The notes under the pieces were generated by a model that was given only the letters and a program-made list of their open reading frames with translations, did not search any database and was not told the DNA's origin. From assembly GCA_044345405.1 (NCBI GenBank), contig JBIJBE010000002.1:107600-171599 (forward strand): a DNA stretch of 64,000 bases, written 5' to 3'. Shown piece after piece: positions 1 to 64,000 of this stretch. Every line of letters starts with the position of its first letter. The first letter of the stretch is position 1. Made by a program: the position numbers and the translations under genes. This DNA comes from Bdellovibrionota bacterium. Lineage in GTDB: Bacteria > Bdellovibrionota_C > UBA2361 > OMII01.

Positions 1-2
1 TT

Positions 3-584
3 GCACACGCCAGCGATAGCGTTGCACGAGCCGTTCACGTTCGACGAGCGGTCAGCTGCGGCGACAACGCCCGCGGCATCGCTGTACCGGAACACCACCT
101 GCCCATTCGCCTCAAGTTCAGCGAGGGTAGCCGGATCCGCGTAGTAGTTCCCCTGAAAATGAGCGATCGGGCAGGTAATCACCTTCCCCGCTTCCATCCC
201 ACTCGTAAAGAACCCTACCGACTTTTCGGTTTTGATATGAACGAACCGTGAGAGGAACCGCTGCCCAACGTTCTCAAGGAGCGCCCCCGGAAGGAGCCCA
301 GACTCGCACAGGATCTGAAACCCGTTACAGATACCAAGTACCTTTCCACCACGACCAGCGAACTCCTTCACCGCCTGCATCACCGGCGAGAGCTTTGCGA
401 GCGCTCCGGTGCGAAGGTAATCCCCGTACGAAAACCCACCGGGCAGCACCACGAGGTCAGCCTTCTGCAGATCGGTATCCCGATGCCACACCGGAAACGC
501 CTCGGCGTTAAGAAGCTTACCGAAGACGTGCACCACGTCCTGGTCACAATTCGTACCTGGGAAGACGACGACAGCGACTCGCAC
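3..584 (-). CDS. purQ: Phosphoribosylformylglycinamidine synthase subunit PurQ (partial, runs off window start)
   Basis: Own translation from GTG at 584: MRVAVVVFPGTNCDQD...LPGGFSYGDYLRTGA...GICNGFQIL; start overlaps purS stop. Confidence 0.95.
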   Translation of the reverse strand, partial: MRVAVVVFPGTNCDQDVVHVFGKLLNAEAFPVWHRDTDLQKADLVVLPGGFSYGDYLRTGALAKLSPVMQAVKEFAGRGGKVLGICNGFQILCESGLLPGALLENVGQRFLSRFVHIKTEKSVGFFTSGMEAGKVITCPIAHFQGNYYADPATLAELEANGQVVFRYSDAAGVVAAADRSSNVNGSCNAIAGVC

Positions 585-823
585 TAGGCCTCCTTGATTT
601 CGTACTGCTCGATAACTGGGTTAGCGAGGAGGAGCTTACATACCTCTTCAACTTGGGCGCGAGCCTCAGTCGCTGAAACCCCATCAACATCGAGCTCGAT
701 CACACGACCGACCCGAATGTTTTTGAAGGCGTTAAATTTCTTGTCTTTGAGTCCGGTCTCTATCGCCTTCCCCTGAACATCGAGAACGCCACCTTTGAGT
801 CGAACGAGCACCTGAAATCGCAT
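584..823 (-). CDS. purS: FGAM synthase subunit PurS
   Basis: 79 aa, LKGGVLDVQG...LLANPVIEQY motifs; between purB and purQ. Confidence 0.95.
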   Translation of the reverse strand: MRFQVLVRLKGGVLDVQGKAIETGLKDKKFNAFKNIRVGRVIELDVDGVSATEARAQVEEVCKLLLANPVIEQYEIKEA

Positions 824-844
824 AGCACCATCTCCCTTCGTATC

Positions 845-2137
845 TTACACCAACGCCCTGTCGACGATCCTATCAACTTCCTTCAGATGTCGCGCCAAAC
901 TGAACACCTCGCCGATCTCTCCCTTGGTCATTACCTTGGACACAGCCGGATCCGCGATAACCCGCTCCTGAAGTGGAGCGCCACCATCAAAGGCCGCAAG
1001 CGCGTGTTGCTGCACGAGCTTGTAGGCGTCCTCTCGGCTCATCCCCTTATCAACGAGCGCAAGCAACAGATGCCCAGAGAACACCGTGCCCCGTGTGAGC
1101 TCAAGGTTCTCCATCATCTTCTCAGGGAACACCACGAGGTTCTTTACAACACCCGTGAATCGCCGAAGCATGAAATCAAGCGCGATCGTCGCGTCTGGAA
1201 CAGCAACACGCTCTACCGACGAGTGGCTAATATCACGCTCATGCCACAGAGCTACGTTCTCAAAGCACGCCTGCGCGTAGGAACGAACGAGACGCGCGAG
1301 ACCACACAGGTTCTCGGTCAAAATCGGATTACGCTTATGCGGCATCGCGGACGACCCCTTCTGTCCCGGAGTGAACCCCTCCATCGCCTCACGCACCTCG
1401 GTGCGTTGCAGGTGTCGAATCTCAACCGAGAAGCGCTCAATAGAGCCAGCGATACCAGCGAGGCACGCCATGTAGTTCGCGTGACGATCGCGAGAGACAA
1501 CTTGGGTTGCAACCGTCTCACCGGCAAGCTCAAGCTTCTCCATCACGAGCGCCTCAACACTCGGGTCGATCCCAGCGTAGGTACCGACCGCTCCAGAGAG
1601 CTTTCCAACCGAGATATCCTCGATTGCGAGATCAAGTCGCTTGAGGTGACGCTTCATCTCAGCGTACCACCCGGCGAGCTTAATGCCGAAGGTGGTCGGC
1701 TCAGCGTGAATACCGTGCGAGCGACCGATCGTTGGAACGTGCGCAAACTCACGGGCTCGCTCCTTGAGCGTTCCCATCAATCCCTCTACATCCTTTTTGA
1801 TGAGCAGACCTGCTCGTCGCATCTGCACCGCAAGGCAGGTATCAACGACATCACTCGAGGTCATTCCCCGATGCACGTATCGTGAGAGCGGCCCAACGTA
1901 CTCAGCCACGTTCGTCAGGAACGCGATCACGTCGTGCTTAACCTCCTTCTCGATCTCGAGCACTCGCTCGGATGAGAACTTCGCTTTCTCGTTGTATGCC
2001 TGAAGCGCCTCAGCCGGAGCCTTGCCGACCTTTACGAGACCTTCTAACGCGTAACGCTCGATATCGAGCCAGATCTGATAGCGGGCATCATCTGTCCAAA
2101 GCGCCGCCATCTCGGGGTGGGTGTAACGTTCAATCAT
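845..2137 (-). CDS. purB: Adenylosuccinate lyase
   Basis: MIERY start, GMTSSD, RSHGIHAEPTTFG, GSSAMPHKRNP signature. Confidence 0.97.
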   Translation of the reverse strand: MIERYTHPEMAALWTDDARYQIWLDIERYALEGLVKVGKAPAEALQAYNEKAKFSSERVLEIEKEVKHDVIAFLTNVAEYVGPLSRYVHRGMTSSDVVDTCLAVQMRRAGLLIKKDVEGLMGTLKERAREFAHVPTIGRSHGIHAEPTTFGIKLAGWYAEMKRHLKRLDLAIEDISVGKLSGAVGTYAGIDPSVEALVMEKLELAGETVATQVVSRDRHANYMACLAGIAGSIERFSVEIRHLQRTEVREAMEGFTPGQKGSSAMPHKRNPILTENLCGLARLVRSYAQACFENVALWHERDISHSSVERVAVPDATIALDFMLRRFTGVVKNLVVFPEKMMENLELTRGTVFSGHLLLALVDKGMSREDAYKLVQQHALAAFDGGAPLQERVIADPAVSKVMTKGEIGEVFSLARHLKEVDRIVDRALV

Positions 2138-2940
2138 GCTGCGATAATTACCCTGCCTTGGTGTGGTTCATCAAGGCAAAGGCTCGGTAAACTCTCGTAA
2201 ACATTTCCGCACAGAAGGGTTCTTAAGCCCTGGCTCCGGTCGGTACACCGTTCCAGATAGCGGCGCATGCACTCAAGCGCGAGGGTCGGGGTGTTACTGT
2301 TCTCACTTAAGTGCCCCAAAACGATGTGGAAGAGCTCGGGATGCATAATATCCTCGATGAGCTGTCCGGCGGCCTCGTTGCACAGATGCCCGTGGGTCGA
2401 GGAGATCCGCTGCTTGAGCTCCCAGGTGTAGCTACACCCTTGAAGCATCTCCTGGTCGTGATTCGATTCGATGATAATCGCGTTTGAACCGCGAACGTGC
2501 TCCTGAACGAGGGTCGTAACACGCCCGAGATCGGTAACAACCGAGAGCTTCAGCCCCTCGGCTCGCAGCCCGAACCCAACGGGATCGACAGCGTCATGCG
2601 CGATGCTAAAGGGGGTGATATCAACTCCACCAATAGAGAAATCCTCTCCGGTTGTGAACACCTCCCGCCGCTTCGGCTTGGAGATGTACTCCATCGTGCC
2701 CTCATTCGCGTACACCGTCATACCGTACCGACGGCTCAAAGTGGGCACCCCATGAATGTGGTCGGAGTGTTCGTGCGTTACCAAGATCGAAGTGATCGTG
2801 GCAGGGTCGATACCGTGCTCGACAAGGCGCTCCTCGACTTTCTTTCCGGAGAGACCGCAGTCGATAAGGATCCGCTGTCCCGCCGCTTCGACGAAGGTAC
2901 TGTTTGCTTTGCTGCCTGAGGAGAGAGAGATGAACCGCAC
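2134..2940 (-). CDS. MBL-fold metallo-hydrolase (YycJ/WalJ-like)
   Basis: SGSKAN, THEHSDH, HDAVDP, ESNHD, GHLSENSN motifs. Confidence 0.9.
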   Translation of the reverse strand: MRFISLSSGSKANSTFVEAAGQRILIDCGLSGKKVEERLVEHGIDPATITSILVTHEHSDHIHGVPTLSRRYGMTVYANEGTMEYISKPKRREVFTTGEDFSIGGVDITPFSIAHDAVDPVGFGLRAEGLKLSVVTDLGRVTTLVQEHVRGSNAIIIESNHDQEMLQGCSYTWELKQRISSTHGHLCNEAAGQLIEDIMHPELFHIVLGHLSENSNTPTLALECMRRYLERCTDRSQGLRTLLCGNVYESLPSLCLDEPHQGRVIIAA

Positions 2941-2983
2941 CCCTGGACTAAACCAAATTCAACTCAGGTAAACAAGGTTGTAG

Positions 2984-4117
2984 TTACCAAAAACGCTCCG
3001 ATAGACTTAAGATAATCTCACCCATAATCAGAACGATAATAACCCATTCAAGGGTCTCCGAACGCCGCTGGGCTGATTGATCCGAGAGCTTCTGGTAGAT
3101 GCTGTCAAGCGTGTCGAGCTTACGACGGATGCTCGAGTGCCACTCAGGAAGATGGAATCGGCTTGAGGCGAGCGAATACACCCGGGCTAGATATTGGTCA
3201 CCCAAGAGCTTGAGCGCGTTCTCAACCGCCTCGTACAGGATAGCTGAGTCGACCTGCAGCCGAGCGACCTTGCGAAGGTCCGCCTCGCCCTTTTTACCTT
3301 TCGTCAACACATCATAAGCTCGTTCAAGGTACGCATCGAGCTGTTCATCAAGGAAGCGCATCTCAAGAAGCTCAACGTTACAGAAATCGAGCACCGCGAC
3401 GACGTCCTCAACGTTTGAGCCGAAGAAGAGCGAGCTGTTCCAGTCCATCACGGCGATATCAGAGTTACCGTATGAGGTCCGGATGCCGAGTGCGTCACGG
3501 ACCTCCTCGTCTCCAAGGTCTCCGCTCTCCGCGCGAAGAAGGCGCGCGAACTCAACCGGGAACGCGTCGAGGATGTCCTTCGCCTTAAGATCTCCCTCGA
3601 ATTCCTCGAAATGGAACACCGCGAAATCCTCGAACGTATCGCCGAGGCCCGGTCTCTGAATCGCATCCCTCGCCTGATCGACGAATTGCCGCACACGCTC
3701 GCGAGCGTCGGCCAGGAGAGCGGCGTTGTCGCAGAGAACCTCGCTCAATTCGATCAGGTGGCTGACCGGGCCGGATATATCGACAGCATAGGTAACAGAG
3801 CACGCTCCGAAATCGAACACCGTGAGTTCAGCCTGGGGCTTGGTGAAGAACTTGGCGACGTTCAACTGCTGACACCCCTGGGAGATTCGTAGAGGGGGCG
3901 GATCGTAATCGAAATACTTAGGGGACCGACGATTACGTCGGAACCGGGTTCTCTCGACCCCACCCTCTTTAATGCTCTCCGCGGCCTTATCAAGGTTGAC
4001 GGACATTCCCAATTCGAACGCGAACATGACGTAGCACGTGCCCCGCTTTAGGTGAGGCACAAGCGGTCGAATGACCGTGCGAATCGGGGGCACGTCACGA
4101 GATTCTTTGGTACTCAC
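2984..4117 (-). CDS. Hypothetical protein, RMD1/DUF155-like with C-terminal TM helix
   Basis: 377 aa; C-terminal LEWVIIVLIMGEI typical of RMD1-like proteins. Confidence 0.65.
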   Translation of the reverse strand: MSTKESRDVPPIRTVIRPLVPHLKRGTCYVMFAFELGMSVNLDKAAESIKEGGVERTRFRRNRRSPKYFDYDPPPLRISQGCQQLNVAKFFTKPQAELTVFDFGACSVTYAVDISGPVSHLIELSEVLCDNAALLADARERVRQFVDQARDAIQRPGLGDTFEDFAVFHFEEFEGDLKAKDILDAFPVEFARLLRAESGDLGDEEVRDALGIRTSYGNSDIAVMDWNSSLFFGSNVEDVVAVLDFCNVELLEMRFLDEQLDAYLERAYDVLTKGKKGEADLRKVARLQVDSAILYEAVENALKLLGDQYLARVYSLASSRFHLPEWHSSIRRKLDTLDSIYQKLSDQSAQRRSETLEWVIIVLIMGEIILSLSERFW

Positions 4118-4309
4118 AAAACTCTCCTAGTTTTCCGTATGATTTCGGCTCATTTGATAGCTTTTTACAACGCCGAACAGTCCCCCAAGTATACCCAAAA
4201 ACACCCCCTCAAGCGAACCTGAAACTAGCTAAGTGAGGGTTATCTTTTACATTGATTCTAAGTATTTAGCCGATTGACGGCCGATACGGTGTTCTCTAAT
4301 CTGCTAACT

Positions 4310-5914
4310 ATGCAGATAGGCTCTCGACCCCCTGTAACCCCCTCCTTTGAGGCCAACACCAAGGCCTTCGAAGAGCATCTTCAACGGTTGATCACTGAGC
4401 GAACAAGCTCCCGCCCACTTCCGACCGATCCGGCCTATAAGAAACACTGCGACCGTGGAAAGCTCTTCGTGCGTCAACGGATCGAAGCGCTCATTGATCC
4501 GGGCACAACCTTCCTCGAGGTAGCTCAGCTCGCCGGCGCCGGCCTCTACGATGGCGTGCGACCGGGCTCAGGGATGATTACCGGTATTGGCATCGTTGAA
4601 GGCACACCCTGCATGATCATCGCCAACGACGCCACGGTGAAGGGGGGCACCTACTTCCCGATGACGGTTAAGAAACACCTCAGGGCGCAAGAGATAGCGC
4701 TCGAGAACAAACTCCCCTGTATCTACCTCGTCGACTCCGGAGGGGCCTTCCTTCCCCTCCAGGACCAGGTATTCCCCGACCGAGAGCACTTTGGCCGCCT
4801 CTTCTTCAATCAGGCACAGATGAGCGCTCGAGGGATTCCACAGATTGCGGTGGTCATGGGTTCCTGCACCGCCGGAGGTGCCTACGTCCCCGCGATGAGC
4901 GATGAAGCGATCATCGTTCGCAACCAAGGGATGATCTTCCTCGGAGGCCCACCCCTTGTGAAGGCCGCGACCGGACAGGAGGTCACCGCCGAGGAACTTG
5001 GCGGAGGAGATGTCCACTCCCGCATCAGCGGCGTTACCGATCACCTCGCTGAGTCTGACGCTGAGGCGCTCCTCATGGCGAGAAAGAGTGTCGCGACCCT
5101 TGCGAACATCACGCCGAAGCGACTTACGAGATCCACACCACTCCCTCCGCGCTTCGACGCCAACGAGATCCCCGGCCTCATACCGGCAGATCCGAAGCAG
5201 TACTTCCCAATCCGCGAGATCATCGCCCGCATCATCGATGATAGCGAGCTCGATGAGTTCAAGGCGAACTACGGCGAGACGATCATCTGCGGCTTCGCTC
5301 GGATCGATGGGTACACCGTTGGCGTTATCGCGAACGACGGGATCCTCTTCTCAGAGAGCGCACTCAAAGCGGCCCACTTCATCCAGCTGTGCGAGCAGCG
5401 CCGCGTTCCCCTCGTATTCTTCCAGAACATCGTCGGCTTCATGGTCGGGAAGGAGTACGAGCACAAAGGGATCGCAAAAGACGGAGCAAAGCTCGTCACC
5501 GCGGTCGCCTGCGCATCCGTTCCAAAGTACACCGTAATAGTCGGCAACTCGTACGGCGCCGGCAACTACGCCATGTGCGGACGGGCATACCAACCACGTT
5601 TCCTCTGGAGCTGGCCACAATCGCGCATCGGCGTTATGGGGCCAGACCAAGCGGCAGGCGTTCTTACACAGGTAAAACGTGACAGCGCAGCAGGTCGTGG
5701 AGAGACCGTCGATGAAGCGGCGCTCGCGGCCTATCACGAAAAGATAAAGGCGAACTACCAAGAGCAAACGACTGCGCTCTTTGCGACCGCTCGCCTCTGG
5801 GATGACGGTATCATCACACCGAACGAGACACGCAGTGCCCTTTCGCTCGCGCTTTCCCTTGCGGATCTCGACACCCCGCAAGAGCACCGCGTATTCGGCA
5901 CCTTTAGGATGTAG
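4310..5914 (+). CDS. liuB: Methylcrotonyl-CoA carboxylase-type carboxyltransferase (beta) subunit
   Basis: [41 protein letters not shown]-terminal FGTFRM; start may be TTG 4274. Confidence 0.9.
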
Positions 5915-5924
5915 GTAACGCCTC

Positions 5925-7943
5925 ATGGCTGATACGCGGGCAATCACTAGGGTCCTGATCGCAAATCGCGGCGAGATCGCGCGAAGGATCGTTCGCACCT
6001 GCACTCGTCTTGGAATCGAGACCGTCGCGGTGTACACCGATGTCGACGCTCATGCGCCGCATGTTCGTGAAGCGACCTTTTCTGAAGCTCTCGGCACACC
6101 AGAGTCATACCTCTCGATTGAGAAGATCCTCGAAGCAGCGAAGCGCTCCAAGGCCGATAGCGTCCACCCCGGTTACGGCTTCCTCTCCGAGAACCCCGAC
6201 TTCGCCGCCGCCGTGCGAGACACCGGACTCACCTGGATCGGCCCTACAAGCGAAACAATCCGGAAGCTCGGAAGCAAGACCGCGGCGAAAGAGTTGGCTC
6301 GCCAGGCAAACGCCCCAACATCTCCAACACTCATTCTCCCCCCTGGCTCCACCGCCGACCGCGCGAGCGCCATAGCGAAATTCGGCGAGTCCGTTGGGTT
6401 CCCACTAATCTTAAAAGCGGCAGCGGGAGGTGGAGGTCGCGGCATGCGCTTCATCAATCCCGAGAGCGACATCGCCATGGAGCTCGACAGCGCGCAGCGA
6501 GAATCGCTCAAAGCGTTCGGAAGCGATGAGGTCTTCGTTGAGAAGTGCATCACCCCCGCTCGGCACATCGAGGTGCAGATCGTAGGTGACACACACGGGA
6601 ACGTGGTGGCACTGGGGACTCGCGATTGCTCGCTGCAACGAAGTAATCAAAAGATCATCGAGGAGGCACCGGCCGTACATCTCGCACCGGGAAGCGAAGC
6701 GAAACTCCTTGAGGCGGCGACGAACCTCGCTCGCGCGGCCGGATACACAAGCCTCGGCACCGTTGAGTTCCTCTACGGGCAAGATGGGTCACCCTATTTT
6801 CTTGAGGTAAACACACGACTTCAGGTTGAGCATCCCGTCACAGAACTCGTCACTGGGCTCGACCTCGTGGAGCTTCAGCTCCGCATCGCAGCCGGCGAGA
6901 CCCTCGCGGCGTGCGGCGTCACCCACACACCGGAACCACAGGGGCACGCCATCGAGGCGCGATGGTGCGCTGAGGAGTTCACCGACCGATTCACCACAGC
7001 GACCGGCATCGTGCTCGATATCGAGGTACCGCAGCCAGCGGCCCGCGGCACGATGGTGCGTGTCGATAGGGGCGTTGAGCCGTGCTCGGAGGTTACCCAC
7101 TACTACGATTCACTCATCGGGAAAGTTATTGTCTACGCCCCCTCACGAGATCGCGCGATTGAGGCGCTCGATGACGTGCTCTCACGTTCCCGACTCAGTG
7201 GCGTTCGAAACAATCGCAACCTCCTCTTGCATCTCCTTCGAACGCCAGAGTTTAAGGCGCTTCAGCACACCGTACAGGGAACGAAGCTCCTGCTCCCTTC
7301 AAGTGAGCAAAACTCAGCGATCGTTCGTGAGGCGCACGTTATCGCGGCGGCGGTTCGATGCGCGACACCAAACTCCGCGTGGGCGTCGCAGGGACCATGG
7401 TCCTCGACGACAGCGCCCGATGCACACATCTCCTATCCATGGACAACGAGCGAGCACGGGAACGCTCTCTCAAGCACAACGAGACAAGACGGAAATTCAT
7501 TCGTCGTGTCGGTAGACGGGCATTCCGAAACCATTACTTTCACGGAAGGGCCATTCCTGAACGGACTCGGCACCACAGCGACCCTTTCTCTCAACGGAGG
7601 AGCACCAAGCTCCGTATCGCTCTACCGCGACGGAAATGACCTCTGGGTTCATTCGAACCGAGGAACGGTCGTGCTCCACCAACCAGCGATCGGCGAACGC
7701 TCAGGCGGTGCCGGTAGTAGCTCAGCAAACGAGATCCGCTCAACGATCCCCGGTAAGGTCGCCGCGGTTCTCGTCAAAGAGGGAGATACCGTCGAGCAAG
7801 GAGCTACCCTGCTCGTGCTTGACTCTATGAAGATGGAGCATCCGATTCGCGCGACGATGAATGGAAAGGTGGCAAGCTTGCCGCTGCAGGTCGGCACGAT
7901 CGTACACGCGGGAGCCCTGCTCGTGTCGCTAGAACCACATTAA
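5925..7943 (+). CDS. liuD: Acyl-CoA carboxylase alpha subunit (biotin carboxylase + biotin carrier)
   Basis: LIANRGEIA, HPGYGFLSEN, EVNTRLQVEHPVTE, biotinylation motif SMKME. Confidence 0.88.
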   Translation: MADTRAITRVLIANRGEIARRIVRTCTRLGIETVAVYTDVDAHAPHVREATFSEALGTPESYLSIEKILEAAKRSKADSVHPGYGFLSENPDFAAAVRDTGLTWIGPTSETIRKLGSKTAAKELARQANAPTSPTLILPPGSTADRASAIAKFGESVGFPLILKAAAGGGGRGMRFINPESDIAMELDSAQRESLKAFGSDEVFVEKCITPARHIEVQIVGDTHGNVVALGTRDCSLQRSNQKIIEEAPAVHLAPGSEAKLLEAATNLARAAGYTSLGTVEFLYGQDGSPYFLEVNTRLQVEHPVTELVTGLDLVELQLRIAAGETLAACGVTHTPEPQGHAIEARWCAEEFTDRFTTATGIVLDIEVPQPAARGTMVRVDRGVEPCSEVTHYYDSLIGKVIVYAPSRDRAIEALDDVLSRSRLSGVRNNRNLLLHLLRTPEFKALQHTVQGTKLLLPSSEQNSAIVREAHVIAAAVRCATPNSAWASQGPWSSTTAPDAHISYPWTTSEHGNALSSTTRQDGNSFVVSVDGHSETITFTEGPFLNGLGTTATLSLNGGAPSSVSLYRDGNDLWVHSNRGTVVLHQPAIGERSGGAGSSSANEIRSTIPGKVAAVLVKEGDTVEQGATLLVLDSMKMEHPIRATMNGKVASLPLQVGTIVHAGALLVSLEPH

Positions 7944-7964
7944 ACAACCTATGAATTGATAATT

Positions 7965-8610
7965 ATGAAGCTCGGAACAATCAGCATTGTACTCGTGCTC
8001 CCGGCTCTACTTGGTGCGCTTGCGTGGCATTCTTATGTTCTATTTCTCTATCGGGTTGCCTATCGGTTGGCTTGGGTTGAAGAGAATCTTATCCTCTCGG
8101 GAATCCTCGGTTGTACCTATCTCTTCCTAGGCCTCTGCGCCCTTGCACTCACGAGCTATTACGCGGTCCGCACAGCATCTAAGTGGCTAATCGTGAAGAT
8201 GGGGCTGTCAGCACTACTCACACTATGCTCGGTCGCATCGTTTTTTGTAGGCGCGTACCTTGGCGAGCTCTGGGCCGTTACTGGCGCCAAATCATATTTG
8301 GACGGCGTTGTTCGCTCCGCTAATGACTATCTGCAAAAAAAATGGGGAATATCCCGAGTCCTTAGATAAGCTCGACCTCCCTGCGATGCCGCGCTTAATA
8401 ATGGAATCAGCAGACAGCAACAAAAAGCAAGAGCACAAGTCTTTCACTGTGCCGTACCAACGAATTGATGGTCGATCAATCATAGTGGGCTTCGAATACA
8501 GGAAGGGTTTCAGCAACGACGACTGCGCAAGTTATAAATGGACCACAAATAACCCGAGGTGGGTGTGCACATGCCACGGCTGTCTTACCGACAATCCGAA
8601 TCGACGATAA
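7965..8610 (+). pseudogene. Membrane protein split by a frameshift in an A8 run (8335-8342)
   Basis: ORFs 7956..8369 and 8260..8610 join if one A is removed, giving ...ANDYLQKNGEYPESLDKL... Confidence 0.65.
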
Positions 8611-8677
8611 GCTCTCTGGCAATAACCCCATCCCGGGATCTGGATTCAGGTTGCCTCGATAAACCGCGGCAAGGCGA

Positions 8678-9046
8678 TCACTGGTAGATCGTTTCCTTCA
8701 GCCGCTTCAACAACATCAACATAAAGCCAGATGAACAGAGGTGAGGAAAGAAGCTTTGATTGAGCTTTTCAGCGTTGACTGCCACGGCAACAAGCTTAGT
8801 GACGGTCGCCGCATCTGCTGAAAGGATCTTCTCCGGAGACTGAAGAAAGGGCCTCAGCTCCTCAATCCAGCCCATCCAATCAACATCCTCGGAGCACAGA
8901 CCGCTCCCCTTAATGCACTCTTGCAGATCTCTCACCTGCGGAGAGTATTCACCGGTAGTGATATACACTGAATGTGCGTCACGTAATCCGTCAGTCTCAA
9001 GGAGTGGAATAAAATCGAATAATCGCGTCAACGCCGCCTCGTCCAT
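8678..9046 (-). CDS. Hypothetical protein, DUF6508-like
   Basis: Likely ATG at 9046 (MDEAALTRLF); DWMGW...ADAATVTKL...SGFMLMLLKRL pattern. Confidence 0.6.
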   Translation of the reverse strand: MDEAALTRLFDFIPLLETDGLRDAHSVYITTGEYSPQVRDLQECIKGSGLCSEDVDWMGWIEELRPFLQSPEKILSADAATVTKLVAVAVNAEKLNQSFFPHLCSSGFMLMLLKRLKETIYQ

Positions 9047-9140
9047 TTTCTCGGTATACCACACGAGAGCGTGTTCGACTATGACACAGAGAAGCCTTCC
9101 TTGCCCCTGAGCAGACCGCGGGCGACGTGAGAGGTGAAAA

Positions 9141-9321
9141 TCACCGAGCGTCGTTACAGAGGTCAGTAAGGAGCGATACAACGTTAGCGTTAAACTCGCG
9201 TTGATTCCGCAACGCTGGACCGAACACGGCGTTGATGACCGGTTGAAGCATCCGCTTACCGAACACGATAAACGGCCCAATGATCTTACGGTGCGAGGTC
9301 GGAGTCTGGGGCCGAACATCG
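9141..9321 (-). pseudogene. Displaced 3' end (59 codons + stop) of the hypothetical gene at 19303..19716
   Basis: Translates DVRPQTPTSHRKIIGPFIVFGKRMLQPVINAVFGPALRNQREFNANVVSLLTDLCNDAR*; 56/59 aa identical to the intact copy; no start. Confidence 0.9.
9265..9321. repeat. 57-bp exact direct repeat, left copy (att-like)
   Basis: ACGATAAACGGCCCAATGATCTTACGGTGCGAGGTCGGAGTCTGGGGCCGAACATCG identical to 19427..19483. Confidence 0.92.
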
Positions 9322-9574
9322 AAGGACCTCCCGCATCGCCTTTATAAGCGCACAGGAGGGAAGATCATCGAAGCGTAGAGTCGCTGATTCCAACCCCTGC
9401 CCCACAGCGCATACTCGGGATCTGCCGAGGAATTCTCAAAAGACACGCCTGCTGCGGCGGAGTCGATTTTTCGAACACTCCAAGAGGCTGGGAGGCGGTA
9501 CCCGATATACATACAGGAAGAATAAAGAAACCGCCGCCCTACTCATCCCTACCTCAGGGCTCATCCCTGGCGCA

Positions 9575-10576
9575 TCACCGCCGCGCAACGGCCCTCTCGA
9601 TTGGATAGAAGGAGAACGAGTATTCCTTTAAAACTGCAATCACCGCCCAGTCCCTAAGGACGTGCCCGAATGCCTCTTGCAGCGAATCGGTAAGCTCTCC
9701 TATCTGCTCGGGGCTCTCCACTTCACAACGCATGATATAGTCCCAGACACCGACGAGTCGCATCATACTCACAATCGAACGCTGCTGTTGGCACCATCGC
9801 AAGATACTCTTGTGCATCTCAGCAGAGAGTGTATTGCTTGCAATCTGAATTCGGTATACTTGCATGCCAAGGCGAGCCGGCGAGACGAGATACGGAAAAC
9901 CTGTTATAACCCCACTCTTAGTCAAAGCCTGTATTCGATAACCAATAGTAGACGAAGGGAGTCCGGTAGCGGAGCTTATATTTCTTAGCGATTCCGCGCC
10001 GCGACCACCTAATACTCGCAATATAGCGTGGTCGACCTCGTCGATGCTGACGATCCCAGACCCCGGCAGCGCCTCAAATCTTCGGCTATGCTTCACGCCC
10101 TCCGGGGCGAGGTATTTCCTCCCGAACCACCAGTATCCGATCGAGAGGCACGAATCTCTCGTATCGAACATGCCCGGCGCGCGAGCGTCGAGCTCCTCTA
10201 GGCGCCGAGCCACGTCAAGCGTATTCATCGCCTCAATACCGATATGATAGTCATACTTACCGGCCGTGCGATAAAACCATCTGATCCCGGGGGATTCCGT
10301 CACAGCCTGGGTAAGTCTTGCGCTGAGACTCTTTTTATCCTTCGCTGGAGAGAAGAAAACCTCAAGCTCGGTCGCCCCGAGCCGGTAGGTGTCGACAAAG
10401 ACAGCCTGCGAGACAAGCCCCTCCTTGGCCCAACGGCTCATCTTCCCCTGGAGAGCGCTCTCTTTTATCCCTAGAGATTTTGCGAGCGAGCTCAACGGCT
10501 CGTTACCATGGAACTGAAGCGAGTACAGCAGGAACTTGTCTACATCTGAAATTTTTTGAATTTGTTGTCTTTTCAA
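9575..10576 (-). CDS. Tandem (double) Lrp/AsnC-family transcriptional regulator
   Basis: Two HTH+RAM repeats (LSSLAKSLGI...AGKYDY; LRNISSATGLPSSTIGYRI...VGVWDY). Confidence 0.85.
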   Translation of the reverse strand: MKRQQIQKISDVDKFLLYSLQFHGNEPLSSLAKSLGIKESALQGKMSRWAKEGLVSQAVFVDTYRLGATELEVFFSPAKDKKSLSARLTQAVTESPGIRWFYRTAGKYDYHIGIEAMNTLDVARRLEELDARAPGMFDTRDSCLSIGYWWFGRKYLAPEGVKHSRRFEALPGSGIVSIDEVDHAILRVLGGRGAESLRNISSATGLPSSTIGYRIQALTKSGVITGFPYLVSPARLGMQVYRIQIASNTLSAEMHKSILRWCQQQRSIVSMMRLVGVWDYIMRCEVESPEQIGELTDSLQEAFGHVLRDWAVIAVLKEYSFSFYPIERAVARR

Positions 10577-10691
10577 TCGACTCTCTACTTACAAAAGACG
10601 TCAATAACTAGCGCTCTAAACTAAAAACCGAAGCCCGACAAGAATAAAGGATGCCAGAGGATTTGTTATAAAACCGATACGAGAGAGAAGA

Positions 10692-10721
10692 AGGGAAGTG
10701 AACCCCATGGCTCACTTCCCT
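10692..10721 (-). terminator. Hairpin terminator downstream of csrA
   Basis: AGGGAAGTGA/TCACTTCCCT inverted repeat followed by pyrimidine run on minus strand. Confidence 0.55.
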
Positions 10722-10726
10722 GCTGG

Positions 10727-10894
10727 CTACCGTCCTGCGTCAGGGCGCGTTCTGGTCTCCTGCCTGAAAACTGGAACATTCCTTGGCGCTTCGATTCCAA
10801 GTTTAACCCTTCCGCGTTCAATTTCTAACACGGTAATTTTGATGGAATCACCAATGACTATTACCTGATCACTACGCCGCGCAAGAACCAACAT
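10727..10894 (-). CDS. csrA: Carbon storage regulator CsrA/RsmA
   Basis: MLVLARRSDQVIVIGDSIKITVLEIERGRVKLGIEAPRNVPVFRQE; GGGAG SD upstream. Confidence 0.92.
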   Translation of the reverse strand: MLVLARRSDQVIVIGDSIKITVLEIERGRVKLGIEAPRNVPVFRQETRTRPDAGR

Positions 10895-10899
10895 TAGAC

Positions 10900-11055
10900 T
10901 ATTCTCCCAAAAAAACTTCAAAGGCCCTCTGAGAAACCGTCGTCCCTCCTCTGGCATAAGAGTCAGAGCGACATACCGTTAGAGATAGAGAAAGTACAAC
11001 CGTCAGTCAAACGACATGAACGGTGACCAACAATCGGCTCGAATATTGGACAAAT
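10900..11055 (-). promoter_or_regulatory. csrA promoter/leader repeat, copy 1
   Basis: TTGACT-17-TATCTC, then CTCTTATGCCAGAGGAGGGACGACGGTTTCTCAGAGGG; homologous to copies at ~14.7 and ~18.7 kb. Confidence 0.7.
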
Positions 11056-11118
11056 ACAGAGGCCTCGCCAACGAATATCTCAGGAGAGTGCGTAGCGAGA
11101 ATAAACGTAAATCAGACA

Positions 11119-13359
11119 TCACTCAATTCTCTCCGCCACCCAGTTGTACTCAAACACGCCACTCCGAGAACTAGATGAGCCGGTGACAACGGTTTTTCCA
11201 GACAGCGCAGAGCCGTCCGCGGACAGAACTGCAGAGCTACTCAGAGTGGCTCCGTTGATGGACTTCGCAAGCAAGTTTACGTCAAAGCCGTGTTCCCGAG
11301 GCGTAACCGAGACCGATTCAAAGTGAGTAAAGAGAACCTCGCCGCTCAACCCCGATATACCCGTTACGCCAACCAGAGTGATAGAAGAGCCAATGAATCC
11401 TCTTTGGCTCTCGTCGAATATGAAATAACCCTCCCCCTCGGCGGGCGCCGTAAGGGACCATTTCCAAACCCCGGCCAAGTGAGAAGGAGTTGATGCGGAA
11501 TTGGACTTGCCGGCTGATAGCGGAGGATTCTGCTGCGGACCGGCGTCGACACGCGGAGTATCTGCTTGCTCCATCAACGGCTGGAGTGGTTCTGCCACAG
11601 TATTCTCGAGCCAGTCGACTGAGCTGTAGGTTCTTAACTGACCGTCCACTAATCGCTCAAACCCTTTCGTCGCTACCAGCGCCCCCGGTTCGGTCTTATC
11701 CGCAATGTAAAACAGGGCGGTGACTGAAACATCAGAGAGTCGCCGCACCTCGCCTTCTTGCGACACGCCATCTCTATTCGCGTCGAACCACAGGCCCAAT
11801 TTGTCGAGTTCGATGCCGTCTATCTTTCCATTTCTATCAGTGTCCATGGTCGCGAGCGCTTCGTACCCATCTTTCCACGGAATGGCGGTGTGTTGGTTGT
11901 CCGAAGCGGGCTGCTTTCCGCCGAAGGTCCAACTGCCGAATAGCTGTTCGGCCGAGGTGATTGAACCGGTGTGTTCAGCGTCAAAAACAAGGACAGGGAG
12001 AGACGCTGAACCTCTCCACAACCACGTATCCTGCTTCGAGTGAGGGTTAAGCTTGAATGACACCATCGTGCTCGGAAGCAGAGAGTAGTCACCAGCCCAT
12101 ACCAGGGAGATCGGCGTAGCCATTTCAGCGTAGTAAGAGATAGATCCGCACGACATTTTGTCGGGCGTGATCGTCGAGACTGGAATCAGCTTGCAATTTT
12201 GATCAATGTAGAGAGAGCCCGCCTTACACCCCGGCTCTTTGTCCTCTTTCGAGCCTCCCCCGATCTGTGCCTCACCTGCATGACCCAGGGAGTTCGCGGC
12301 ACCGTAACCTCCGAGGCAGTTGATGTACTGTTTATTTTGCTCGTAACTGTCTCTTGTCCGCTCGTTCTTCTCGAGAAGGTGTATCCAGAGGTAGCTGGTA
12401 AAGCACGTGGCGTACTTCTCCATCATTTCCTTGCCGGCCAGATCTACGCCCTTGGCCTGGGTGTATCCGAAATCTTGGTTATGACAGGTCTCGAACGCTT
12501 TTCTAGCAACGTCTTCGAAACACTGCAATGATTGCGCGCCCTCACTTGGTGATATCTTCAGATCTCCCAACTTGTGCGTGCTTCCGTGCTTGAAATTAAG
12601 TCCGTAGTAGCTGCAACTAGGGGTTGGAGTAGCCGTGCTTGTCGCCGTCGCCGTTCGAGTGGGTGTGAGCGTCGGAGTCCGGGTAGGAGTTCTCGTAGGC
12701 GTCGCCGTTCGAGTGGGCGTAAGCGTCGGAGTCCGGGTAGGAGTTCTCGTAGGCGTCGCCGTTCGAGTGGGTGTAAGCGTCGGAGTCCGGGTAGGAGTTC
12801 TCGTAGGCGTCGCTGTTCGAGTGGGTGTAAGCGTCGGAGTCCGGGTAGGAGTTCTCGTAGGCGTCGCTGTTCTAGTTGGGGTAGGCGTCGAGGTTGGTGT
12901 TTTCGTCCCCGAGCATCCGACTCTTCGGAGGTAGTTCAAGATGACTGCAGAATCGAGGGGCGTTACACTGCCATCCCGGTTTACGTCTAAAGCTCTCGAA
13001 CTTTCACTAACGGGGCCTGGCCCCTTCTTGATGAGAAACAGGTCGATCGCTTGAGCGTCCGTTTCATTAACCACGCAATCCTGATTGACATCATAGGTTG
13101 ATAAGACTCTGTCGCCGTTACAATCCAGCGGCGCGCAAGGCTTCGCTGTCGCCGAGCGGGTAGGAGTTGGGTCGAGCCGTGAGGGCGCATCCTCTGGGCT
13201 GCGAACGACCGGCGAGGCGTTACAAACCCAAGTCACGGGGTATGATACGGCCAAAAGACACGCGATCCCTAGGGCGCACAGGCGACTGCTGCAATAAAGA
13301 ACAACATTGGCGACCGCACCGATTAAGCCTTCAGCGAAGTCGTTCAGCTTGATCACCAT
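11119..13359 (-). CDS. Large secreted protein: dockerin/EF-hand-like pair, Thr-Pro linker, Cys-rich domain, Ca-binding (PLVLDLDG-type) domain
   Basis: N-terminal hydrophobic segment; [21 protein letters not shown]; TPISLVW...QLFG...DGYEAL...DTDRNGKID...[16 protein letters not shown]. Confidence 0.8.
12647..12872. repeat. Coding tandem repeat, 54 bp x ~4.2 ([18 protein letters not shown])
   Basis: Units start at 12647, 12701, 12755, 12809, 12863. Confidence 0.9.
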
Positions 13360-14576
13360 CCCCTATTCTCCTCTAAGGCGTATAGCAGCCAAGGATCCCT
13401 CGTGCACCTCCCTAAACATCACGGAAGAAGAATGCAAAAAACTTCCGAAAACCATCCGCGACCAGAGGGAACGGCAAATGCCGGGCGGTGGCCACGGCAC
13501 CACAAAATACGCGAGTCGGCTCGCCCTCCCGATGCTAGCCATACCATACTAACTGTTGGGGGCTGTCGTCCGTTCTCGGACGAAACTTTACGTTTACAGC
13601 CAGTTTTGAGAAAGACCAAAAAATAGGAAGATTTCGGGTGCAAGAATGGGTAATGCGAAGGCACCGAACACATGGTCACCTTGTTTCAGCACCATACATC
13701 CTCAGGGAACCTTGCCTGCGGACTACGTTCATACCAGTGAGAGTAGCGGGCTTCCTTACCCAGGTTTCTCAGGGCTTTGAGAACGATCCCAGTGGGCAAG
13801 GTCATGCTGGAGGGGATTCCGAACGACTTTGCCCTTTACCGCGGTCAAACTAGCGGCGGCGGTCGCTTCTTGTGAGGGAAGGTATTTAAAGAGCTGTGGA
13901 TTAAGGGCGGTGCGTTAGCACTAGGTATTTGATCAGTCCGCCTGGTGTTCATGCGCCGGAAACACGAAAGCCCTCAGTGATTGTGGAGTTCAGACCGGAG
14001 CGGTCTTGAATGGACTGCCGGTCTCTGACGTGAAAGCGCTAACTGAACTGTCAGTTAACTGTTAATGCGCGTCACTTCCTTGGCTGGTAGAGCTGGGTTC
14101 GTCAGCCGCTGCCTCGCACCAGAAAACTGACCTTGCCATCAAAAGAGCCCCTTACCAGTTTGCCCAGGGCCGGCAATGCCCCTCAAAGATCCCGGTGTCG
14201 GCGCTGATCGGGTTTGTGGCTCTCGACGGAACGCTTTCCGCCAAACTGGAGGAGGGGGTGACGGTATACTGCGATGTCCTTGAGGAACTCAGAAACCATA
14301 CTCGCCGCACTAACGCGAACCTCAGTGTCTATTCTTGTTGGACATCCAAGTGAGCGCTGCGCAACTAACGCGGTACAAAATGAATCAAACTCCGAAAGCC
14401 ATTTGGAGGCAGATACTTCCGCTAATAACAAGGGGTCGAGCACCGAAAGTTCGATTGCAACGAACGACTGCTGGCACTCCTTGACAAGACTGGCCTGCGA
14501 CAAACCCGACACTCCATCGTCTTGCGTTATCAATCACGGCGAACACTCGGATAGCTCTGCCGTCGATGTTCCGGTG

Positions 14577-14702
14577 CTATTTTTTGGGGGCAGCAGAACA
14601 GGCGCCTCCGATCTTCAACACAAACCGCTCACTTCTTATTAAATCAGCTATCAGGATTACGTCGCCAGCTTTTCGGTTCAGACCTAATAGTCCTATTTTC
14701 AT
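14577..14702 (-). pseudogene. Degenerate csrA copy 2
   Basis: LLGLNRKAGDVILIADLI...VLKIGG...APKK* resembles CsrA and sits behind the same leader. Confidence 0.6.
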
Positions 14703-14852
14703 CCTCACAAACACTCGAAAACCCTCTGAGAACCGTAATCCCTCCTCTTGCATAAGAGTCAGACCGACACACAACTTGGAGCTAGAGAAACCCAAGATCT
14801 CTCGCAAACTACGTAAAGTGCATACAACTAATAGCCCGAACATCGGTCAAAC
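14700..14852 (-). promoter_or_regulatory. csrA promoter/leader repeat, copy 2
   Basis: TTGCGA-17-TAGCTC; TCTGACTCTTATGCAAGAGGAGGGATTACGGTTCTCAGAGGG. Confidence 0.7.
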
Positions 14853-14914
14853 GTGAGTCAGGACCAAACCCGAGCGGAACTCCCAGGAGCACCCCCCTCA
14901 GTTTGACAGGGGCA

Positions 14915-17900
14915 CTAAGAACACTGACTGTTAAAGCGAGGAAGCTGCGTTGATACCTCCAGAGTTCGATTATACAAGGTTGTTCCCGTGGCAGCACGGG
15001 CCGCATCGCTTGAACTAAGGCTACGGCGCCGTGCTTTCTTAAGTGTCGACGCCGCTCGCTTCGTGAGGCGGTGAAGCTGCTTCGCGCGACCGGTTATCTC
15101 AGTGATATTTGATGAAGTCTGAATGGCCGCGCATCCAACGCATGATTTAGTCACCAGCGGGAAGCTCGACCATATGCTTTTCCATTGCGCAAGGTAGAGG
15201 TCCTGGGCCTCCTCCTCGTATGAAGCAGCGAGGTCCAAAAAGGTTGACGCGTTCGATACGCGTCTGATGCGACTCGCTAAATAGCGCACGGCAGACCGCT
15301 GTCGCGAGGCGAGATTATCGAGCTGTGACAACGTATCTTTGTTGTCGGCTTCGTTACACGAGATCTCTTCAACGGTACATCGCTGAGTCTGCGCCGAGGC
15401 CTCGACGGCGGCACTACCTAATGTCCACGTGATCACACTCGACGAGCTGGTGTTGTCACTTTCCGGAGTCGCGAAAGGGACAACCATCGTGAAGACATTA
15501 CTAAACGCGCCTCGAAAGAAGGTCGTCGGTTGACCCGGATTCGCCACGCCTGGATCCACGGAATTCCGCGGGCCATAAGGAATTGCAACAGAGGATAGTT
15601 CATCACTCCTGTAACCGAAGTGTGCTAACAGGCTCCCGTCTTGCAGGACATCCACACACTCGGCAATCGGTGTTACCTTGTATTGTGTGTCAGTTTGAGT
15701 CTCTGTTGCTGACGTTGTCGCCGTAGGCGTCGGTGTCTTTGTCAGCGCTATGACCTCGCATGTTGCCGACGGTGTCGCCGTGGGTGTCGGTGTCTTCGTC
15801 GGCATTATGACCTCGCATGTTGCTGAAGGTGTCGCCGTAGGTGTCGGTGTCTTTGTCGGCACCACCTCGTCGCACTCGACATTGTCTTTTGGTGAGGAAC
15901 ATCCCGGATCCAATCCATCAATCAGACCATCTCTGTCGTCATCAACGCCGTTCTGACATTGAGAGGTGCCATCAGCCTCATTAGTATCTTGAGAACTTGA
16001 GCATCCTGGGTCAGCCAAATCGATAAGGCCGTCTCGATCATCGTCCGTACCGTTTTGGCACTGAGAGGTTCCGTCACCCTCATTATTGTCTTGAGGGCTT
16101 GAGCATCCTGGGTCAGCCAAATCGATAAGACCATCTCGATCATCGTCCGTACCGTTCTGACACTGAGCAACTGGCGATGCCTCGTCGCTATCATCAGGTC
16201 CACTACAAGCGAAGTCCTGCAGGTCGATCGCACCGTCTCTGTCGTTGTCCACACCATCCGAGCACTGACTCGCAATTTGGAAGCGATACGCGACCTTTGC
16301 GGCCTGCCACGGACCCTTCTGGCCACCTTGCCCGATTCCTCGTACGAACCACTGGTACTGCCCTCGCGGCAAAACCGTTGTTGGCGTGTAAGAAGTTGAC
16401 GTCAGGCTTGCCTGCCTAATGACCACCTGGCCGTTCGCGGGGGAGATTTGTCTAACCACGATCTCGTAAGTTTTTGCCCCGGCAGCGGCCTTCCAGCGAA
16501 AAGCTACTTCAGGAGCTGAAATTACTCCGTTCTGAGGAGGGAATACCTGCGTTGGTAAGCCGATAGGTTGCGCACGAGCCTCGTTGTTGAGGGTACGGTC
16601 GTATGTCGCACTGCTCGTGAGGTCACGCCAGCATCCGGGGTCGGACGCGTCCGTCACTCCGTCAGAATCGTTATCCGAGCCATCCTGACACTGTGAGGTG
16701 CCATCAGCCTCATTAGTATCTTGGGGACTTGAGCATCCTGGGTCAGCTATATCGACAAGGCCATCTCGATCATCGTCCGTACCGTTCTGACACTGAGCAA
16801 CTGGTGATGCCTCGTCATTATCATCAGCTCCACTACAAGAGAAGTCCTGCAGGTCGATTACACCGTCACCATCATTGTCTAATCCGTCCGAGCACTGGCT
16901 TGCAATTTGGAAGGTAAACGCGACATTTTCGGACTGCCAAGGACCTTTCTGGCCGGCTTGACGGACTGCTCGTACAAACCATTGGTACCTCCCCCGCGGC
17001 AAAGATACCAGTGGCTTGTAAAACGTCGAGGTTATGTTTGCCGTTCTTATGACCTCCTGGTTTGCTTGAGGAGAGACCTGTCTGACCGAGACCTCATAAG
17101 ATTGCGCTCTAGCAACAGCCTTCCAGCGGAAAGCTAATTCGGGCGCCGTAATCACAGCGTTCCGAGGTGGAAACACCTGGGTTGGTATCCCTAGTTCTGG
17201 TTGCGAGCGAGCTTCGTTGTTGAGGGTACGATCGTAGGTCGAGCTGTTCCCGACGTCACGCCAGCACCCAGGATCTGCCGCATCGACCACTCCGTCGAGG
17301 TCGTTATCTGAGCCATCCTGACACTGAGAGGTTAGTAGACCTTCGTCGTTTAGGTTGGGGTCATATGAGCTAGGGTTTTCAGGGTTAGCCCAGCATCCGG
17401 GGTCATATCGGTCAGACAGGCGATCCCCATCGTTATCGAGACCATCGTCGCATTCCGTCCCACCTGAGCACAGATACGAGAAGTAAGCGTTTACACATCC
17501 ATTATTAAAGCCAAGAACCGCCTGGCCGGTGGTGGGATCATACAAAGCTCCCTGGATGCTCGTGGAACTGCACTTAGAAGAGAACGTGTTAGTACCGGCG
17601 GCACACCTTCGATTTCTTCCGATAGTTTGACTTCCAGACGCTTGAGTTGATTTGAAAGAAGTTAGATGAGCGGTCGTCGCTGTTCCCGGCTGGGCGCATA
17701 TATATCCACATTCCGAGATTCGGCCAGCTCCGCTTTGGGACGCGGTAATAACCCCATCCTCCCTGTTGTAGGAACATTCTACCGTTCCAGTACCGGCGCC
17801 GCCCTGTCTGACCTTTTGGAAATTTGCCACACTGACGACGCAAGTGAGACCAGCACCAATTGAAGTACCAGAGGAAACATATCCTGCCGTAAATTTTTGA

Positions 17901-18226
17901 CTTGCTCCTCGAGAATTATGGCACACATATACGCCCTTTCCGTCGGCGTATCGATTGCTGGCAATGGAGACACGGTTATTAGCAAGGCGTACCTGGAAGA
18001 ACGGCTCCTGATTCGCGGAGTTGTCGGATCGAACCCAAAGATAATTCCCCACAGAGGTAAAGCACTGGTCATAACCATCAGTGGACACGCTTTCTGTTGC
18101 CGAGATGTAGCCCATCTTAACGCCGCTATCCCGATATATCTCCTGGGCATTGATAACCGCCCCCCCAAGGAAGACTGACAAAAGTGAACAGAGCGTTGCG
18201 ATTCGAAGAGATAATCTTGTTTTCAT
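14915..18226 (-). CDS. Large secreted Cys/Asp-rich repeat protein (CxxGxDxDxDGxxDxxDPGC repeats, two FN3/Ig-like domains, PT linker)
   Basis: Signal peptide MKTRLSLRIATLCSLLSVFLGGAVINA; repeated QCQNGTDDDRDGLIDLADPGC; duplicated PTQVFPP...FRWKA...YQWFVR domain. Confidence 0.85.
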   Translation of the reverse strand: MKTRLSLRIATLCSLLSVFLGGAVINAQEIYRDSGVKMGYISATESVSTDGYDQCFTSVGNYLWVRSDNSANQEPFFQVRLANNRVSIASNRYADGKGVYVCHNSRGASQKFTAGYVSSGTSIGAGLTCVVSVANFQKVRQGGAGTGTVECSYNREDGVITASQSGAGRISECGYICAQPGTATTAHLTSFKSTQASGSQTIGRNRRCAAGTNTFSSKCSSTSIQGALYDPTTGQAVLGFNNGCVNAYFSYLCSGGTECDDGLDNDGDRLSDRYDPGCWANPENPSSYDPNLNDEGLLTSQCQDGSDNDLDGVVDAADPGCWRDVGNSSTYDRTLNNEARSQPELGIPTQVFPPRNAVITAPELAFRWKAVARAQSYEVSVRQVSPQANQEVIRTANITSTFYKPLVSLPRGRYQWFVRAVRQAGQKGPWQSENVAFTFQIASQCSDGLDNDGDGVIDLQDFSCSGADDNDEASPVAQCQNGTDDDRDGLVDIADPGCSSPQDTNEADGTSQCQDGSDNDSDGVTDASDPGCWRDLTSSATYDRTLNNEARAQPIGLPTQVFPPQNGVISAPEVAFRWKAAAGAKTYEIVVRQISPANGQVVIRQASLTSTSYTPTTVLPRGQYQWFVRGIGQGGQKGPWQAAKVAYRFQIASQCSDGVDNDRDGAIDLQDFACSGPDDSDEASPVAQCQNGTDDDRDGLIDLADPGCSSPQDNNEGDGTSQCQNGTDDDRDGLIDLADPGCSSSQDTNEADGTSQCQNGVDDDRDGLIDGLDPGCSSPKDNVECDEVVPTKTPTPTATPSATCEVIMPTKTPTPTATPSATCEVIALTKTPTPTATTSATETQTDTQYKVTPIAECVDVLQDGSLLAHFGYRSDELSSVAIPYGPRNSVDPGVANPGQPTTFFRGAFSNVFTMVVPFATPESDNTSSSSVITWTLGSAAVEASAQTQRCTVEEISCNEADNKDTLSQLDNLASRQRSAVRYLASRIRRVSNASTFLDLAASYEEEAQDLYLAQWKSIWSSFPLVTKSCVGCAAIQTSSNITEITGRAKQLHRLTKRAASTLKKARRRSLSSSDAARAATGTTLYNRTLEVSTQLPRFNSQCS

Positions 18227-18527
18227 GACGATATTTGGACCTTTGTAGTCATCCTTTGCCGAGTTTCACTGTTTAGTGGCACCAATCTTTCTTAAGAAGG
18301 TCGACAAGTCGTTAACCCGACCTTCCCACACACCTTCCGTAAAACCCGCCAATCCCTTCTCCGTTGTTCGGCACATCGACATATGAGGGGCTCCGGGCCC
18401 AGCTACACGCCGATTCCCTTGAGAGACGAAAGAACGAAGCATTCTGGAGGACCTGCTCAAACAACCTTTTTTTGAGACTCAAAGGGAACGCACACCCGTG
18501 CCCCCCGCTGCTAGCTGACGTCCCCAG

Positions 18528-18681
18528 TCAGAAGTCCTTTTCCCCCTGCCTGACCACGGGAACATTCCCTTGGGCTCTGGATGCCCAATTACATTCTGTC
18601 GCCCTTGACGTTTAAAACCGTAACTCCGACGCTTCAACGAACAAGAATTGCCTCATCATGTTTCCGGGCTATCGCCAATCT
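18528..18681 (-). pseudogene. Degenerate csrA copy 3 (frameshifts and in-frame stop)
   Basis: LAIARKHDEAILV / VGVTVLNVKGDRM*LGIQSPR / NVPVVRQG align to CsrA across frameshifts. Confidence 0.8.
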
Positions 18682-18689
18682 GTGCGCAC

Positions 18690-18843
18690 TCTTCTTAAAA
18701 ACGTCAAAAGCCCTCTGAGAAACCGTCGTCCCATCTCCGGCATAAGAGTTGAATCGACCTACAGAACGGAATTATAGAAAACAAAAATCTCTGTCAAACG
18801 ACGTAAGGTGTGACCAATTAACGGCACGGATCTTGGTCAAAAT
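18690..18843 (-). promoter_or_regulatory. csrA promoter/leader repeat, copy 3
   Basis: TTGACA-15-TATAAT (18797..18771); CTCTTATGCCGGAGATGGGACGACGGTTTCTCAGAGGGC. Confidence 0.7.
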
Positions 18844-18864
18844 AGTATTCCGCCCTCCCCACAG

Positions 18865-19302
18865 CGACTCGCGCATGAACAGTTGCGATTGGCTTCACAA
18901 ACTCAGTTTTTGGGTTCTATTTCGGTTACCATCACATCGTTACTCAGCAAGCACGAAACACTACCAACCCTTTTTCCCATCCACCGTGACGGATACGACC
19001 TCGGAATGCACTCCGAGCGAGGACCGGTAATTCTTAACAAAGCGACGACCGAGGAGCTCACGGGGGACGCGCAAGCGACACAGCGAACAAGATCCGATCC
19101 ACGCTCCCCGAGAAAGTTGCGGCGATGCTCGTTAATGCTGGAGATATCGTTGAACACTGCGCGATACTGCTCGTGCTCGACTCGATGAGGATGGAGTACC
19201 CGATTTGGACGTCGGTACGTGGGAAGATCTCGACTCGTTAAGCTTACACCTGGAACGGTCGTGCAAACGGGGTTGCCTCTTGAGGCAGTTGAACAGGAAT
19301 AA
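18865..19302 (+). pseudogene. Decayed duplicate of liuD 3' end (biotin carrier domain)
   Basis: HRDGYDLGMHSERGPVIL / ANKIRSTLPEKVAAMLVNAGDIVEHCAILLVLDSMRMEYPI / PGTVVQTGLPLEAVEQE* matches the LiuD C-terminus across two frameshifts. Confidence 0.85.
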
Positions 19303-19716
19303 TTACCGCGAGTCGTTACTCAGGTCGGTCAACAGCGACACCACATTAGCGTTAAACTCACGCTGATTACGGAGCGCAGGACCAAACACCGCGTTAATAA
19401 CCGGTTGAAGCATTCGCTTCCCGAGAACGATAAACGGCCCAATGATCTTACGGTGCGAGGTCGGAGTCTGGGGCCGAACATCGGCGGAATAGATCTGACA
19501 GAGCCGTCTGAGAAGCTCAACTCGCTCTGGCGTCGCGGTGAATCCATCTCGGGTCACTGAGAATGAGAGCTGTGCGATATGGCGCTCATCCGCCTCGCTG
19601 AACTTACCAGCGGCGCGCAGGTCGGCCACCCGTCGGGCGAGCGCATCGCGAACATCGGTGTTATTCTCCCCCGCGACGGAGAGCCAGTTTGACTGTGGTG
19701 ATGTAGGAGCTGCCAT
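19303..19716 (-). CDS. Hypothetical protein (island target gene; SHR..IG..IV..KR...QREFN motif)
   Basis: Likely ATG 19716 just downstream of the btuF-like gene; 3' end duplicated at 9141..9321. Confidence 0.75.
   Translation of the reverse strand: MAAPTSPQSNWLSVAGENNTDVRDALARRVADLRAAGKFSEADERHIAQLSFSVTRDGFTATPERVELLRRLCQIYSADVRPQTPTSHRKIIGPFIVLGKRMLQPVINAVFGPALRNQREFNANVVSLLTDLSNDSR
19427..19483. repeat. 57-bp exact direct repeat, right copy (att-like)
   Basis: Identical to 9265..9321. Confidence 0.92.
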
Positions 19717-19729
19717 AGCGGCGAGCGTA

Positions 19730-20659
19730 TCACAAGAACCGGTGGCGATGAAGCTCCACAAAACGGAGGCGGTGGAACTCCTCCCTTTTGGTGATATATC
19801 CGGCATCTAGCCCCGCCATCGCGGATACCAACATCCCGGCCCCCTCAAGCAAACCAGCCCCCGTTTGGTAGATCCGGATACCATCAGCGAACACCACTTC
19901 CCCCCGCTTTACCGCCGGTAAGGAGTCCCATTGGGGCGCATCCTCAAGCTTTCGAAGGTACCGGACGCTCTCTTCCAGCGTCTTCCCGCGCGGGGCAACC
20001 ATAATCGCGTCAGGGGCGAATGCCGCCAGCTCCTCCCATGTGGTCGGCTTGCTGATTTCGCGCTGCTCCGAATTCATTGTGCGGCCCGACACAAGTCGAA
20101 TAATATCAGGGATCCAACATCCCGCGATCTCCAAGGGCTCAACGCTTGAGAGCACAACCGTTTTCTTGTTTCGCAACCGCTCGTAGAGGTTCCGCCCCCA
20201 ATCAAGGAGCTGCGATTTTAGGCGCTGCGCTCGATCACGTCCGGTTGGCCCCATGCCGATAAGCGTTCCCAGATCACCGTAGGCATCAAGGAGATCGTTA
20301 AGGCTCGCGATATCAACGGACTTTACCCGAACGTTCTTCATCCAGTGGTGCTGGAAATATTCCTGCGCAAACCCGCAGAAGTCGTCGGGGTTATCAGAAA
20401 CGACCGTTGTAAGAATTACGGAGGGAGCGGCCTCTGTGAGCTTGTCGATATCGACCGGGATCGCTGAGAGGCCCGCCTGAAGCTTATCGCCCTCGACGCT
20501 ACCGGAGGGCTTGGGAGCTGAGGACCTGGTAACGACCGTTGGCGTATAGTCACTCGAGGGTGGCTGAGGGCAGAGGTGAGTCACGCCGAAGACCTTCCGC
20601 CCGTCGTGGAGAGCGTACAGTATCTCGGTAAGAAATGGGTTCAGGGAAACGATCTTCAT
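19730..20659 (-). CDS. ABC transporter substrate-binding protein, BtuF/cobalamin-Fe-siderophore type
   Basis: MKIVSLNPFLTEILYAL, GVTHLC, WDSLPAVKRGEV. Confidence 0.78.
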   Translation of the reverse strand: MKIVSLNPFLTEILYALHDGRKVFGVTHLCPQPPSSDYTPTVVTRSSAPKPSGSVEGDKLQAGLSAIPVDIDKLTEAAPSVILTTVVSDNPDDFCGFAQEYFQHHWMKNVRVKSVDIASLNDLLDAYGDLGTLIGMGPTGRDRAQRLKSQLLDWGRNLYERLRNKKTVVLSSVEPLEIAGCWIPDIIRLVSGRTMNSEQREISKPTTWEELAAFAPDAIMVAPRGKTLEESVRYLRKLEDAPQWDSLPAVKRGEVVFADGIRIYQTGAGLLEGAGMLVSAMAGLDAGYITKREEFHRLRFVELHRHRFL

Positions 20660-20948
20660 CAGCGCCTCGCGGGAAGGAACCTCTTCCACCTCTACCATCG
20701 GCCTAAGAGCTCGGTACCTTAAGAGGGCCCATCACCCGACCCGCAGGCGAGCCCAACCATCAACCCGACAAACCTCTGGAGAATTGGATTTACACAGGAA
20801 AATCCCACCCTCACCGCCACAACCACTCTACAACAGCGTTATTGCTCTTGACGGTCGGGCGACCGAGGGGACACTCTAATCACTGTAGTTTTGATTACGT
20901 ATGTGTCGCGGGAACCGTCTCGCCCCTCCTTTTACACTCGAAAGCACC

Positions 20949-21836
20949 ATGACCCCCTCGAACCGCCCCCTCCTCCGCTCCCGCCTTGCTCGAGGATTCG
21001 CCGTTGCGTTGCTCGTATGTTCGGTCACAACCCTTCTCGCCTGCGCCACCCGTAGCTCTAAGTTCTCCTCCCTTCTCAATCAAGGGATCATGCCGGTTAG
21101 TGAGGAGAACGCCTTCATGGGCGCTAACCTCTTCCTCGCTCGAGAGATGGAGCAGAGCGTATACCTTTACAACTTCATGAAGGAACGGGGCGCCCCGCAG
21201 GGAATCGAACTCAAGGGAGACAGCGAGGACGATGTAGAGGCGCATTTCTACTACACCTCAGGCCCGGAGGAGTACCTCGCCAAGCCAGCCCCTCGACCAC
21301 GATTCAATCGAAACAAAGATACACGCAGGGAGTGGATCATTATCGGACCGTTCGCGGTCGATAAGGAGCGGTATCGCGAGATTCAACAGCTAGATAAAAC
21401 TAATGGCGGCTCCTTTGAGATATTCGGTCGTCGGGAGTTCCTCGGACAGCAATCGAGCCCAGGCACACAGGTGGCTCTTCGTCCCGTATTCGTCCCGACT
21501 CCAATTCCTCCAAAGAAACACGTCGCGAAGAAGAAGCCGAGCGTTGATACCTCAGCCTCATCCACGATCAACTCCAAAGAGCCTGTAAACTTCGATCAAC
21601 AGGCGCTCAAAGAGGCGAAGGAGATGGCGCCACGGGATGGACAGGGTGACATCGTACACACCGTGACTTCCAAGACCGAAACCCTTCAGTCGATCTCGCA
21701 GTGGTACACCTCGAAATCCACGAGCGCCGCTGAGGTTGCCAAGAAGAACGGACTTCCTGAGGATGCAAAGCTTAGTCCTGGGGCGAAGGTTATCGTTCCG
21801 AAGAGCTTGATTACCAATCCGAAGCGGATGCAATAG
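20949..21836 (+). CDS. LysM-domain lipoprotein
   Basis: Lipobox LLAC; C-terminal HTV...ETLQSISQWY...NGL...LSPGAKVIVP. Confidence 0.8.
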   Translation: MTPSNRPLLRSRLARGFAVALLVCSVTTLLACATRSSKFSSLLNQGIMPVSEENAFMGANLFLAREMEQSVYLYNFMKERGAPQGIELKGDSEDDVEAHFYYTSGPEEYLAKPAPRPRFNRNKDTRREWIIIGPFAVDKERYREIQQLDKTNGGSFEIFGRREFLGQQSSPGTQVALRPVFVPTPIPPKKHVAKKKPSVDTSASSTINSKEPVNFDQQALKEAKEMAPRDGQGDIVHTVTSKTETLQSISQWYTSKSTSAAEVAKKNGLPEDAKLSPGAKVIVPKSLITNPKRMQ

Positions 21837-21886
21837 CACAGCGCAGCATTCGTTCTCTATACTGGAGAGCGCAGCCTCACAATCAA

Positions 21887-22426
21887 CTAGGTAAGCCGCC
21901 GCTCCACAAGCGGCGAAGAGAGGTCATGCCCATTACACTGCACATACAAAGTCCCATCGCTCCGAGAGATAGTCATCTCATTCCGTCTATCGAGGGTGCC
22001 AACGAGCGATGAGATAAAGCCGTCATCGAAGGAATAGAACGCGACCTCTTCGCCTCGAAAGATCGGAGCCTGCGTGAGCTGCTGATACACAACCTCCGCC
22101 GAACGGTGACAATACACAGCGACTCGCCGGGCTGCTTTCGCCGCGCGATGAATACGCTCGGCGCTCGGGGCGCCCACATCGATCCAGGCTGTGAAGGTTC
22201 CATCGAGCCCTTTGATAGCGATAGCGGGATCCTCAGTTGCCCCAATACCGGGAGAGAACGAGATCCCCTCCCCGTACTCAACACAGAACGCAACAACACG
22301 CGCCATCATGAACTCAAGGCTCTCTGAGGGGTGCAACGCGGTGGGGAGCTTAAAGCTCTCGTAGACACTCCGGTCGGTATCGGAGAGATCAATCGAGAAG
22401 TGGTACACGGTTGATTTAGGGGACAC
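21887..22426 (-). CDS. yaeQ: YaeQ family protein
   Basis: LSDTDRSVYE, ALHPSESLEFMMARV, WIDVGAP; likely GTG start 22426. Confidence 0.88.
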   Translation of the reverse strand: MSPKSTVYHFSIDLSDTDRSVYESFKLPTALHPSESLEFMMARVVAFCVEYGEGISFSPGIGATEDPAIAIKGLDGTFTAWIDVGAPSAERIHRAAKAARRVAVYCHRSAEVVYQQLTQAPIFRGEEVAFYSFDDGFISSLVGTLDRRNEMTISRSDGTLYVQCNGHDLSSPLVERRLT

Positions 22427-22631
22427 GCAGTTTCCTTGATCTATGGTCGTTGTAGGGAACTCCTCTATGACGGAGGCAGTCCCTGAGGAAAGCTTAAAAC
22501 ACCAACGACACACGGCATAGACCGTACGGGCTAATCACATCGAGAGAGAGCAAGGATAAAGGTCGAATCACGTCGCCCGTTAGGCACAAAACAAAGGCCC
22601 CGCTGGGAAGCGTTTCCAACTCTATGCGTTG

Positions 22632-22667
22632 CTTGATCTTTGAGAGTGACTTGATAATTGAGAGTGA
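22632..22667. repeat. 18-bp tandem repeat just 3' of tRNA-Leu
   Basis: CTTGATCTTTGAGAGTGA / CTTGATAATTGAGAGTGA (16/18 identical). Confidence 0.75.
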
Positions 22668-22668
22668 A

Positions 22669-22754
22669 TGGTGCCCAGGAGAGGACTTGAACCTCTACGA
22701 CATTTCTGCCACCAGCCCCTTAAACTGGCGTGTCTACCATTCCACCACCTGGGC
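22669..22754 (-). tRNA. tRNA-Leu, anticodon AAG
   Basis: GCCCAGGTGGTGGAATGGTAGACACG-CCAGT TTAAGGG GCTGG-long variable arm-GGTTCAAGTCC...GGGCACCA. Confidence 0.92.
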
Positions 22755-22792
22755 GTATGATTGTCTGCGTTGTCTTAACGCGGACCGGGAAT

Positions 22793-23188
22793 TTACTTCG
22801 GAACGTTGGCGCCGTCAACTGCCGCGGGCGGCTGAACGTCACTTTTTTGCTCAGTTTTTTGTTCGGTTGCAGGAGCCGCAGGTTGTTGTTGTCCCTCAGG
22901 AATACCGCCCATAACGGACCCAGCAACCGCGTCAACCTTCGCGGCACCTTGACCACCCTGATTGAGCGCAAGCTTCACGAGCCCTACCGAGGTGAGCATG
23001 AAGGCAATAGCGATGAAGGTTGTCATCCGAACCAGGAGGGACGATGCGCCACCGACTCCAAAGACCGTACTAGCGCCACCGCCACCCATCACGGCGCCCG
23101 CATCAGCGCCCTTCCCTTGCTGCAACAGCACGAGAATGACGAGCACGATAGCCAAGAGGACGTGGAGGGTCAGGACTGCGGTATACAT
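22793..23188 (-). CDS. secG: Preprotein translocase subunit SecG
   Basis: VLLQQGKGADAGAVMGGGGASTVFG, two TMs. Confidence 0.95.
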   Translation of the reverse strand: MYTAVLTLHVLLAIVLVILVLLQQGKGADAGAVMGGGGASTVFGVGGASSLLVRMTTFIAIAFMLTSVGLVKLALNQGGQGAAKVDAVAGSVMGGIPEGQQQPAAPATEQKTEQKSDVQPPAAVDGANVPK

Positions 23189-23286
23189 GGTCTCTATCCT
23201 TGAACGAAAACTGGTGAGTAACCTAGCACTTGCTGGGGCGCAGGGCTAGTGGATCCTACCCCTGGGCGCCGAACGCCAAAACAACC

Positions 23287-24072
23287 TTAATTCACTATCT
23301 TAAGGCCCTGGCTACCCTTTTGCTTCTCATCAAGGGTCGCGATGACCTTACGAGCTACATCAAGGAAGATATCAGCGACCTTCCCCTCACCAGCGGCCAC
23401 CGGGGTACCGGCGTCCCCTCCCTCTCGAATGGCCGGGTCGATCGGAAGCTTTGCTAAGAGTGGAACGCCGAATTCCTTCGCGGTGCGCTCTCCACCGCCA
23501 CTTCCGAAGATCGGCATAACAGAACCGTCTGGCATCGGGAGTCCGGACATGTTCTCAACGATACCGAGAACATCAACGTTCACCTTCTTGAGCATGTTAA
23601 TTGATTTACGCACATCCGCGAGCGCGACCTCTTGCGGTGTCGTCACAACAACGGCGCCGGCGAGCTTCACCATCTGAGAGAGCGAGAGCTGCGCGTCTCC
23701 CGTTCCTGGAGGCATGTCGATGATCATGTAATCAACAACGCCCCAGTTCACATCCTCGAACATCTGGTGGAGCGCCTTGTTGAACATCGGTCCACGCCAG
23801 ATAACGGCGTCATCGGGGTGCTTCAGGAAGAATCCGAGCGAGATGTACTTAATGCCGTACTTCGCTGGCGGAATGAGCTTCTCTTCGTGATCAGGCACAA
23901 CCTGTCCACCACCGAGCAGGGTCGGAATACTTGGACCGTAGAAATCGCTGTCGATCAATCCGACCCTTGCGCCAGTTTTCGCGAGCGCGATAGCCAGATT
24001 CACCGCGACCGTTGACTTACCAACGCCGCCCTTACCTGAAATAACTGGAACGATCTGACCGATACTCGACAT
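23287..24072 (-). CDS. mrp: Mrp/ApbC Fe-S cluster carrier ATPase
   Basis: SGKGGVGKST, IWRGPM, DMPPGTGD, VTTPQ, GIVENMS. Confidence 0.92.
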   Translation of the reverse strand: MSSIGQIVPVISGKGGVGKSTVAVNLAIALAKTGARVGLIDSDFYGPSIPTLLGGGQVVPDHEEKLIPPAKYGIKYISLGFFLKHPDDAVIWRGPMFNKALHQMFEDVNWGVVDYMIIDMPPGTGDAQLSLSQMVKLAGAVVVTTPQEVALADVRKSINMLKKVNVDVLGIVENMSGLPMPDGSVMPIFGSGGGERTAKEFGVPLLAKLPIDPAIREGGDAGTPVAAGEGKVADIFLDVARKVIATLDEKQKGSQGLKIVN

Positions 24073-24074
24073 AG

Positions 24075-25889
24075 CTACACTCCCATCTCTTGAGAAACAA
24101 CATCCTCTTCGACTCGCTCATACCCCGGCACGGGTGGTTGCACCCAGTCCTCGCCGTTGTGCGCTCGCATCGCCTCGCGCTCGAGCAACGTTTTCGGAAT
24201 CAACGAATCAACCGACTCCCACGGAAGGAGCTCTGAGAACCCGATCCTTCGAGAGACATAAAAATCAACGGGCGGCACACCAGGAACGATCTCGCGATCC
24301 GTGCGCTTCATGAGCCACTTCCAACTCTCTCCCTGCCGCTCCGCCTCGAGGAGGAGCTTACCAACTCGCCGGTCTCCCCGCGAGAGGAGTCCTTGGAAAT
24401 AGCTCTCCTTCGGTGGTTCGAACCTAAATTCGAGGTTATGAACCTTCAGCACCTGCTTACGAAGTCGATCGATCTTCTTTTCAAGGGTCTTCGGGTCGAG
24501 CATCGGCTCCCACTGAAAAGGGGTCGAGGCTTTCGGAATGAACGGATTAACCGAGAGGGATACCCACCCCATCTTTCCGGTCGGCCGGGAGATCTCCGTG
24601 ATCGCGTCGCGAACAGCGATAGCGAGCTTCGCGATAGCGTCGATATCCTCATCTGTTTCCGTCGGAAGCCCAACGATGAAGTAGAGCTTATACCCACGAA
24701 TACCCGCCTCAGCGAGCTCACGAGCGGCGTTAATCACCTGCTCGTTAACCACACGCTTTCCAGCGGCGCGACGGAGACGATCACTTCCCGCCTCTGGAGC
24801 AAGCGAAACGGTCTTGTACTCACTCTCAGAGATACTCGCGGCGAGCGCACGCGTTACCTTCTGCGACATAATCGAGCTAAGCGACGCGCGCCCACCCTTC
24901 TCCGCTACCGTTTGCGCTAATTTAGAAATTGCCTTGTGCGAAGATACCGAGGCACCAACGAAGCCGATCGCATCGCTCTGCTCAAGACCAACCTGTACGG
25001 TGTCCTGCAACGTTTCCTCGTTACGTTTGCGGATCGGACGATAGATGTACCCAGCCACGCAGAAGCGACACCCCATCTCGCAACCACGCCCGGTCTCGGT
25101 GAGAAACATATCCTTGAATTCGGTCTCGGGGGTAAGAATTCGGCTGTGGGTCTTGAACTTCGAGAGGTCCTTCACAAATCGACGTCGAGGACGAGCGGGC
25201 ACATCATCGGGAACCTCGTACCGCTCCATCGTGCCATCGGCGTTGTAGTGCGGTTCGTAAAAACGAGGAACGTAAACCCCCTCAATCTGCGCGAGCCCCT
25301 TGAGCAACTCCTCACGGGACCATCCCTCACTCTTCGCTTTATGGAACACATCAACGAACTCAGGTAGAAGCTCCTCCGCCTCGCCCACGACGATCGCATC
25401 TAAGAAATCGGCTATCGGCTCCGGATTCAAGGTAACGGCGGTACCACCAGCGATAAGGAGCGGAAATCTGAACTTCGCCTCGCGAGCAGCCTCTTCACGC
25501 TCCTCCCACGAATTGAAAAGAAGCCCCTGATTGTTGAGCATCTTGAGGAGGTGGGGATAGTCGGTCTCGAAGGACATCGAGAAGCCGAGCATATCGCAAT
25601 CACCAAGAATGTTATTATTCTCAAATGATCGCCACTTCGTTGAGGCAACCTTCTCAGACTCGTGCTCTTCGGGAAGGAATCCTCGTTCGATAAGCACCCG
25701 AGAGTCCCGCGCGAGGATGTCGTACACGGCTTGAAACCCAAGGTTGGACATCGCCACCCAGTAGTTGTTTGGATAGGCGAGATGGAACTTCACATCTCCG
25801 GCGCTGTTGCTGTACGGCACAACGTATCGCTCAAGCGCTTTGAGCTCTTTATTCGTCGGATTCTTTAGCTTCGCTCGTTGAGTACTCAC
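24075..25889 (-). CDS. Radical SAM protein (TIGR03960-like)
   Basis: YPNNYWVAMSNLGFQ, RGCEMGCRFC, APEAGS, FIPKASTPFQW. Confidence 0.85.
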   Translation of the reverse strand: MSTQRAKLKNPTNKELKALERYVVPYSNSAGDVKFHLAYPNNYWVAMSNLGFQAVYDILARDSRVLIERGFLPEEHESEKVASTKWRSFENNNILGDCDMLGFSMSFETDYPHLLKMLNNQGLLFNSWEEREEAAREAKFRFPLLIAGGTAVTLNPEPIADFLDAIVVGEAEELLPEFVDVFHKAKSEGWSREELLKGLAQIEGVYVPRFYEPHYNADGTMERYEVPDDVPARPRRRFVKDLSKFKTHSRILTPETEFKDMFLTETGRGCEMGCRFCVAGYIYRPIRKRNEETLQDTVQVGLEQSDAIGFVGASVSSHKAISKLAQTVAEKGGRASLSSIMSQKVTRALAASISESEYKTVSLAPEAGSDRLRRAAGKRVVNEQVINAARELAEAGIRGYKLYFIVGLPTETDEDIDAIAKLAIAVRDAITEISRPTGKMGWVSLSVNPFIPKASTPFQWEPMLDPKTLEKKIDRLRKQVLKVHNLEFRFEPPKESYFQGLLSRGDRRVGKLLLEAERQGESWKWLMKRTDREIVPGVPPVDFYVSRRIGFSELLPWESVDSLIPKTLLEREAMRAHNGEDWVQPPVPGYERVEEDVVSQEMGV

Positions 25890-25904
25890 AGCTGCATCCG
25901 TTTC

Positions 25905-26405
25905 TTACTTGGGTTGAGTTGGTTGAGACGCCGGGGTCGCGCGCGCCGGCGCCTTCTTTCGACGCTCGGTGAGATTGGTGTATCTGTCGAGATTCAGCTC
26001 CGCACCCTTCACGCCCGGCGCCGCAACGAGGGTCTGTTGCTTTGAAGAGTTTGGTGGAAGGGTGTAGGTAAAGACATCCCGCTTCACAACGTCCAGGTTT
26101 TCATTGAGTTGGAGAGCTTCAACGTTTACGGAATAGGTGTCAGTCTTAGAGTTATTGAACACTTTCATGTCTAAGTGCCCCTCCTTCACCTTCGAGATAG
26201 ATCCGCTCAACGGAGAGACCTCATCCCGTCGCAACTCGTCAAACCCAAACGGCTCAGGGGCAGCGCTCACGGCGCGCCCGGTGTTGAAGGTCGTCGAGAG
26301 ATTTCCCCTCTTCGGTAGATCCTTATCAGGTGTCACCTCCGCGTAAGCAACGCGAGCGAGGGTCAGCACAACACACACAGCAAGAGCGCGTATGATTCGG
26401 TCCAT
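25905..26405 (-). CDS. Hypothetical secreted protein
   Basis: Signal peptide ending AYA; co-oriented with the downstream operon. Confidence 0.7.
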   Translation of the reverse strand: MDRIIRALAVCVVLTLARVAYAEVTPDKDLPKRGNLSTTFNTGRAVSAAPEPFGFDELRRDEVSPLSGSISKVKEGHLDMKVFNNSKTDTYSVNVEALQLNENLDVVKRDVFTYTLPPNSSKQQTLVAAPGVKGAELNLDRYTNLTERRKKAPARATPASQPTQPK

Positions 26406-26515
26406 GAGATCCTTTTGTGAGGTTTAAAACCCCTTGCGAGTACACGCAGTTATACGGTACGGAAACCGCAGGATTTTACCAGGTACCCGATCCCTTCACA
26501 ACGTAGGAGACCTTG

Positions 26516-26836
26516 ATGAGTATAATCATCAGCTTAGTAGCATGCCCCTCTGATGAGGTGGCCTCAGCCATCGCAAAACTGTTGGTAGACCGAGAACTTG
26601 CGGCGTGTGTCCAGGTCCTCCCCATCACCCAGTCGGTGTATCGGTGGAAGGGCGAGGTATGCATCGACCAAGAGGTCCTCCTCCTCATTAAAACCACCAG
26701 CGAGCTCAAAGATGAGGTCCAGAAAGCGGTCGAGGAGAACCATCCGTACGAGGTGCCTGAGTTTGTGGTGATTGAGGCGGCGGAGGTGTCGGAGAGATAT
26801 GGGGAGTGGTTGAGGGGGAGTGTGCGTATAAGGTAG
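26516..26836 (+). CDS. cutA: Divalent-cation tolerance protein CutA
   Basis: LAACVQ, SVYRWKG, HPYEVPE. Confidence 0.93.
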   Translation: MSIIISLVACPSDEVASAIAKLLVDRELAACVQVLPITQSVYRWKGEVCIDQEVLLLIKTTSELKDEVQKAVEENHPYEVPEFVVIEAAEVSERYGEWLRGSVRIR

Positions 26837-26852
26837 CCCCCCATTTACTCGC

Positions 26853-27175
26853 TACGTTTACGTGCACGTGCCACGTAGGACGTAGGACGTAATGCGTCTA
26901 CGTCTTACGGTTAACGTGAGGCGGGATCGGAGAGAGCGGCATGGTGAATGGCTTATGGTGTACGTTTACGTCTACGTTGACGTGAGACGTAGTACGTAAA
27001 CCGTCTACGTTTTGCGGTTAGCGTCAGACGCTATCGAAGTGCTGCACGTCCTGGTGTATTGTTTATCGTTTACGTATACGTTGACGTAGGACCTAAGCTT
27101 AAGACGTAAACCGTCTACGTTTTGCGGTTAGCGTTAGACGTGGTCGGAGGGCTGCAGGGCTTATCGCCTACGTAG
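26853..27175. repeat. Intergenic ACGT-rich tandem repeat (3 units, ~105-110 bp period)
   Basis: Units start ~26853, 26961, 27066; exact 31-mer at 26994..27024 and 27104..27134. Confidence 0.85.
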
Positions 27176-27191
27176 ACCTGACAACCCATCA

Positions 27192-27515
27192 CTACCGCTC
27201 CCGAAACCCACGACCATCAACGATAACAGCGGGCCCACCATACCCATCCCCACCAAGGGACTGCGGAGGTGGCTGCGTATTGACCGGCACAGGCCCCGCG
27301 CTCGACCAGACGCGCATCTTCTGTCCGGTCTGCGTCACCACCTCCTCACCTGGAAGAACGGGAGGTAGCCTGTCATCGTCTTGTCGAGTGGTAGGCTTAT
27401 CGTCGGCATCAGGAGCACTATCCCCACTATCACCCTGGTCAGCGAAAACGACACCAGTACCCGCGACAAACGCGAGCGCGACAGCGGAAAAGAATAAAAC
27501 CGAACGCACCTTCAT
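27192..27515 (-). CDS. Hypothetical secreted protein
   Basis: Signal peptide; LPPVLPGEEV...MRVWSSAGPVP. Confidence 0.7.
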   Translation of the reverse strand: MKVRSVLFFSAVALAFVAGTGVVFADQGDSGDSAPDADDKPTTRQDDDRLPPVLPGEEVVTQTGQKMRVWSSAGPVPVNTQPPPQSLGGDGYGGPAVIVDGRGFRER

Positions 27516-27586
27516 GAAGTCCCCTCAAAACGGACGTTAAAACGATATGGTCAGTGTAACGCCTTGTACACTAAGATGCACCTGAA

Positions 27587-28234
27587 ATGACAAACGAAGG
27601 AAAAGTTACCGTTCTTCTCTCTGGCCGAGGATCTAACCTTAAGGCCCTGATTCAACAGCAGAGAGGATATCGGATCAGCCACGTCATCTCGGACAAAGCC
27701 GACGCTGGCGGGCTGGCGATAGCTCGAGAGGTCGGTATTCCGACGACCGTTATTACGCGAGGGGAACACCCCTCACTCGCCGCGTTCAAGGCCGCCATCC
27801 TCGCCGCGGTAGAGGAAACCGAACCTTCCCTCGTCGCTCTCGCCGGTTTTATGGTTGTTGTTCATCCCGAATTTGTCACCCGATTCCATGGAAGGCTGAT
27901 CAATATTCATCCATCGCTCCTTCCTAACTTCCCCGGACTCGATACCCACACAAGAGCGATAGAGGCGAACCACCGCGAACATGGATGTACCGTCCACTTT
28001 GTAGATACTGGTGTCGATACCGGTCCCTTCATCGCTCAAGCCAAGGTGCCGGTACTGGAGGGGGATACTGCGGAAACGCTCGCGGCGCGGGTGATTACCA
28101 AAGAGCATACGCTCTACCCGTGGATAGTGCGGAGCATTATCCAGGGATCGATACACCTGAACGATCGCGCGGTGCGGTACTCCGCCGAAATCATAGCGGA
28201 GGCGCGCGCCCTCGGGTACACAACTTTTCAATAG
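27587..28234 (+). CDS. purN: Phosphoribosylglycinamide formyltransferase
   Basis: SGRGSNL, LAGFM, NIHPSLLP, HGCTVHFV, DTGP. Confidence 0.96.
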   Translation: MTNEGKVTVLLSGRGSNLKALIQQQRGYRISHVISDKADAGGLAIAREVGIPTTVITRGEHPSLAAFKAAILAAVEETEPSLVALAGFMVVVHPEFVTRFHGRLINIHPSLLPNFPGLDTHTRAIEANHREHGCTVHFVDTGVDTGPFIAQAKVPVLEGDTAETLAARVITKEHTLYPWIVRSIIQGSIHLNDRAVRYSAEIIAEARALGYTTFQ

Positions 28235-28243
28235 AGAGGACTT

Positions 28244-28948
28244 ATGACTGAACGGAAAATTACCTACGCGGGCCACTCGGCGGTGTTTGTGCAACTTGGC
28301 GCTAAGGTCGTCGCGATTGATCCGTGGCTTCGCGGAAATCCGCTCTGCCCTCCCGACCTTCAAGCCCCCCCTAAGATAGATCTGATCGTGTTGTCACATG
28401 GACACTCCGATCACGCGGGGGACGCGGTGCGCGTTCAGAAGGAGACGGGGGCGCTTCTCGCCGCGACCTACGAGCTCGCGATGATCATGATCGCCGAAGG
28501 GGTACCGAGCGATAAGGTGATTCCGATGAACAAGGGAGGCGCCGTGGATGTGGACGGGATCGAGGTTCGCCTCACCAACGCCTACCACTCAAGCTCCTAC
28601 GACACCAAGAGCGGCACTATCTACGCCGGAGAGGCGTGCGGCGTCCTCCTTTCGCATGCGGGAGTGACCGTCTTTCACGCGGGAGACACCTCGCTCTTTA
28701 CAGACCTGAAACTGATCGGCGAGCAGTTTCAGCCGGATGTCGCCTTCCTTCCCATCGGCGATCGGTTCACCATGGGACCATCGGAAGCGGCGCAAGCCGC
28801 GGCGTGGACAAAATGCAAGCTCGCGATACCGATTCACTACAAAACGTTTGAGCTCTTAACTGGCACGTACGATGAATTCGCCCGCGCGTGCGAAAAACTC
28901 GGCGTGGCGTCGAAGGAGCTGGAGCCGGGGCAGTCGATAAGTCTGTAA
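28244..28948 (+). CDS. Metal-dependent hydrolase, UPF0173 (MBL fold)
   Basis: GHS, SHGHSDH, HAGDT, LPIGDRFTMGP, PIHY. Confidence 0.9.
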   Translation: MTERKITYAGHSAVFVQLGAKVVAIDPWLRGNPLCPPDLQAPPKIDLIVLSHGHSDHAGDAVRVQKETGALLAATYELAMIMIAEGVPSDKVIPMNKGGAVDVDGIEVRLTNAYHSSSYDTKSGTIYAGEACGVLLSHAGVTVFHAGDTSLFTDLKLIGEQFQPDVAFLPIGDRFTMGPSEAAQAAAWTKCKLAIPIHYKTFELLTGTYDEFARACEKLGVASKELEPGQSISL

Positions 28949-29088
28949 CGCGTTCATCACACGCTTTGAGCACCGGGCAACGTCGACGTAAGACGTGAGA
29001 CGAACATCGTCGACGGGTTTCGTTATACGCTTGCCGTCGACGGAATTCGTCACCGCCTACGAAGTGCGCGTTTCCACTCACGCACTTC

Positions 29089-29123
29089 CCGCTGGAGTGG
29101 GATCACACATCCCACTCCAGCGG
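29089..29123. terminator. Perfect 15-bp hairpin between convergent genes
   Basis: CCGCTGGAGTGGGAT-CACAC-ATCCCACTCCAGCGG. Confidence 0.6.
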
Positions 29124-29132
29124 TTCGTCACT

Positions 29133-29336
29133 TCACTTTTGCGCCGGCACGGGCGGAACTGGCTGACCCTGCTCAACAGGGGCCCGCTCCGCTGGTCGTG
29201 GAGTAATTGGTTGTGGCTCCCGACCACGAGCGATAAAGTAAATCAACGCTATCACCGCGAGGAGCGCAAGCACCCCGACGACGTTCGAAAGGTTGGAACG
29301 CTCTACGGTCGTTCCTGCTGGTGTTACGGTTGCCAT
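29133..29336 (-). CDS. Small membrane protein
   Basis: GGAGG SD, single TM helix, Pro-rich tail. Confidence 0.7.
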   Translation of the reverse strand: MATVTPAGTTVERSNLSNVVGVLALLAVIALIYFIARGREPQPITPRPAERAPVEQGQPVPPVPAQK

Positions 29337-29425
29337 ATAGCCTCCATCAAGCTTTTCAAGAAGCGTACGGAGGAACAGGAAGCACTCCTATGACGTGCCC
29401 CAGGGGATAACAAACGGCATCACAT

Positions 29426-30394
29426 CTACTTCTTAGCCGAGTAATCGCTTACCGCGCTCGAAATGGCGGCGACCACATCTGGGGTGAGCTTCACCGTGGC
29501 GGCCGCTAGGTTTTCCTGTAACTGATCAAGCTTACTCGCTCCAAGAATCACCGTACTTACATTTTGATTTCGCAAAATCCACGCGATGGAGAGCTGCGAC
29601 AAAGAACACCCAACCTCATCCGCGACCGTTCGCAACCGAGCAACGATCTCCCGCTCACGATCGTTCCATCGCTCACGGAGCCAGGCGTATCCCGGAAGGG
29701 AGGCTCTACTATCGGAAGGTTCGCCGGAGCTGTATTTCCCAGATAGGAGCCCCGATCGAAGCGGGCCCCACGTCGTGAGACCCAAACCGATCTCATCATA
29801 GAGACCGGCATACTCCTTCTCGACCCGTTCATGGACGAGCACGTTATATTGCGGCTGCTCCATCTGAGGGCGGTGAAGATCTCTGCGGTCGGCTATCTGC
29901 CACGCCTCCAGGATCTGCTCAGCGCTCCACTCAGAGGTTCCCCAATAGAGCGCCTTTCCCTGCGAGATGATATCACTCATCGCTCGAACGACCTCTTCCA
30001 TCGGCGTGTACGGATCGGGTCGGTGACAGAAGATGAGATCAACGTACTCAAGTTGCAACCGAGTAAGGGAGCCATCGATCGCTTGCATCAGGTACTTTCG
30101 ATTGAGGGTGTCTTTTTCGTTAGGCCCATCATGAAGCCCCCAGAAAAACTTCGTTGAGATCACGTACGAGGAGCGTCGCCAGCCCAACTTCTTGAGGGCG
30201 CGGCCCATCATAATCTCGGAATCCCCTCCCGCGTACACCTCCGCGTTATCGAAGAAGTTAACCCCACCTTCATAGGCGTGGCGCATCAGCTCGACAGCGT
30301 GCGATTCATCGAGCTGCCCCTTAAAGGTCACCCACGATCCGAACGAGAGCTCACTCACCTTCAATCCAGCCGAACCTAACCGTCGATATTCCAT
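29426..30394 (-). CDS. Aldo/keto reductase (Kv-beta-like)
   Basis: [33 protein letters not shown]. Confidence 0.92.
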
Positions 30395-30543
30395 AGGTAT
30401 CTCCCCGTGCCACCGATAGTGCAGGACCACCAGCCGGTTAGCCAGCCCAGATCCACCAGACCTTCCCCGTAGAGCACACCATCTACGTGTAACCCATAAC
30501 ACTCTCGGGGAAGCTCGCACATAGTACGAACAGGGGAGGTCTC

Positions 30544-30909
30544 ATGTCGCGCACCATAGTATCTAAACATGCACATCCATCGGGAGAAGCGGACCTCTCC
30601 AAAGAGGACCTTGGCCAACGACCAAATCCTGAGCAATCAAGAAGGGCATTTTACGCCGATTACCGCGAAGCGGTGAAGGAACTCCGAGCCGGCAAACCGG
30701 GGCGATTTATCGCCTATCAATCGGACCCTCGCATCAATCCTGGTCGTGAAAAGGCAACCCCCTCGAAGGGACCGGAATCCCCGCAAACCGCCGTCGATAT
30801 CATAAACGCGGAGCGAATCAACCTCGCCACGGATACCAAAGTATCCGTCATCTCACTCATGGCATCGATTAGGTCCCTCACGATGACCCTTAGCACTTTT
30901 TTCAAGTAA
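30544..30909 (+). CDS. Hypothetical protein
   Basis: GGAGG SD before ATG; 121 aa. Confidence 0.55.
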   Translation: MSRTIVSKHAHPSGEADLSKEDLGQRPNPEQSRRAFYADYREAVKELRAGKPGRFIAYQSDPRINPGREKATPSKGPESPQTAVDIINAERINLATDTKVSVISLMASIRSLTMTLSTFFK

Positions 30910-30972
30910 TGGCTTCTGGCCTTTCCTGCGGACGTACTATACGCTTTCGTACGAAACGACCTGAGCACGGTT

Positions 30973-32088
30973 ATGCGACCGATTATCACCCTCTTCGCCA
31001 TCATCAGTACCCTACTCACTTCACTAGCGACCACCACATCAGCGTGCGCCCAACCTCTCATGCGGTTATCGCGTGATATCAAACTCACGGGCAGGTCATC
31101 ACTGCCTGGCATCTTGGCGGTAACCATCGTTCGGAATACCGACCACGAGATCCGGTATATTGATCTTGAACAGCGCCGGGTGCTCGAATTCCCTGCACCC
31201 GTTTCAGATGTTGGATTTCCCGCATTCTCTCCAGACGGAAACGCCCTCACCTTCGTTGGAAAGACCCGGAAAGGAAACGAGATATTTACCTCCACATGGA
31301 GCGGAGCGGATGTTCGTCGCGTCACGTTCAACACGGTCAACGACGGTAATCCCTCCTTTTCCGTTGAGGGAGACTCGGTGATACACTTCTCCGAAGGGCG
31401 GCGCTATAAGAGCGAGATATTTTCGACCCTTCGAGACGCTCCCTATACTCGTGAGCAACTCACCTCCGTTGGGGGTGGAAACACAACGCCGAGTGAGAGC
31501 CCTGATAATCGATACCTTCTCTACACAACCGATAGATACGCCCCGGCGTGGAACATCTGCCTTATCGATCAAGCCACCAAGCGAGAGGTGTGTCCGCTCA
31601 AGGGAGGCAACACCTCCACCTGCAGAGCTCACTGGTCACCAGATGGAGCTCGGTTCGTGTACACCCGAGAGCGGGGCAGCTCAGTCGATCTGTATATCTA
31701 CACCGTCGCGACCGGAAACTCAGAGAAACTCACCAAACTTCCCCACAAAGAATACGACGCGGTGTGGTCACCCGACGGCAACTACATCGCGTTCGCTCAC
31801 GATCCGACGGGAACTCAGACCTACGAGGTAAAGGTGGTGCGCATGAGCGACAGAGCTATCATTCCGGTGGCAAAAGCATCATCCGCTTCTCTGAGGCACC
31901 TGTCGTGGGGGGAGACTCATCCGTACACAATCGCAAGGGACCTGTGTCCGAGCGATCCCAGCAAAACGAAACCTGGAAGCTGTGGGTGCGGTCAGATCGA
32001 TAGAGACACCGATAACGATACGGTGCCCGACTGTATCGACGGATGCCCGCTCAATCCTCGAAAACATCAAAGCCCCTCGTGTTCCTAG
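30973..32088 (+). CDS. TolB-like (PD40) beta-propeller secreted protein with C-terminal TSP3-like Cys/Asp motif
   Basis: FSPDG/WSPDG repeats; CPSDPSKTKPGSCGCG...DTDNDTVPDCIDGCP. Confidence 0.85.
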   Translation: MRPIITLFAIISTLLTSLATTTSACAQPLMRLSRDIKLTGRSSLPGILAVTIVRNTDHEIRYIDLEQRRVLEFPAPVSDVGFPAFSPDGNALTFVGKTRKGNEIFTSTWSGADVRRVTFNTVNDGNPSFSVEGDSVIHFSEGRRYKSEIFSTLRDAPYTREQLTSVGGGNTTPSESPDNRYLLYTTDRYAPAWNICLIDQATKREVCPLKGGNTSTCRAHWSPDGARFVYTRERGSSVDLYIYTVATGNSEKLTKLPHKEYDAVWSPDGNYIAFAHDPTGTQTYEVKVVRMSDRAIIPVAKASSASLRHLSWGETHPYTIARDLCPSDPSKTKPGSCGCGQIDRDTDNDTVPDCIDGCPLNPRKHQSPSCS

Positions 32089-32402
32089 GGTGAGGAGCGA
32101 TTTCGTATCCGGCTCGTGCGTCGCCGAATACCCCTACCCTCATCGTTTTCGATGTTTTCGTTATGAAATTCCACAAAGACGCGGCATCGGTTCTATGAAC
32201 AAAGAGAGCCCTCTCATCAAACAAACGCCATAAACTCGGCAGCTTAGAGGCTTGCACCTGTCTACCATCACCCCCCACCGCGCTAACCTAATCTACACCT
32301 TGGCTCACACACCGTTTCGGGCAATGCTAGGTCAAAGATCCCACAGTGAGCAGTTCAAGCCGTTCTCCCCCCACGCCCACAGAGGCAGAAAAAAGGAGCC
32401 AT

Positions 32403-32852
32403 ATGGTTAACGCAGCCCGTACCGGATCCCTACCATCCCTCTCCCCTGGCAACTCTGACCGGGTCTCTATCCTCATAGTCGATGACAACACGTGCGGTGC
32501 CCAAACGCTGAGCATGCTCCTCGATCTAGATGGGTATGAGGTGTCGATAGCGAACAGCGGCAAGGACGCCCTAGCGCGCTTTCCCGCGATCAAGCCATCG
32601 GTCATCCTTCTCGATATCGGCCTCCCAGACATGAGCGGCTACGATGTCGCGCGGGGAATCCGGGCGATGCCTGAGGGAGAGAAGGTAACGATCATGGCGG
32701 TGACGGGCTGGGGAAGCGAACGAGACCAAGCCCTCGCGCAAAGCGCGGGGTGCGATCTTCACATGACGAAGCCCGTCAACTTCGACCGCCTTGAGCGCCT
32801 CCTCAAGGGCGAAGAGGTCTTGGATGGCGTAACCAAACTATCGAGTAAGTAG
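32403..32852 (+). CDS. Single-domain response regulator
   Basis: [25 protein letters not shown]. Confidence 0.88.
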
Positions 32853-33314
32853 GACCACCGCGGTCGCCACGATCCCCTCCTCCCGACCGACGAAACCGAG
32901 CTTCTCGGTCGTCGTAGCCTTTACCGCGAGTTGGGTAGGCGAGCACCGGAGAGCACCGCTTAAGCGCTCTAGCATAGAGTTCACGTGCGGTTTGAGTTTT
33001 GGAGCTTCCGCGAGAACAGAGATGTCGGCGTTCACGAGTCGCCACCCTTCCTGATGCGCGATAGCCCAGACCTTCTCTAAGAGTACGATACTGTCGGCAT
33101 CCTTGAACGCTGCATCGGTATCGGGAAAGAGTGTGCCGATATCACGGCCCCCTATCGCGCCGAGAATGGCGTCCATCAAAGCATGGGTCAGCACATCGGC
33201 GTCCGAGTGACCGAGGAGACCCCTAACGTGGGGAATCTCGACTCCACCAAGCACACATCGTCGCCCCTCGGCGAAACGGTGCACATCAAAACCCTGACCA
33301 ATTCGCAGTTCCAT
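32838..33314 (-). CDS. ispF: 2-C-methyl-D-erythritol 2,4-cyclodiphosphate synthase
   Basis: [26 protein letters not shown]. Confidence 0.97.
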
Positions 33315-33319
33315 GTCGA

Positions 33320-34027
33320 TTATCCTAGTTGAGAGATACGAGTTGCTATCGTGAGGTCTCCGGGATGGGTCACCTTAATGTTGAGCCGATCCCCCTCGAC
33401 CACCCGAACATCACGAATACGAGCTACCACACTGGCGTCATCGAGCGCCACAAATCCATCGGTATGAGCGGCGAAATGGGCCCCGCGCAACTCTCCGAGA
33501 AGAAACCCTTGCGGTGTTTGAACCGCCCACACGTTCTCGCGATCTATGACGGACGAAACCGCGCCGTCCGAGACCTTACACAGCGAATCGGGGACCGGAA
33601 CAGCGGCCGTAACGGCGCCGAAACGAGCAACTCCTTCAACGACTCTTCGAACAACATCGACGGTAACACAACAGCGAGCCGCGTCATGAATGAGCACACA
33701 CTCACGCGCCTCATCACCCCCTTCAGCGCGCATCCGCTCCGCGAGCGCCTCAACGCCTAGCCGAACAGACTCCTGTCGCGTAGCCCCACCGTGCACAAGG
33801 AGCACCTTCTCCTCGCCTCCGACCTCTTGGGCGAAGTCAGCCTCCCAAGCTGGGGGAACGCACACAACGATCCGCGTACAGAGCGGGTCGTTGATGAAAA
33901 CACAGAGCGTACGAGAGATGATAGACGAGGAAGAAGAGGAATCTGGGATCCTCAACAACACCTTCGGAACATCGGCTCCCATCCGGCTTCCACTACCGGC
34001 AGCGGGGATGATCACCGAGTACTTCAT
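33320..34027 (-). CDS. ispD: 2-C-methyl-D-erythritol 4-phosphate cytidylyltransferase
   Basis: [35 protein letters not shown]. Confidence 0.95.
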
Positions 34028-34030
34028 GAG

Positions 34031-35008
34031 TTACACAAAGAGGGACTTGAGCTCTACCGCTACCTTGTCGTGAGGTCGAGCCTTCGCGATAGCGATCTCG
34101 GACACCAAGAGCGCCTCAGCCATATCGAGCATCTTTTTCTCACCGAACGAGAGCTCTTTGTCCGCGCTCAATACCGAGAGGTCGCGAAGAACGATCGCGA
34201 TCTCGAACACCGAACCGGTTTTGATCTTCTGTGAATACTCTCGGAACCGACGGTTCCAGGTCTGCGTATCGATCTTGAAGTTTCGATCCTTAAGGATGTC
34301 ATACACCGTGTCGATCGCTTTCTTGTCGATGATGCGACGAAGACCAACAGAGGCGGCTTGGCTCACGGGAACCATTACCTTCATCCCGCTATCGAGGATC
34401 TTGATGTTGTAAATGTGGTGCTCCTGACCACCAAGCACGTGAGTTCGAACACCCTCGATCTCACCAACGCCGTGTCCTGGGTAGACTATTTTGTCTCCCA
34501 TCTTAAAGTTAATAGCCTCAACCGGCTTCACCGTCTCAGCGAGCTTCTCAACGGGCTGCCGAACAGCAAGCACAGGCTTAGCCGCGACGGTCTTCTCAGC
34601 CACCACGGAATCCGAACCAAAACGAGCGGTGATAACGTTACTAGACGAGGAAACACCTTCGGAACGGGTGATCTTAGAAACGGGCACCTTGCTCCCAGTC
34701 TTAGACACCAACTTCAACTTAGATCGCTGTGTTTTAAGCTTAACAACCTCAGCGCTCTTCACGAGGCTCGATTTCGAGATACGCTCAGCGAGCGACACCT
34801 TCTCAGCGGTAGCCGTTAGCTTCTCTTTCACACTTTTTTGGGATGAGGGTGAGACAACAGAAACACTCTTACGAACGGGCTTCTTTTGCAGCTTCCCGGC
34901 TTGAGAAGTCTTGGCGGCTTTTACACCGGAAGACTTGACCTTCAATGCTTGTGACTTAGGTCCAGTGTTCTTAGTTTTCAAAGTGTCTCCCCTCCCTTGG
35001 GACGGCAT
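34031..35008 (-). CDS. carD: CarD/CdnL family transcription factor with long basic N-terminal extension
   Basis: FKMGDKIVYPGHGVG, QTWNRRFRE, LSFGEKKML; carD-ispD-ispF order. Confidence 0.9.
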   Translation of the reverse strand: MPSQGRGDTLKTKNTGPKSQALKVKSSGVKAAKTSQAGKLQKKPVRKSVSVVSPSSQKSVKEKLTATAEKVSLAERISKSSLVKSAEVVKLKTQRSKLKLVSKTGSKVPVSKITRSEGVSSSSNVITARFGSDSVVAEKTVAAKPVLAVRQPVEKLAETVKPVEAINFKMGDKIVYPGHGVGEIEGVRTHVLGGQEHHIYNIKILDSGMKVMVPVSQAASVGLRRIIDKKAIDTVYDILKDRNFKIDTQTWNRRFREYSQKIKTGSVFEIAIVLRDLSVLSADKELSFGEKKMLDMAEALLVSEIAIAKARPHDKVAVELKSLFV

Positions 35009-35335
35009 CTCGCTTCCACTCGATGCCTATTTCCAATTAACCGCTTGTGTGCGAGGTTCCAATTGGAACCGATGCGCGAAACCACAAACAGCACGTGTAG
35101 CGCTAACCCCTGTCCACTTCCTTACCACTCCACTTGTTGGGACACGTACCCTTGCGGGAGGCATCTCTAGGGGGATCTTTAAGGGAATCGAGGCGCTGTG
35201 TAAGCCGAGCTACAACAACGGGACAACCTCACCTAAAACCGCTTTCGCTTGCAGGAGTCTACCCTATGTGCCCCCTCTAGGTCAAACTTGGCCTCAGAGC
35301 CGCGACGTCATGAAAAGGTGAGTTTTTAGCGCTTT

Positions 35336-36421
35336 TTAGGCCACCTGGCGCCTCTCAAGCCACTCGGCGGCAGCTTCCTGAAGGCTTCGACACCCATGGG
35401 CATCCATAAAGGAGATAAGCCCCTGGTTTATGGAAGTAACGATGCCCGGGCCCTCATAAACGAGCCCCGTATAGAGCTGTACCATCGAGGCCCCGGCGGC
35501 AAGCATCGCGAGCACATCATCGCTCGTACTGATACCACCCACCCCGATTAGAACCATCCGGCCGGCGATCTGCTGCCCGAGGAATCGCACTACATTAAGG
35601 CTCTTCTCTCTCAGCGGCGCACCAGAGAGCCCTCCACTCTCGTCGATACGAGACGAGAGCGAGTCACGACTAATCGTCGTGTTCGTCGCGATAATACCCG
35701 CGACCGAGCACTGAACACACACATCAACGACCTCCTCAAGGGCGCTCAACTCAAGATCGGGCGCCACCTTGACGAAGATCGGGCGGCGGTGAGTGTTCGC
35801 CGAGTTCAACGACTGAAGGAGCGCCGTCAAGCGGTCACGCTCTTGAAGCTGTCGCAACCCTTGAGTGTTGGGCGAAGATACGTTTACCGTCACATACTCG
35901 GCGAGCGGCGCCAATCGCTCGAAGGAGTAGCGATAATCGTCGATCGCTTGATCGAGCTCGACCACCTTCGATTTTCCGATATTAATTCCGATCGGGGGAA
36001 GCTCCTTAAATCTTCGCCGGACCGCTTTTAAGCGCTCTTGCGCGTGGTCCGCTCCCTCAGACGGAAAGCCCATCCGATTTATCAGCGCCTTCTCCTCCGG
36101 GATGCGAAATATGCGTGGCTTTTGATTACCAGGCTGCGGCTGCCCCGTGATCGTACCTAACTCGAGATGACCGAAACCAAGCCCCGCGCACAAACCAACG
36201 AGCTCAACGTTTTTGTCGAGCCCCGCCGCCAGCCCAACAGGATTCGGGAAAGAGAGCCCCGCTACCGTAACGCGCAAACGCGGATCCATGACCCCGTAGC
36301 AACGCGTTAACGCTCCACAGAGGATGGGATTGTTCGCGAATCGAGCCCCGAACCGCATGAGGTCGTGCGCTTTTTCCGGATCCATTGAAAAGAAGAGCGG
36401 TTTCAGAAGGGTCTTGTACAT
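35336..36421 (-). CDS. pyrD: Quinone-dependent dihydroorotate dehydrogenase
   Basis: GLAAGLDKN, INRMGF, NVSSPNT, GGLSGAP. Confidence 0.96.
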   Translation of the reverse strand: MYKTLLKPLFFSMDPEKAHDLMRFGARFANNPILCGALTRCYGVMDPRLRVTVAGLSFPNPVGLAAGLDKNVELVGLCAGLGFGHLELGTITGQPQPGNQKPRIFRIPEEKALINRMGFPSEGADHAQERLKAVRRRFKELPPIGINIGKSKVVELDQAIDDYRYSFERLAPLAEYVTVNVSSPNTQGLRQLQERDRLTALLQSLNSANTHRRPIFVKVAPDLELSALEEVVDVCVQCSVAGIIATNTTISRDSLSSRIDESGGLSGAPLREKSLNVVRFLGQQIAGRMVLIGVGGISTSDDVLAMLAAGASMVQLYTGLVYEGPGIVTSINQGLISFMDAHGCRSLQEAAAEWLERRQVA

Positions 36422-36445
36422 ACAATTCCTACTTTGCGGGGCGGC

Positions 36446-36949
36446 TCACGCGCGTTCCTCACGCTTCATCGTGAGAGCGTCCTCTCCGTTATCGGAATAG
36501 TAGTTTCTACGGAGTCCTACAACAGAAAACCCGCAGGACTCGTACAACTTTCGCGCCGGGATGTTACGAGCCCGAACATCGAGGGTAATGCTCACAACCC
36601 TCTCAACACTACATGCCCGCAGGAACTCATTCAGGAGAACCCTACCTCCACCCTTGCCCCGCCACTCAGGAGCGAGCCCAAGGGAGACGATATGAGCCTC
36701 GTCGCACACGACATGAGCGATCAGATACCCTACAAGCTCCTCGCCCGCGAAGAGCCCTCGCACGCGACTTGAGCGGCTTGAGAGCTCCTTCTCGAAGAGC
36801 TGAACCGACCACGATTTGGGATTCCAATTGGCGTCGATCTCCACCAATCGACCGAGCCACAAATGCGAAACCGGCGCCACATGGAAGTCCATGTCGGCGC
36901 CGGTTTCACCGTTAGCCTCGCCCGGTTTTTTTGATTCCGGGTTCGCCAT
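36446..36949 (-). CDS. rimI: Ribosomal protein S18-alanine N-acetyltransferase
   Basis: TLDVRARN, LYESCGF, RRNYY, EDALTM. Confidence 0.85.
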   Translation of the reverse strand: MANPESKKPGEANGETGADMDFHVAPVSHLWLGRLVEIDANWNPKSWSVQLFEKELSSRSSRVRGLFAGEELVGYLIAHVVCDEAHIVSLGLAPEWRGKGGGRVLLNEFLRACSVERVVSITLDVRARNIPARKLYESCGFSVVGLRRNYYSDNGEDALTMKREERA

Positions 36950-36959
36950 ACCGTTCCGA

Positions 36960-37310
36960 TTACAGAGCGGCCTTAGCCTTCTCAGCTACAACCGCGAAAG
37001 AAGCGGGGTCAGAGAAAGCGATCTCAGCGAGAACCTTACGGTCAAGCTGAATCTTCGCTTTTGCGAGTCCTTGAATGAACTTGCTGTAGGAGAGTCCGTT
37101 CAAGCGAGCTGCCGCGTTGATACGAACGATCCAGAGACCACGGAAATCACGCTTTTTAGCGCGACGATCGCGGTAGGAGAACTGAAGAGCCTTCTCTACA
37201 GCGCGCTTCGCAAGCTTGAAACATCCGTTACGACGTCCACGATATCCTTCCGCTAATTTGAGACGACGCTTGTGACGTGCACGTCCTGCGGTTCCTCGTT
37301 TAACTCTCAT
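36960..37310 (-). CDS. rplT: 50S ribosomal protein L20
   Basis: MRVKRG, YRDRR...[14 protein letters not shown]. Confidence 0.98.
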
Positions 37311-37334
37311 AGGTACCTCTTATCAAAAAATCAC

Positions 37335-37532
37335 TTATGCGTATGGAAGCATCCGCTTGATGTTGCGAGCGTCCTTCTGATCAACCAGTGCGTTCTTCAC
37401 CAAGTTTCTGCGACGCTTCGGGCTCTTCTTAGCTGTATTGTGGCTGTGGTACGCCTTACCGCGCTTTACCTTCCCGTTCTTGTTAACGGAGAACTTCTTA
37501 CTAGCAGTTCTGTTTGTTTTTATCTTTGGCAT
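37335..37532 (-). CDS. rpmI: 50S ribosomal protein L35
   Basis: MPKIKTNR...MLPYA. Confidence 0.97.
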   Translation of the reverse strand: MPKIKTNRTASKKFSVNKNGKVKRGKAYHSHNTAKKSPKRRRNLVKNALVDQKDARNIKRMLPYA

Positions 37533-37730
37533 AAAGACCTTAACTACACCGACCCGTAACCAATACGGGCCCCATTACCTACACTTTCCCCGTCCCGATA
37601 TCAAGAGGGGCACCCCCCTAAGCCGGCACAATAATGCGTAATGGTGGCGAATTTCTCACGCACCAACCGCCCTCCCATAACGAGGAGAGCCTCCCACTTC
37701 TTTAGTAACAAAGGGGGCTTAGGACAACTA

Positions 37731-37807
37731 TGGTAGGCGCACACAGAGTCGAACTGTGGACCTCTTGCTTGTCGAGCAAGCGCTCTAACCAACTGAGCTA
37801 TGCGCCT
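37731..37807 (-). tRNA. tRNA-Val, anticodon GAC
   Basis: AGGCGCATAGCTCAGTTGGTTAGAGCG-CTTGC TCGACAA GCAAG-AGGTCCACAGTTCGACTCTGTGTGCGCCTACCA. Confidence 0.92.
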
Positions 37808-37859
37808 ATAAGCAGGTGCGGAGTATAGTCTGAAGAGCCAGCTTGATTCAAGGCCTCAA

Positions 37860-39305
37860 CTACGAAGCTTTCACCTGATCAGGCTTAAAAACCCCGAATG
37901 TTTTCAGGAGTTCGTACGCTCGCTGGAACTGATTGTCCTTCTTCCCCCACTCGCCGATATCCTCCTTCTCCGGATCTATCGAGGTAAGGTCAGGGCGAAT
38001 AGCCGTGGTCTTGTTAATCTTCTGGAGCGCTCCTCCATCTTGCGCCGGAGCGTCACCGGTCGATGGATTGCGGATAGCGCCGGGAATATCTTCCTCTCGG
38101 ATCTCACCGATCGGAGAGCGAACACCTTGCAGCTGGTCGTTTCCATTCGAAATCGCCTCAACCTCCACGTCTGGCTTCACGCCACGCGCTTGAATCGAAT
38201 TTCCGCTCTTTGTGTAGTAGAGCGCCGTGGTCAACGCCAACGCCCCGCCGTTCTCAAGTGGGGTAATCGTTTGCACGGAGCCCTTTCCGAAGGTCTGCGT
38301 GCCAACGATAAGAGCGCGCCCGTGATCCTTGAGTGCTCCCGCGATGATCTCCGAAGCGGAAGCCGAGCCACCGTTCACAAGCACCACGATCGGGTAATCA
38401 GGCTCGGTCCCGCGGCTATGCGCGAAGAACTTCTGCTTCTGGGCGTCAACGCGACCATCGGTGTACACAATTACCCCCTCTTTGAGGAACATGTCACCGA
38501 TACGAACCGCTTGAGCCAACAAGCCGCCAGGATTGTTACGGAGGTCGAGAATGAGGCCACGGAGCTCCTCGCCGTTATTGTCCTTCACCATCTGATCGAG
38601 GGAGGCCTTGAGATCGTCAGCGGTGTGCTCCATGAACTGACTCACCCGAACGTACGCGAGACCATCTCCGAGGTATCGAGAGCGAACGCTCTTAACCTCG
38701 ATATTGTCTCGAATAATCGTAACATCAATGAGGTCTGGAATTCCCTTACGGCTGAGCGAGATCTGAATCGGGCTACCTTTCGGGCCACGCAAACGCTTCA
38801 CCGCGTCAACGAGCGAGAGCTCCTTGGTGAACTTACCATCAATCTTAACGATGATGTCACCTGGGCGAACTCCAACCTTCTCGGCAGGAGATCCCTCCAT
38901 CGGCGCGACCACAACCAGCAGTCCATCCTTAATCGTAATCTCGATACCGAGACCACCGAACTCACCTTTGGTCTGTACTTGAAGATCTTGGTAGAAATCT
39001 GGATCGAGGTATCCGCTGTGAGGATCAAGGGTCGTAAGCATGCCTTTAATGGCGCCCTCTACGAGTTTCTTGTTTTCAACGTCGCTGACGTAGTCGCGCT
39101 TCACAACCGAGAGAACATCGGTGAAGACCTTGAGCTCTTCGAAGAGATTCGAGCCAGCGCGCTCTTTAGCGGAAACGGTTGGAAGTTGACGGCCGGTAAA
39201 GACAAGGGCAACACCGAAGAGAACGCACACACTAGTGAGAACTTTTTCACGAGCCGAAAAACCGGAACGCACCTTCTCTCCTGATCCCTTAAAAATTCCG
39301 CGCAT
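37860..39305 (-). CDS. ctpA: Carboxyl-terminal processing protease (S41, PDZ)
   Basis: LDPHS, GGLGIEI, DLRNNPGG, SASASEI, TFGKGSVQ; start uncertain. Confidence 0.93.
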   Translation of the reverse strand: MRGIFKGSGEKVRSGFSAREKVLTSVCVLFGVALVFTGRQLPTVSAKERAGSNLFEELKVFTDVLSVVKRDYVSDVENKKLVEGAIKGMLTTLDPHSGYLDPDFYQDLQVQTKGEFGGLGIEITIKDGLLVVVAPMEGSPAEKVGVRPGDIIVKIDGKFTKELSLVDAVKRLRGPKGSPIQISLSRKGIPDLIDVTIIRDNIEVKSVRSRYLGDGLAYVRVSQFMEHTADDLKASLDQMVKDNNGEELRGLILDLRNNPGGLLAQAVRIGDMFLKEGVIVYTDGRVDAQKQKFFAHSRGTEPDYPIVVLVNGGSASASEIIAGALKDHGRALIVGTQTFGKGSVQTITPLENGGALALTTALYYTKSGNSIQARGVKPDVEVEAISNGNDQLQGVRSPIGEIREEDIPGAIRNPSTGDAPAQDGGALQKINKTTAIRPDLTSIDPEKEDIGEWGKKDNQFQRAYELLKTFGVFKPDQVKAS

Positions 39306-39698
39306 CGTTATCGCTTTCCACCCCAACAAACACTGCACACGCAAAAAAACACCTAAGTCCGTAAAGGTACGATGCGCGTAAAGAGCATCGCGAACCACCT
39401 CATGACGCGACGTGCGTAAAAATGTTTCAACGACGAAAAGCTACAAAGAAGGCTCCCGAAGAACTTCCTTCGATGACTTCCTCTACAGTACTCGAAAGAT
39501 CAGCCCCCCACAAGGAGACTCTGCTAAATTATCGTGAAAATACAGTAAGGTAAGGGGCATGTTGGAGCGACGTCGGTGCACCGGACAGAGACTGTGACGC
39601 CGAGTGGTTGTCACACACCACCCGAGCGCTCCAACTTTTCTTCTTGCCTCACTGCTAATCTCGGCTACGCTCCTCCCCGAAAGATTGGAGGAACCATC

Positions 39699-41186
39699 AT
39701 GTCAGACACCCTTCTTGGCCTCGATATCGGAAGCTCGTCGGTCAAAGCCTCACTCATCGACAGCGCATCCGGACGGGTTATCGCGCACGCCTCCTCGCCA
39801 GCGACCGAGATGGCGATCGACTCCCCCCAGCCGGGATGGGCCGAGCAACATCCCGACCTGTGGTGGGAGCACGTCTGCAACTGTCTGTCAGCACTCAAGA
39901 ATAAATGCCCTAGCGACCTAAGCCGCGTAAAGGCGATCGGCATCGCCTACCAGATGCACGGTCTCGTCCTGCTCGACCGCGACGGCAAACCGGTTCGACC
40001 AGCCATCATCTGGTGCGATAGTCGAGCGGTGCAGGTCGGAGAGACCGCCTTCCGAGCGATCGGCGAAGACACATGTCTCTCGAAGCTCGGGAACTCACCC
40101 GGCAACTTTACCGCCTCTAAGCTTGCCTGGGTGAAGGCGAACGAACCCGAGACCTTCGCCAAGGCCGCCTACTTCATGCTCCCAGGAGACTACATAGCCT
40201 TTAAGCTCACCGGTCGCTTTGGCACCACCCCTTCCGGTCTCTCGGAGGGGATACTGTGGGACTTCCAGAGCAACGAACCGGGGGTCTTCCTCCTCAAACA
40301 CTTCGGCATCTCCCCGTCCCTACTCCCACCCATCACCGGCAACTGCGCCGTGTTCGATCATGTCCGTTCAGAGGTAGCGGCTGAGCTCGGACTCCCCAAG
40401 GGCGCTGTAGTGTCGTACCGAGCGGGGGATCAACCAAATAACGCGCTTGCGTTGAACGTCCTCAACCCTGGGGAGATCGCCGCGAACGCGGGAACTTCAG
40501 GGGTCATTTACGGCGTAACGGAGAAACTCGGCGTCGATCGGCAATCGCGCGTGAATAACTTCCTTCACGTCAACAGCACTCAAGAGCGCACACGTGTCGG
40601 CGTACTCATGTGCGTTAACGGAACGGGAAGTTTCTATCGGTGGCTCAAAGGGACCCTCGCACCAGATCGCACCTATCAAGAGATCAACGCGCTCGCCGAG
40701 AGCGCTCCGATCGGAGCGCACGGGATCTCCGCGCTTCCCTACGGGAACGGCGCTGAGCGAACGCTGGGCAACAAGGTCGTTGGAGCGTCCTTAGAAAACC
40801 TCGACCTCAATCGCCACTCGCAAGCGGATATCTTCCGAGCGGGCCAAGAAGGAATCGTGTTCGCGCTCGCCTACGGACTTGAGATTATGCGGTCGATGGG
40901 GCTCTCACCGAAGCTCGTACGAGCTGGCCTCGCGAACATGTTTCAGAGCGCTCTCTTTCAGAGGACCTTCGCGACGACGACAGGGGTTCCCGTGGAATTG
41001 CTGACGACGGACGGCTCCGAAGGAGCGGCGAGGGCCGCGGGAATCGGCGTGGGATTGTACACCTTCTCAAGCGCGTTCGTTGGACTAACGCGCCACGCGG
41101 TGATCGAAACTGATTCCGCGTCATCCGCGGCGACGCACGAGGCGTATGGCCGTTGGAAGGAAGCTTTGGGGAGGCATGGGGTGTAG
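39699..41186 (+). CDS. xylB: Xylulokinase (FGGY family)
   Basis: GLDIGSSSVK, YQMHGLV, IIWCDSRA, RAGDQPNNA; adjacent to xylA. Confidence 0.88.
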   Translation: MSDTLLGLDIGSSSVKASLIDSASGRVIAHASSPATEMAIDSPQPGWAEQHPDLWWEHVCNCLSALKNKCPSDLSRVKAIGIAYQMHGLVLLDRDGKPVRPAIIWCDSRAVQVGETAFRAIGEDTCLSKLGNSPGNFTASKLAWVKANEPETFAKAAYFMLPGDYIAFKLTGRFGTTPSGLSEGILWDFQSNEPGVFLLKHFGISPSLLPPITGNCAVFDHVRSEVAAELGLPKGAVVSYRAGDQPNNALALNVLNPGEIAANAGTSGVIYGVTEKLGVDRQSRVNNFLHVNSTQERTRVGVLMCVNGTGSFYRWLKGTLAPDRTYQEINALAESAPIGAHGISALPYGNGAERTLGNKVVGASLENLDLNRHSQADIFRAGQEGIVFALAYGLEIMRSMGLSPKLVRAGLANMFQSALFQRTFATTTGVPVELLTTDGSEGAARAAGIGVGLYTFSSAFVGLTRHAVIETDSASSAATHEAYGRWKEALGRHGV

Positions 41187-41222
41187 GGGCTGCGGAACGC
41201 CAATAGAAATCCCCTAATGTAA

Positions 41223-41288
41223 CGCGGCGACCAGGAATAGTCGCCCTCCCCCTTCGCCAAGGCTTCGGGGGACATGCCGGTCGCCGCG
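41223..41288. repeat. Nested palindrome / REP-like element between xylB and xylA
   Basis: Outer CGCGGCGACC/GGTCGCCGCG; inner TCCCCC-TTCGCCAAGGCTTC-GGGGGA. Confidence 0.65.
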
Positions 41289-41313
41289 ATGTTTAGGAAA
41301 CTACTAGCCCGGG

Positions 41314-42627
41314 TTACCCAATATACCGATTAAACACCGCCTCGAAGAGTTCTTGGCGACCCGATACGTTCGGAGCTACCTCACCCTTCTCGAGCATGTA
41401 CTTCTCAAGGGTGTCAAAGGAGGCGGCGCCTTCAGAGATCTGAAGACCGATACCACTCTCCCATGAGGCGTAGCGCTTGTCGGTCATCTCCTTAAGCACT
41501 CCATCCTTACGGATATCCGCCGCAATCTTCAAACCGTGCGCGAAAGCGTCCATCGCTCCGATGTGCGCGTAGAAGAGATCGACCGGCTCGAAACTGTCGC
41601 GACGAACCTTCGCGTCGAAGTTAAGACCTCCGCGACCGAGACCACCTTGACCGAGGATCGCGAGCATCACCTGAGCGGTGGTGTAAATGTTCGTTGGGAA
41701 CTGATCGGTGTCCCAGCCGAGCAACTCATCGCCACGGTTCGCGTCAACAGAGCCGAGCATACCGTAGCTGCTCGCGTAGGCGAGCTCATGCCCCATCGAG
41801 TGTCCAGCGAGGGTCGCGTGGTTCGTCTCGATGTTGAACTTGAACTCCTTCTCAAGGCCGTAGGTCTTGAGGAACGCCATGCACGCGGCGCAGTCACTGT
41901 CGTATTGATGGGTGGTCGGCTCCTTCGGCTTCGGCTCGATCAGGAACTGCGCGTCGAGGCCGATCTTGTTGCGGTAGTCGACCGCCATAGAGAGGAATCT
42001 ACCGAGATTGTCGAGCTCACGGCGAAGTTGCGTGTTGAGAAGGCTCATGTACCCCTCCCGTCCACCCCAGAATACGTAGTTCACACCGCCGAGCTCCTTC
42101 GTTACCTCCATCGCTTTCTTGACCTGCGCGGCGGCATACGCGAAGACGTCCGCGTTACAGCTCGTTGAGGCGCCGTGAACGAACCGCTTATTACTGAAAA
42201 GATTTGCGGTTCCCCAGAGGAGCTTGATACCGGTGCGCGATTGAGCGTCTTTAAGCTTCGCGACCACGGCATCGAGGTTCTTGTTCGACTCGCGGAGGTC
42301 CTTACCCTCTGGAGCGACATCCCTATCGTGGAAGCAGTAGAACGGTACGCCGAGCTTCTCCATAAACTCAAACGCGACATCGACCTTCTTGAGCGCCATG
42401 TCGAGCGAATTAGAACCATCGTCCCATGGACGCACCGCGCATCCCGGACCAAACGGATCGCTGCCGGTTCCGCAGAAGGTATGCCACCACGCGACCGCGA
42501 AGCGAAGGTGTTCCTTCATCGTTTTGCCTTCGATCACCTCATCAGCGTCGTAGTGACGGAACGCGAGGGGATTTTTCGATTGTGGGCCCTCGTACTTAAT
42601 CTTTGGAACATCGAAATACTGAGTCAT
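41314..42627 (-). CDS. xylA: Xylose isomerase (class II)
   Basis: [53 protein letters not shown]. Confidence 0.97.
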
Positions 42628-42949
42628 GATCTCTCCCGAACATGTAGACGAAGCGCTCTTCGCGACCGTGGGTGACTCCATAGGAGTGAGTACCACACGA
42701 ATCGAACGACAAAAGCGACTGAAAGTTTATCCACGCTTGGAAAAAATATCCCCGGCGAGGAAGCGGTACAGCCGAGCGTTCAACAACAACGCCCTTTGAA
42801 AGAACTTCAAAAAGTGCAGTTTGGTATAGCAAGTTTACCGTTGCGGGGACATGTAAATTTTTGGGGCTATCCACTTGAAAGGACGCCAAGAGGTAGGACT
42901 CAGAATTCGGAGCGGAACCAAACTGTGATCAGGAAGAGCGCGTCGCGCA

Positions 42950-43813
42950 TCAGGATACCAACGTTATGACCGCGACGCCCGCAAGCATCAGAATAGCCCC
43001 AGGAAGACGTTCAGCGAGAAACCGTTCATCAAAGATTAATCGTCCAAGAATCACGGAAAAGAGGATGCTCACTCGTTTCAAACACACAACGTGATGAACC
43101 GGCGCAAGTTGGAGCGCGAAAAGGTATGCGCCGAGGGAAATCGCGTTACTTCCACCGATCGAGAGGAGCGAAAGGTACGATCCTTTTTGCAGCGGTCGTT
43201 TGAATCCCCCCTTCTTGAGAACGACCGGGAACATGGCGAGGGCGATACAACAAAGCTGGGCGCTCCCCCAGAAGGTCCGATTCACGCTCTGGACAACCAC
43301 TCGATCGACACAGGCGGTGACGGTCCAAAGGAACGAGAGACCGAGCATAATGCGGGGACCAGACTCGCTGAGAAGCGCGCGAAACGGAGCGAGCGCCCCT
43401 GCTTTCGCTTTATCGAGGTGCAACACGTACGAGCCGAACGTAACAAGGGTCGCCCCCAACACTCCAGAGGCGGTCGGAAGATCTCCAGTCAACATCGGGG
43501 CGAGAACGAGAAGAAACACGGGGGTGAAGGCGGTCATGGGAACGCAGATCGAAAGATCTGAGAGTTGGAGCGCCTTGACGAGCATGAGCCCACCGACGAC
43601 GTGACAACAGGTCACAAACGCGAGCAGGCCCCACACGTACCCCGGGACCGACTCCGGGATATTAGCGACGAGCGAGGGGATGAAGAATGGTAACGCGCAC
43701 AACGCGTATGACCACGAAATGAGGGGGCGAGGAATGGAGGAGCTCGCCCGTTTAGAGAGCGCGTCTCGCAACGCGTCTCCAACACCGGCCAACAATGCTA
43801 GAACGATCCACAT
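42950..43813 (-). CDS. EamA/DMT family transporter
   Basis: About 10 TM helices in two repeats. Confidence 0.8.
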   Translation of the reverse strand: MWIVLALLAGVGDALRDALSKRASSSIPRPLISWSYALCALPFFIPSLVANIPESVPGYVWGLLAFVTCCHVVGGLMLVKALQLSDLSICVPMTAFTPVFLLVLAPMLTGDLPTASGVLGATLVTFGSYVLHLDKAKAGALAPFRALLSESGPRIMLGLSFLWTVTACVDRVVVQSVNRTFWGSAQLCCIALAMFPVVLKKGGFKRPLQKGSYLSLLSIGGSNAISLGAYLFALQLAPVHHVVCLKRVSILFSVILGRLIFDERFLAERLPGAILMLAGVAVITLVS

Positions 43814-43903
43814 AGGCTGGCACACTATAGCGAATACCCAACCACAGGGAAATGAAGGGAGGGATCTACATCCAGGAGCATGCTCCCACAATCACTCAGA
43901 GCG

Positions 43904-44902
43904 CTAGGACGGCCGAGGCGCATCCATGACCAACAGGGAATTTCGAAGTGCCCATTGACGCACATCCGATGCATCTAACGTGGAGAGCCTTTCCGCCATA
44001 TCAACCGCCGTGGCGACCTGATCTTGAGAGGAGACCGGCATATCGGGGTGCCAGAGGTAGCTTCTAAGGATAGCGTCTATGTGGCGCAGAGGACGCTCCT
44101 CAGACCTAAGGATCTCGTAGCACCAGGAGAGACCGGGAAAATAGGAGTCGTTGTAGAATTCCACCAGTGAGCGATGAGTATCCCACTCATGTTGGTGTGA
44201 GAAATGCTGAAGCAAGACCAATTTGGAGGGCGAGTGGCCCAAGTAAGCCGCTTTACAGAAATACTCTCGCGCCGTATCGGGAGACACTAACCGTCGACCA
44301 TCAGTCATGAAGATCTCACCGATCACATGATAGGAGTGCGGATTCTGTTCCCGGTCCGCAACGTCAATGAGCCTCTGAATGCCGCGGTCAAACTGACTTC
44401 GCGTCAATCCGCTCCTCACATAGAGCTGAAACCACCGAGCCTCGGCTCTCGAATCCTCAAGGCTGGCGGCGAAAAGGTTGGACTTGAGATCCACCTCGTT
44501 AATATCGACGAAGCGCCCACGCAGCGATGCTTCGCACAACATCCACAATCCCTCAGCGTCGCGCACCGGAGAATCAGCCAAACACCTCGACACAGCCCCA
44601 TCTCTGCCGACCCTTTGAAACTTTTCGGCGAGTGATTTACGAGCCACATAACTCATCCGATTCACGGCGGAGAGCAACGTGTCGGCGACCGAGTAGAACC
44701 TTACGGAGCGAGCGGCCTCCTCAAAAAAGTCACCAGTGAGCTCCTCGGGGCGAGACTGGATCAGATCTCGAACAGCTTCGCGGGCGCGACGATCCTCGCC
44801 ATTCGCGGCTTCGAGCAACAGAGAGGTCCTTGCCCGTCCCATGCCAAGAGAACGGCGCGAGTCGCCCTGAGGGGTAAATCCGGGGGATAGATTGCCTGAC
44901 AT
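43904..44902 (-). CDS. Hypothetical protein (one Sel1-like repeat)
   Basis: IGEIFMTDG...AREYFCKAAYLGH. Confidence 0.55.
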   Translation of the reverse strand: MSGNLSPGFTPQGDSRRSLGMGRARTSLLLEAANGEDRRAREAVRDLIQSRPEELTGDFFEEAARSVRFYSVADTLLSAVNRMSYVARKSLAEKFQRVGRDGAVSRCLADSPVRDAEGLWMLCEASLRGRFVDINEVDLKSNLFAASLEDSRAEARWFQLYVRSGLTRSQFDRGIQRLIDVADREQNPHSYHVIGEIFMTDGRRLVSPDTAREYFCKAAYLGHSPSKLVLLQHFSHQHEWDTHRSLVEFYNDSYFPGLSWCYEILRSEERPLRHIDAILRSYLWHPDMPVSSQDQVATAVDMAERLSTLDASDVRQWALRNSLLVMDAPRPS

Positions 44903-44994
44903 ACGAGCAGTCTAGGGGGTGTTCGGCCATTATGCAAAGGATCGACGAGCCCCTTCAAGCAACAGCAATGAAGAGAGCAACTTGGAACTCGCAA

Positions 44995-46197
44995 CTAATC
45001 ATCCAGTCCATCAGAGATACCGAGCATCCCTCCTAGATACTTAAGCTTCCCCTTCAAGGTTCGATGCTTCGCCAGGATAGCCACTATAAGGGCAAGAGGT
45101 AAGACCACGTAGAAAACCAGGGTTCCCGGAAGAAACTTATCCTGCAAGAACCAGAGATATGCCCAAACACTCCAGGTAGCCGTCACGAAGGCGTAAAACA
45201 CCAACGCGGGTCCAGCGGGTAAGGTAAAAAAGACCCCACTCACAACGAGGAGCACAGCTGAAAGAAGCTGTAGCTCAATCGGCAGCGGGGTTCTATGAAT
45301 CCAGCTTCCGGTACGCAGATTGCCCAGAACGGTGGCGTGAATCTCAACTCCAGCCATAGGGCGAGAGCTCGTCGGTGTCACAAACGAGTCCTTGAGGGAA
45401 TACGAGAGACCGGTCGCCAACGTATTTCCCACCGCCACCATTTTTCCTTTGAGGAGCGCCTCATTGGTCGCTCGATCGTTTCGGAGGATCTTATAGATTG
45501 ATACCGTAGGTATCGTGCCAGGCGGTCCGTAGAAATTAATGAGATCTTGATAGGCTGGCGCGCTCCGAAGCTTGGCCCACCGCGCATAGGAGTATGGCAA
45601 CGGCAAAACATCACGCTCACTCTCTTTCGGTTGCGTGAAATAACGTACGCCCTCAACGTCGATCACATTCACCTTCACGGATCGTGTCGCTGCCGTCATG
45701 AACTCCTCACGAGGAAACACCTCAACGAGTTTCGCGGTATTAGCGATATTATCGCGCTCGACGTAGTCGAACGCCCCGATAAACGTGGGGAGCGCTCGAA
45801 GTGACGCGGCGAGCTTTTGATTGTCCTCTTGACTTGTGCCGGGGTCTCGAAAGATCAGATCCAGAAAACAGCTCTCTGCTCCGGAGGCCGCAATGGTTGT
45901 AACTAGATCACCAACCATTCCTCGCGAAAGCGGTTGAATGTGCGAGAGGCCGAGCTCACGGTACGTGGCCTCATCAAGGGCAGCGATAATAATATCAGAC
46001 GGAGGAGGGCGAACTCCCCGAACACGAAACCACACATCAGTTTGAGAAACCTCGATCCGTTGACCGACTGGAGAGAGAAAGAGAGAGGCATGAAGGATGA
46101 GAGCCCCGAGCATCATCGAGGCCATAAAGAGCACCGGCAGTACGCGCCGAAGAACCCTTTGCAATCGCCTCTTGAATTGTCGAGAAAATAGCGCCAT
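44995..46197 (-). CDS. CHASE2-domain membrane protein without output domain
   Basis: IIIAALDEAT, LDLIF, LINFYGP, MAGVEIHATV, three C-terminal TMs. Confidence 0.85.
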   Translation of the reverse strand: MALFSRQFKRRLQRVLRRVLPVLFMASMMLGALILHASLFLSPVGQRIEVSQTDVWFRVRGVRPPPSDIIIAALDEATYRELGLSHIQPLSRGMVGDLVTTIAASGAESCFLDLIFRDPGTSQEDNQKLAASLRALPTFIGAFDYVERDNIANTAKLVEVFPREEFMTAATRSVKVNVIDVEGVRYFTQPKESERDVLPLPYSYARWAKLRSAPAYQDLINFYGPPGTIPTVSIYKILRNDRATNEALLKGKMVAVGNTLATGLSYSLKDSFVTPTSSRPMAGVEIHATVLGNLRTGSWIHRTPLPIELQLLSAVLLVVSGVFFTLPAGPALVFYAFVTATWSVWAYLWFLQDKFLPGTLVFYVVLPLALIVAILAKHRTLKGKLKYLGGMLGISDGLDD

Positions 46198-46424
46198 GAC
46201 CCCTTCCCCTAACTCTGAGGTGCCCTCAAGCCTACTATCTCTTACCGACTCCTGATAGCGGCTAGATGCTTACCCCGGTGAGCCTCTAACTTCCGGGCTG
46301 CCCTCCCTACTTCAATCGGTCCAACGGGGGAAAAATAGACGAATCACGCCGAAAATATGCGTCACCCGGTCCAACCAACCCAATAACCGAAGAGAGTACC
46401 TAACACTATATACGAGATCCTCTT

Positions 46425-47474
46425 ATGGTAGCCTTAGTATCCCCAGGGCGTACGCAAGATGGAACCGCGGCCTCGACAGCTCCCGCTGCCGCGCCATCGG
46501 TTGCCAATGAAGCCATCACTCAAACAGCTGTAGATCCTCGCTCTTTTCGTCAAAGCCTCGGCCAGCAGGCGATGATCGCGACTATCAAGAACCAAGACCT
46601 CGTAAACTACGCCTACCTCGTCCTCATGAAGGAAAAGGGGCATTCCGCTCCCAACGCCTATGAGCACGCATCGGCGAAGCTTGAGAAGCTTTTCGGTGTG
46701 AATCTTAGCGAGGTAGAGCGTTTAGACGCCCGACAAGCGTCATCGCAAATCAGGATAACCGACGGCAACCGGGAGATCCTCTCAACACGTTTCGGTGTGG
46801 GAACACATAAGCAGGAGGCGCCAACCCCAGCGGCCGAGACAATAACAGGCCAAAAGATCATTAACGATCTCTATGCGAGAGCGAAGGAGCTCCAGCGAGA
46901 GTACGGAGCGAACGCTGGACGCCTCGTTGGCTCTCGAAGCAATGACCAGGACGCGATCGTGAATCGGCTCGCCGAGATCGCCGGGATCAAAGATACCACC
47001 GGGCATACGATTTGGGAGATCGCCAACTCTCACCGCACCGAAGCCTTTACCCTCAAGAGCTACGACAAGGAGAAACTCGGAAAGGAGGTCGCAGATGTCA
47101 TCGCGAGCAACCATGCGACCTTAAGCCGATTGCGTGAGGAGGAGCGCTTGAAGCCACAAACCACGGAGCGTCGCGCCCATCATCGAGAATCGACGACCAC
47201 GCGTCCCGAGCGCTCACTCGAAGGAAAGGAATTAATCGCCACTACCGTGATCGAACCGGGCGGCCGGCTCTTGAAGCATGTGCGAGATACCATCACGGAC
47301 GCGCAGGGCAACCCGGTCGTATCCGTGGAGCGAACCCGAATGAACCTGGGTCCACTCTCCTTCAATCTTCCTGGCAAGGAGTACAAGGTCAGTGAGGGGG
47401 TGCCGGAGGCGCAGGCTAAAGAGATCGCCCGCGAGTACATCAGGAACAGCTACCGACGCAATCGATCGGAATAG
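46425..47474 (+). CDS. Hypothetical protein
   Basis: 349-aa ORF with coding-like composition; no recognised motif. Confidence 0.7.
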   Translation: MVALVSPGRTQDGTAASTAPAAAPSVANEAITQTAVDPRSFRQSLGQQAMIATIKNQDLVNYAYLVLMKEKGHSAPNAYEHASAKLEKLFGVNLSEVERLDARQASSQIRITDGNREILSTRFGVGTHKQEAPTPAAETITGQKIINDLYARAKELQREYGANAGRLVGSRSNDQDAIVNRLAEIAGIKDTTGHTIWEIANSHRTEAFTLKSYDKEKLGKEVADVIASNHATLSRLREEERLKPQTTERRAHHRESTTTRPERSLEGKELIATTVIEPGGRLLKHVRDTITDAQGNPVVSVERTRMNLGPLSFNLPGKEYKVSEGVPEAQAKEIAREYIRNSYRRNRSE

Positions 47475-47630
47475 CCACGGCAACGAGCCGCGAGCTCGTC
47501 ACACAAGAATTCGATGCCAACAAAAATTGGTATCTTAATAACGGAGCAACGCTCACCATGGGTGTAGCCTCCTTCATACGGGTAGAAGAAGATCGACGAA
47601 CGGTTTTACATTGGTCATTGGCTCTGTGTT

Positions 47631-47676
47631 GTGTGGCTCACTTGATCCTCCCGAAGGAAGATCAGGTGAGCCACAC
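47631..47676 (+). promoter_or_regulatory. Long hairpin upstream of lipoprotein gene
   Basis: GTGTGGCTCAC-TTGATC...GATCAG-GTGAGCCACAC. Confidence 0.5.
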
Positions 47677-47726
47677 GCTCTACCTCGGACATTCCGTCCC
47701 GGGTGAACTCACATAAACCAAAGACC

Positions 47727-48197
47727 ATGAAACTAAACCTGATGAACATCCTCGCCGCTGGCGTCCTTCCGCTGGCCCTCTGCAACTGCACCACCACCGT
47801 GGCTCACCATGTCCCCGCCGCTCGCGGGACGGCTACTGGTGATATCAAGGTGGATGCGTTGACAAGCGTCGCAACGCAATCGAGAATCGTTCCGGGCTGC
47901 GTCACGCCTACGTGCGCGCCCGGTCGGACCTCCCTTGCGTCGGCAGCTCCTTGGACCACGTCCAATGAGGGGATCACGGTGACGACCAACCGCCTCTCCA
48001 AGGTGGAGGGATTCAACCAAGTCGCTTCTGGCGTGGGCAACCTCGCTCAGGGCGCTGGAGTCCTTACCCTTGGAATCGGCGCGGTCAACGGAAAGCTGGG
48101 TACTCGAGTGAACAACAGTTCTTACTCGTCCAGCCGTTCCGGTGTCCACCTCGGAGGATGCGCCAACCCAGACAGCCCCTACATCTACGGCTACTAA
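47727..48197 (+). CDS. Hypothetical lipoprotein
   Basis: MKLNLMNILAAGVLPLALCNC signal/lipobox; Gly-rich. Confidence 0.65.
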   Translation: MKLNLMNILAAGVLPLALCNCTTTVAHHVPAARGTATGDIKVDALTSVATQSRIVPGCVTPTCAPGRTSLASAAPWTTSNEGITVTTNRLSKVEGFNQVASGVGNLAQGAGVLTLGIGAVNGKLGTRVNNSSYSSSRSGVHLGGCANPDSPYIYGY

Positions 48198-48217
48198 CCG
48201 TGCCTTGATGTAGGTTG

Positions 48218-48283
48218 GGAATCTCCGGTGAAACCTCTATTCATATCGAATATGTTTCGCCGGAGGTTCCTGTGGTTTTTTTT
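48218..48283 (+). terminator. Probable intrinsic terminator
   Basis: GGAATCTCCGGTGAAAC...GTTTCGCCGGAGGTTCC followed by a T run. Confidence 0.55.
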
Positions 48284-48365
48284 ATACGGTTACGTCGATC
48301 TTCTTTCTCCCTTCCTTTTCTTGGCAGCACAAGACAACCGCGCGGCGAAGAGAGTCGAGCTCAAA

Positions 48366-49766
48366 CTAGCTCCCATGAAGCTCATGCATAAGGCGCGCTA
48401 CGGTACCCAACACCGAGGAGGGCTCCCCGCCGAAGCGCTCGAGCGCGTCGTTAATAATCCGCCCATCATGCTGAGCCACATCATCCGCAAGCTTCAATCC
48501 ATACGAGAGGGCATCGCCCATACGTCGCTTTTCAAGGGGCTGAAGTACCGTAAGCGCTGTGTCGATACGACGCCAATTTTCGTACCCAGGGGTATCAGTT
48601 CGAGTCGCGTGGCGTGGATGCACAAAGGTGTGCGCCAGATCGCGAAGGGAACGCCCATCCCGAACGCGAAGGAGTTCATCCATCGTAGCGGGAGAAGGAT
48701 ATTCCGTTATCGCCCTCCATATAGGAGGATCGAGGGGGGCCTTAAACTTCCCAGTACGTGAATGGCGTCCTTCATCCCGAGCGATCTCAGGCGCGAAGAT
48801 CTGAGCCCGCATCGCGGGCGATGCGGCGAGCCATAGGAAACGACCAGTCTCTACCTTCCCTCGATCGGTGTGATGGTGCGCGGCACGGCCGACGTTCGGA
48901 AATAGATTTCGCATGTAAAATTCGATGTGATGAAAGAGGTGCGTATCATGCGCGGACCCGGGAAGAGGCAACGTGTGACACCTTTCGGACATCACGGCGC
49001 TCCGGAGCCGCAAACCATGAAATCCTGTATCAAAGGCGAGGGATCGATGCAGCATCTCGTATCCGACGAGCTGCTCCCGATCAGCGCGTTGAACAGCTTG
49101 CGCGATGAAACTCGCGCGAGAATCACCACACTGATGGTCAAGCACGGCGTTGAGGATCTCATTTCGGAGATTCGCGAGTGCGAGACTAACGTCAGACCTA
49201 CCGCTCTCCGTCGCGAGATCCTCCCCGAGGAGGTGCCGCGTTACCGAAAATCCCAGCGCCGCGTGGTCGACCCCAAGAGCCCCACTCTGAGGTCTCGCAA
49301 AAAGCGCTGGCTCATAGAGCCTCCCCACGTCATGCAAAAGGGAGGGAAGAATGAAAAGCTCGTGATATGGAGAGAGATCCTCCTCCAACGCCAGCCGCAA
49401 TCCAGCGATCGGATCCTTGTAGAGAACGTGCCGCTTGTCATGTCCAGGATGTCCGTAACCGATCGAGGCATGAACAAACGATATGACCCGCTCAGCGATC
49501 CCCTGAATCCGCTCCCTACCCTCCGGACCTTGAAGCCACTCACTGACGGCACGCTCCTGTTCTGGGGTATTGAGCATCTCGGGACGAGGCTCCCGCCCCA
49601 ACGCGTCCTTATAAAAGGAACGAAACTGCCCCGCCGCCTCCAGCGAGAGTTGATGAAAGGCGCGAATATCCTCTGGGTGGGAACCTGGCGTAGGAAAACC
49701 GAACTCGCCGACAACGGTGCGAGCAACGGAGAGAGACGGGGCAACATTACTCGTGAAGAGTGTCAT
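48366..49766 (-). CDS. HD-domain protein
   Basis: GHDKRH...LLHDVGR...DHA...DHQ...ADREQ metal-binding pattern. Confidence 0.65.
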   Translation of the reverse strand: MTLFTSNVAPSLSVARTVVGEFGFPTPGSHPEDIRAFHQLSLEAAGQFRSFYKDALGREPRPEMLNTPEQERAVSEWLQGPEGRERIQGIAERVISFVHASIGYGHPGHDKRHVLYKDPIAGLRLALEEDLSPYHELFILPSLLHDVGRLYEPALFARPQSGALGVDHAALGFSVTRHLLGEDLATESGRSDVSLALANLRNEILNAVLDHQCGDSRASFIAQAVQRADREQLVGYEMLHRSLAFDTGFHGLRLRSAVMSERCHTLPLPGSAHDTHLFHHIEFYMRNLFPNVGRAAHHHTDRGKVETGRFLWLAASPAMRAQIFAPEIARDEGRHSRTGKFKAPLDPPIWRAITEYPSPATMDELLRVRDGRSLRDLAHTFVHPRHATRTDTPGYENWRRIDTALTVLQPLEKRRMGDALSYGLKLADDVAQHDGRIINDALERFGGEPSSVLGTVARLMHELHGS

Positions 49767-50313
49767 ACAGCGTATACGAGAGGCCACCGAGCGTGCCTCT
49801 ACGTTGTTGATATGAGCCTAACATGAAACCTCGACGCACAACTCGAGGGGCCGTAACCGTCGATAATGAGAGGGCGCGGCCTCCGCGAGGCCAAGAGGTC
49901 AAGTTACGAAAAAACCCTACGACGATCTCGCGGTGAAGCGCTCCATGCGCTCCAAGAAAGGTCTCTATCCAGGATACCGCAAACTTCGGTGCCAATCCTC
50001 GTGACCGTGCGCGGTATCGAAGGTAAGGTCTTCACCCTCACAAGGCACAAACTGACGGAGGGTCTCTCCAAACTGAGCCGCTTCAGTTGTTACAGGGATT
50101 ACCGGCGCGGACTGCGCGCTGCAATCTTCGGGACGTTTAGACTGTTGCTGGGGATCTACTGCCATACACACACCTCGTGTACATGAAAATTACAACGCGC
50201 CACATTCGCCCTCAATCGGCGAATCGGCGGACTACGCAGAATAGCGCCTATGACCATCGATTGAAAAGAGGGGGAAGAAAAATCTTCAGATTGCGCGGCA
50301 ACCCATCTCCGCT

Positions 50314-51171
50314 TCACCGGTATCCAAGGTGCGTAGGGAGTCGCAAACTAAACACTACCCCAACCACCATGGAGAGCTCATTCGCTAGCTCCCGGGCGAT
50401 CACTGGATCGGGCTCCCCCTCAACGACCGCCCTGCCTATCTGTCCCAAGGTATTAATGATCCCAACCCGAGAGGAGATACTCCGCAAGGACTCCGGGCGC
50501 CGGTCGGATACGTCGGGGAAGAACTTCGCCCGTAAAGAACTATTCTGATACGCCGCTACAGAAACCGAGTACTGAAAGCTATGCATAAGATATCCAATCG
50601 CGTCCCCGCGCTGGAAATCAAAGGGCGGCATCGCCAATCCGGACTCCAAACAGCGCCTGAGGAAGGTACGATCCTCACGCCCTGCCTTCAGGCGTTCAAA
50701 AAGCCCCTGCTCCCTGAAATAGGTCGCAAGGGGGCCCCGAAGTGAGGAATCAGGGTTTTGCATGATCGCCTGAATCACCATCAAACCGCCGAGCCGGGCG
50801 CTCGTAAGGGATCTCTCACTATCAAACTGCTCGGGGCACGCAAGTCGAGGATCTCGGCTTTTAAAATAGAGCTTCGGCTCACTCACTGACGCGGTTAGCC
50901 ATGCGATAACCGGAACAAGCCCCCCCTCTTGAAATCTAGACTCCAGCACTCGAGCGATCTGAGAGGCCGCAACCAGCCTGACGCAAGAGTCTGGGTCTGT
51001 GAGCCCTAACTGCAAGGCGGGCATGCGACGACTAAGCTGAGGTGAGAACAACGCGCGACACCGCACGTTCGACGGAGACTCCTCTGACGAACTGACGGAG
51101 GCGATAATGGCTTTTGCCGGAACCATCGAGATGGACATGCGCCTTATTCTATCCGACCTCTCCAACCTCAC
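50314..51171 (-). CDS. Hypothetical protein (HEAT-like start)
   Basis: LGLTDPDSCVRLVAA HEAT-like motif; 285-aa ORF. Confidence 0.5.
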   Translation of the reverse strand: MRLERSDRIRRMSISMVPAKAIIASVSSSEESPSNVRCRALFSPQLSRRMPALQLGLTDPDSCVRLVAASQIARVLESRFQEGGLVPVIAWLTASVSEPKLYFKSRDPRLACPEQFDSERSLTSARLGGLMVIQAIMQNPDSSLRGPLATYFREQGLFERLKAGREDRTFLRRCLESGLAMPPFDFQRGDAIGYLMHSFQYSVSVAAYQNSSLRAKFFPDVSDRRPESLRSISSRVGIINTLGQIGRAVVEGEPDPVIARELANELSMVVGVVFSLRLPTHLGYR

Positions 51172-51246
51172 TCAAAGATTACGTCGCACATCCCGCGGAA
51201 CCGTGCCATTTTGGACAGGAAACGCCTCTAACGCCCAATCGGTGCA

Positions 51247-52026
51247 CTACCCTTGAGCCCTCGTTCGCAGGCATACCTCAACATCCGCGGTAGCATCCCA
51301 GAGAAGCGGGGTCGGATCGGGGAAACGAACCTTGAAAATATCGACTTGAGACGCGGGAAAATATCCATCAAGGGTCTTGTTGATATCGTTCTCACAACAC
51401 CACTCGTAGTAGTCACGCGAGATAGATTGCAGATGAAGATGGCTCCACCATCCTCCGTTATCCGGAGGGGCGCCAATATCCGCAACCACATCTCCTTTTC
51501 GCACCTCATCCCCAATCTCGACGAGGGATTTTCCAAGATGACCAAAGAGAACGTATTCCGTATCGCCGGCATCTTTTCGTGTCCGAACAACGACATAAGG
51601 CCCCCACCCGCCATCTGGATTCTTGTCGTCATCGACCCACACCACCGTACCGTCGCGCATGCAGCGCACGGGAGTGCCGGCTGGAAGACTTACGTCGATA
51701 CCGCCGTGAATAACAGGCTCTTTAAGGTATCCACCACGCCACAGGTCGGTTCTATCCTCAAGGTATCCGCCGTGACTCCAGGTAATCTCTTCCGCCGCGT
51801 GATACCGATCTACAAGCTCTTGCATAAGCAGAGGCTCTAAGAAAGGACTCCTCCCATTCACATTTCGTCCAACCGCCCAGGCGCTCGCGAGAAATCTCCG
51901 ATCGAAGGCCGCTGCCTCTCCGTTAAAATTCATCTCAAACCTGACGAGATCTGATGACAGCCGGGGAAGAGTCGCTTGTTCCAGCGCGATCCCCTGACGA
52001 GCGTGTACGATTGTGGAGGGCAACAT
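51247..52026 (-). CDS. M23 family metallopeptidase
   Basis: HGGID, FGHL, HLHLQ. Confidence 0.85.
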   Translation of the reverse strand: MLPSTIVHARQGIALEQATLPRLSSDLVRFEMNFNGEAAAFDRRFLASAWAVGRNVNGRSPFLEPLLMQELVDRYHAAEEITWSHGGYLEDRTDLWRGGYLKEPVIHGGIDVSLPAGTPVRCMRDGTVVWVDDDKNPDGGWGPYVVVRTRKDAGDTEYVLFGHLGKSLVEIGDEVRKGDVVADIGAPPDNGGWWSHLHLQSISRDYYEWCCENDINKTLDGYFPASQVDIFKVRFPDPTPLLWDATADVEVCLRTRAQG

Positions 52027-52308
52027 ATCGATAAAATCTCCAATCGAGCGGCGCCCGTTCCGTGCGCGGGCTACCTCGGCGTGGCCTTACTGTGTACCGA
52101 GTCACGGGCGCTAGGCAAATGAACCAGGACCCACTTCAGAGCAGAAAGCGAGTAAAAAACACGGTCTTAAAAAGATATAATGCAATCAAGTTGGCAACTT
52201 AGACGGCTCCATGACCCTGCCCCCGATTTTTAGGAAGAAATGTAGGGTATACTTCAGTCGGCTTTCGGCAAGAAACACTAATACTGAATTCATCCCCCCG
52301 GATACGTT

Positions 52309-52935
52309 ATGATAAAAGGACGCAATCTTCAGTTACGCGCGCTCGAAAAGGCGGATCTCCTCTTCCTTCACCAGCTGCACAACAACTACAAGACGATGAA
52401 CTATTTCTTCGAGGAGCCGTTCGAGACCGTTCGGGAGCTTGAGGACCTCTACGAAAAGCACGTTCACAACTCAACGGAACGGCGATTCGTGCTTGAAGAG
52501 AGGAGCACCGGCGCAAGCGTTGGAGTACTGAGCCTCGTCGAAATCGATGAGATAAACCGAAAATGCGAGATCGATATCATCATCGACGAGCGGTACCAGG
52601 GAAAGGGGTACGGCAAACAGGGCTTTATCCTCGGGGTTAAGTACGGTTTCGATGTCCTTAATATCTTTAAAATGTACCTGGTTCTTCTGGCTCACAACGA
52701 GCCCGGACGTCGAGTTTATCAATTCGCGGGATTTAAAAAGGAGGGGCGCCTCAAGAAGGAATTCTTCCTCAACGGAGAGTACGTCGACGCGGAGCGTATG
52801 TGCCTCTTCGACTACCAATGGAAGAGGCTCAAGAATCACCTTAACGAGTACGTAGGATTCGAGTCACCGGAAGTTCTCCCACGACCCAATCGGTCCAGAA
52901 CACACTCTCATCACGATATACAAGTAGCATCCTAG
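52309..52935 (+). CDS. speG: Spermidine N1-acetyltransferase (GNAT)
   Basis: LRALEKADL, MNYFFEEPFE, LYEKHVH..TERRF, EGRLKKEFF. Confidence 0.88.
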   Translation: MIKGRNLQLRALEKADLLFLHQLHNNYKTMNYFFEEPFETVRELEDLYEKHVHNSTERRFVLEERSTGASVGVLSLVEIDEINRKCEIDIIIDERYQGKGYGKQGFILGVKYGFDVLNIFKMYLVLLAHNEPGRRVYQFAGFKKEGRLKKEFFLNGEYVDAERMCLFDYQWKRLKNHLNEYVGFESPEVLPRPNRSRTHSHHDIQVAS

Positions 52936-53069
52936 GCTACGGAGGTGCGCCCATCGGCGAGCGGGATCGTCCTCCCGTGACGATGAAAGTGTGAGTTCGC
53001 GCGCGTCCTATGGAGACCGAGATGCGGATATTCCAGAAAAAACCTTCAAACGAATACCCGCATCATGAT

Positions 53070-53456
53070 TCACACCTCGACTACTTGCGAACCAGCAAAA
53101 TAGTCATGGAGAGCCCGCTCATTCTCAGAGAGAACCAGGAGCCACCCGAGGGGAATCAAACGAATGACCGCACGCGCAACAGACTGACGACGGGAAAGTC
53201 GTTGTCCATCGAGGGTGGTCACCCGAATACGCATCACCTGTTTGCCGACGGTCGCTCCTTGCGGAGAGGCTTCCATCGCGGCGAAATACACCACGGTAAG
53301 AAGCATACCGATTGCGGCTGGCCCACTCAGAGCGGCGTGACCGATCTGTATGGTATGGATGTGAAACACGGAGTGAATCGCTTCAACTCCGAAGCTAATT
53401 AGGAAGCCGTCAAGAATGACGGCCGCTATACGACTTGTTGTTTGTGCCTTTGTCAT
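53070..53456 (-). CDS. RDD family membrane protein
   Basis: RIAAVILD, GATVGKQVMRIRV, ALHDYFAGSQVV. Confidence 0.85.
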   Translation of the reverse strand: MTKAQTTSRIAAVILDGFLISFGVEAIHSVFHIHTIQIGHAALSGPAAIGMLLTVVYFAAMEASPQGATVGKQVMRIRVTTLDGQRLSRRQSVARAVIRLIPLGWLLVLSENERALHDYFAGSQVVEV

Positions 53457-53786
53457 GGGGTTGTTGGGGTTGGTATTTTGCGATGCATTGACTAGATCGT
53501 AACGAAACCTTCGAACGGCCTATACGCATCTCGCTCACCAATCGAGAGCGCGCGAACTACCCATACCAATGACCGGACCGCTAGATATCCGGGGCCTAAA
53601 AAGAACAGAGCCGGCAATCTTACCGGATATCAGTTTCTAGGGGAAGTTTTCTATCAGAGCCCCCGAGGGCTCTATTCGCTCGCGTCCACGGCCAGACTAC
53701 ATCGTCATCAAAACCGGCACGCGCCACCCCGAGAGTGCGCGAAAAGTCCCCTACTACAACCTTCTTTGCTCTGCTAACTTCCCTGT

Positions 53787-55745
53787 ATGACAACACCTTC
53801 TCGTGACATCTTGCATCGCTATCGGGTTGCGCTGTGCGCGCTTATCGTCACCGTCGCAAGCTACGTCACGTACGTGTCCGGCTACGACAAGCCGAGCGCA
53901 CTATTCTGGGACGAGAACTACCACATCGCCTCAGCGCAACATTACCTCAATCGAGACTTCTTCATGGAGCCCCATCCGCCACTCGGAAAGCTTCTCATCG
54001 CGCTCGGGGAGTACGCTCTTGCACCGAACGAACGGGTGGACCAGTTTCGAAACACCGACCATGGCACGGGGGAGAGCTTACCCCCCGGCTTCTCTTTCGC
54101 TGGCTACCGGCTCATCCCGACCCTTCTCGCCTGGCTCACAGCGCCCCTACTCTTTCTCACCGCATGGATCATCAGCGGGCGGATCGTGTTCGCGCTCCTC
54201 CCAGCGGCGCTCTATACCTTCGATAACGGCCTTATAGTTCACAGTCGCGCCGCGATGCTCGAGGGACCCCAACTGTTCTTCGTAGTCGCCGCCCTTCTCT
54301 CGTTTTTTGCTGTGGTGAAGGGGACGGTCCGAGAGCGTTACAGGCCGATCGTAGTATGCCTATTCGGAGCCGCACTTGGCGCCGCGATTGGAACCAAAGT
54401 AAACGCCCTGGTGCTCTCGATCTTAATTCCGCTCCTGCTCACTCTCCCCGGCACCGTGCGCTCGAGACTAACACTCGTCTTCAACGCGATCGCGAGCGCT
54501 GGGCTCGTCTATACCACAATATGGTGCGTTCACCTCTCCGTAGCGCAACATCGAAACCCCAAACTGAAGGAGAGCGGGTACTACACAACCGATCCAGCGA
54601 TTCGCGGTATAATCGACCATCCCGAGGAGCGTGGCTTTGGTGACGTTCTGAAGTTGATAAAGGCGGGAGCCATCGATTACCTCGCTCACTACCAAAAAGG
54701 GGTCCCAAACCTCGACCTCTGCAAGACGAGCGAGAACGGTAGTCCGGCATTTTTGTGGCCGTTCGGTGGCCGCACGATTCAGTATCGATGGGAGACCGCA
54801 CCCGGCAACTCGGCGAGATATCTTTACCTTGTACCTAATCCAGTGGGATGGTTTCTCGCCTTAGCGTCCCTTGCGATCGCGACATCCCTCCTTATCGGCG
54901 CGACCTTCGGCCCGCGGGTTATGCGTCTCAAAAATCTCCCTACTATCGCACTTCTCGTCGCGATGTATGGGGGATACATGGTGGGTATGGGGCAGATAAC
55001 CCGTGTGCTCTATCTCTATCACTACTTCATTCCTCTCTTGCTCGCTTTTTTACTCACCTCCGTCATGTGTGGGGAGATAGATCGAATTGGCCCCGTGATG
55101 GTCACGGAGCGACGCAAGGTGGGTTTCGTCGCGGCCTGTATCTCCCTCACCTCTCTCTGCTACATCTGGTACTCACCGTTTACCTACTACAAGCCGATCG
55201 GGGACCGAGAGCTGGCGAAACGTGCCCTGTTCTCCTTTTGGGACTTACGATGCTCAGGATGCCCCCGCACTAACTTGTTGGCATCAGGTGGAACCCCAAC
55301 TATCTTCACCCCTCGATTCGCCGTGAGCGATGTCAAACCGACAACGGTAAAGCAAGGGTGGGGTCAGCCACGACTTGGGTTCAGCGTAGACGGGAGATCG
55401 GTGACAGCGGGTGGGGTGCCCTATCCCTCCTGCTTCGGAATGCACAGCAACGCTATCCTCACGTATCCCATCAAGGGGCGCTTCCTCCGACTTACGGGAG
55501 AGGCTGGATTGCCGGATTACGTCGCTGGCACACGGGGCAGCGTCACATTTGAGGTTGAGGGAGATGGAAGGAAGTTATGGGAGAGTCCAACCGTCCGAGG
55601 GGGAGATCCCGCATTGAGACTGGACATACCTATCGTCGGCATAGACACCCTTATCCTAAGGATCCGCGACGCGGGTGACGGCACCTCACACGACCACGGT
55701 TTCTGGGCTAATCTGCGCTTCGAGGAATCTGCTTCACCACATTAG
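53787..55745 (+). CDS. Protein O-mannosyltransferase-like (GT39/PMT) fused to C-terminal NPCBM/NEW2 domain
   Basis: FWDENYH, HPPLGKLLIA, RVLYLYHY; C-terminal FGMHSN...GSVTFEVEGDG..LWES...DHGFWAN. Confidence 0.85.
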   Translation: MTTPSRDILHRYRVALCALIVTVASYVTYVSGYDKPSALFWDENYHIASAQHYLNRDFFMEPHPPLGKLLIALGEYALAPNERVDQFRNTDHGTGESLPPGFSFAGYRLIPTLLAWLTAPLLFLTAWIISGRIVFALLPAALYTFDNGLIVHSRAAMLEGPQLFFVVAALLSFFAVVKGTVRERYRPIVVCLFGAALGAAIGTKVNALVLSILIPLLLTLPGTVRSRLTLVFNAIASAGLVYTTIWCVHLSVAQHRNPKLKESGYYTTDPAIRGIIDHPEERGFGDVLKLIKAGAIDYLAHYQKGVPNLDLCKTSENGSPAFLWPFGGRTIQYRWETAPGNSARYLYLVPNPVGWFLALASLAIATSLLIGATFGPRVMRLKNLPTIALLVAMYGGYMVGMGQITRVLYLYHYFIPLLLAFLLTSVMCGEIDRIGPVMVTERRKVGFVAACISLTSLCYIWYSPFTYYKPIGDRELAKRALFSFWDLRCSGCPRTNLLASGGTPTIFTPRFAVSDVKPTTVKQGWGQPRLGFSVDGRSVTAGGVPYPSCFGMHSNAILTYPIKGRFLRLTGEAGLPDYVAGTRGSVTFEVEGDGRKLWESPTVRGGDPALRLDIPIVGIDTLILRIRDAGDGTSHDHGFWANLRFEESASPH

Positions 55746-56512
55746 CGAGACGGGCTCCCTACGCCAGAAGCGCTTACAGCTTCGTTATGCGAAAGAGCTA
55801 CGATCGCGAAGTCGGATTCAAAATAGCGTCGAAACTCCTGCTTAGTTTCCGTCAATAGGCGCAACGTTCTCGGACCAATCGCGGTGTCATTCGCGCCAGC
55901 GTCCTCCTTGGAATGGGGAAAGTTGGAGGTGATGTTCGCGATCTGGGTGATCATGGCGCGCCTCTTGTGGCAACGTCGACCAAAATCTCCATCCAGAGCA
56001 AGAGGAGGCGCTGGGGTTTCGAGGTAGCTCTTGAGCCATTTCGCTCTCGACAAGGTATCGGCACGCCACGGAGAGGCCTGCGTCTGGGCGAGCTTGAGGA
56101 GCGCATGATGGTGAGCCTCGCCCTGCTGAATACTTGCAGGAAGGCCAACGTTCAAAAGGTGTTGAAGCACCACAACGGTCTGAGCACCCTCGTGAGGTTC
56201 GTACGCGTTTCGAACATAGGAGAGCGGCTGTTGCGTTTTACCACTCTCCCATATCCCCTGAAGTATGGCGTGCACTCGGGGATTCATGAGGGAGGACCTC
56301 ACTTCGGCCGGAAGTCCAGGATCACGGAAGAGGGCCGTAACCTCCCTGTCGGGGGCCAATGCGGGCACCGCCGGTAGGGATGCCTTCGCCAGGTTCGCCC
56401 CCTCCTTCTCTGGGGCAACCGCCTCGGTTCGCTTGTGACAGCCGGTGAGCAACGTGGCGGCAGTGGCAAGGACGGCCGCCGTGTTTCGGATGTGGTTTGA
56501 GATATCTTTCAT
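55742..56512 (-). CDS. Hypothetical lipoprotein with degenerate peptidoglycan-binding motif
   Basis: Lipobox LLTGC; LQHLLN...DGDFG...IGPRTL. Confidence 0.6.
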   Translation of the reverse strand: MKDISNHIRNTAAVLATAATLLTGCHKRTEAVAPEKEGANLAKASLPAVPALAPDREVTALFRDPGLPAEVRSSLMNPRVHAILQGIWESGKTQQPLSYVRNAYEPHEGAQTVVVLQHLLNVGLPASIQQGEAHHHALLKLAQTQASPWRADTLSRAKWLKSYLETPAPPLALDGDFGRRCHKRRAMITQIANITSNFPHSKEDAGANDTAIGPRTLRLLTETKQEFRRYFESDFAIVALSHNEAVSASGVGSPSR

Positions 56513-56968
56513 AGAGGGGGGACTCCTGTAAGGATTATGAAGGAGCTGCCATATTTTGTTACACACGCAGAGGACGCGGGGCACATGCAGTCGGATGGAA
56601 ACAGATACCGACTCGTCGGTCGAGACACCGACACCGAACCTACCTAGGAAAATCCACCACTCTTCGCGCAATCACGACCACCATCGCCTCCATTTCGGAG
56701 CTCGCGACGTCACCTCCCTCAAAACTCGAGAGCTCACTTCCGGATTGCGTGACGAAGCCCGCAAGGCAAACACCCCACATTGCGCCGTCTCGCCATCCTG
56801 AAGCGCTGAGCCGAGAGGGAAATTTTTTAGTTACCTTACTTGTCAAGGTGGCAAAGGTACCTTAGGCTCCTTGTCTACCGAGACAAAAGAGCGGCCGGGG
56901 ATGGGATGAATGCGCCTCTCGTCTCCAGCGTAGCGAGATAGAGAAAGGAACGGTCAACAAAGCGATTA

Positions 56969-57997
56969 ATGAATAATCCTTTTCAAAGCTTCCTGCCACC
57001 ACATGGCGACCACACGTCCACACCGTCCGTGCGAGGCGACACCTCTCGGCGATCGAACTACCAGCAGGACGAGACTCACTTTCTCGATGGGGTCTCCTTC
57101 CCCCCCGCTCGAGGGCGATCTGGATGGACCGCTGGTTTTTCTGAAGATATTGAACGCGCACGCTCGTACATTACCACCTCTCCCCAGCTCGACCTGCAGG
57201 TCGTCGATTTAAGGTTGCTATTCGAACGAGACGCCGCCGAGGCGCTGAAGTTATTCGACCGATGCTATGCTCTCTATCGCCGGAGCTTCACCGACCCAAA
57301 CGAAATAGCACCAGAGACCGCTCTCATTAAAGCCCTCCTCCGCACAAGCAATCCTTGTCACATGCTGGTACTTATGCAGGGAAGCGATGTTATCGGCGTT
57401 CGGCATTCCTCAATCCTTAAAACCGACTGTGCTGAGTTAGGAACGTGCGCCTTCGATGAATATCTCTATGTAGATCCCTCTGTACGCAAAGGCGGCATCG
57501 GCAAGGCTTTACTGGAAAAGACCGACCGCATTCTTGCCTCGTGGGGGATCCGATTCGCGTTCGCGGAAATAAACGATCCTAATGTCATGACACCGGAACT
57601 CGTTCGTAAGGACCTGGAATCCGGAATATCACCGGAGCAACGATTGCGGTTCTGGAAGAAGTGCGGCTACGAGGGGATCGACGCCCCATACCTCCAGCCC
57701 CCTCTCACCCAGGAACTTGATGCGGTGCTTCACCTCCGGATCGCCATCAAACAGATCAAAGGAATGATGGCGGCGAGTGTACCCAGCAAATCCTTCATCG
57801 CTTTGCTACGAACCTTTCACTCCACTTTTGTCCCCGATGTGAACTACTGTGAGAGTGCGGGTCGCCTCTACGAGGAGATCAAGCGGACTCGACCAGTTCG
57901 CACACCGATCATCCCACTCGACGATCCTCGGTCAGCTCTTGGTCCATGGGTACCGGAAAATAAGGATAATTCTCAGACGAGAACCTTCGACGCCTAG
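56969..57997 (+). CDS. GNAT family acetyltransferase
   Basis: YLYVDPSVRKGGIGKALL, RLRFWKKCGY, YLQPPL. Confidence 0.8.
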   Translation: MNNPFQSFLPPHGDHTSTPSVRGDTSRRSNYQQDETHFLDGVSFPPARGRSGWTAGFSEDIERARSYITTSPQLDLQVVDLRLLFERDAAEALKLFDRCYALYRRSFTDPNEIAPETALIKALLRTSNPCHMLVLMQGSDVIGVRHSSILKTDCAELGTCAFDEYLYVDPSVRKGGIGKALLEKTDRILASWGIRFAFAEINDPNVMTPELVRKDLESGISPEQRLRFWKKCGYEGIDAPYLQPPLTQELDAVLHLRIAIKQIKGMMAASVPSKSFIALLRTFHSTFVPDVNYCESAGRLYEEIKRTRPVRTPIIPLDDPRSALGPWVPENKDNSQTRTFDA

Positions 57998-58055
57998 GCG
58001 CTATCTAGAGAAATACAAAAAATCCTCTGAGCTACAAACGGCAGTCCAGCTGGCT

Positions 58056-59315
58056 TTAGCTCACGGGGCACCCAGCGAATGAGACCGTACCCGTCGTAGA
58101 CGAGGGAGATGATGGTGTCCATGCCCCCACACCATACCAGTTGTGCAATCCATTGACGTAACAGACGCCCCAAAATGTGTACGCGGCGGAGGCCCGGTCG
58201 CCAGCGGAATTCAGTTGAATGACCCCCGTAACACCAGAGTAGCCGTTTGCCGCTCGGGCGAACGCCTTGCGGTCATCCGGCCCCCCTGTTCCAAACGCGG
58301 GATCCGAAATAAATGCGTTCGCCATAATCATCACGGCGTCATACGCGGCGAGCGCAAACCCGTCAGGCATGGTCTGGCCCGTACCGCTCATAATTCGTTG
58401 AGCGTCATCGAGCTTGTCAGCCGGAATGCCAAGGTTAGGACTCGGAACTCCATCAGCTTCGGCGGAGAAAAAGGCCGGTCCAGCCGACGTTACGATATCC
58501 GGATTCTGACTTACTCCATCCGAACCGAAGAACGGAACACCCTGAAGAGCGGGCACACCGCGAGCGTCAGCGAAAAGGTCCGCCACCTCATCGAATCCCG
58601 CTACGTATACCCCTACGCCACTCGCAGCCCCTCCCGCCGCGGTTACCGCGTCACCGATGGCCTGCGCGACATCACTGAAGTCGCTTCCATGATTGGATGA
58701 GTAGACGATCGGCGGTGCAAGGGCGATGCCGGCGGCTGAGAGCTTCGGCCGGAGCGCGGTCACCAACTCCGTATTGCCAACATCAGCGCGATTCACGGTG
58801 ACAATCGCGCGCAATCCTTGCGAGACGATAAGATCCGAGGTGGCCTGCACCTCCACAAAGCTGGTCGGACACATTCGATACAATGCGTCGTTAGGGATTG
58901 CTAGAGATTGGGCGGTGCTTGATTCGCTCACCACCAAGGCACCAGCGGCGTTCGCCACGGGAAGAACAGCTTGCGCCTGACTACTAGAGGAGGGCCCAAC
59001 GAATACCCGAACCCCTGAATCGAGGAGCGCCTGCATCTGTTGCGCGGCTTGCTCAGGATTCCCGCCGGTATCTCGAACCTCTATACCAAGCACTACCCCA
59101 AGAGCCTTCGCGTCCTCCTGCGCTTGGAGGATAACCTGCTCAACGTACTGGTCAGACCCACTCGCGTCACCGGAGAGATCGAGGAGGGCTCCGATCCGCA
59201 CATCCGCGTCGACCGGGTCTTCACCCCCGCCCCCTCCCCCCATATTGCATCCGAACACGGAGAGAGTAGACACAACGAGGAGCGCCGAGAGTAGCTTTGC
59301 AAACAAGATTTTCAT
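58056..59315 (-). CDS. ABC substrate-binding lipoprotein (branched-chain amino acid/LivJ-like)
   Basis: Lipobox VFGC; IGALLDLSG, RDTGG, VGPSSS, AYDAV, GVTGVIQLNSAGDR. Confidence 0.85.
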   Translation of the reverse strand: MKILFAKLLSALLVVSTLSVFGCNMGGGGGGEDPVDADVRIGALLDLSGDASGSDQYVEQVILQAQEDAKALGVVLGIEVRDTGGNPEQAAQQMQALLDSGVRVFVGPSSSSQAQAVLPVANAAGALVVSESSTAQSLAIPNDALYRMCPTSFVEVQATSDLIVSQGLRAIVTVNRADVGNTELVTALRPKLSAAGIALAPPIVYSSNHGSDFSDVAQAIGDAVTAAGGAASGVGVYVAGFDEVADLFADARGVPALQGVPFFGSDGVSQNPDIVTSAGPAFFSAEADGVPSPNLGIPADKLDDAQRIMSGTGQTMPDGFALAAYDAVMIMANAFISDPAFGTGGPDDRKAFARAANGYSGVTGVIQLNSAGDRASAAYTFWGVCYVNGLHNWYGVGAWTPSSPSSTTGTVSFAGCPVS

Positions 59316-59562
59316 GATAAGGAACCTACCCCCTCTTGTTCATGTTGGGGAGTGCAAATCGATAGAAATCACTGACTTTACCCTTCGCATCGGGGTAATT
59401 GAACGCCCCCCACTAACCCACATGCATCGTATCGACGCCCCGCAGCATCTATCCAACGAGGGCTAATAGGCTCTCTCATTCGTTGCCTGGCGAGGGACTT
59501 AGGGCGGTAGTCCCGTTGATCGCAGCGCCGCCAGGACTCACACCTCCTTCGCAAGGTTCCGC

Positions 59563-60363
59563 ATGGAATGGAGATACAACAACCCAGCATTCGAAGTTGA
59601 CCCGGTTCAACCCGCACTCCAGGAATCTCCGTGGAGTGGTCATCGCAAATTCGCCTACGACCTCGTGCTCGCGGTGCGACCACAGAGCATTGTCGAGCTT
59701 GGCGCTTTCGTCGGAGCCTCCCTCTTCGCGTTCGCTCAAGCGATAAAGGACAGCGACCTCACAACCTCACTGACGGCCGTCGACACCTGGCTCGGTGATG
59801 AACACGCCGGATACTACGGAGATGGGGTATACCAATTTGTCCATGATGTAAGCTCTAAGGTTTTTCCGGCACAGAATATTAGACTCCTTCGCAAGACTTT
59901 TCTTGAAGCCCGCGCCGACGTCGTGGACAACAGCGTATCGATCCTCCACATCGATGGACTTCACACCTACGAAGCGGTGAAGGAAGATTTCGAGACGTGG
60001 CTGTGTAAGATGGCTCCTGACGGAATCGTGCTGTTTCACGACGTAGCGACCGACAGGGACTACGGCTCAGTCACCTACTGGCGCGAGCTGTCAGAAAGGT
60101 ATCCATCCCTTACGTTCCACCACAGTCACGGCCTCGGTGTTCTCTTTCCAAAGGGTGACCGATACCGTCCGCTCGTCATGGGCGCGGATTGGATCGCGCG
60201 AAACATGCTGTACGCGCTCGACTTCGTCGCCCAGTCAAACGCTCTCCTCGTATCGCGGTTCAACGCGAAGATTGAGGAGCAGGCCAATCAGATCGTCCAT
60301 CTTGAGAGAGCCCTCAAGGAGCGCGAGGCCGTCATCGCGAAGAGCGCTCGGGCCACAGGCTAA
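59563..60363 (+). CDS. Class I SAM-dependent methyltransferase (Methyltransf_24-like)
   Basis: VELG, VDTW.GDEHAG, LHIDGLHTYEAV, FHD. Confidence 0.88.
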   Translation: MEWRYNNPAFEVDPVQPALQESPWSGHRKFAYDLVLAVRPQSIVELGAFVGASLFAFAQAIKDSDLTTSLTAVDTWLGDEHAGYYGDGVYQFVHDVSSKVFPAQNIRLLRKTFLEARADVVDNSVSILHIDGLHTYEAVKEDFETWLCKMAPDGIVLFHDVATDRDYGSVTYWRELSERYPSLTFHHSHGLGVLFPKGDRYRPLVMGADWIARNMLYALDFVAQSNALLVSRFNAKIEEQANQIVHLERALKEREAVIAKSARATG

Positions 60364-60381
60364 GTATCACGTAGGACCGCC

Positions 60382-61500
60382 ATGTCACATTCCCCGACGG
60401 TGTCCATCATCATTCCCGTCTTTAATCAGTGGGGGTACACGAACGCCTGCCTCGACGCGCTGGCGTCCACGGTCCCCCAAACACTTCCCCACGAAATAAT
60501 AATCGTCGACAACGCGTCCTCTGACGAAACCACCGCGGGCCTCTCGTCATGGCAGGCGAAGTTACCCTCGTTACGGGTGGAACGGTTTGAAACCAACACG
60601 GGATTCTCTCCTGCCTGCAATCGAGGGGCGGAGATAAGCCGGGGAACCTATCTGGTGTTTCTCAACAACGACACCGTTCCTCTCGCCGGATGGCTCCCTC
60701 CTCTCCTGCGGGAGCTCGAACAACCCGATGTCGGGATGGTGGGCCCAAAGCTAGTATCAAGCGATACCTTTTCGATTAACCACGCCGGATACGTCTTCGG
60801 CGCCGGGGCCTTCTACGGGATTTATCAGGACCGCCCCTCAAACCTCCCCGGGGCGAATAAAAAGCGCGATTACCAGGCGCTTCTTGGGGCATGCATCGTC
60901 CTTCGCCGAGATCTCTTTAATTCCCTCGGAGCCTTTTCCCTCTTGGGGCTCGAGGATATCGACCTGTGCCTCAAAGTTAAGACCCACGGCTTGAAGAATC
61001 GCTACGTGCCAGAATCGGTCGTGATCCATCACGGCTCGGTGACCCTGAACAATAGCGAACCCGGCTCATTTCCCATTACTGAAACAGCGGACTTCGGACA
61101 ACGGTGGTCCACGGAACACGTGGCGTGGGATGACTACCTCTTTTACCTCGCCGATGGACAATGGCCTGAACCGCAAGCCGTTCCGGGTAAAAGCGCGCAA
61201 CAGGTCGCTAAAGAGTCTATCGATACCTTGATCGAGGGGTATGTAGCTCTCCATACGCAAAGACCCCGAGACGCTCTCGCCAAAGCGGAGCAAGCTCTGA
61301 AGATCTGGCCACATAATCCGATGGCGTATCTCCTGCTGTGCTCTCTCCTCCTTGACGACGGACGAACAAACGACGCCATCAGGGAGCTAACTCGCATCAG
61401 GGATTTCTCGTTCTATCCGGGCCTCCTGGCCCACCTCCTGCCAATCGTGTCGCAGGTGTTGCCGCCGGAGATCGTCCGACTGATCGCGCTACAGACCTAA
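60382..61500 (+). CDS. GT2 glycosyltransferase with C-terminal TPR
   Basis: SIIIPVFN, VDNASSD, FLNND, EDIDLC. Confidence 0.88.
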   Translation: MSHSPTVSIIIPVFNQWGYTNACLDALASTVPQTLPHEIIIVDNASSDETTAGLSSWQAKLPSLRVERFETNTGFSPACNRGAEISRGTYLVFLNNDTVPLAGWLPPLLRELEQPDVGMVGPKLVSSDTFSINHAGYVFGAGAFYGIYQDRPSNLPGANKKRDYQALLGACIVLRRDLFNSLGAFSLLGLEDIDLCLKVKTHGLKNRYVPESVVIHHGSVTLNNSEPGSFPITETADFGQRWSTEHVAWDDYLFYLADGQWPEPQAVPGKSAQQVAKESIDTLIEGYVALHTQRPRDALAKAEQALKIWPHNPMAYLLLCSLLLDDGRTNDAIRELTRIRDFSFYPGLLAHLLPIVSQVLPPEIVRLIALQT

Positions 61501-61583
61501 GAGGTTTGTCGGTACAAGGGTATCGAGCGAACAACCGCTCCGAGAATGCTCAAAAGCACCGCTCCCTGACGAAAGAGGCGCGA

Positions 61584-62225
61584 CTACGCAATCGCGACGA
61601 TCGAGATATGAACGTACACAGCCCCTTGAGCAACCGAACGCTCAATGCGGGCCCACGCCATCGAGGAGGACCCATTCGACGCGGTAACCACCTTGTAGAA
61701 TCGGTCCGGTAGAAGTTTAGTCGCTTCTCGAACACGAGCGAAGCCTACCTCATGCAGGGCGACCGCGGCCTCCCTCTCATTTTTAAAAACAACGAGAGCT
61801 TCAGAGCCCTCTGAAACTCGATACTCACTCGCGGTTACCGAGATCGCTTTGCGCTCAAGAATACCCCTCTGACAATTCGTTAACGCGAGCATCTGTGCCG
61901 TAACCGCGATACCGTTACCGGAAATTCGAACCGAGGTGGCATCACTAGATGGCACATCCCCGCGTAGTAAGGGCGATGATGGCGCATAGGAAATAACATC
62001 GTCGTTAGCGACAGCGCCTCCACAAAGAGCCACGTGTGACGCGCGGGCCTCACGAACCATCTCCGTCACTTTGAGCTTCACCTGAAGCCCCGTCGCTTGA
62101 ACTTGTCGCGCCACCGCCATACTAATAATCCATGGAAGAACTACACCCACTCCAAGGGACGTTCGAGCCCCTCCTGAGGACACCAAGGTAAGACGAGGTT
62201 GCCCGTTACTCAAATAGCGGAGCAT
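61584..62225 (-). CDS. Hypothetical protein
   Basis: 213-aa ORF, no motif recognised. Confidence 0.35.
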   Translation of the reverse strand: MLRYLSNGQPRLTLVSSGGARTSLGVGVVLPWIISMAVARQVQATGLQVKLKVTEMVREARASHVALCGGAVANDDVISYAPSSPLLRGDVPSSDATSVRISGNGIAVTAQMLALTNCQRGILERKAISVTASEYRVSEGSEALVVFKNEREAAVALHEVGFARVREATKLLPDRFYKVVTASNGSSSMAWARIERSVAQGAVYVHISIVAIA

Positions 62226-62607
62226 CGATTCGTCAGATTAACCCTAGGAAGAACTGATCCCAACAAGGGGTGATAGGATCCGGGCTTGAGCCCCCTCGCT
62301 CCGTTGGCGGGGTAGGCAGGTGCCTCCAATCGGGTCACACCGCGACCCACTATCCCGCGGCTCTGCCTCAGGAGCGGGAAAGCACCCCTACCATCGACCG
62401 GCGAGATGACGGTTCCCACAGTTGTGGAGATACCACTGACGCTGACAGCAGATGTGCTACACACCATTATCCGTCTATATGAGCGCTTATATACTAACTA
62501 TGAAAGCGTATCTATTTGACATTTCGGCTCCCTCTGGTACTTTTTTTGGGCTCCGATGGCGACCTCACGTGAACTCAATTGCGTGATGAGATACCCAACA
62601 CACACCC

Positions 62608-63570
62608 ATGGAACAAAACATGAAGGACGCGCGTGACACGAGACACCCTTCTGCCGAGGTTAGGACGAAACTCTCCTCCAACTCGGAGTTCGTCCCCCCG
62701 TTGACCTTTCCCGCTCGTGATGTGGTCATCGAGGCTGCTCGGGTTTTCGCGACGAATCCGTTCGGGTTTGAGCCAAAGTCCCGTTTTTGGCGGGAGATCG
62801 GAGCCACCTGCGGCGTTGAGGTTCGGCAGTCGATCCTTCGAAATAGTTTGCACAGTGGTCTTCTCTTACCACCCGGGGACCTTTTCGGCGCGCCTCACGG
62901 CTATCTTCCCGGACCGGCGGCCTTCGCGCGTGAGGCGAGCATCGCTTCCATCCCTGGACTTCCCGACCGACCGAGCGCGGAGGAGATCCTACACAACGCC
63001 CGTGCTCGAACGCTCTCACGGGTTGTCCAGCTCATCACGGAAAATGGGCAACCTTCCGCCTCTGATGTCGCGACGGCGCTCAATCTGCCACCCGGCACAG
63101 CGGACAAGGTTGTCGCCTCGCTTCAACAGGAGGGCTTTCTATCCCTACACCAATCGAGACTCCTACCCACGGATAAGATGGAGTATTTTCTCGGCCAACC
63201 TGGACTTGTCGAACGAATCAAGTCCCGCGCACCGAGCGCCGAATCGGGTCGCGCTTCCAGCTACCACACAAAGAGAGCGGAAGCGGAAAAGGTATTTCAA
63301 ACTGTCAGAGACCCTCTCCTGAGGCTTGTTTCTGATCGACCCGGTTCAACGGCTCACGAGCTCTTCGCGATGACACCCACTATCGGCGACTGGATGCCTG
63401 CGGAGACCTCAAAGGCCCAGTTCATCCGTTGGCTCGATAAGCTTGTAGAGCAATCGGCCCTCGTTGCGCAGAGGCAACGACAAGGGCCCGTCCGCATAGT
63501 GCAGCTCTATTATATCGCCGGGGGACACGAGAAGGTTCCGGGGTCTGGGGAGACATCGCCGTGTAGGTGA
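62608..63570 (+). CDS. Hypothetical protein with winged-helix-like segments
   Basis: SASDVATALNLPPGTADKVVASLQQEGFL; STAHELF...WLDKLVEQSAL. Confidence 0.6.
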   Translation: MEQNMKDARDTRHPSAEVRTKLSSNSEFVPPLTFPARDVVIEAARVFATNPFGFEPKSRFWREIGATCGVEVRQSILRNSLHSGLLLPPGDLFGAPHGYLPGPAAFAREASIASIPGLPDRPSAEEILHNARARTLSRVVQLITENGQPSASDVATALNLPPGTADKVVASLQQEGFLSLHQSRLLPTDKMEYFLGQPGLVERIKSRAPSAESGRASSYHTKRAEAEKVFQTVRDPLLRLVSDRPGSTAHELFAMTPTIGDWMPAETSKAQFIRWLDKLVEQSALVAQRQRQGPVRIVQLYYIAGGHEKVPGSGETSPCR

Positions 63571-63634
63571 CGATGCCCCATAGAGGCTACGGCAGCCAAA
63601 CCGCACCCACGAAGAGCGAGGAATGCCGCGCCCT

Positions 63635-64000
63635 CTAGCGAGTCCAATCCGGATTGCGCTCCGCGCCCCAAAACGAACTCTCAACGAAGAGGCGCTCCAC
63701 AACGTCGGGAGTTAGGAGGGCAAAGATCCCCTGATTGAGCGCTTGTCGCGCCCCTATCTCCCGCTCGAGCGGCTCACGGTCATACGTGAACTGAACGGGC
63801 TCGCCCGAATTAGCGTTGAGAACGAAGAGCCTGTCGGTGTTAGGGTCGTTCAACTCCGTGCTCGTGAACATCAGGAAATTTCCACACGGAGACCAACACA
63901 CAGCGCGATCCGCGCGGTGATCCTCGGTGAGCTGGACTAAGTGAGTGCCGTCGCGATTGGATACGTAAACGTCCCCATCATCTTGAAACGCCTTCATCAG
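63635..64000 (-). CDS. TolB-like/PD40 protein (partial, 5' end beyond window)
   Basis: VYVSNRDGTHLVQLT, WSPCGNFLMF. Confidence 0.7.
   Translation of the reverse strand: MMKAFQDDGDVYVSNRDGTHLVQLTEDHRADRAVCWSPCGNFLMFTSTELNDPNTDRLFVLNANSGEPVQFTYDREPLEREIGARQALNQGIFALLTPDVVERLFVESSFWGAERNPDWTR

Follow-up and report, generated by a model that had tools for sequence, protein, structure and literature searches.

Anatomy of the interrupted gene and its island

In the window (the whole 64,000-nt stretch that was analysed), the final 59 codons and the stop of a conserved 137-aa gene, hereafter the target gene, occur twice, as direct repeats at 9141-9321 and 19303-19483 that enclose an island of unique DNA. 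The features of the locus are listed below from left to right.

5925..7943, plus strand: resident gene for a biotin-dependent acyl-CoA carboxylase (ORF, 672 aa) that is convergent to the target gene and bounds the variable locus on the left
7956..8610, plus strand: pair of small overlapping ORFs (137 and 116 aa) jointly matching a single membrane protein (205 aa) on metagenome contig L052
8678..9046, minus strand: DUF6508 gene, native left flank (Pfam PF20118, E 5.6e-12), contiguous with the single target gene in relative G030
9141..9264, minus strand: native 3' end of the target gene, now an orphan, made up of the final base of codon 19, 40 sense codons and a TGA stop
9265..9321, no strand assigned: left copy of the 57-bp block, which meets the island DNA at its right edge
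9322..19302, no strand assigned: unique island DNA (9,981 bp), absent from G030 and skipped by the contig of run X20
9575..10576, minus strand: 333-aa regulator with two Lrp/AsnC-type units (Pfam AsnC_trans_reg and HTH_AsnC-type)
10727..10894, minus strand: intact csrA-like gene, 55 aa (TIGR00202, 63 bits)
11119..13359, minus strand: 746-aa secreted or anchored protein (Pfam Dockerin_1, E 4e-11)
14577..14772, minus strand: second D5 repeat copy, recognised from DNA similarity only (71-84% to its two counterparts), perhaps with a decayed csrA start
14915..18226, minus strand: 1,103-aa secreted repeat protein (Pfam Ig_J, E 1e-8)
18562..18762, minus strand: third D5 copy (18697-18762) and, at 18562-18678, a decayed csrA interrupted by two in-frame stops (28.6 bits to Pfam CsrA when these are read as X)
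18871..19302, plus strand: decayed carboxylase 3' fragment, about aa 532-672 (tblastn E 8e-18; Pfam Biotin_lipoyl remnant)
19303..19426, minus strand: incoming 3' end, now completing the target gene (codon and ortholog comparison)
19427..19483, no strand assigned: right copy of the 57-bp block (codon comparison)
19484..19716, minus strand: the target gene's native 5' part (the whole gene encodes 137 aa)

The target gene, which matched no Pfam or NCBIfam family, was detected in 58 of the 61 genomes searched, the present one (G000) included, and its final 60 aa in 80 of 91 genomes of the order; a Peripla_BP_2-like gene (19730-20698) lies upstream of it. A repeat search returned the duplicated tail as one two-copy family (9139-9326 and 19301-19488; 188 nt, 85% identity), and pairwise alignment concurred. 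The right copy restores an intact ORF that aligns with orthologues over residues 1-137. The left copy has no start codon; the codon preceding the repeat is F versus A in the two copies, and the homology stops there. Codon comparison on the minus strand revealed an exact 57-bp match (9265-9321 = 19427-19483), and 26 differences in the other 124 nt, stop included, corresponding to 19 synonymous codons, three non-synonymous ones (F/L, C/S and A/S) and a TGA/TAA stop. The hand counts of a preliminary description (about 26 differences and three amino-acid changes) were therefore correct, as was its proposal that the gene had been repaired by an incoming, mainly synonymous 3' end. It had also held that the displaced native end was undecayed, and this end indeed keeps its frame and all its ortholog-invariant residues. 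The orphaned end is nearest to G030 (14/114 nt differ, versus 21/114 for the right copy), while the incoming end shows 20-23 differences in 114 nt to each of G030, G020, G010 and the left copy.

The 57-mer occurs exactly twice in the 3.59-Mb genome, and a run of 19 identical codons has a probability of ~4.5e-7 at the tail's own difference rate. Since orthologues differ pairwise at 6-18 of the 57 nt, and G000 and the nearest metagenome allele at 3 of 56, the block is not conserved sequence; its two copies share a recent common descent. An imperfect terminal inverted repeat (10/13) lies within it.

Homologues of the Lrp-like regulator, about 50% identical, were found at four loci in lake MAG records, none of them adjoining the target gene. 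The ~145-nt D5 repeat is present in three copies, all in the island, and its core at 10911-10976 overlies the leader and 5' end of the intact csrA-like gene. Around the second copy a six-frame Pfam scan gave no CsrA match; beside the third, the decayed csrA reached 31.9 bits in the genome search, with one TGA and one TAA. The 746-aa protein combines the dockerin domain with EF-hand-like motifs and a Pro/Thr tandem repeat (repeat family D1), and has a homologue in G002 (72% aa identity), and the 1,103-aa protein, with Asp-rich Cys-containing repeats and Ig-like domains, has a paralogue on contig C44 of the same genome and homologues in G010 and G002. In this genome and its relatives the homologues of the cargo are ordinary genes, and no toxin or immunity families were seen with Pfam and PHROGs on the island ORFs.

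Empty sites, a captured right end and a variable locus

In G030, the closest sampled relative, window positions 1-7934, 8674-9320 and 19298-22426 are contiguous around a single target gene, which lies directly beside the DUF6508 gene; this is the empty site anticipated in the preliminary description, and relatives do not all carry both copies. A second empty site was found in a co-occurring lake strain that differs at ~3% of aligned letters. Its contig (run X20; 2,074 nt, depth 7.05) joins 9216 to 19379, bypassing 10,162 bp, with five shared letters at a joint outside the 57-bp block; the joint position is the alignment split of one contig, and 12 of the 22 right-side differences are not listed. 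An insertion of 10,162 bp, one repeat copy included, inside the 3' end of a protein-coding gene is thus real, as had been claimed. Compositional profiling had been proposed as a further check: island GC was 53.3% versus 55.3% for the genome (7th percentile of 594 windows), with a tetranucleotide distance at the 94th percentile.

The carboxylase fragment at the right end of the island carries two frameshifts, one stop and an MKM to MRM change, and its stop abuts that of the target gene. Together with the incoming target end it forms a stretch collinear with the arrangement in G010 (69% over 342 nt) and in G015. This right end is of foreign origin, and because the recoded end is contiguous with a decayed carboxylase 3' fragment, the right ~610 bp are chromosomal DNA captured from a related lineage in which both genes abut. 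The replacement end is accordingly part of a captured fragment, not a dedicated attP feature. Ortholog-invariant residues are altered at 8 of 33 positions in the carboxylase fragment versus 0 of 23 in the target end (Fisher P = 0.016), and the two halves have been under different selection.

On the left, the resident carboxylase gene is syntenic with G030, G010, G015, G011 and G014 (73.5-84% nt identity). The adjacent ORF pair, probably one frameshifted gene, falls in a region missing from G030, and a 1-nt indel polymorphism occurs at 8335 in runs X9 and X20. The stops of the carboxylase and the target gene lie <10 nt apart in G010, 3.3 kb in L052 and 11.4 kb in G000. Metagenome contig L054 carries an orphan carboxylase tail in tandem (E 3e-7 for 40 aa at 45% identity), and L052 a decayed orphan target tail recognised by a short match only (16 aa, E 4e-4), the one second target-tail match on the gene's strand among 23 other loci tested; a 13-aa second match in L053 was on the opposite strand and was taken as chance. 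Given this range of spacing, and since the orphan ends of L052 and L054 lie at other breakpoints of the locus than that of G000, the junction of the convergent pair is a variable locus and may be a recombination hot spot.

Recombinase searches and possible routes of insertion

Recombinase, transposase, phage and conjugation genes were absent from the island ORFs (Pfam, PHROGs and NCBIfam), and a six-frame Pfam scan of the gene-poor stretches 13360-14913 and 18227-19302 gave no recombinase remnant, in agreement with the earlier observation that the island has no integrase. Genome-wide there were three Phage_integrase matches, namely one integron integrase and two weak Xer-like genes, and no resolvase; neither family matched within the island (C85:116921-126901), and the Phage_integrase match that shares its contig sits among housekeeping ORFs. 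The search for integrases and further copies of the core that had been recommended therefore yielded only these genes, all elsewhere. The island as a unit was not found in 60 relatives, nor was a viral-contig relative of it, and the tail duplication was confined to G000, the other 79 order genomes with a tail match being without it. Neither ICE/IME remnants in the island, nor a tandem partner in the window flanks, nor a related element at the site in relatives could be detected. With no duplication elsewhere in the order, no further core copy and no mobile-element genes in the cargo, the site-specific element initially envisaged was not borne out.

We favor, with a probability of roughly 0.55, an insertion of 10,162 bp of DNA from a related lineage by host recombination anchored on the homology of the gene end, with no dedicated or island-encoded site-specific recombinase. 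The incoming DNA would have carried a contiguous piece of donor chromosome, the carboxylase 3' end followed by the convergent target-gene 3' end. Recombination inside the target-gene homology would then have fused the native 5' part to an incoming, functional 3' end, brought in the cargo (three csrA-led modules holding the Lrp-like regulator and the two large secreted proteins) and left the native 3' end orphaned on its far side. This may have happened by a single crossover with a circular molecule (Campbell-type), or through homologous recombination for one end and an illegitimate join for the other (homology-facilitated illegitimate recombination); the route and its RecA dependence we infer. 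Homologues of RecA, DprA and ComEC are present in the genome, but they are near-universal (10-14 of 14 control genomes), so that their presence proves nothing. What favors host homologous or illegitimate recombination is the captured fragment, the lack of an element family, the joint outside the core and the orphan ends at other breakpoints. The empty-site contig is joined at 9216/19379, outside the 57-bp core in which a Campbell-type crossover had first been put forward.

The 57-bp block itself fits less easily. Perfect identity beside 21% divergence resembles an att core, and a plain single crossover does not predict it: the copies in a Campbell product differ wherever donor and recipient differed, so an extra conversion or duplication step is needed. 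The inverted repeat within the block also counts against the favored reading. The block could be a crossover or conversion tract, or duplicated recipient sequence. An integrase-bearing helper, moreover, could be unassembled (85 contigs) or absent from the strain.

These features are what a decayed integrative element would explain, whether cis-mobilizable or an integrase-less satellite, whose integrase for the 57-bp core was lost or borrowed and whose gene end is an attP arm. The exact block ends precisely at the island junction, the replacement 3' end recalls that of e14 in icd (PMC13626634), the long-kept coding capacity of the incoming end fits repair of the target in successive hosts, and the island was detected in 20 of 23 listed lake-water runs. 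We nevertheless regard this origin as unlikely, though it deserves consideration. Not even remnants of a recombinase appeared in the six-frame scans, the integron integrase and the Xer-like genes offer no candidate helper, phage, ICE and IME genes are missing from the cargo and the non-coding parts alike, and recurrence at the target gene is lacking in the other 79 order genomes with a tail match; the X20 joint and the orphan ends at other breakpoints also speak against it. A precise site-specific exchange, furthermore, leaves attP flanks unreset, and the 57 identical bases in a stretch that varies among orthologues would go unexplained.

A related and rather doubtful proposal is that the island is an integrase-free mobile unit that uses the captured gene end as portable homology, moving into and out of related strains' chromosomes through RecA-dependent crossovers whose position varies within the 181-bp homology. 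The gene end would be under purifying selection because it is needed to complete the target gene at each insertion, the X20 mosaic allele, which has left-copy letters as far as 9216 and then those of the right copy, beginning at 19379, would be a scar left by one cycle, and the 57-bp tract would be host sequence acquired in an earlier one.

It is improbable that the arrangement is an assembly artefact, in which an intact native gene was misjoined at the 57-bp repeat with a separate 10.16-kb circle or with the locus of another strain. The source genome is a bin of 85 contigs with 3.5% contamination, the Logan contigs of X1, X9 and X13 end within the block (at 9292-9294 and 19454-19456), where both arm pairings are possible at k = 31, and no observed read or contig bridges it, the integrated arrangement being seen in the source assembly alone. 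At 9321/9322, however, the core is joined to non-homologous island DNA, so an att-like junction that a mere chimera of strains would not produce must be present in some real molecule. Island and flank depths in X1 are alike (13.7, 12.1-14.2 and 12.2), ordinary-length reads span 57 bp, a 10-kb circle without a replication gene is unlikely to persist over so many of the runs, and a genuine X20 mosaic would mean that the incoming tail has been part of a chromosome.

Resident left counterparts of both halves of the right-hand fragment would be accounted for if the carboxylase-end/target-end segment had long ago been duplicated in situ, with divergence and gene gain between the copies afterwards, but such an origin is very improbable given the undecayed orphan end, the empty sites in G030 and in a strain only ~3% different, the 57-bp identity, which contradicts old divergence, and the left counterparts, which are separated by DUF6508 and other DNA whereas the right ones abut.

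Comparison with known systems

On e14 in icd, PMC13626634 cites Hill et al. (1989). In the account of that paper, e14 of E. coli is a prophage bringing an alternative, mostly synonymous 3' end that keeps icd whole; the native end remains at the far side as a start-less pseudogene, icdC, loss of the element yields a chimeric gene, and excision seems to be both site-specific and induced by the SOS response. Insertion in the 3' part, a restoring 3' end and a start-less native end at the far side are shared with e14 (and phage 21) in icd as described there. Direct repeats, an empty site in relatives and an ORF-restoring 3' end are present here, whereas an element-encoded recombinase and related elements at the site in other genomes are missing. 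Unlike the e14 so described, the island has no recombinase or phage gene, its incoming end is joined to a fragment of a second, decayed host gene, and the identical block is 57 bp.

The cis-mobilizable elements (CIMEs) of streptococci, which occupy the 3' ends of fda, rpsI and rpmG, are described as 1.2-13 kb of cargo flanked by att-type direct repeats, devoid of any recombination and transfer genes, derived from ICEs or IMEs and moving by accretion with such an element (PMC7563491). The flanking repeats, the absence of such genes and the seat in the 3' end of a protein gene are common to both, but the island, unlike CIMEs as portrayed there, has no ICE/IME remnants, tandem partner, related element in the 60 relatives or duplicated tail elsewhere in the order.

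In Campbell-type integration of suicide vectors, non-replicating circles that carry an internal or terminal gene fragment, a single homologous crossover duplicates the shared segment around the insert, and a 3'-end fragment leaves one intact copy. By comparison with this laboratory insertion-duplication, ours would be a natural event between sequences of 79% identity, in which the 57-bp tract needs conversion or an extra step.

For C-terminal displacement, PMC5361080 lists Jackson (2009), de Vries (2002) and Prudhomme (2002) among its references. For Rhs, CDI and T6SS effector loci, where it has been described, homology-facilitated illegitimate recombination is the proposed mechanism: the conserved part serves as the anchor for importing non-homologous DNA, and strings of orphans form at the hot spot (PMC5361080). 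As in that description, the present locus consists of the 5' part of a gene, an incoming 3' end, cargo and an orphaned old 3' end that retains part of the shared region, and the incoming DNA is chromosomal, from a related locus, and not a mobile element. There, however, the new end is a different toxin domain with its immunity gene, whereas here it encodes the same protein with three conservative changes; the target is a small conserved gene, and the cargo comprises regulators and secreted proteins. The resemblance accordingly lies in the mechanism only.

With exact repeats of ~57 bp, an assembly made at short k is ambiguous as to whether the island is integrated or excised, and insertions of this kind would escape island finders that depend on an integrase or a tRNA target. 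The case shows an island seated within an intact gene without a recombinase of its own, and a decayed fragment of the neighbouring gene reveals the origin of the replacement end, namely flanking chromosomal DNA of an earlier host. C-terminal displacement, described until now for polymorphic toxin loci, would be extended by this case to a conserved gene of the ordinary sort, in a freshwater lineage that is uncultured.

The repeated gene end and the empty site

One long two-copy direct repeat, 85% identical between its copies, was found in the window by a repeat search and pairwise alignment. Both copies, read on the minus strand, hold the last 59 codons and the stop of a conserved gene of 137 codons, here called the target gene, which is intact at the right copy. 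The identical run was exactly 57 bp by codon comparison, and the other 124 nt carry 26 differences, which amount to 19 synonymous codons, three non-synonymous codons and the stop; the preliminary description of the repeat (57 bp identical, about 26 differences and three amino-acid changes) was accurate. The 57-mer has only these two copies in the 3.59-Mb genome, and 19 unchanged consecutive codons at the tail's own difference rate have a probability of about 4.5e-7.

Repeat copies and neighbouring genes (window coordinates)
5925-7943, plus strand: resident carboxylase gene, convergent with the target gene
9139-9326, minus strand: left repeat copy, the putative orphaned native end of the target gene
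9265-9321: 57-bp identical block, left
9266-9278 and 9309-9321: inverted-repeat arms of the left block
9322-19302: DNA between the repeats (9,981 bp), here called the island
18871-19302: 3' fragment of a biotin-dependent carboxylase gene
19301-19488, minus strand: right repeat copy, the putative incoming end
19303-19716, minus strand: intact target gene
19427-19483: 57-bp identical block, right
19428-19440 and 19471-19483: inverted-repeat arms of the right block

The target protein matched no Pfam or NCBIfam family, and its clusters in the Protein Atlas are named "hypothetical protein" only. It is present in 58 of the 61 genomes searched (the window's own counted), and a match to its last 60 residues was obtained in 80 of 91 genomes of the order; of these 80, the window's genome alone carries an additional, orphan tail. 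The locus has no island in G030, which by the target gene is the nearest relative sampled (88% amino-acid identity): window positions 1-7934, 8674-9320 and 19298-22426 align to one contiguous stretch, with a single target-gene copy adjoining the DUF6508 gene that flanks the orphaned end on the left. The proposed insertion of about 10 kb inside a protein-coding gene is therefore real, an empty site being present in a close relative. As a unit, the island was not found in 60 relatives, single cargo genes alone having homologues.

A 2,074-nt contig (depth 7.05) from the lake-water run X20 follows 7839-9216 and then 19379-20075, skipping 10,162 bp, with 36 and 22 letter differences from the window on its two sides, indicating that island-free and island-bearing strains coexist. 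Island sequence was found in 20 of the 23 listed lake-water runs, eight of these 20 being flagged as possible sources.

Captured chromosome and cargo

The carboxylase fragment at the right end of the island lies immediately downstream of the incoming end of the target gene, and the stops of the two abut. It was detected by tblastn (E 8e-18, 59% identity over the biotinyl domain, with a second piece in another frame) and as a Biotin_lipoyl remnant by Pfam. In four relatives (G010, G015, G011 and G014) the carboxylase gene lies next to the target gene in convergent orientation, with a gap of a few to about 50 nt, and the right end of the island is collinear with this arrangement (69% over 342 nt in G010), so that the right ~610 bp of the island are a piece of chromosome from another lineage, whose genome had no DUF6508 gene between the two. 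Among 35 genomes of the genus, similarity to the incoming fragment did not exceed 83%; the donor lineage is unsampled.

In the carboxylase piece there are two frameshifts and a stop, and the biotinyl lysine is lost (MKM to MRM). Of 33 residues invariant in seven orthologues, 8 are changed in this piece, as against 0 of 23 invariant residues in the incoming target end (Fisher P = 0.016). Purifying selection has therefore continued to act on the incoming end during the decay of the neighbouring carboxylase piece. The contrast fits an incoming end that long worked as the target-gene end in successive hosts, and it also fits simple descent from a donor whose target gene was intact and whose carboxylase fragment had already become a remnant.

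Cargo of the island
Minus strand: 333-aa double Lrp/AsnC-type regulator (ORF and Pfam)
Minus strand: 746-aa dockerin/EF-hand protein with a Pro/Thr repeat (ORF and Pfam)
Minus strand: 1,103-aa secreted repeat protein (ORF)
10727-10894: intact csrA copy (family and genome searches)
18562-18678: decayed csrA copy with two stops (family and genome searches)

A repeat of about 145 nt, D5, occurs in three copies, all in the island and none elsewhere in the genome, and comprises the leader of a csrA-like gene together with the 5' end of that gene, the third csrA copy being recognisable at the DNA level only; the island is thus made up of three csrA-led modules. An Rfam scan of 8500-20000 (E <= 1) matched nothing, which places D5 outside the known RNA families. 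The three modules were also considered as integron cassettes and this was ruled out, D5 being coding and leader sequence; the junction, as read by eye, appears to lack the integron crossover motif. The composition of the island is mildly atypical, with a GC content of 53.3% as compared with 55.3% for the genome (7th percentile of 594 windows) and a tetranucleotide distance at the 94th percentile.

In genome contigs the Lrp-like protein has homologues of about 50% identity at four loci, all in lake MAG records with Deltaproteobacteria or Pseudomonadota in their titles; a fifth match was far weaker, at 25% identity. None of the flanks of the four loci had target, carboxylase or csrA matches, and the viral contigs searched with this protein held no relative.

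Tandem and dispersed repeats lie inside the two large cargo genes (12620-12889, 15704-15874 and 15898-17332), with a 54-nt Pro/Thr period, three 57-nt units and domain repeats of about 630 nt, and the public contigs break where they occur. Some contigs from runs X1 and X20 match the island up to 10890, or from 17422 on, and continue into DNA not in the window's genome, where the loose-end letters at both points were searched for and absent. These contigs may come from a version of the island whose middle differs, or from another locus that has the csrA/regulator end and the N-terminal portion of the 1,103-aa gene in common with it.

Route of insertion

Probably, host recombination inserted related chromosomal DNA here with homology as the anchor, a reading to which we assign a probability of roughly 55%. 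By this route the native 5' part of the target gene would have been fused to the incoming end, the cargo would have come next after that end, and the native end would have been left orphaned. Homologues of RecA, DprA and ComEC are present in the genome, all three being near-universal genes.

The 57-nt stretch differs at 6-18 of 57 positions between pairs of orthologues, and the closest allele found anywhere, on the metagenome contig L052, has 3/56 differences from the window's genome; because orthologues differ there, the identity of the two copies reflects recent common descent and not conservation. The copies left by a plain single (Campbell-type) crossover differ wherever donor and recipient differed, regardless of the crossover point, and an exact tract ending at the homology boundary therefore requires a further step. 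This step could have been correction of heteroduplex mismatches where the crossover took place, a later conversion of one repeat by the other, or duplication of recipient sequence on joining of a non-homologous end. An integrase explains the identity no better, since a precise site-specific exchange would not reset the attP flanks. The ends of the block form an imperfect inverted repeat, CGATnnnCGGCCC and GGGCCGnnnATCG, with 10 of 13 positions matching as read by eye; about 5e-4 of random genomic 57-mers reach 10/14 at their exact ends, the block's own match being offset by one base and its left boundary arbitrary.

Mobilisation in trans of a decayed integrative element is possible at lower odds, about one in four in our estimate. 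Family searches of the island ORFs and six-frame scans of two gene-poor stretches revealed no integrase, transposase, phage or conjugation genes, and the earlier observation that the island has no recombinase or transposase holds. The whole genome has no resolvase match and three Phage_integrase matches, namely an integron integrase gene outside the window (contig C49, 17633-18682; 438 bits to TIGR02249, cut-off 265) and two weak Xer-like genes, one of them on the window's contig, 22 kb to the left among housekeeping ORFs judged by eye, around which no mobile-element context was seen. A tRNA-Leu(aag) gene (22669-22754), 3 kb from the island on its right side, is not the insertion site here. 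The X20 contig changes over from left-copy to right-copy sequence at 9216/19379, where only five letters are common to both; if the reported alignment split is optimal, its allele would combine the distal tail of the left copy with the proximal tail of the right one, and the exchange point would fall outside the 57-bp block, which provisionally counts against a fixed core.

An assembly artefact or an excised circle is improbable. The public contigs of runs X1, X9 and X13 end at 9294/9292 and 19456/19454, exactly where an assembly at k = 31 should stop in a 57-bp repeat, which is compatible with an empty site plus a circle; as they bridge no 57-bp block, they do not tell this state from the integrated one. 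The similar depths of island and flanks in X1 (13.7, 12.1-14.2 and 12.2), together with the source contig, favour integration, and under either state the core-to-island junction must exist in a real molecule. A 28-nt left-junction pattern had no matches among JGI metagenome contigs, a set that may leave out records near the window's genome. An old duplication in situ can practically be dismissed.

The element e14, integrated in icd with icdC as the orphan (PMC13626634), and the CIMEs that sit in the 3' ends of fda, rpsI and rpmG (PMC7563491) have the same topology as the present insertion. Unlike e14, the island was found here to have no such defining recombinase and, unlike the CIMEs, no sign of ICE or IME descent; C-terminal displacement at Rhs, CDI and T6SS loci has a like topology too, but here the incoming end encodes the same protein and comes without a toxin or immunity pair. 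We rate the present case as a variation on already known kinds of insertion.

Variability of the carboxylase/target junction

The gap between the convergent stops is less than 10 nt in G010, about 25-50 nt in G015, G011 and G014, about 0.15-0.5 kb in G030, L051 and the metagenome contig L054, 3.3 kb in L052 and 11.4 kb in the window's genome. The 3.3-kb region of L052 also encodes a 146-aa secreted protein, a 205-aa membrane protein and a 458-aa ORF. Window positions 7935-8673, absent from G030, contain two overlapping ORFs that jointly match this membrane protein, and the gene looks frameshifted in the window; X9 and X20 have a 1-nt deletion at 8335, and loose contig ends occur at 8233 and 8291 in X1 and X9. 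In the relative G020, the end of contig C22 and the start of C88 both lie within ~120-210 nt of the carboxylase/target junction, which suggests that local structure breaks assembly there; the two ends showed no sign of an island, a 26-nt inverted match being all they had in common.

On L054, a JGI metagenome contig, the last 40 codons of the carboxylase recur as a tandem orphan (905-1024; 45% identity, E 3e-7), placed between the stop of the working carboxylase gene and that of the target gene. On L052, a decayed orphan of at least the last 16 codons of the target gene (1390-1437; E 4e-4) lies inside the variable region, downstream of the intact gene at a distance of about 0.9 kb. The carboxylase/target junction is probably a hot spot, and orphan ends of both genes at differing breakpoints are not what a site-specific enzyme would leave, which again argues against a decayed integrative element; they are expected of recurrent homology-anchored insertion.
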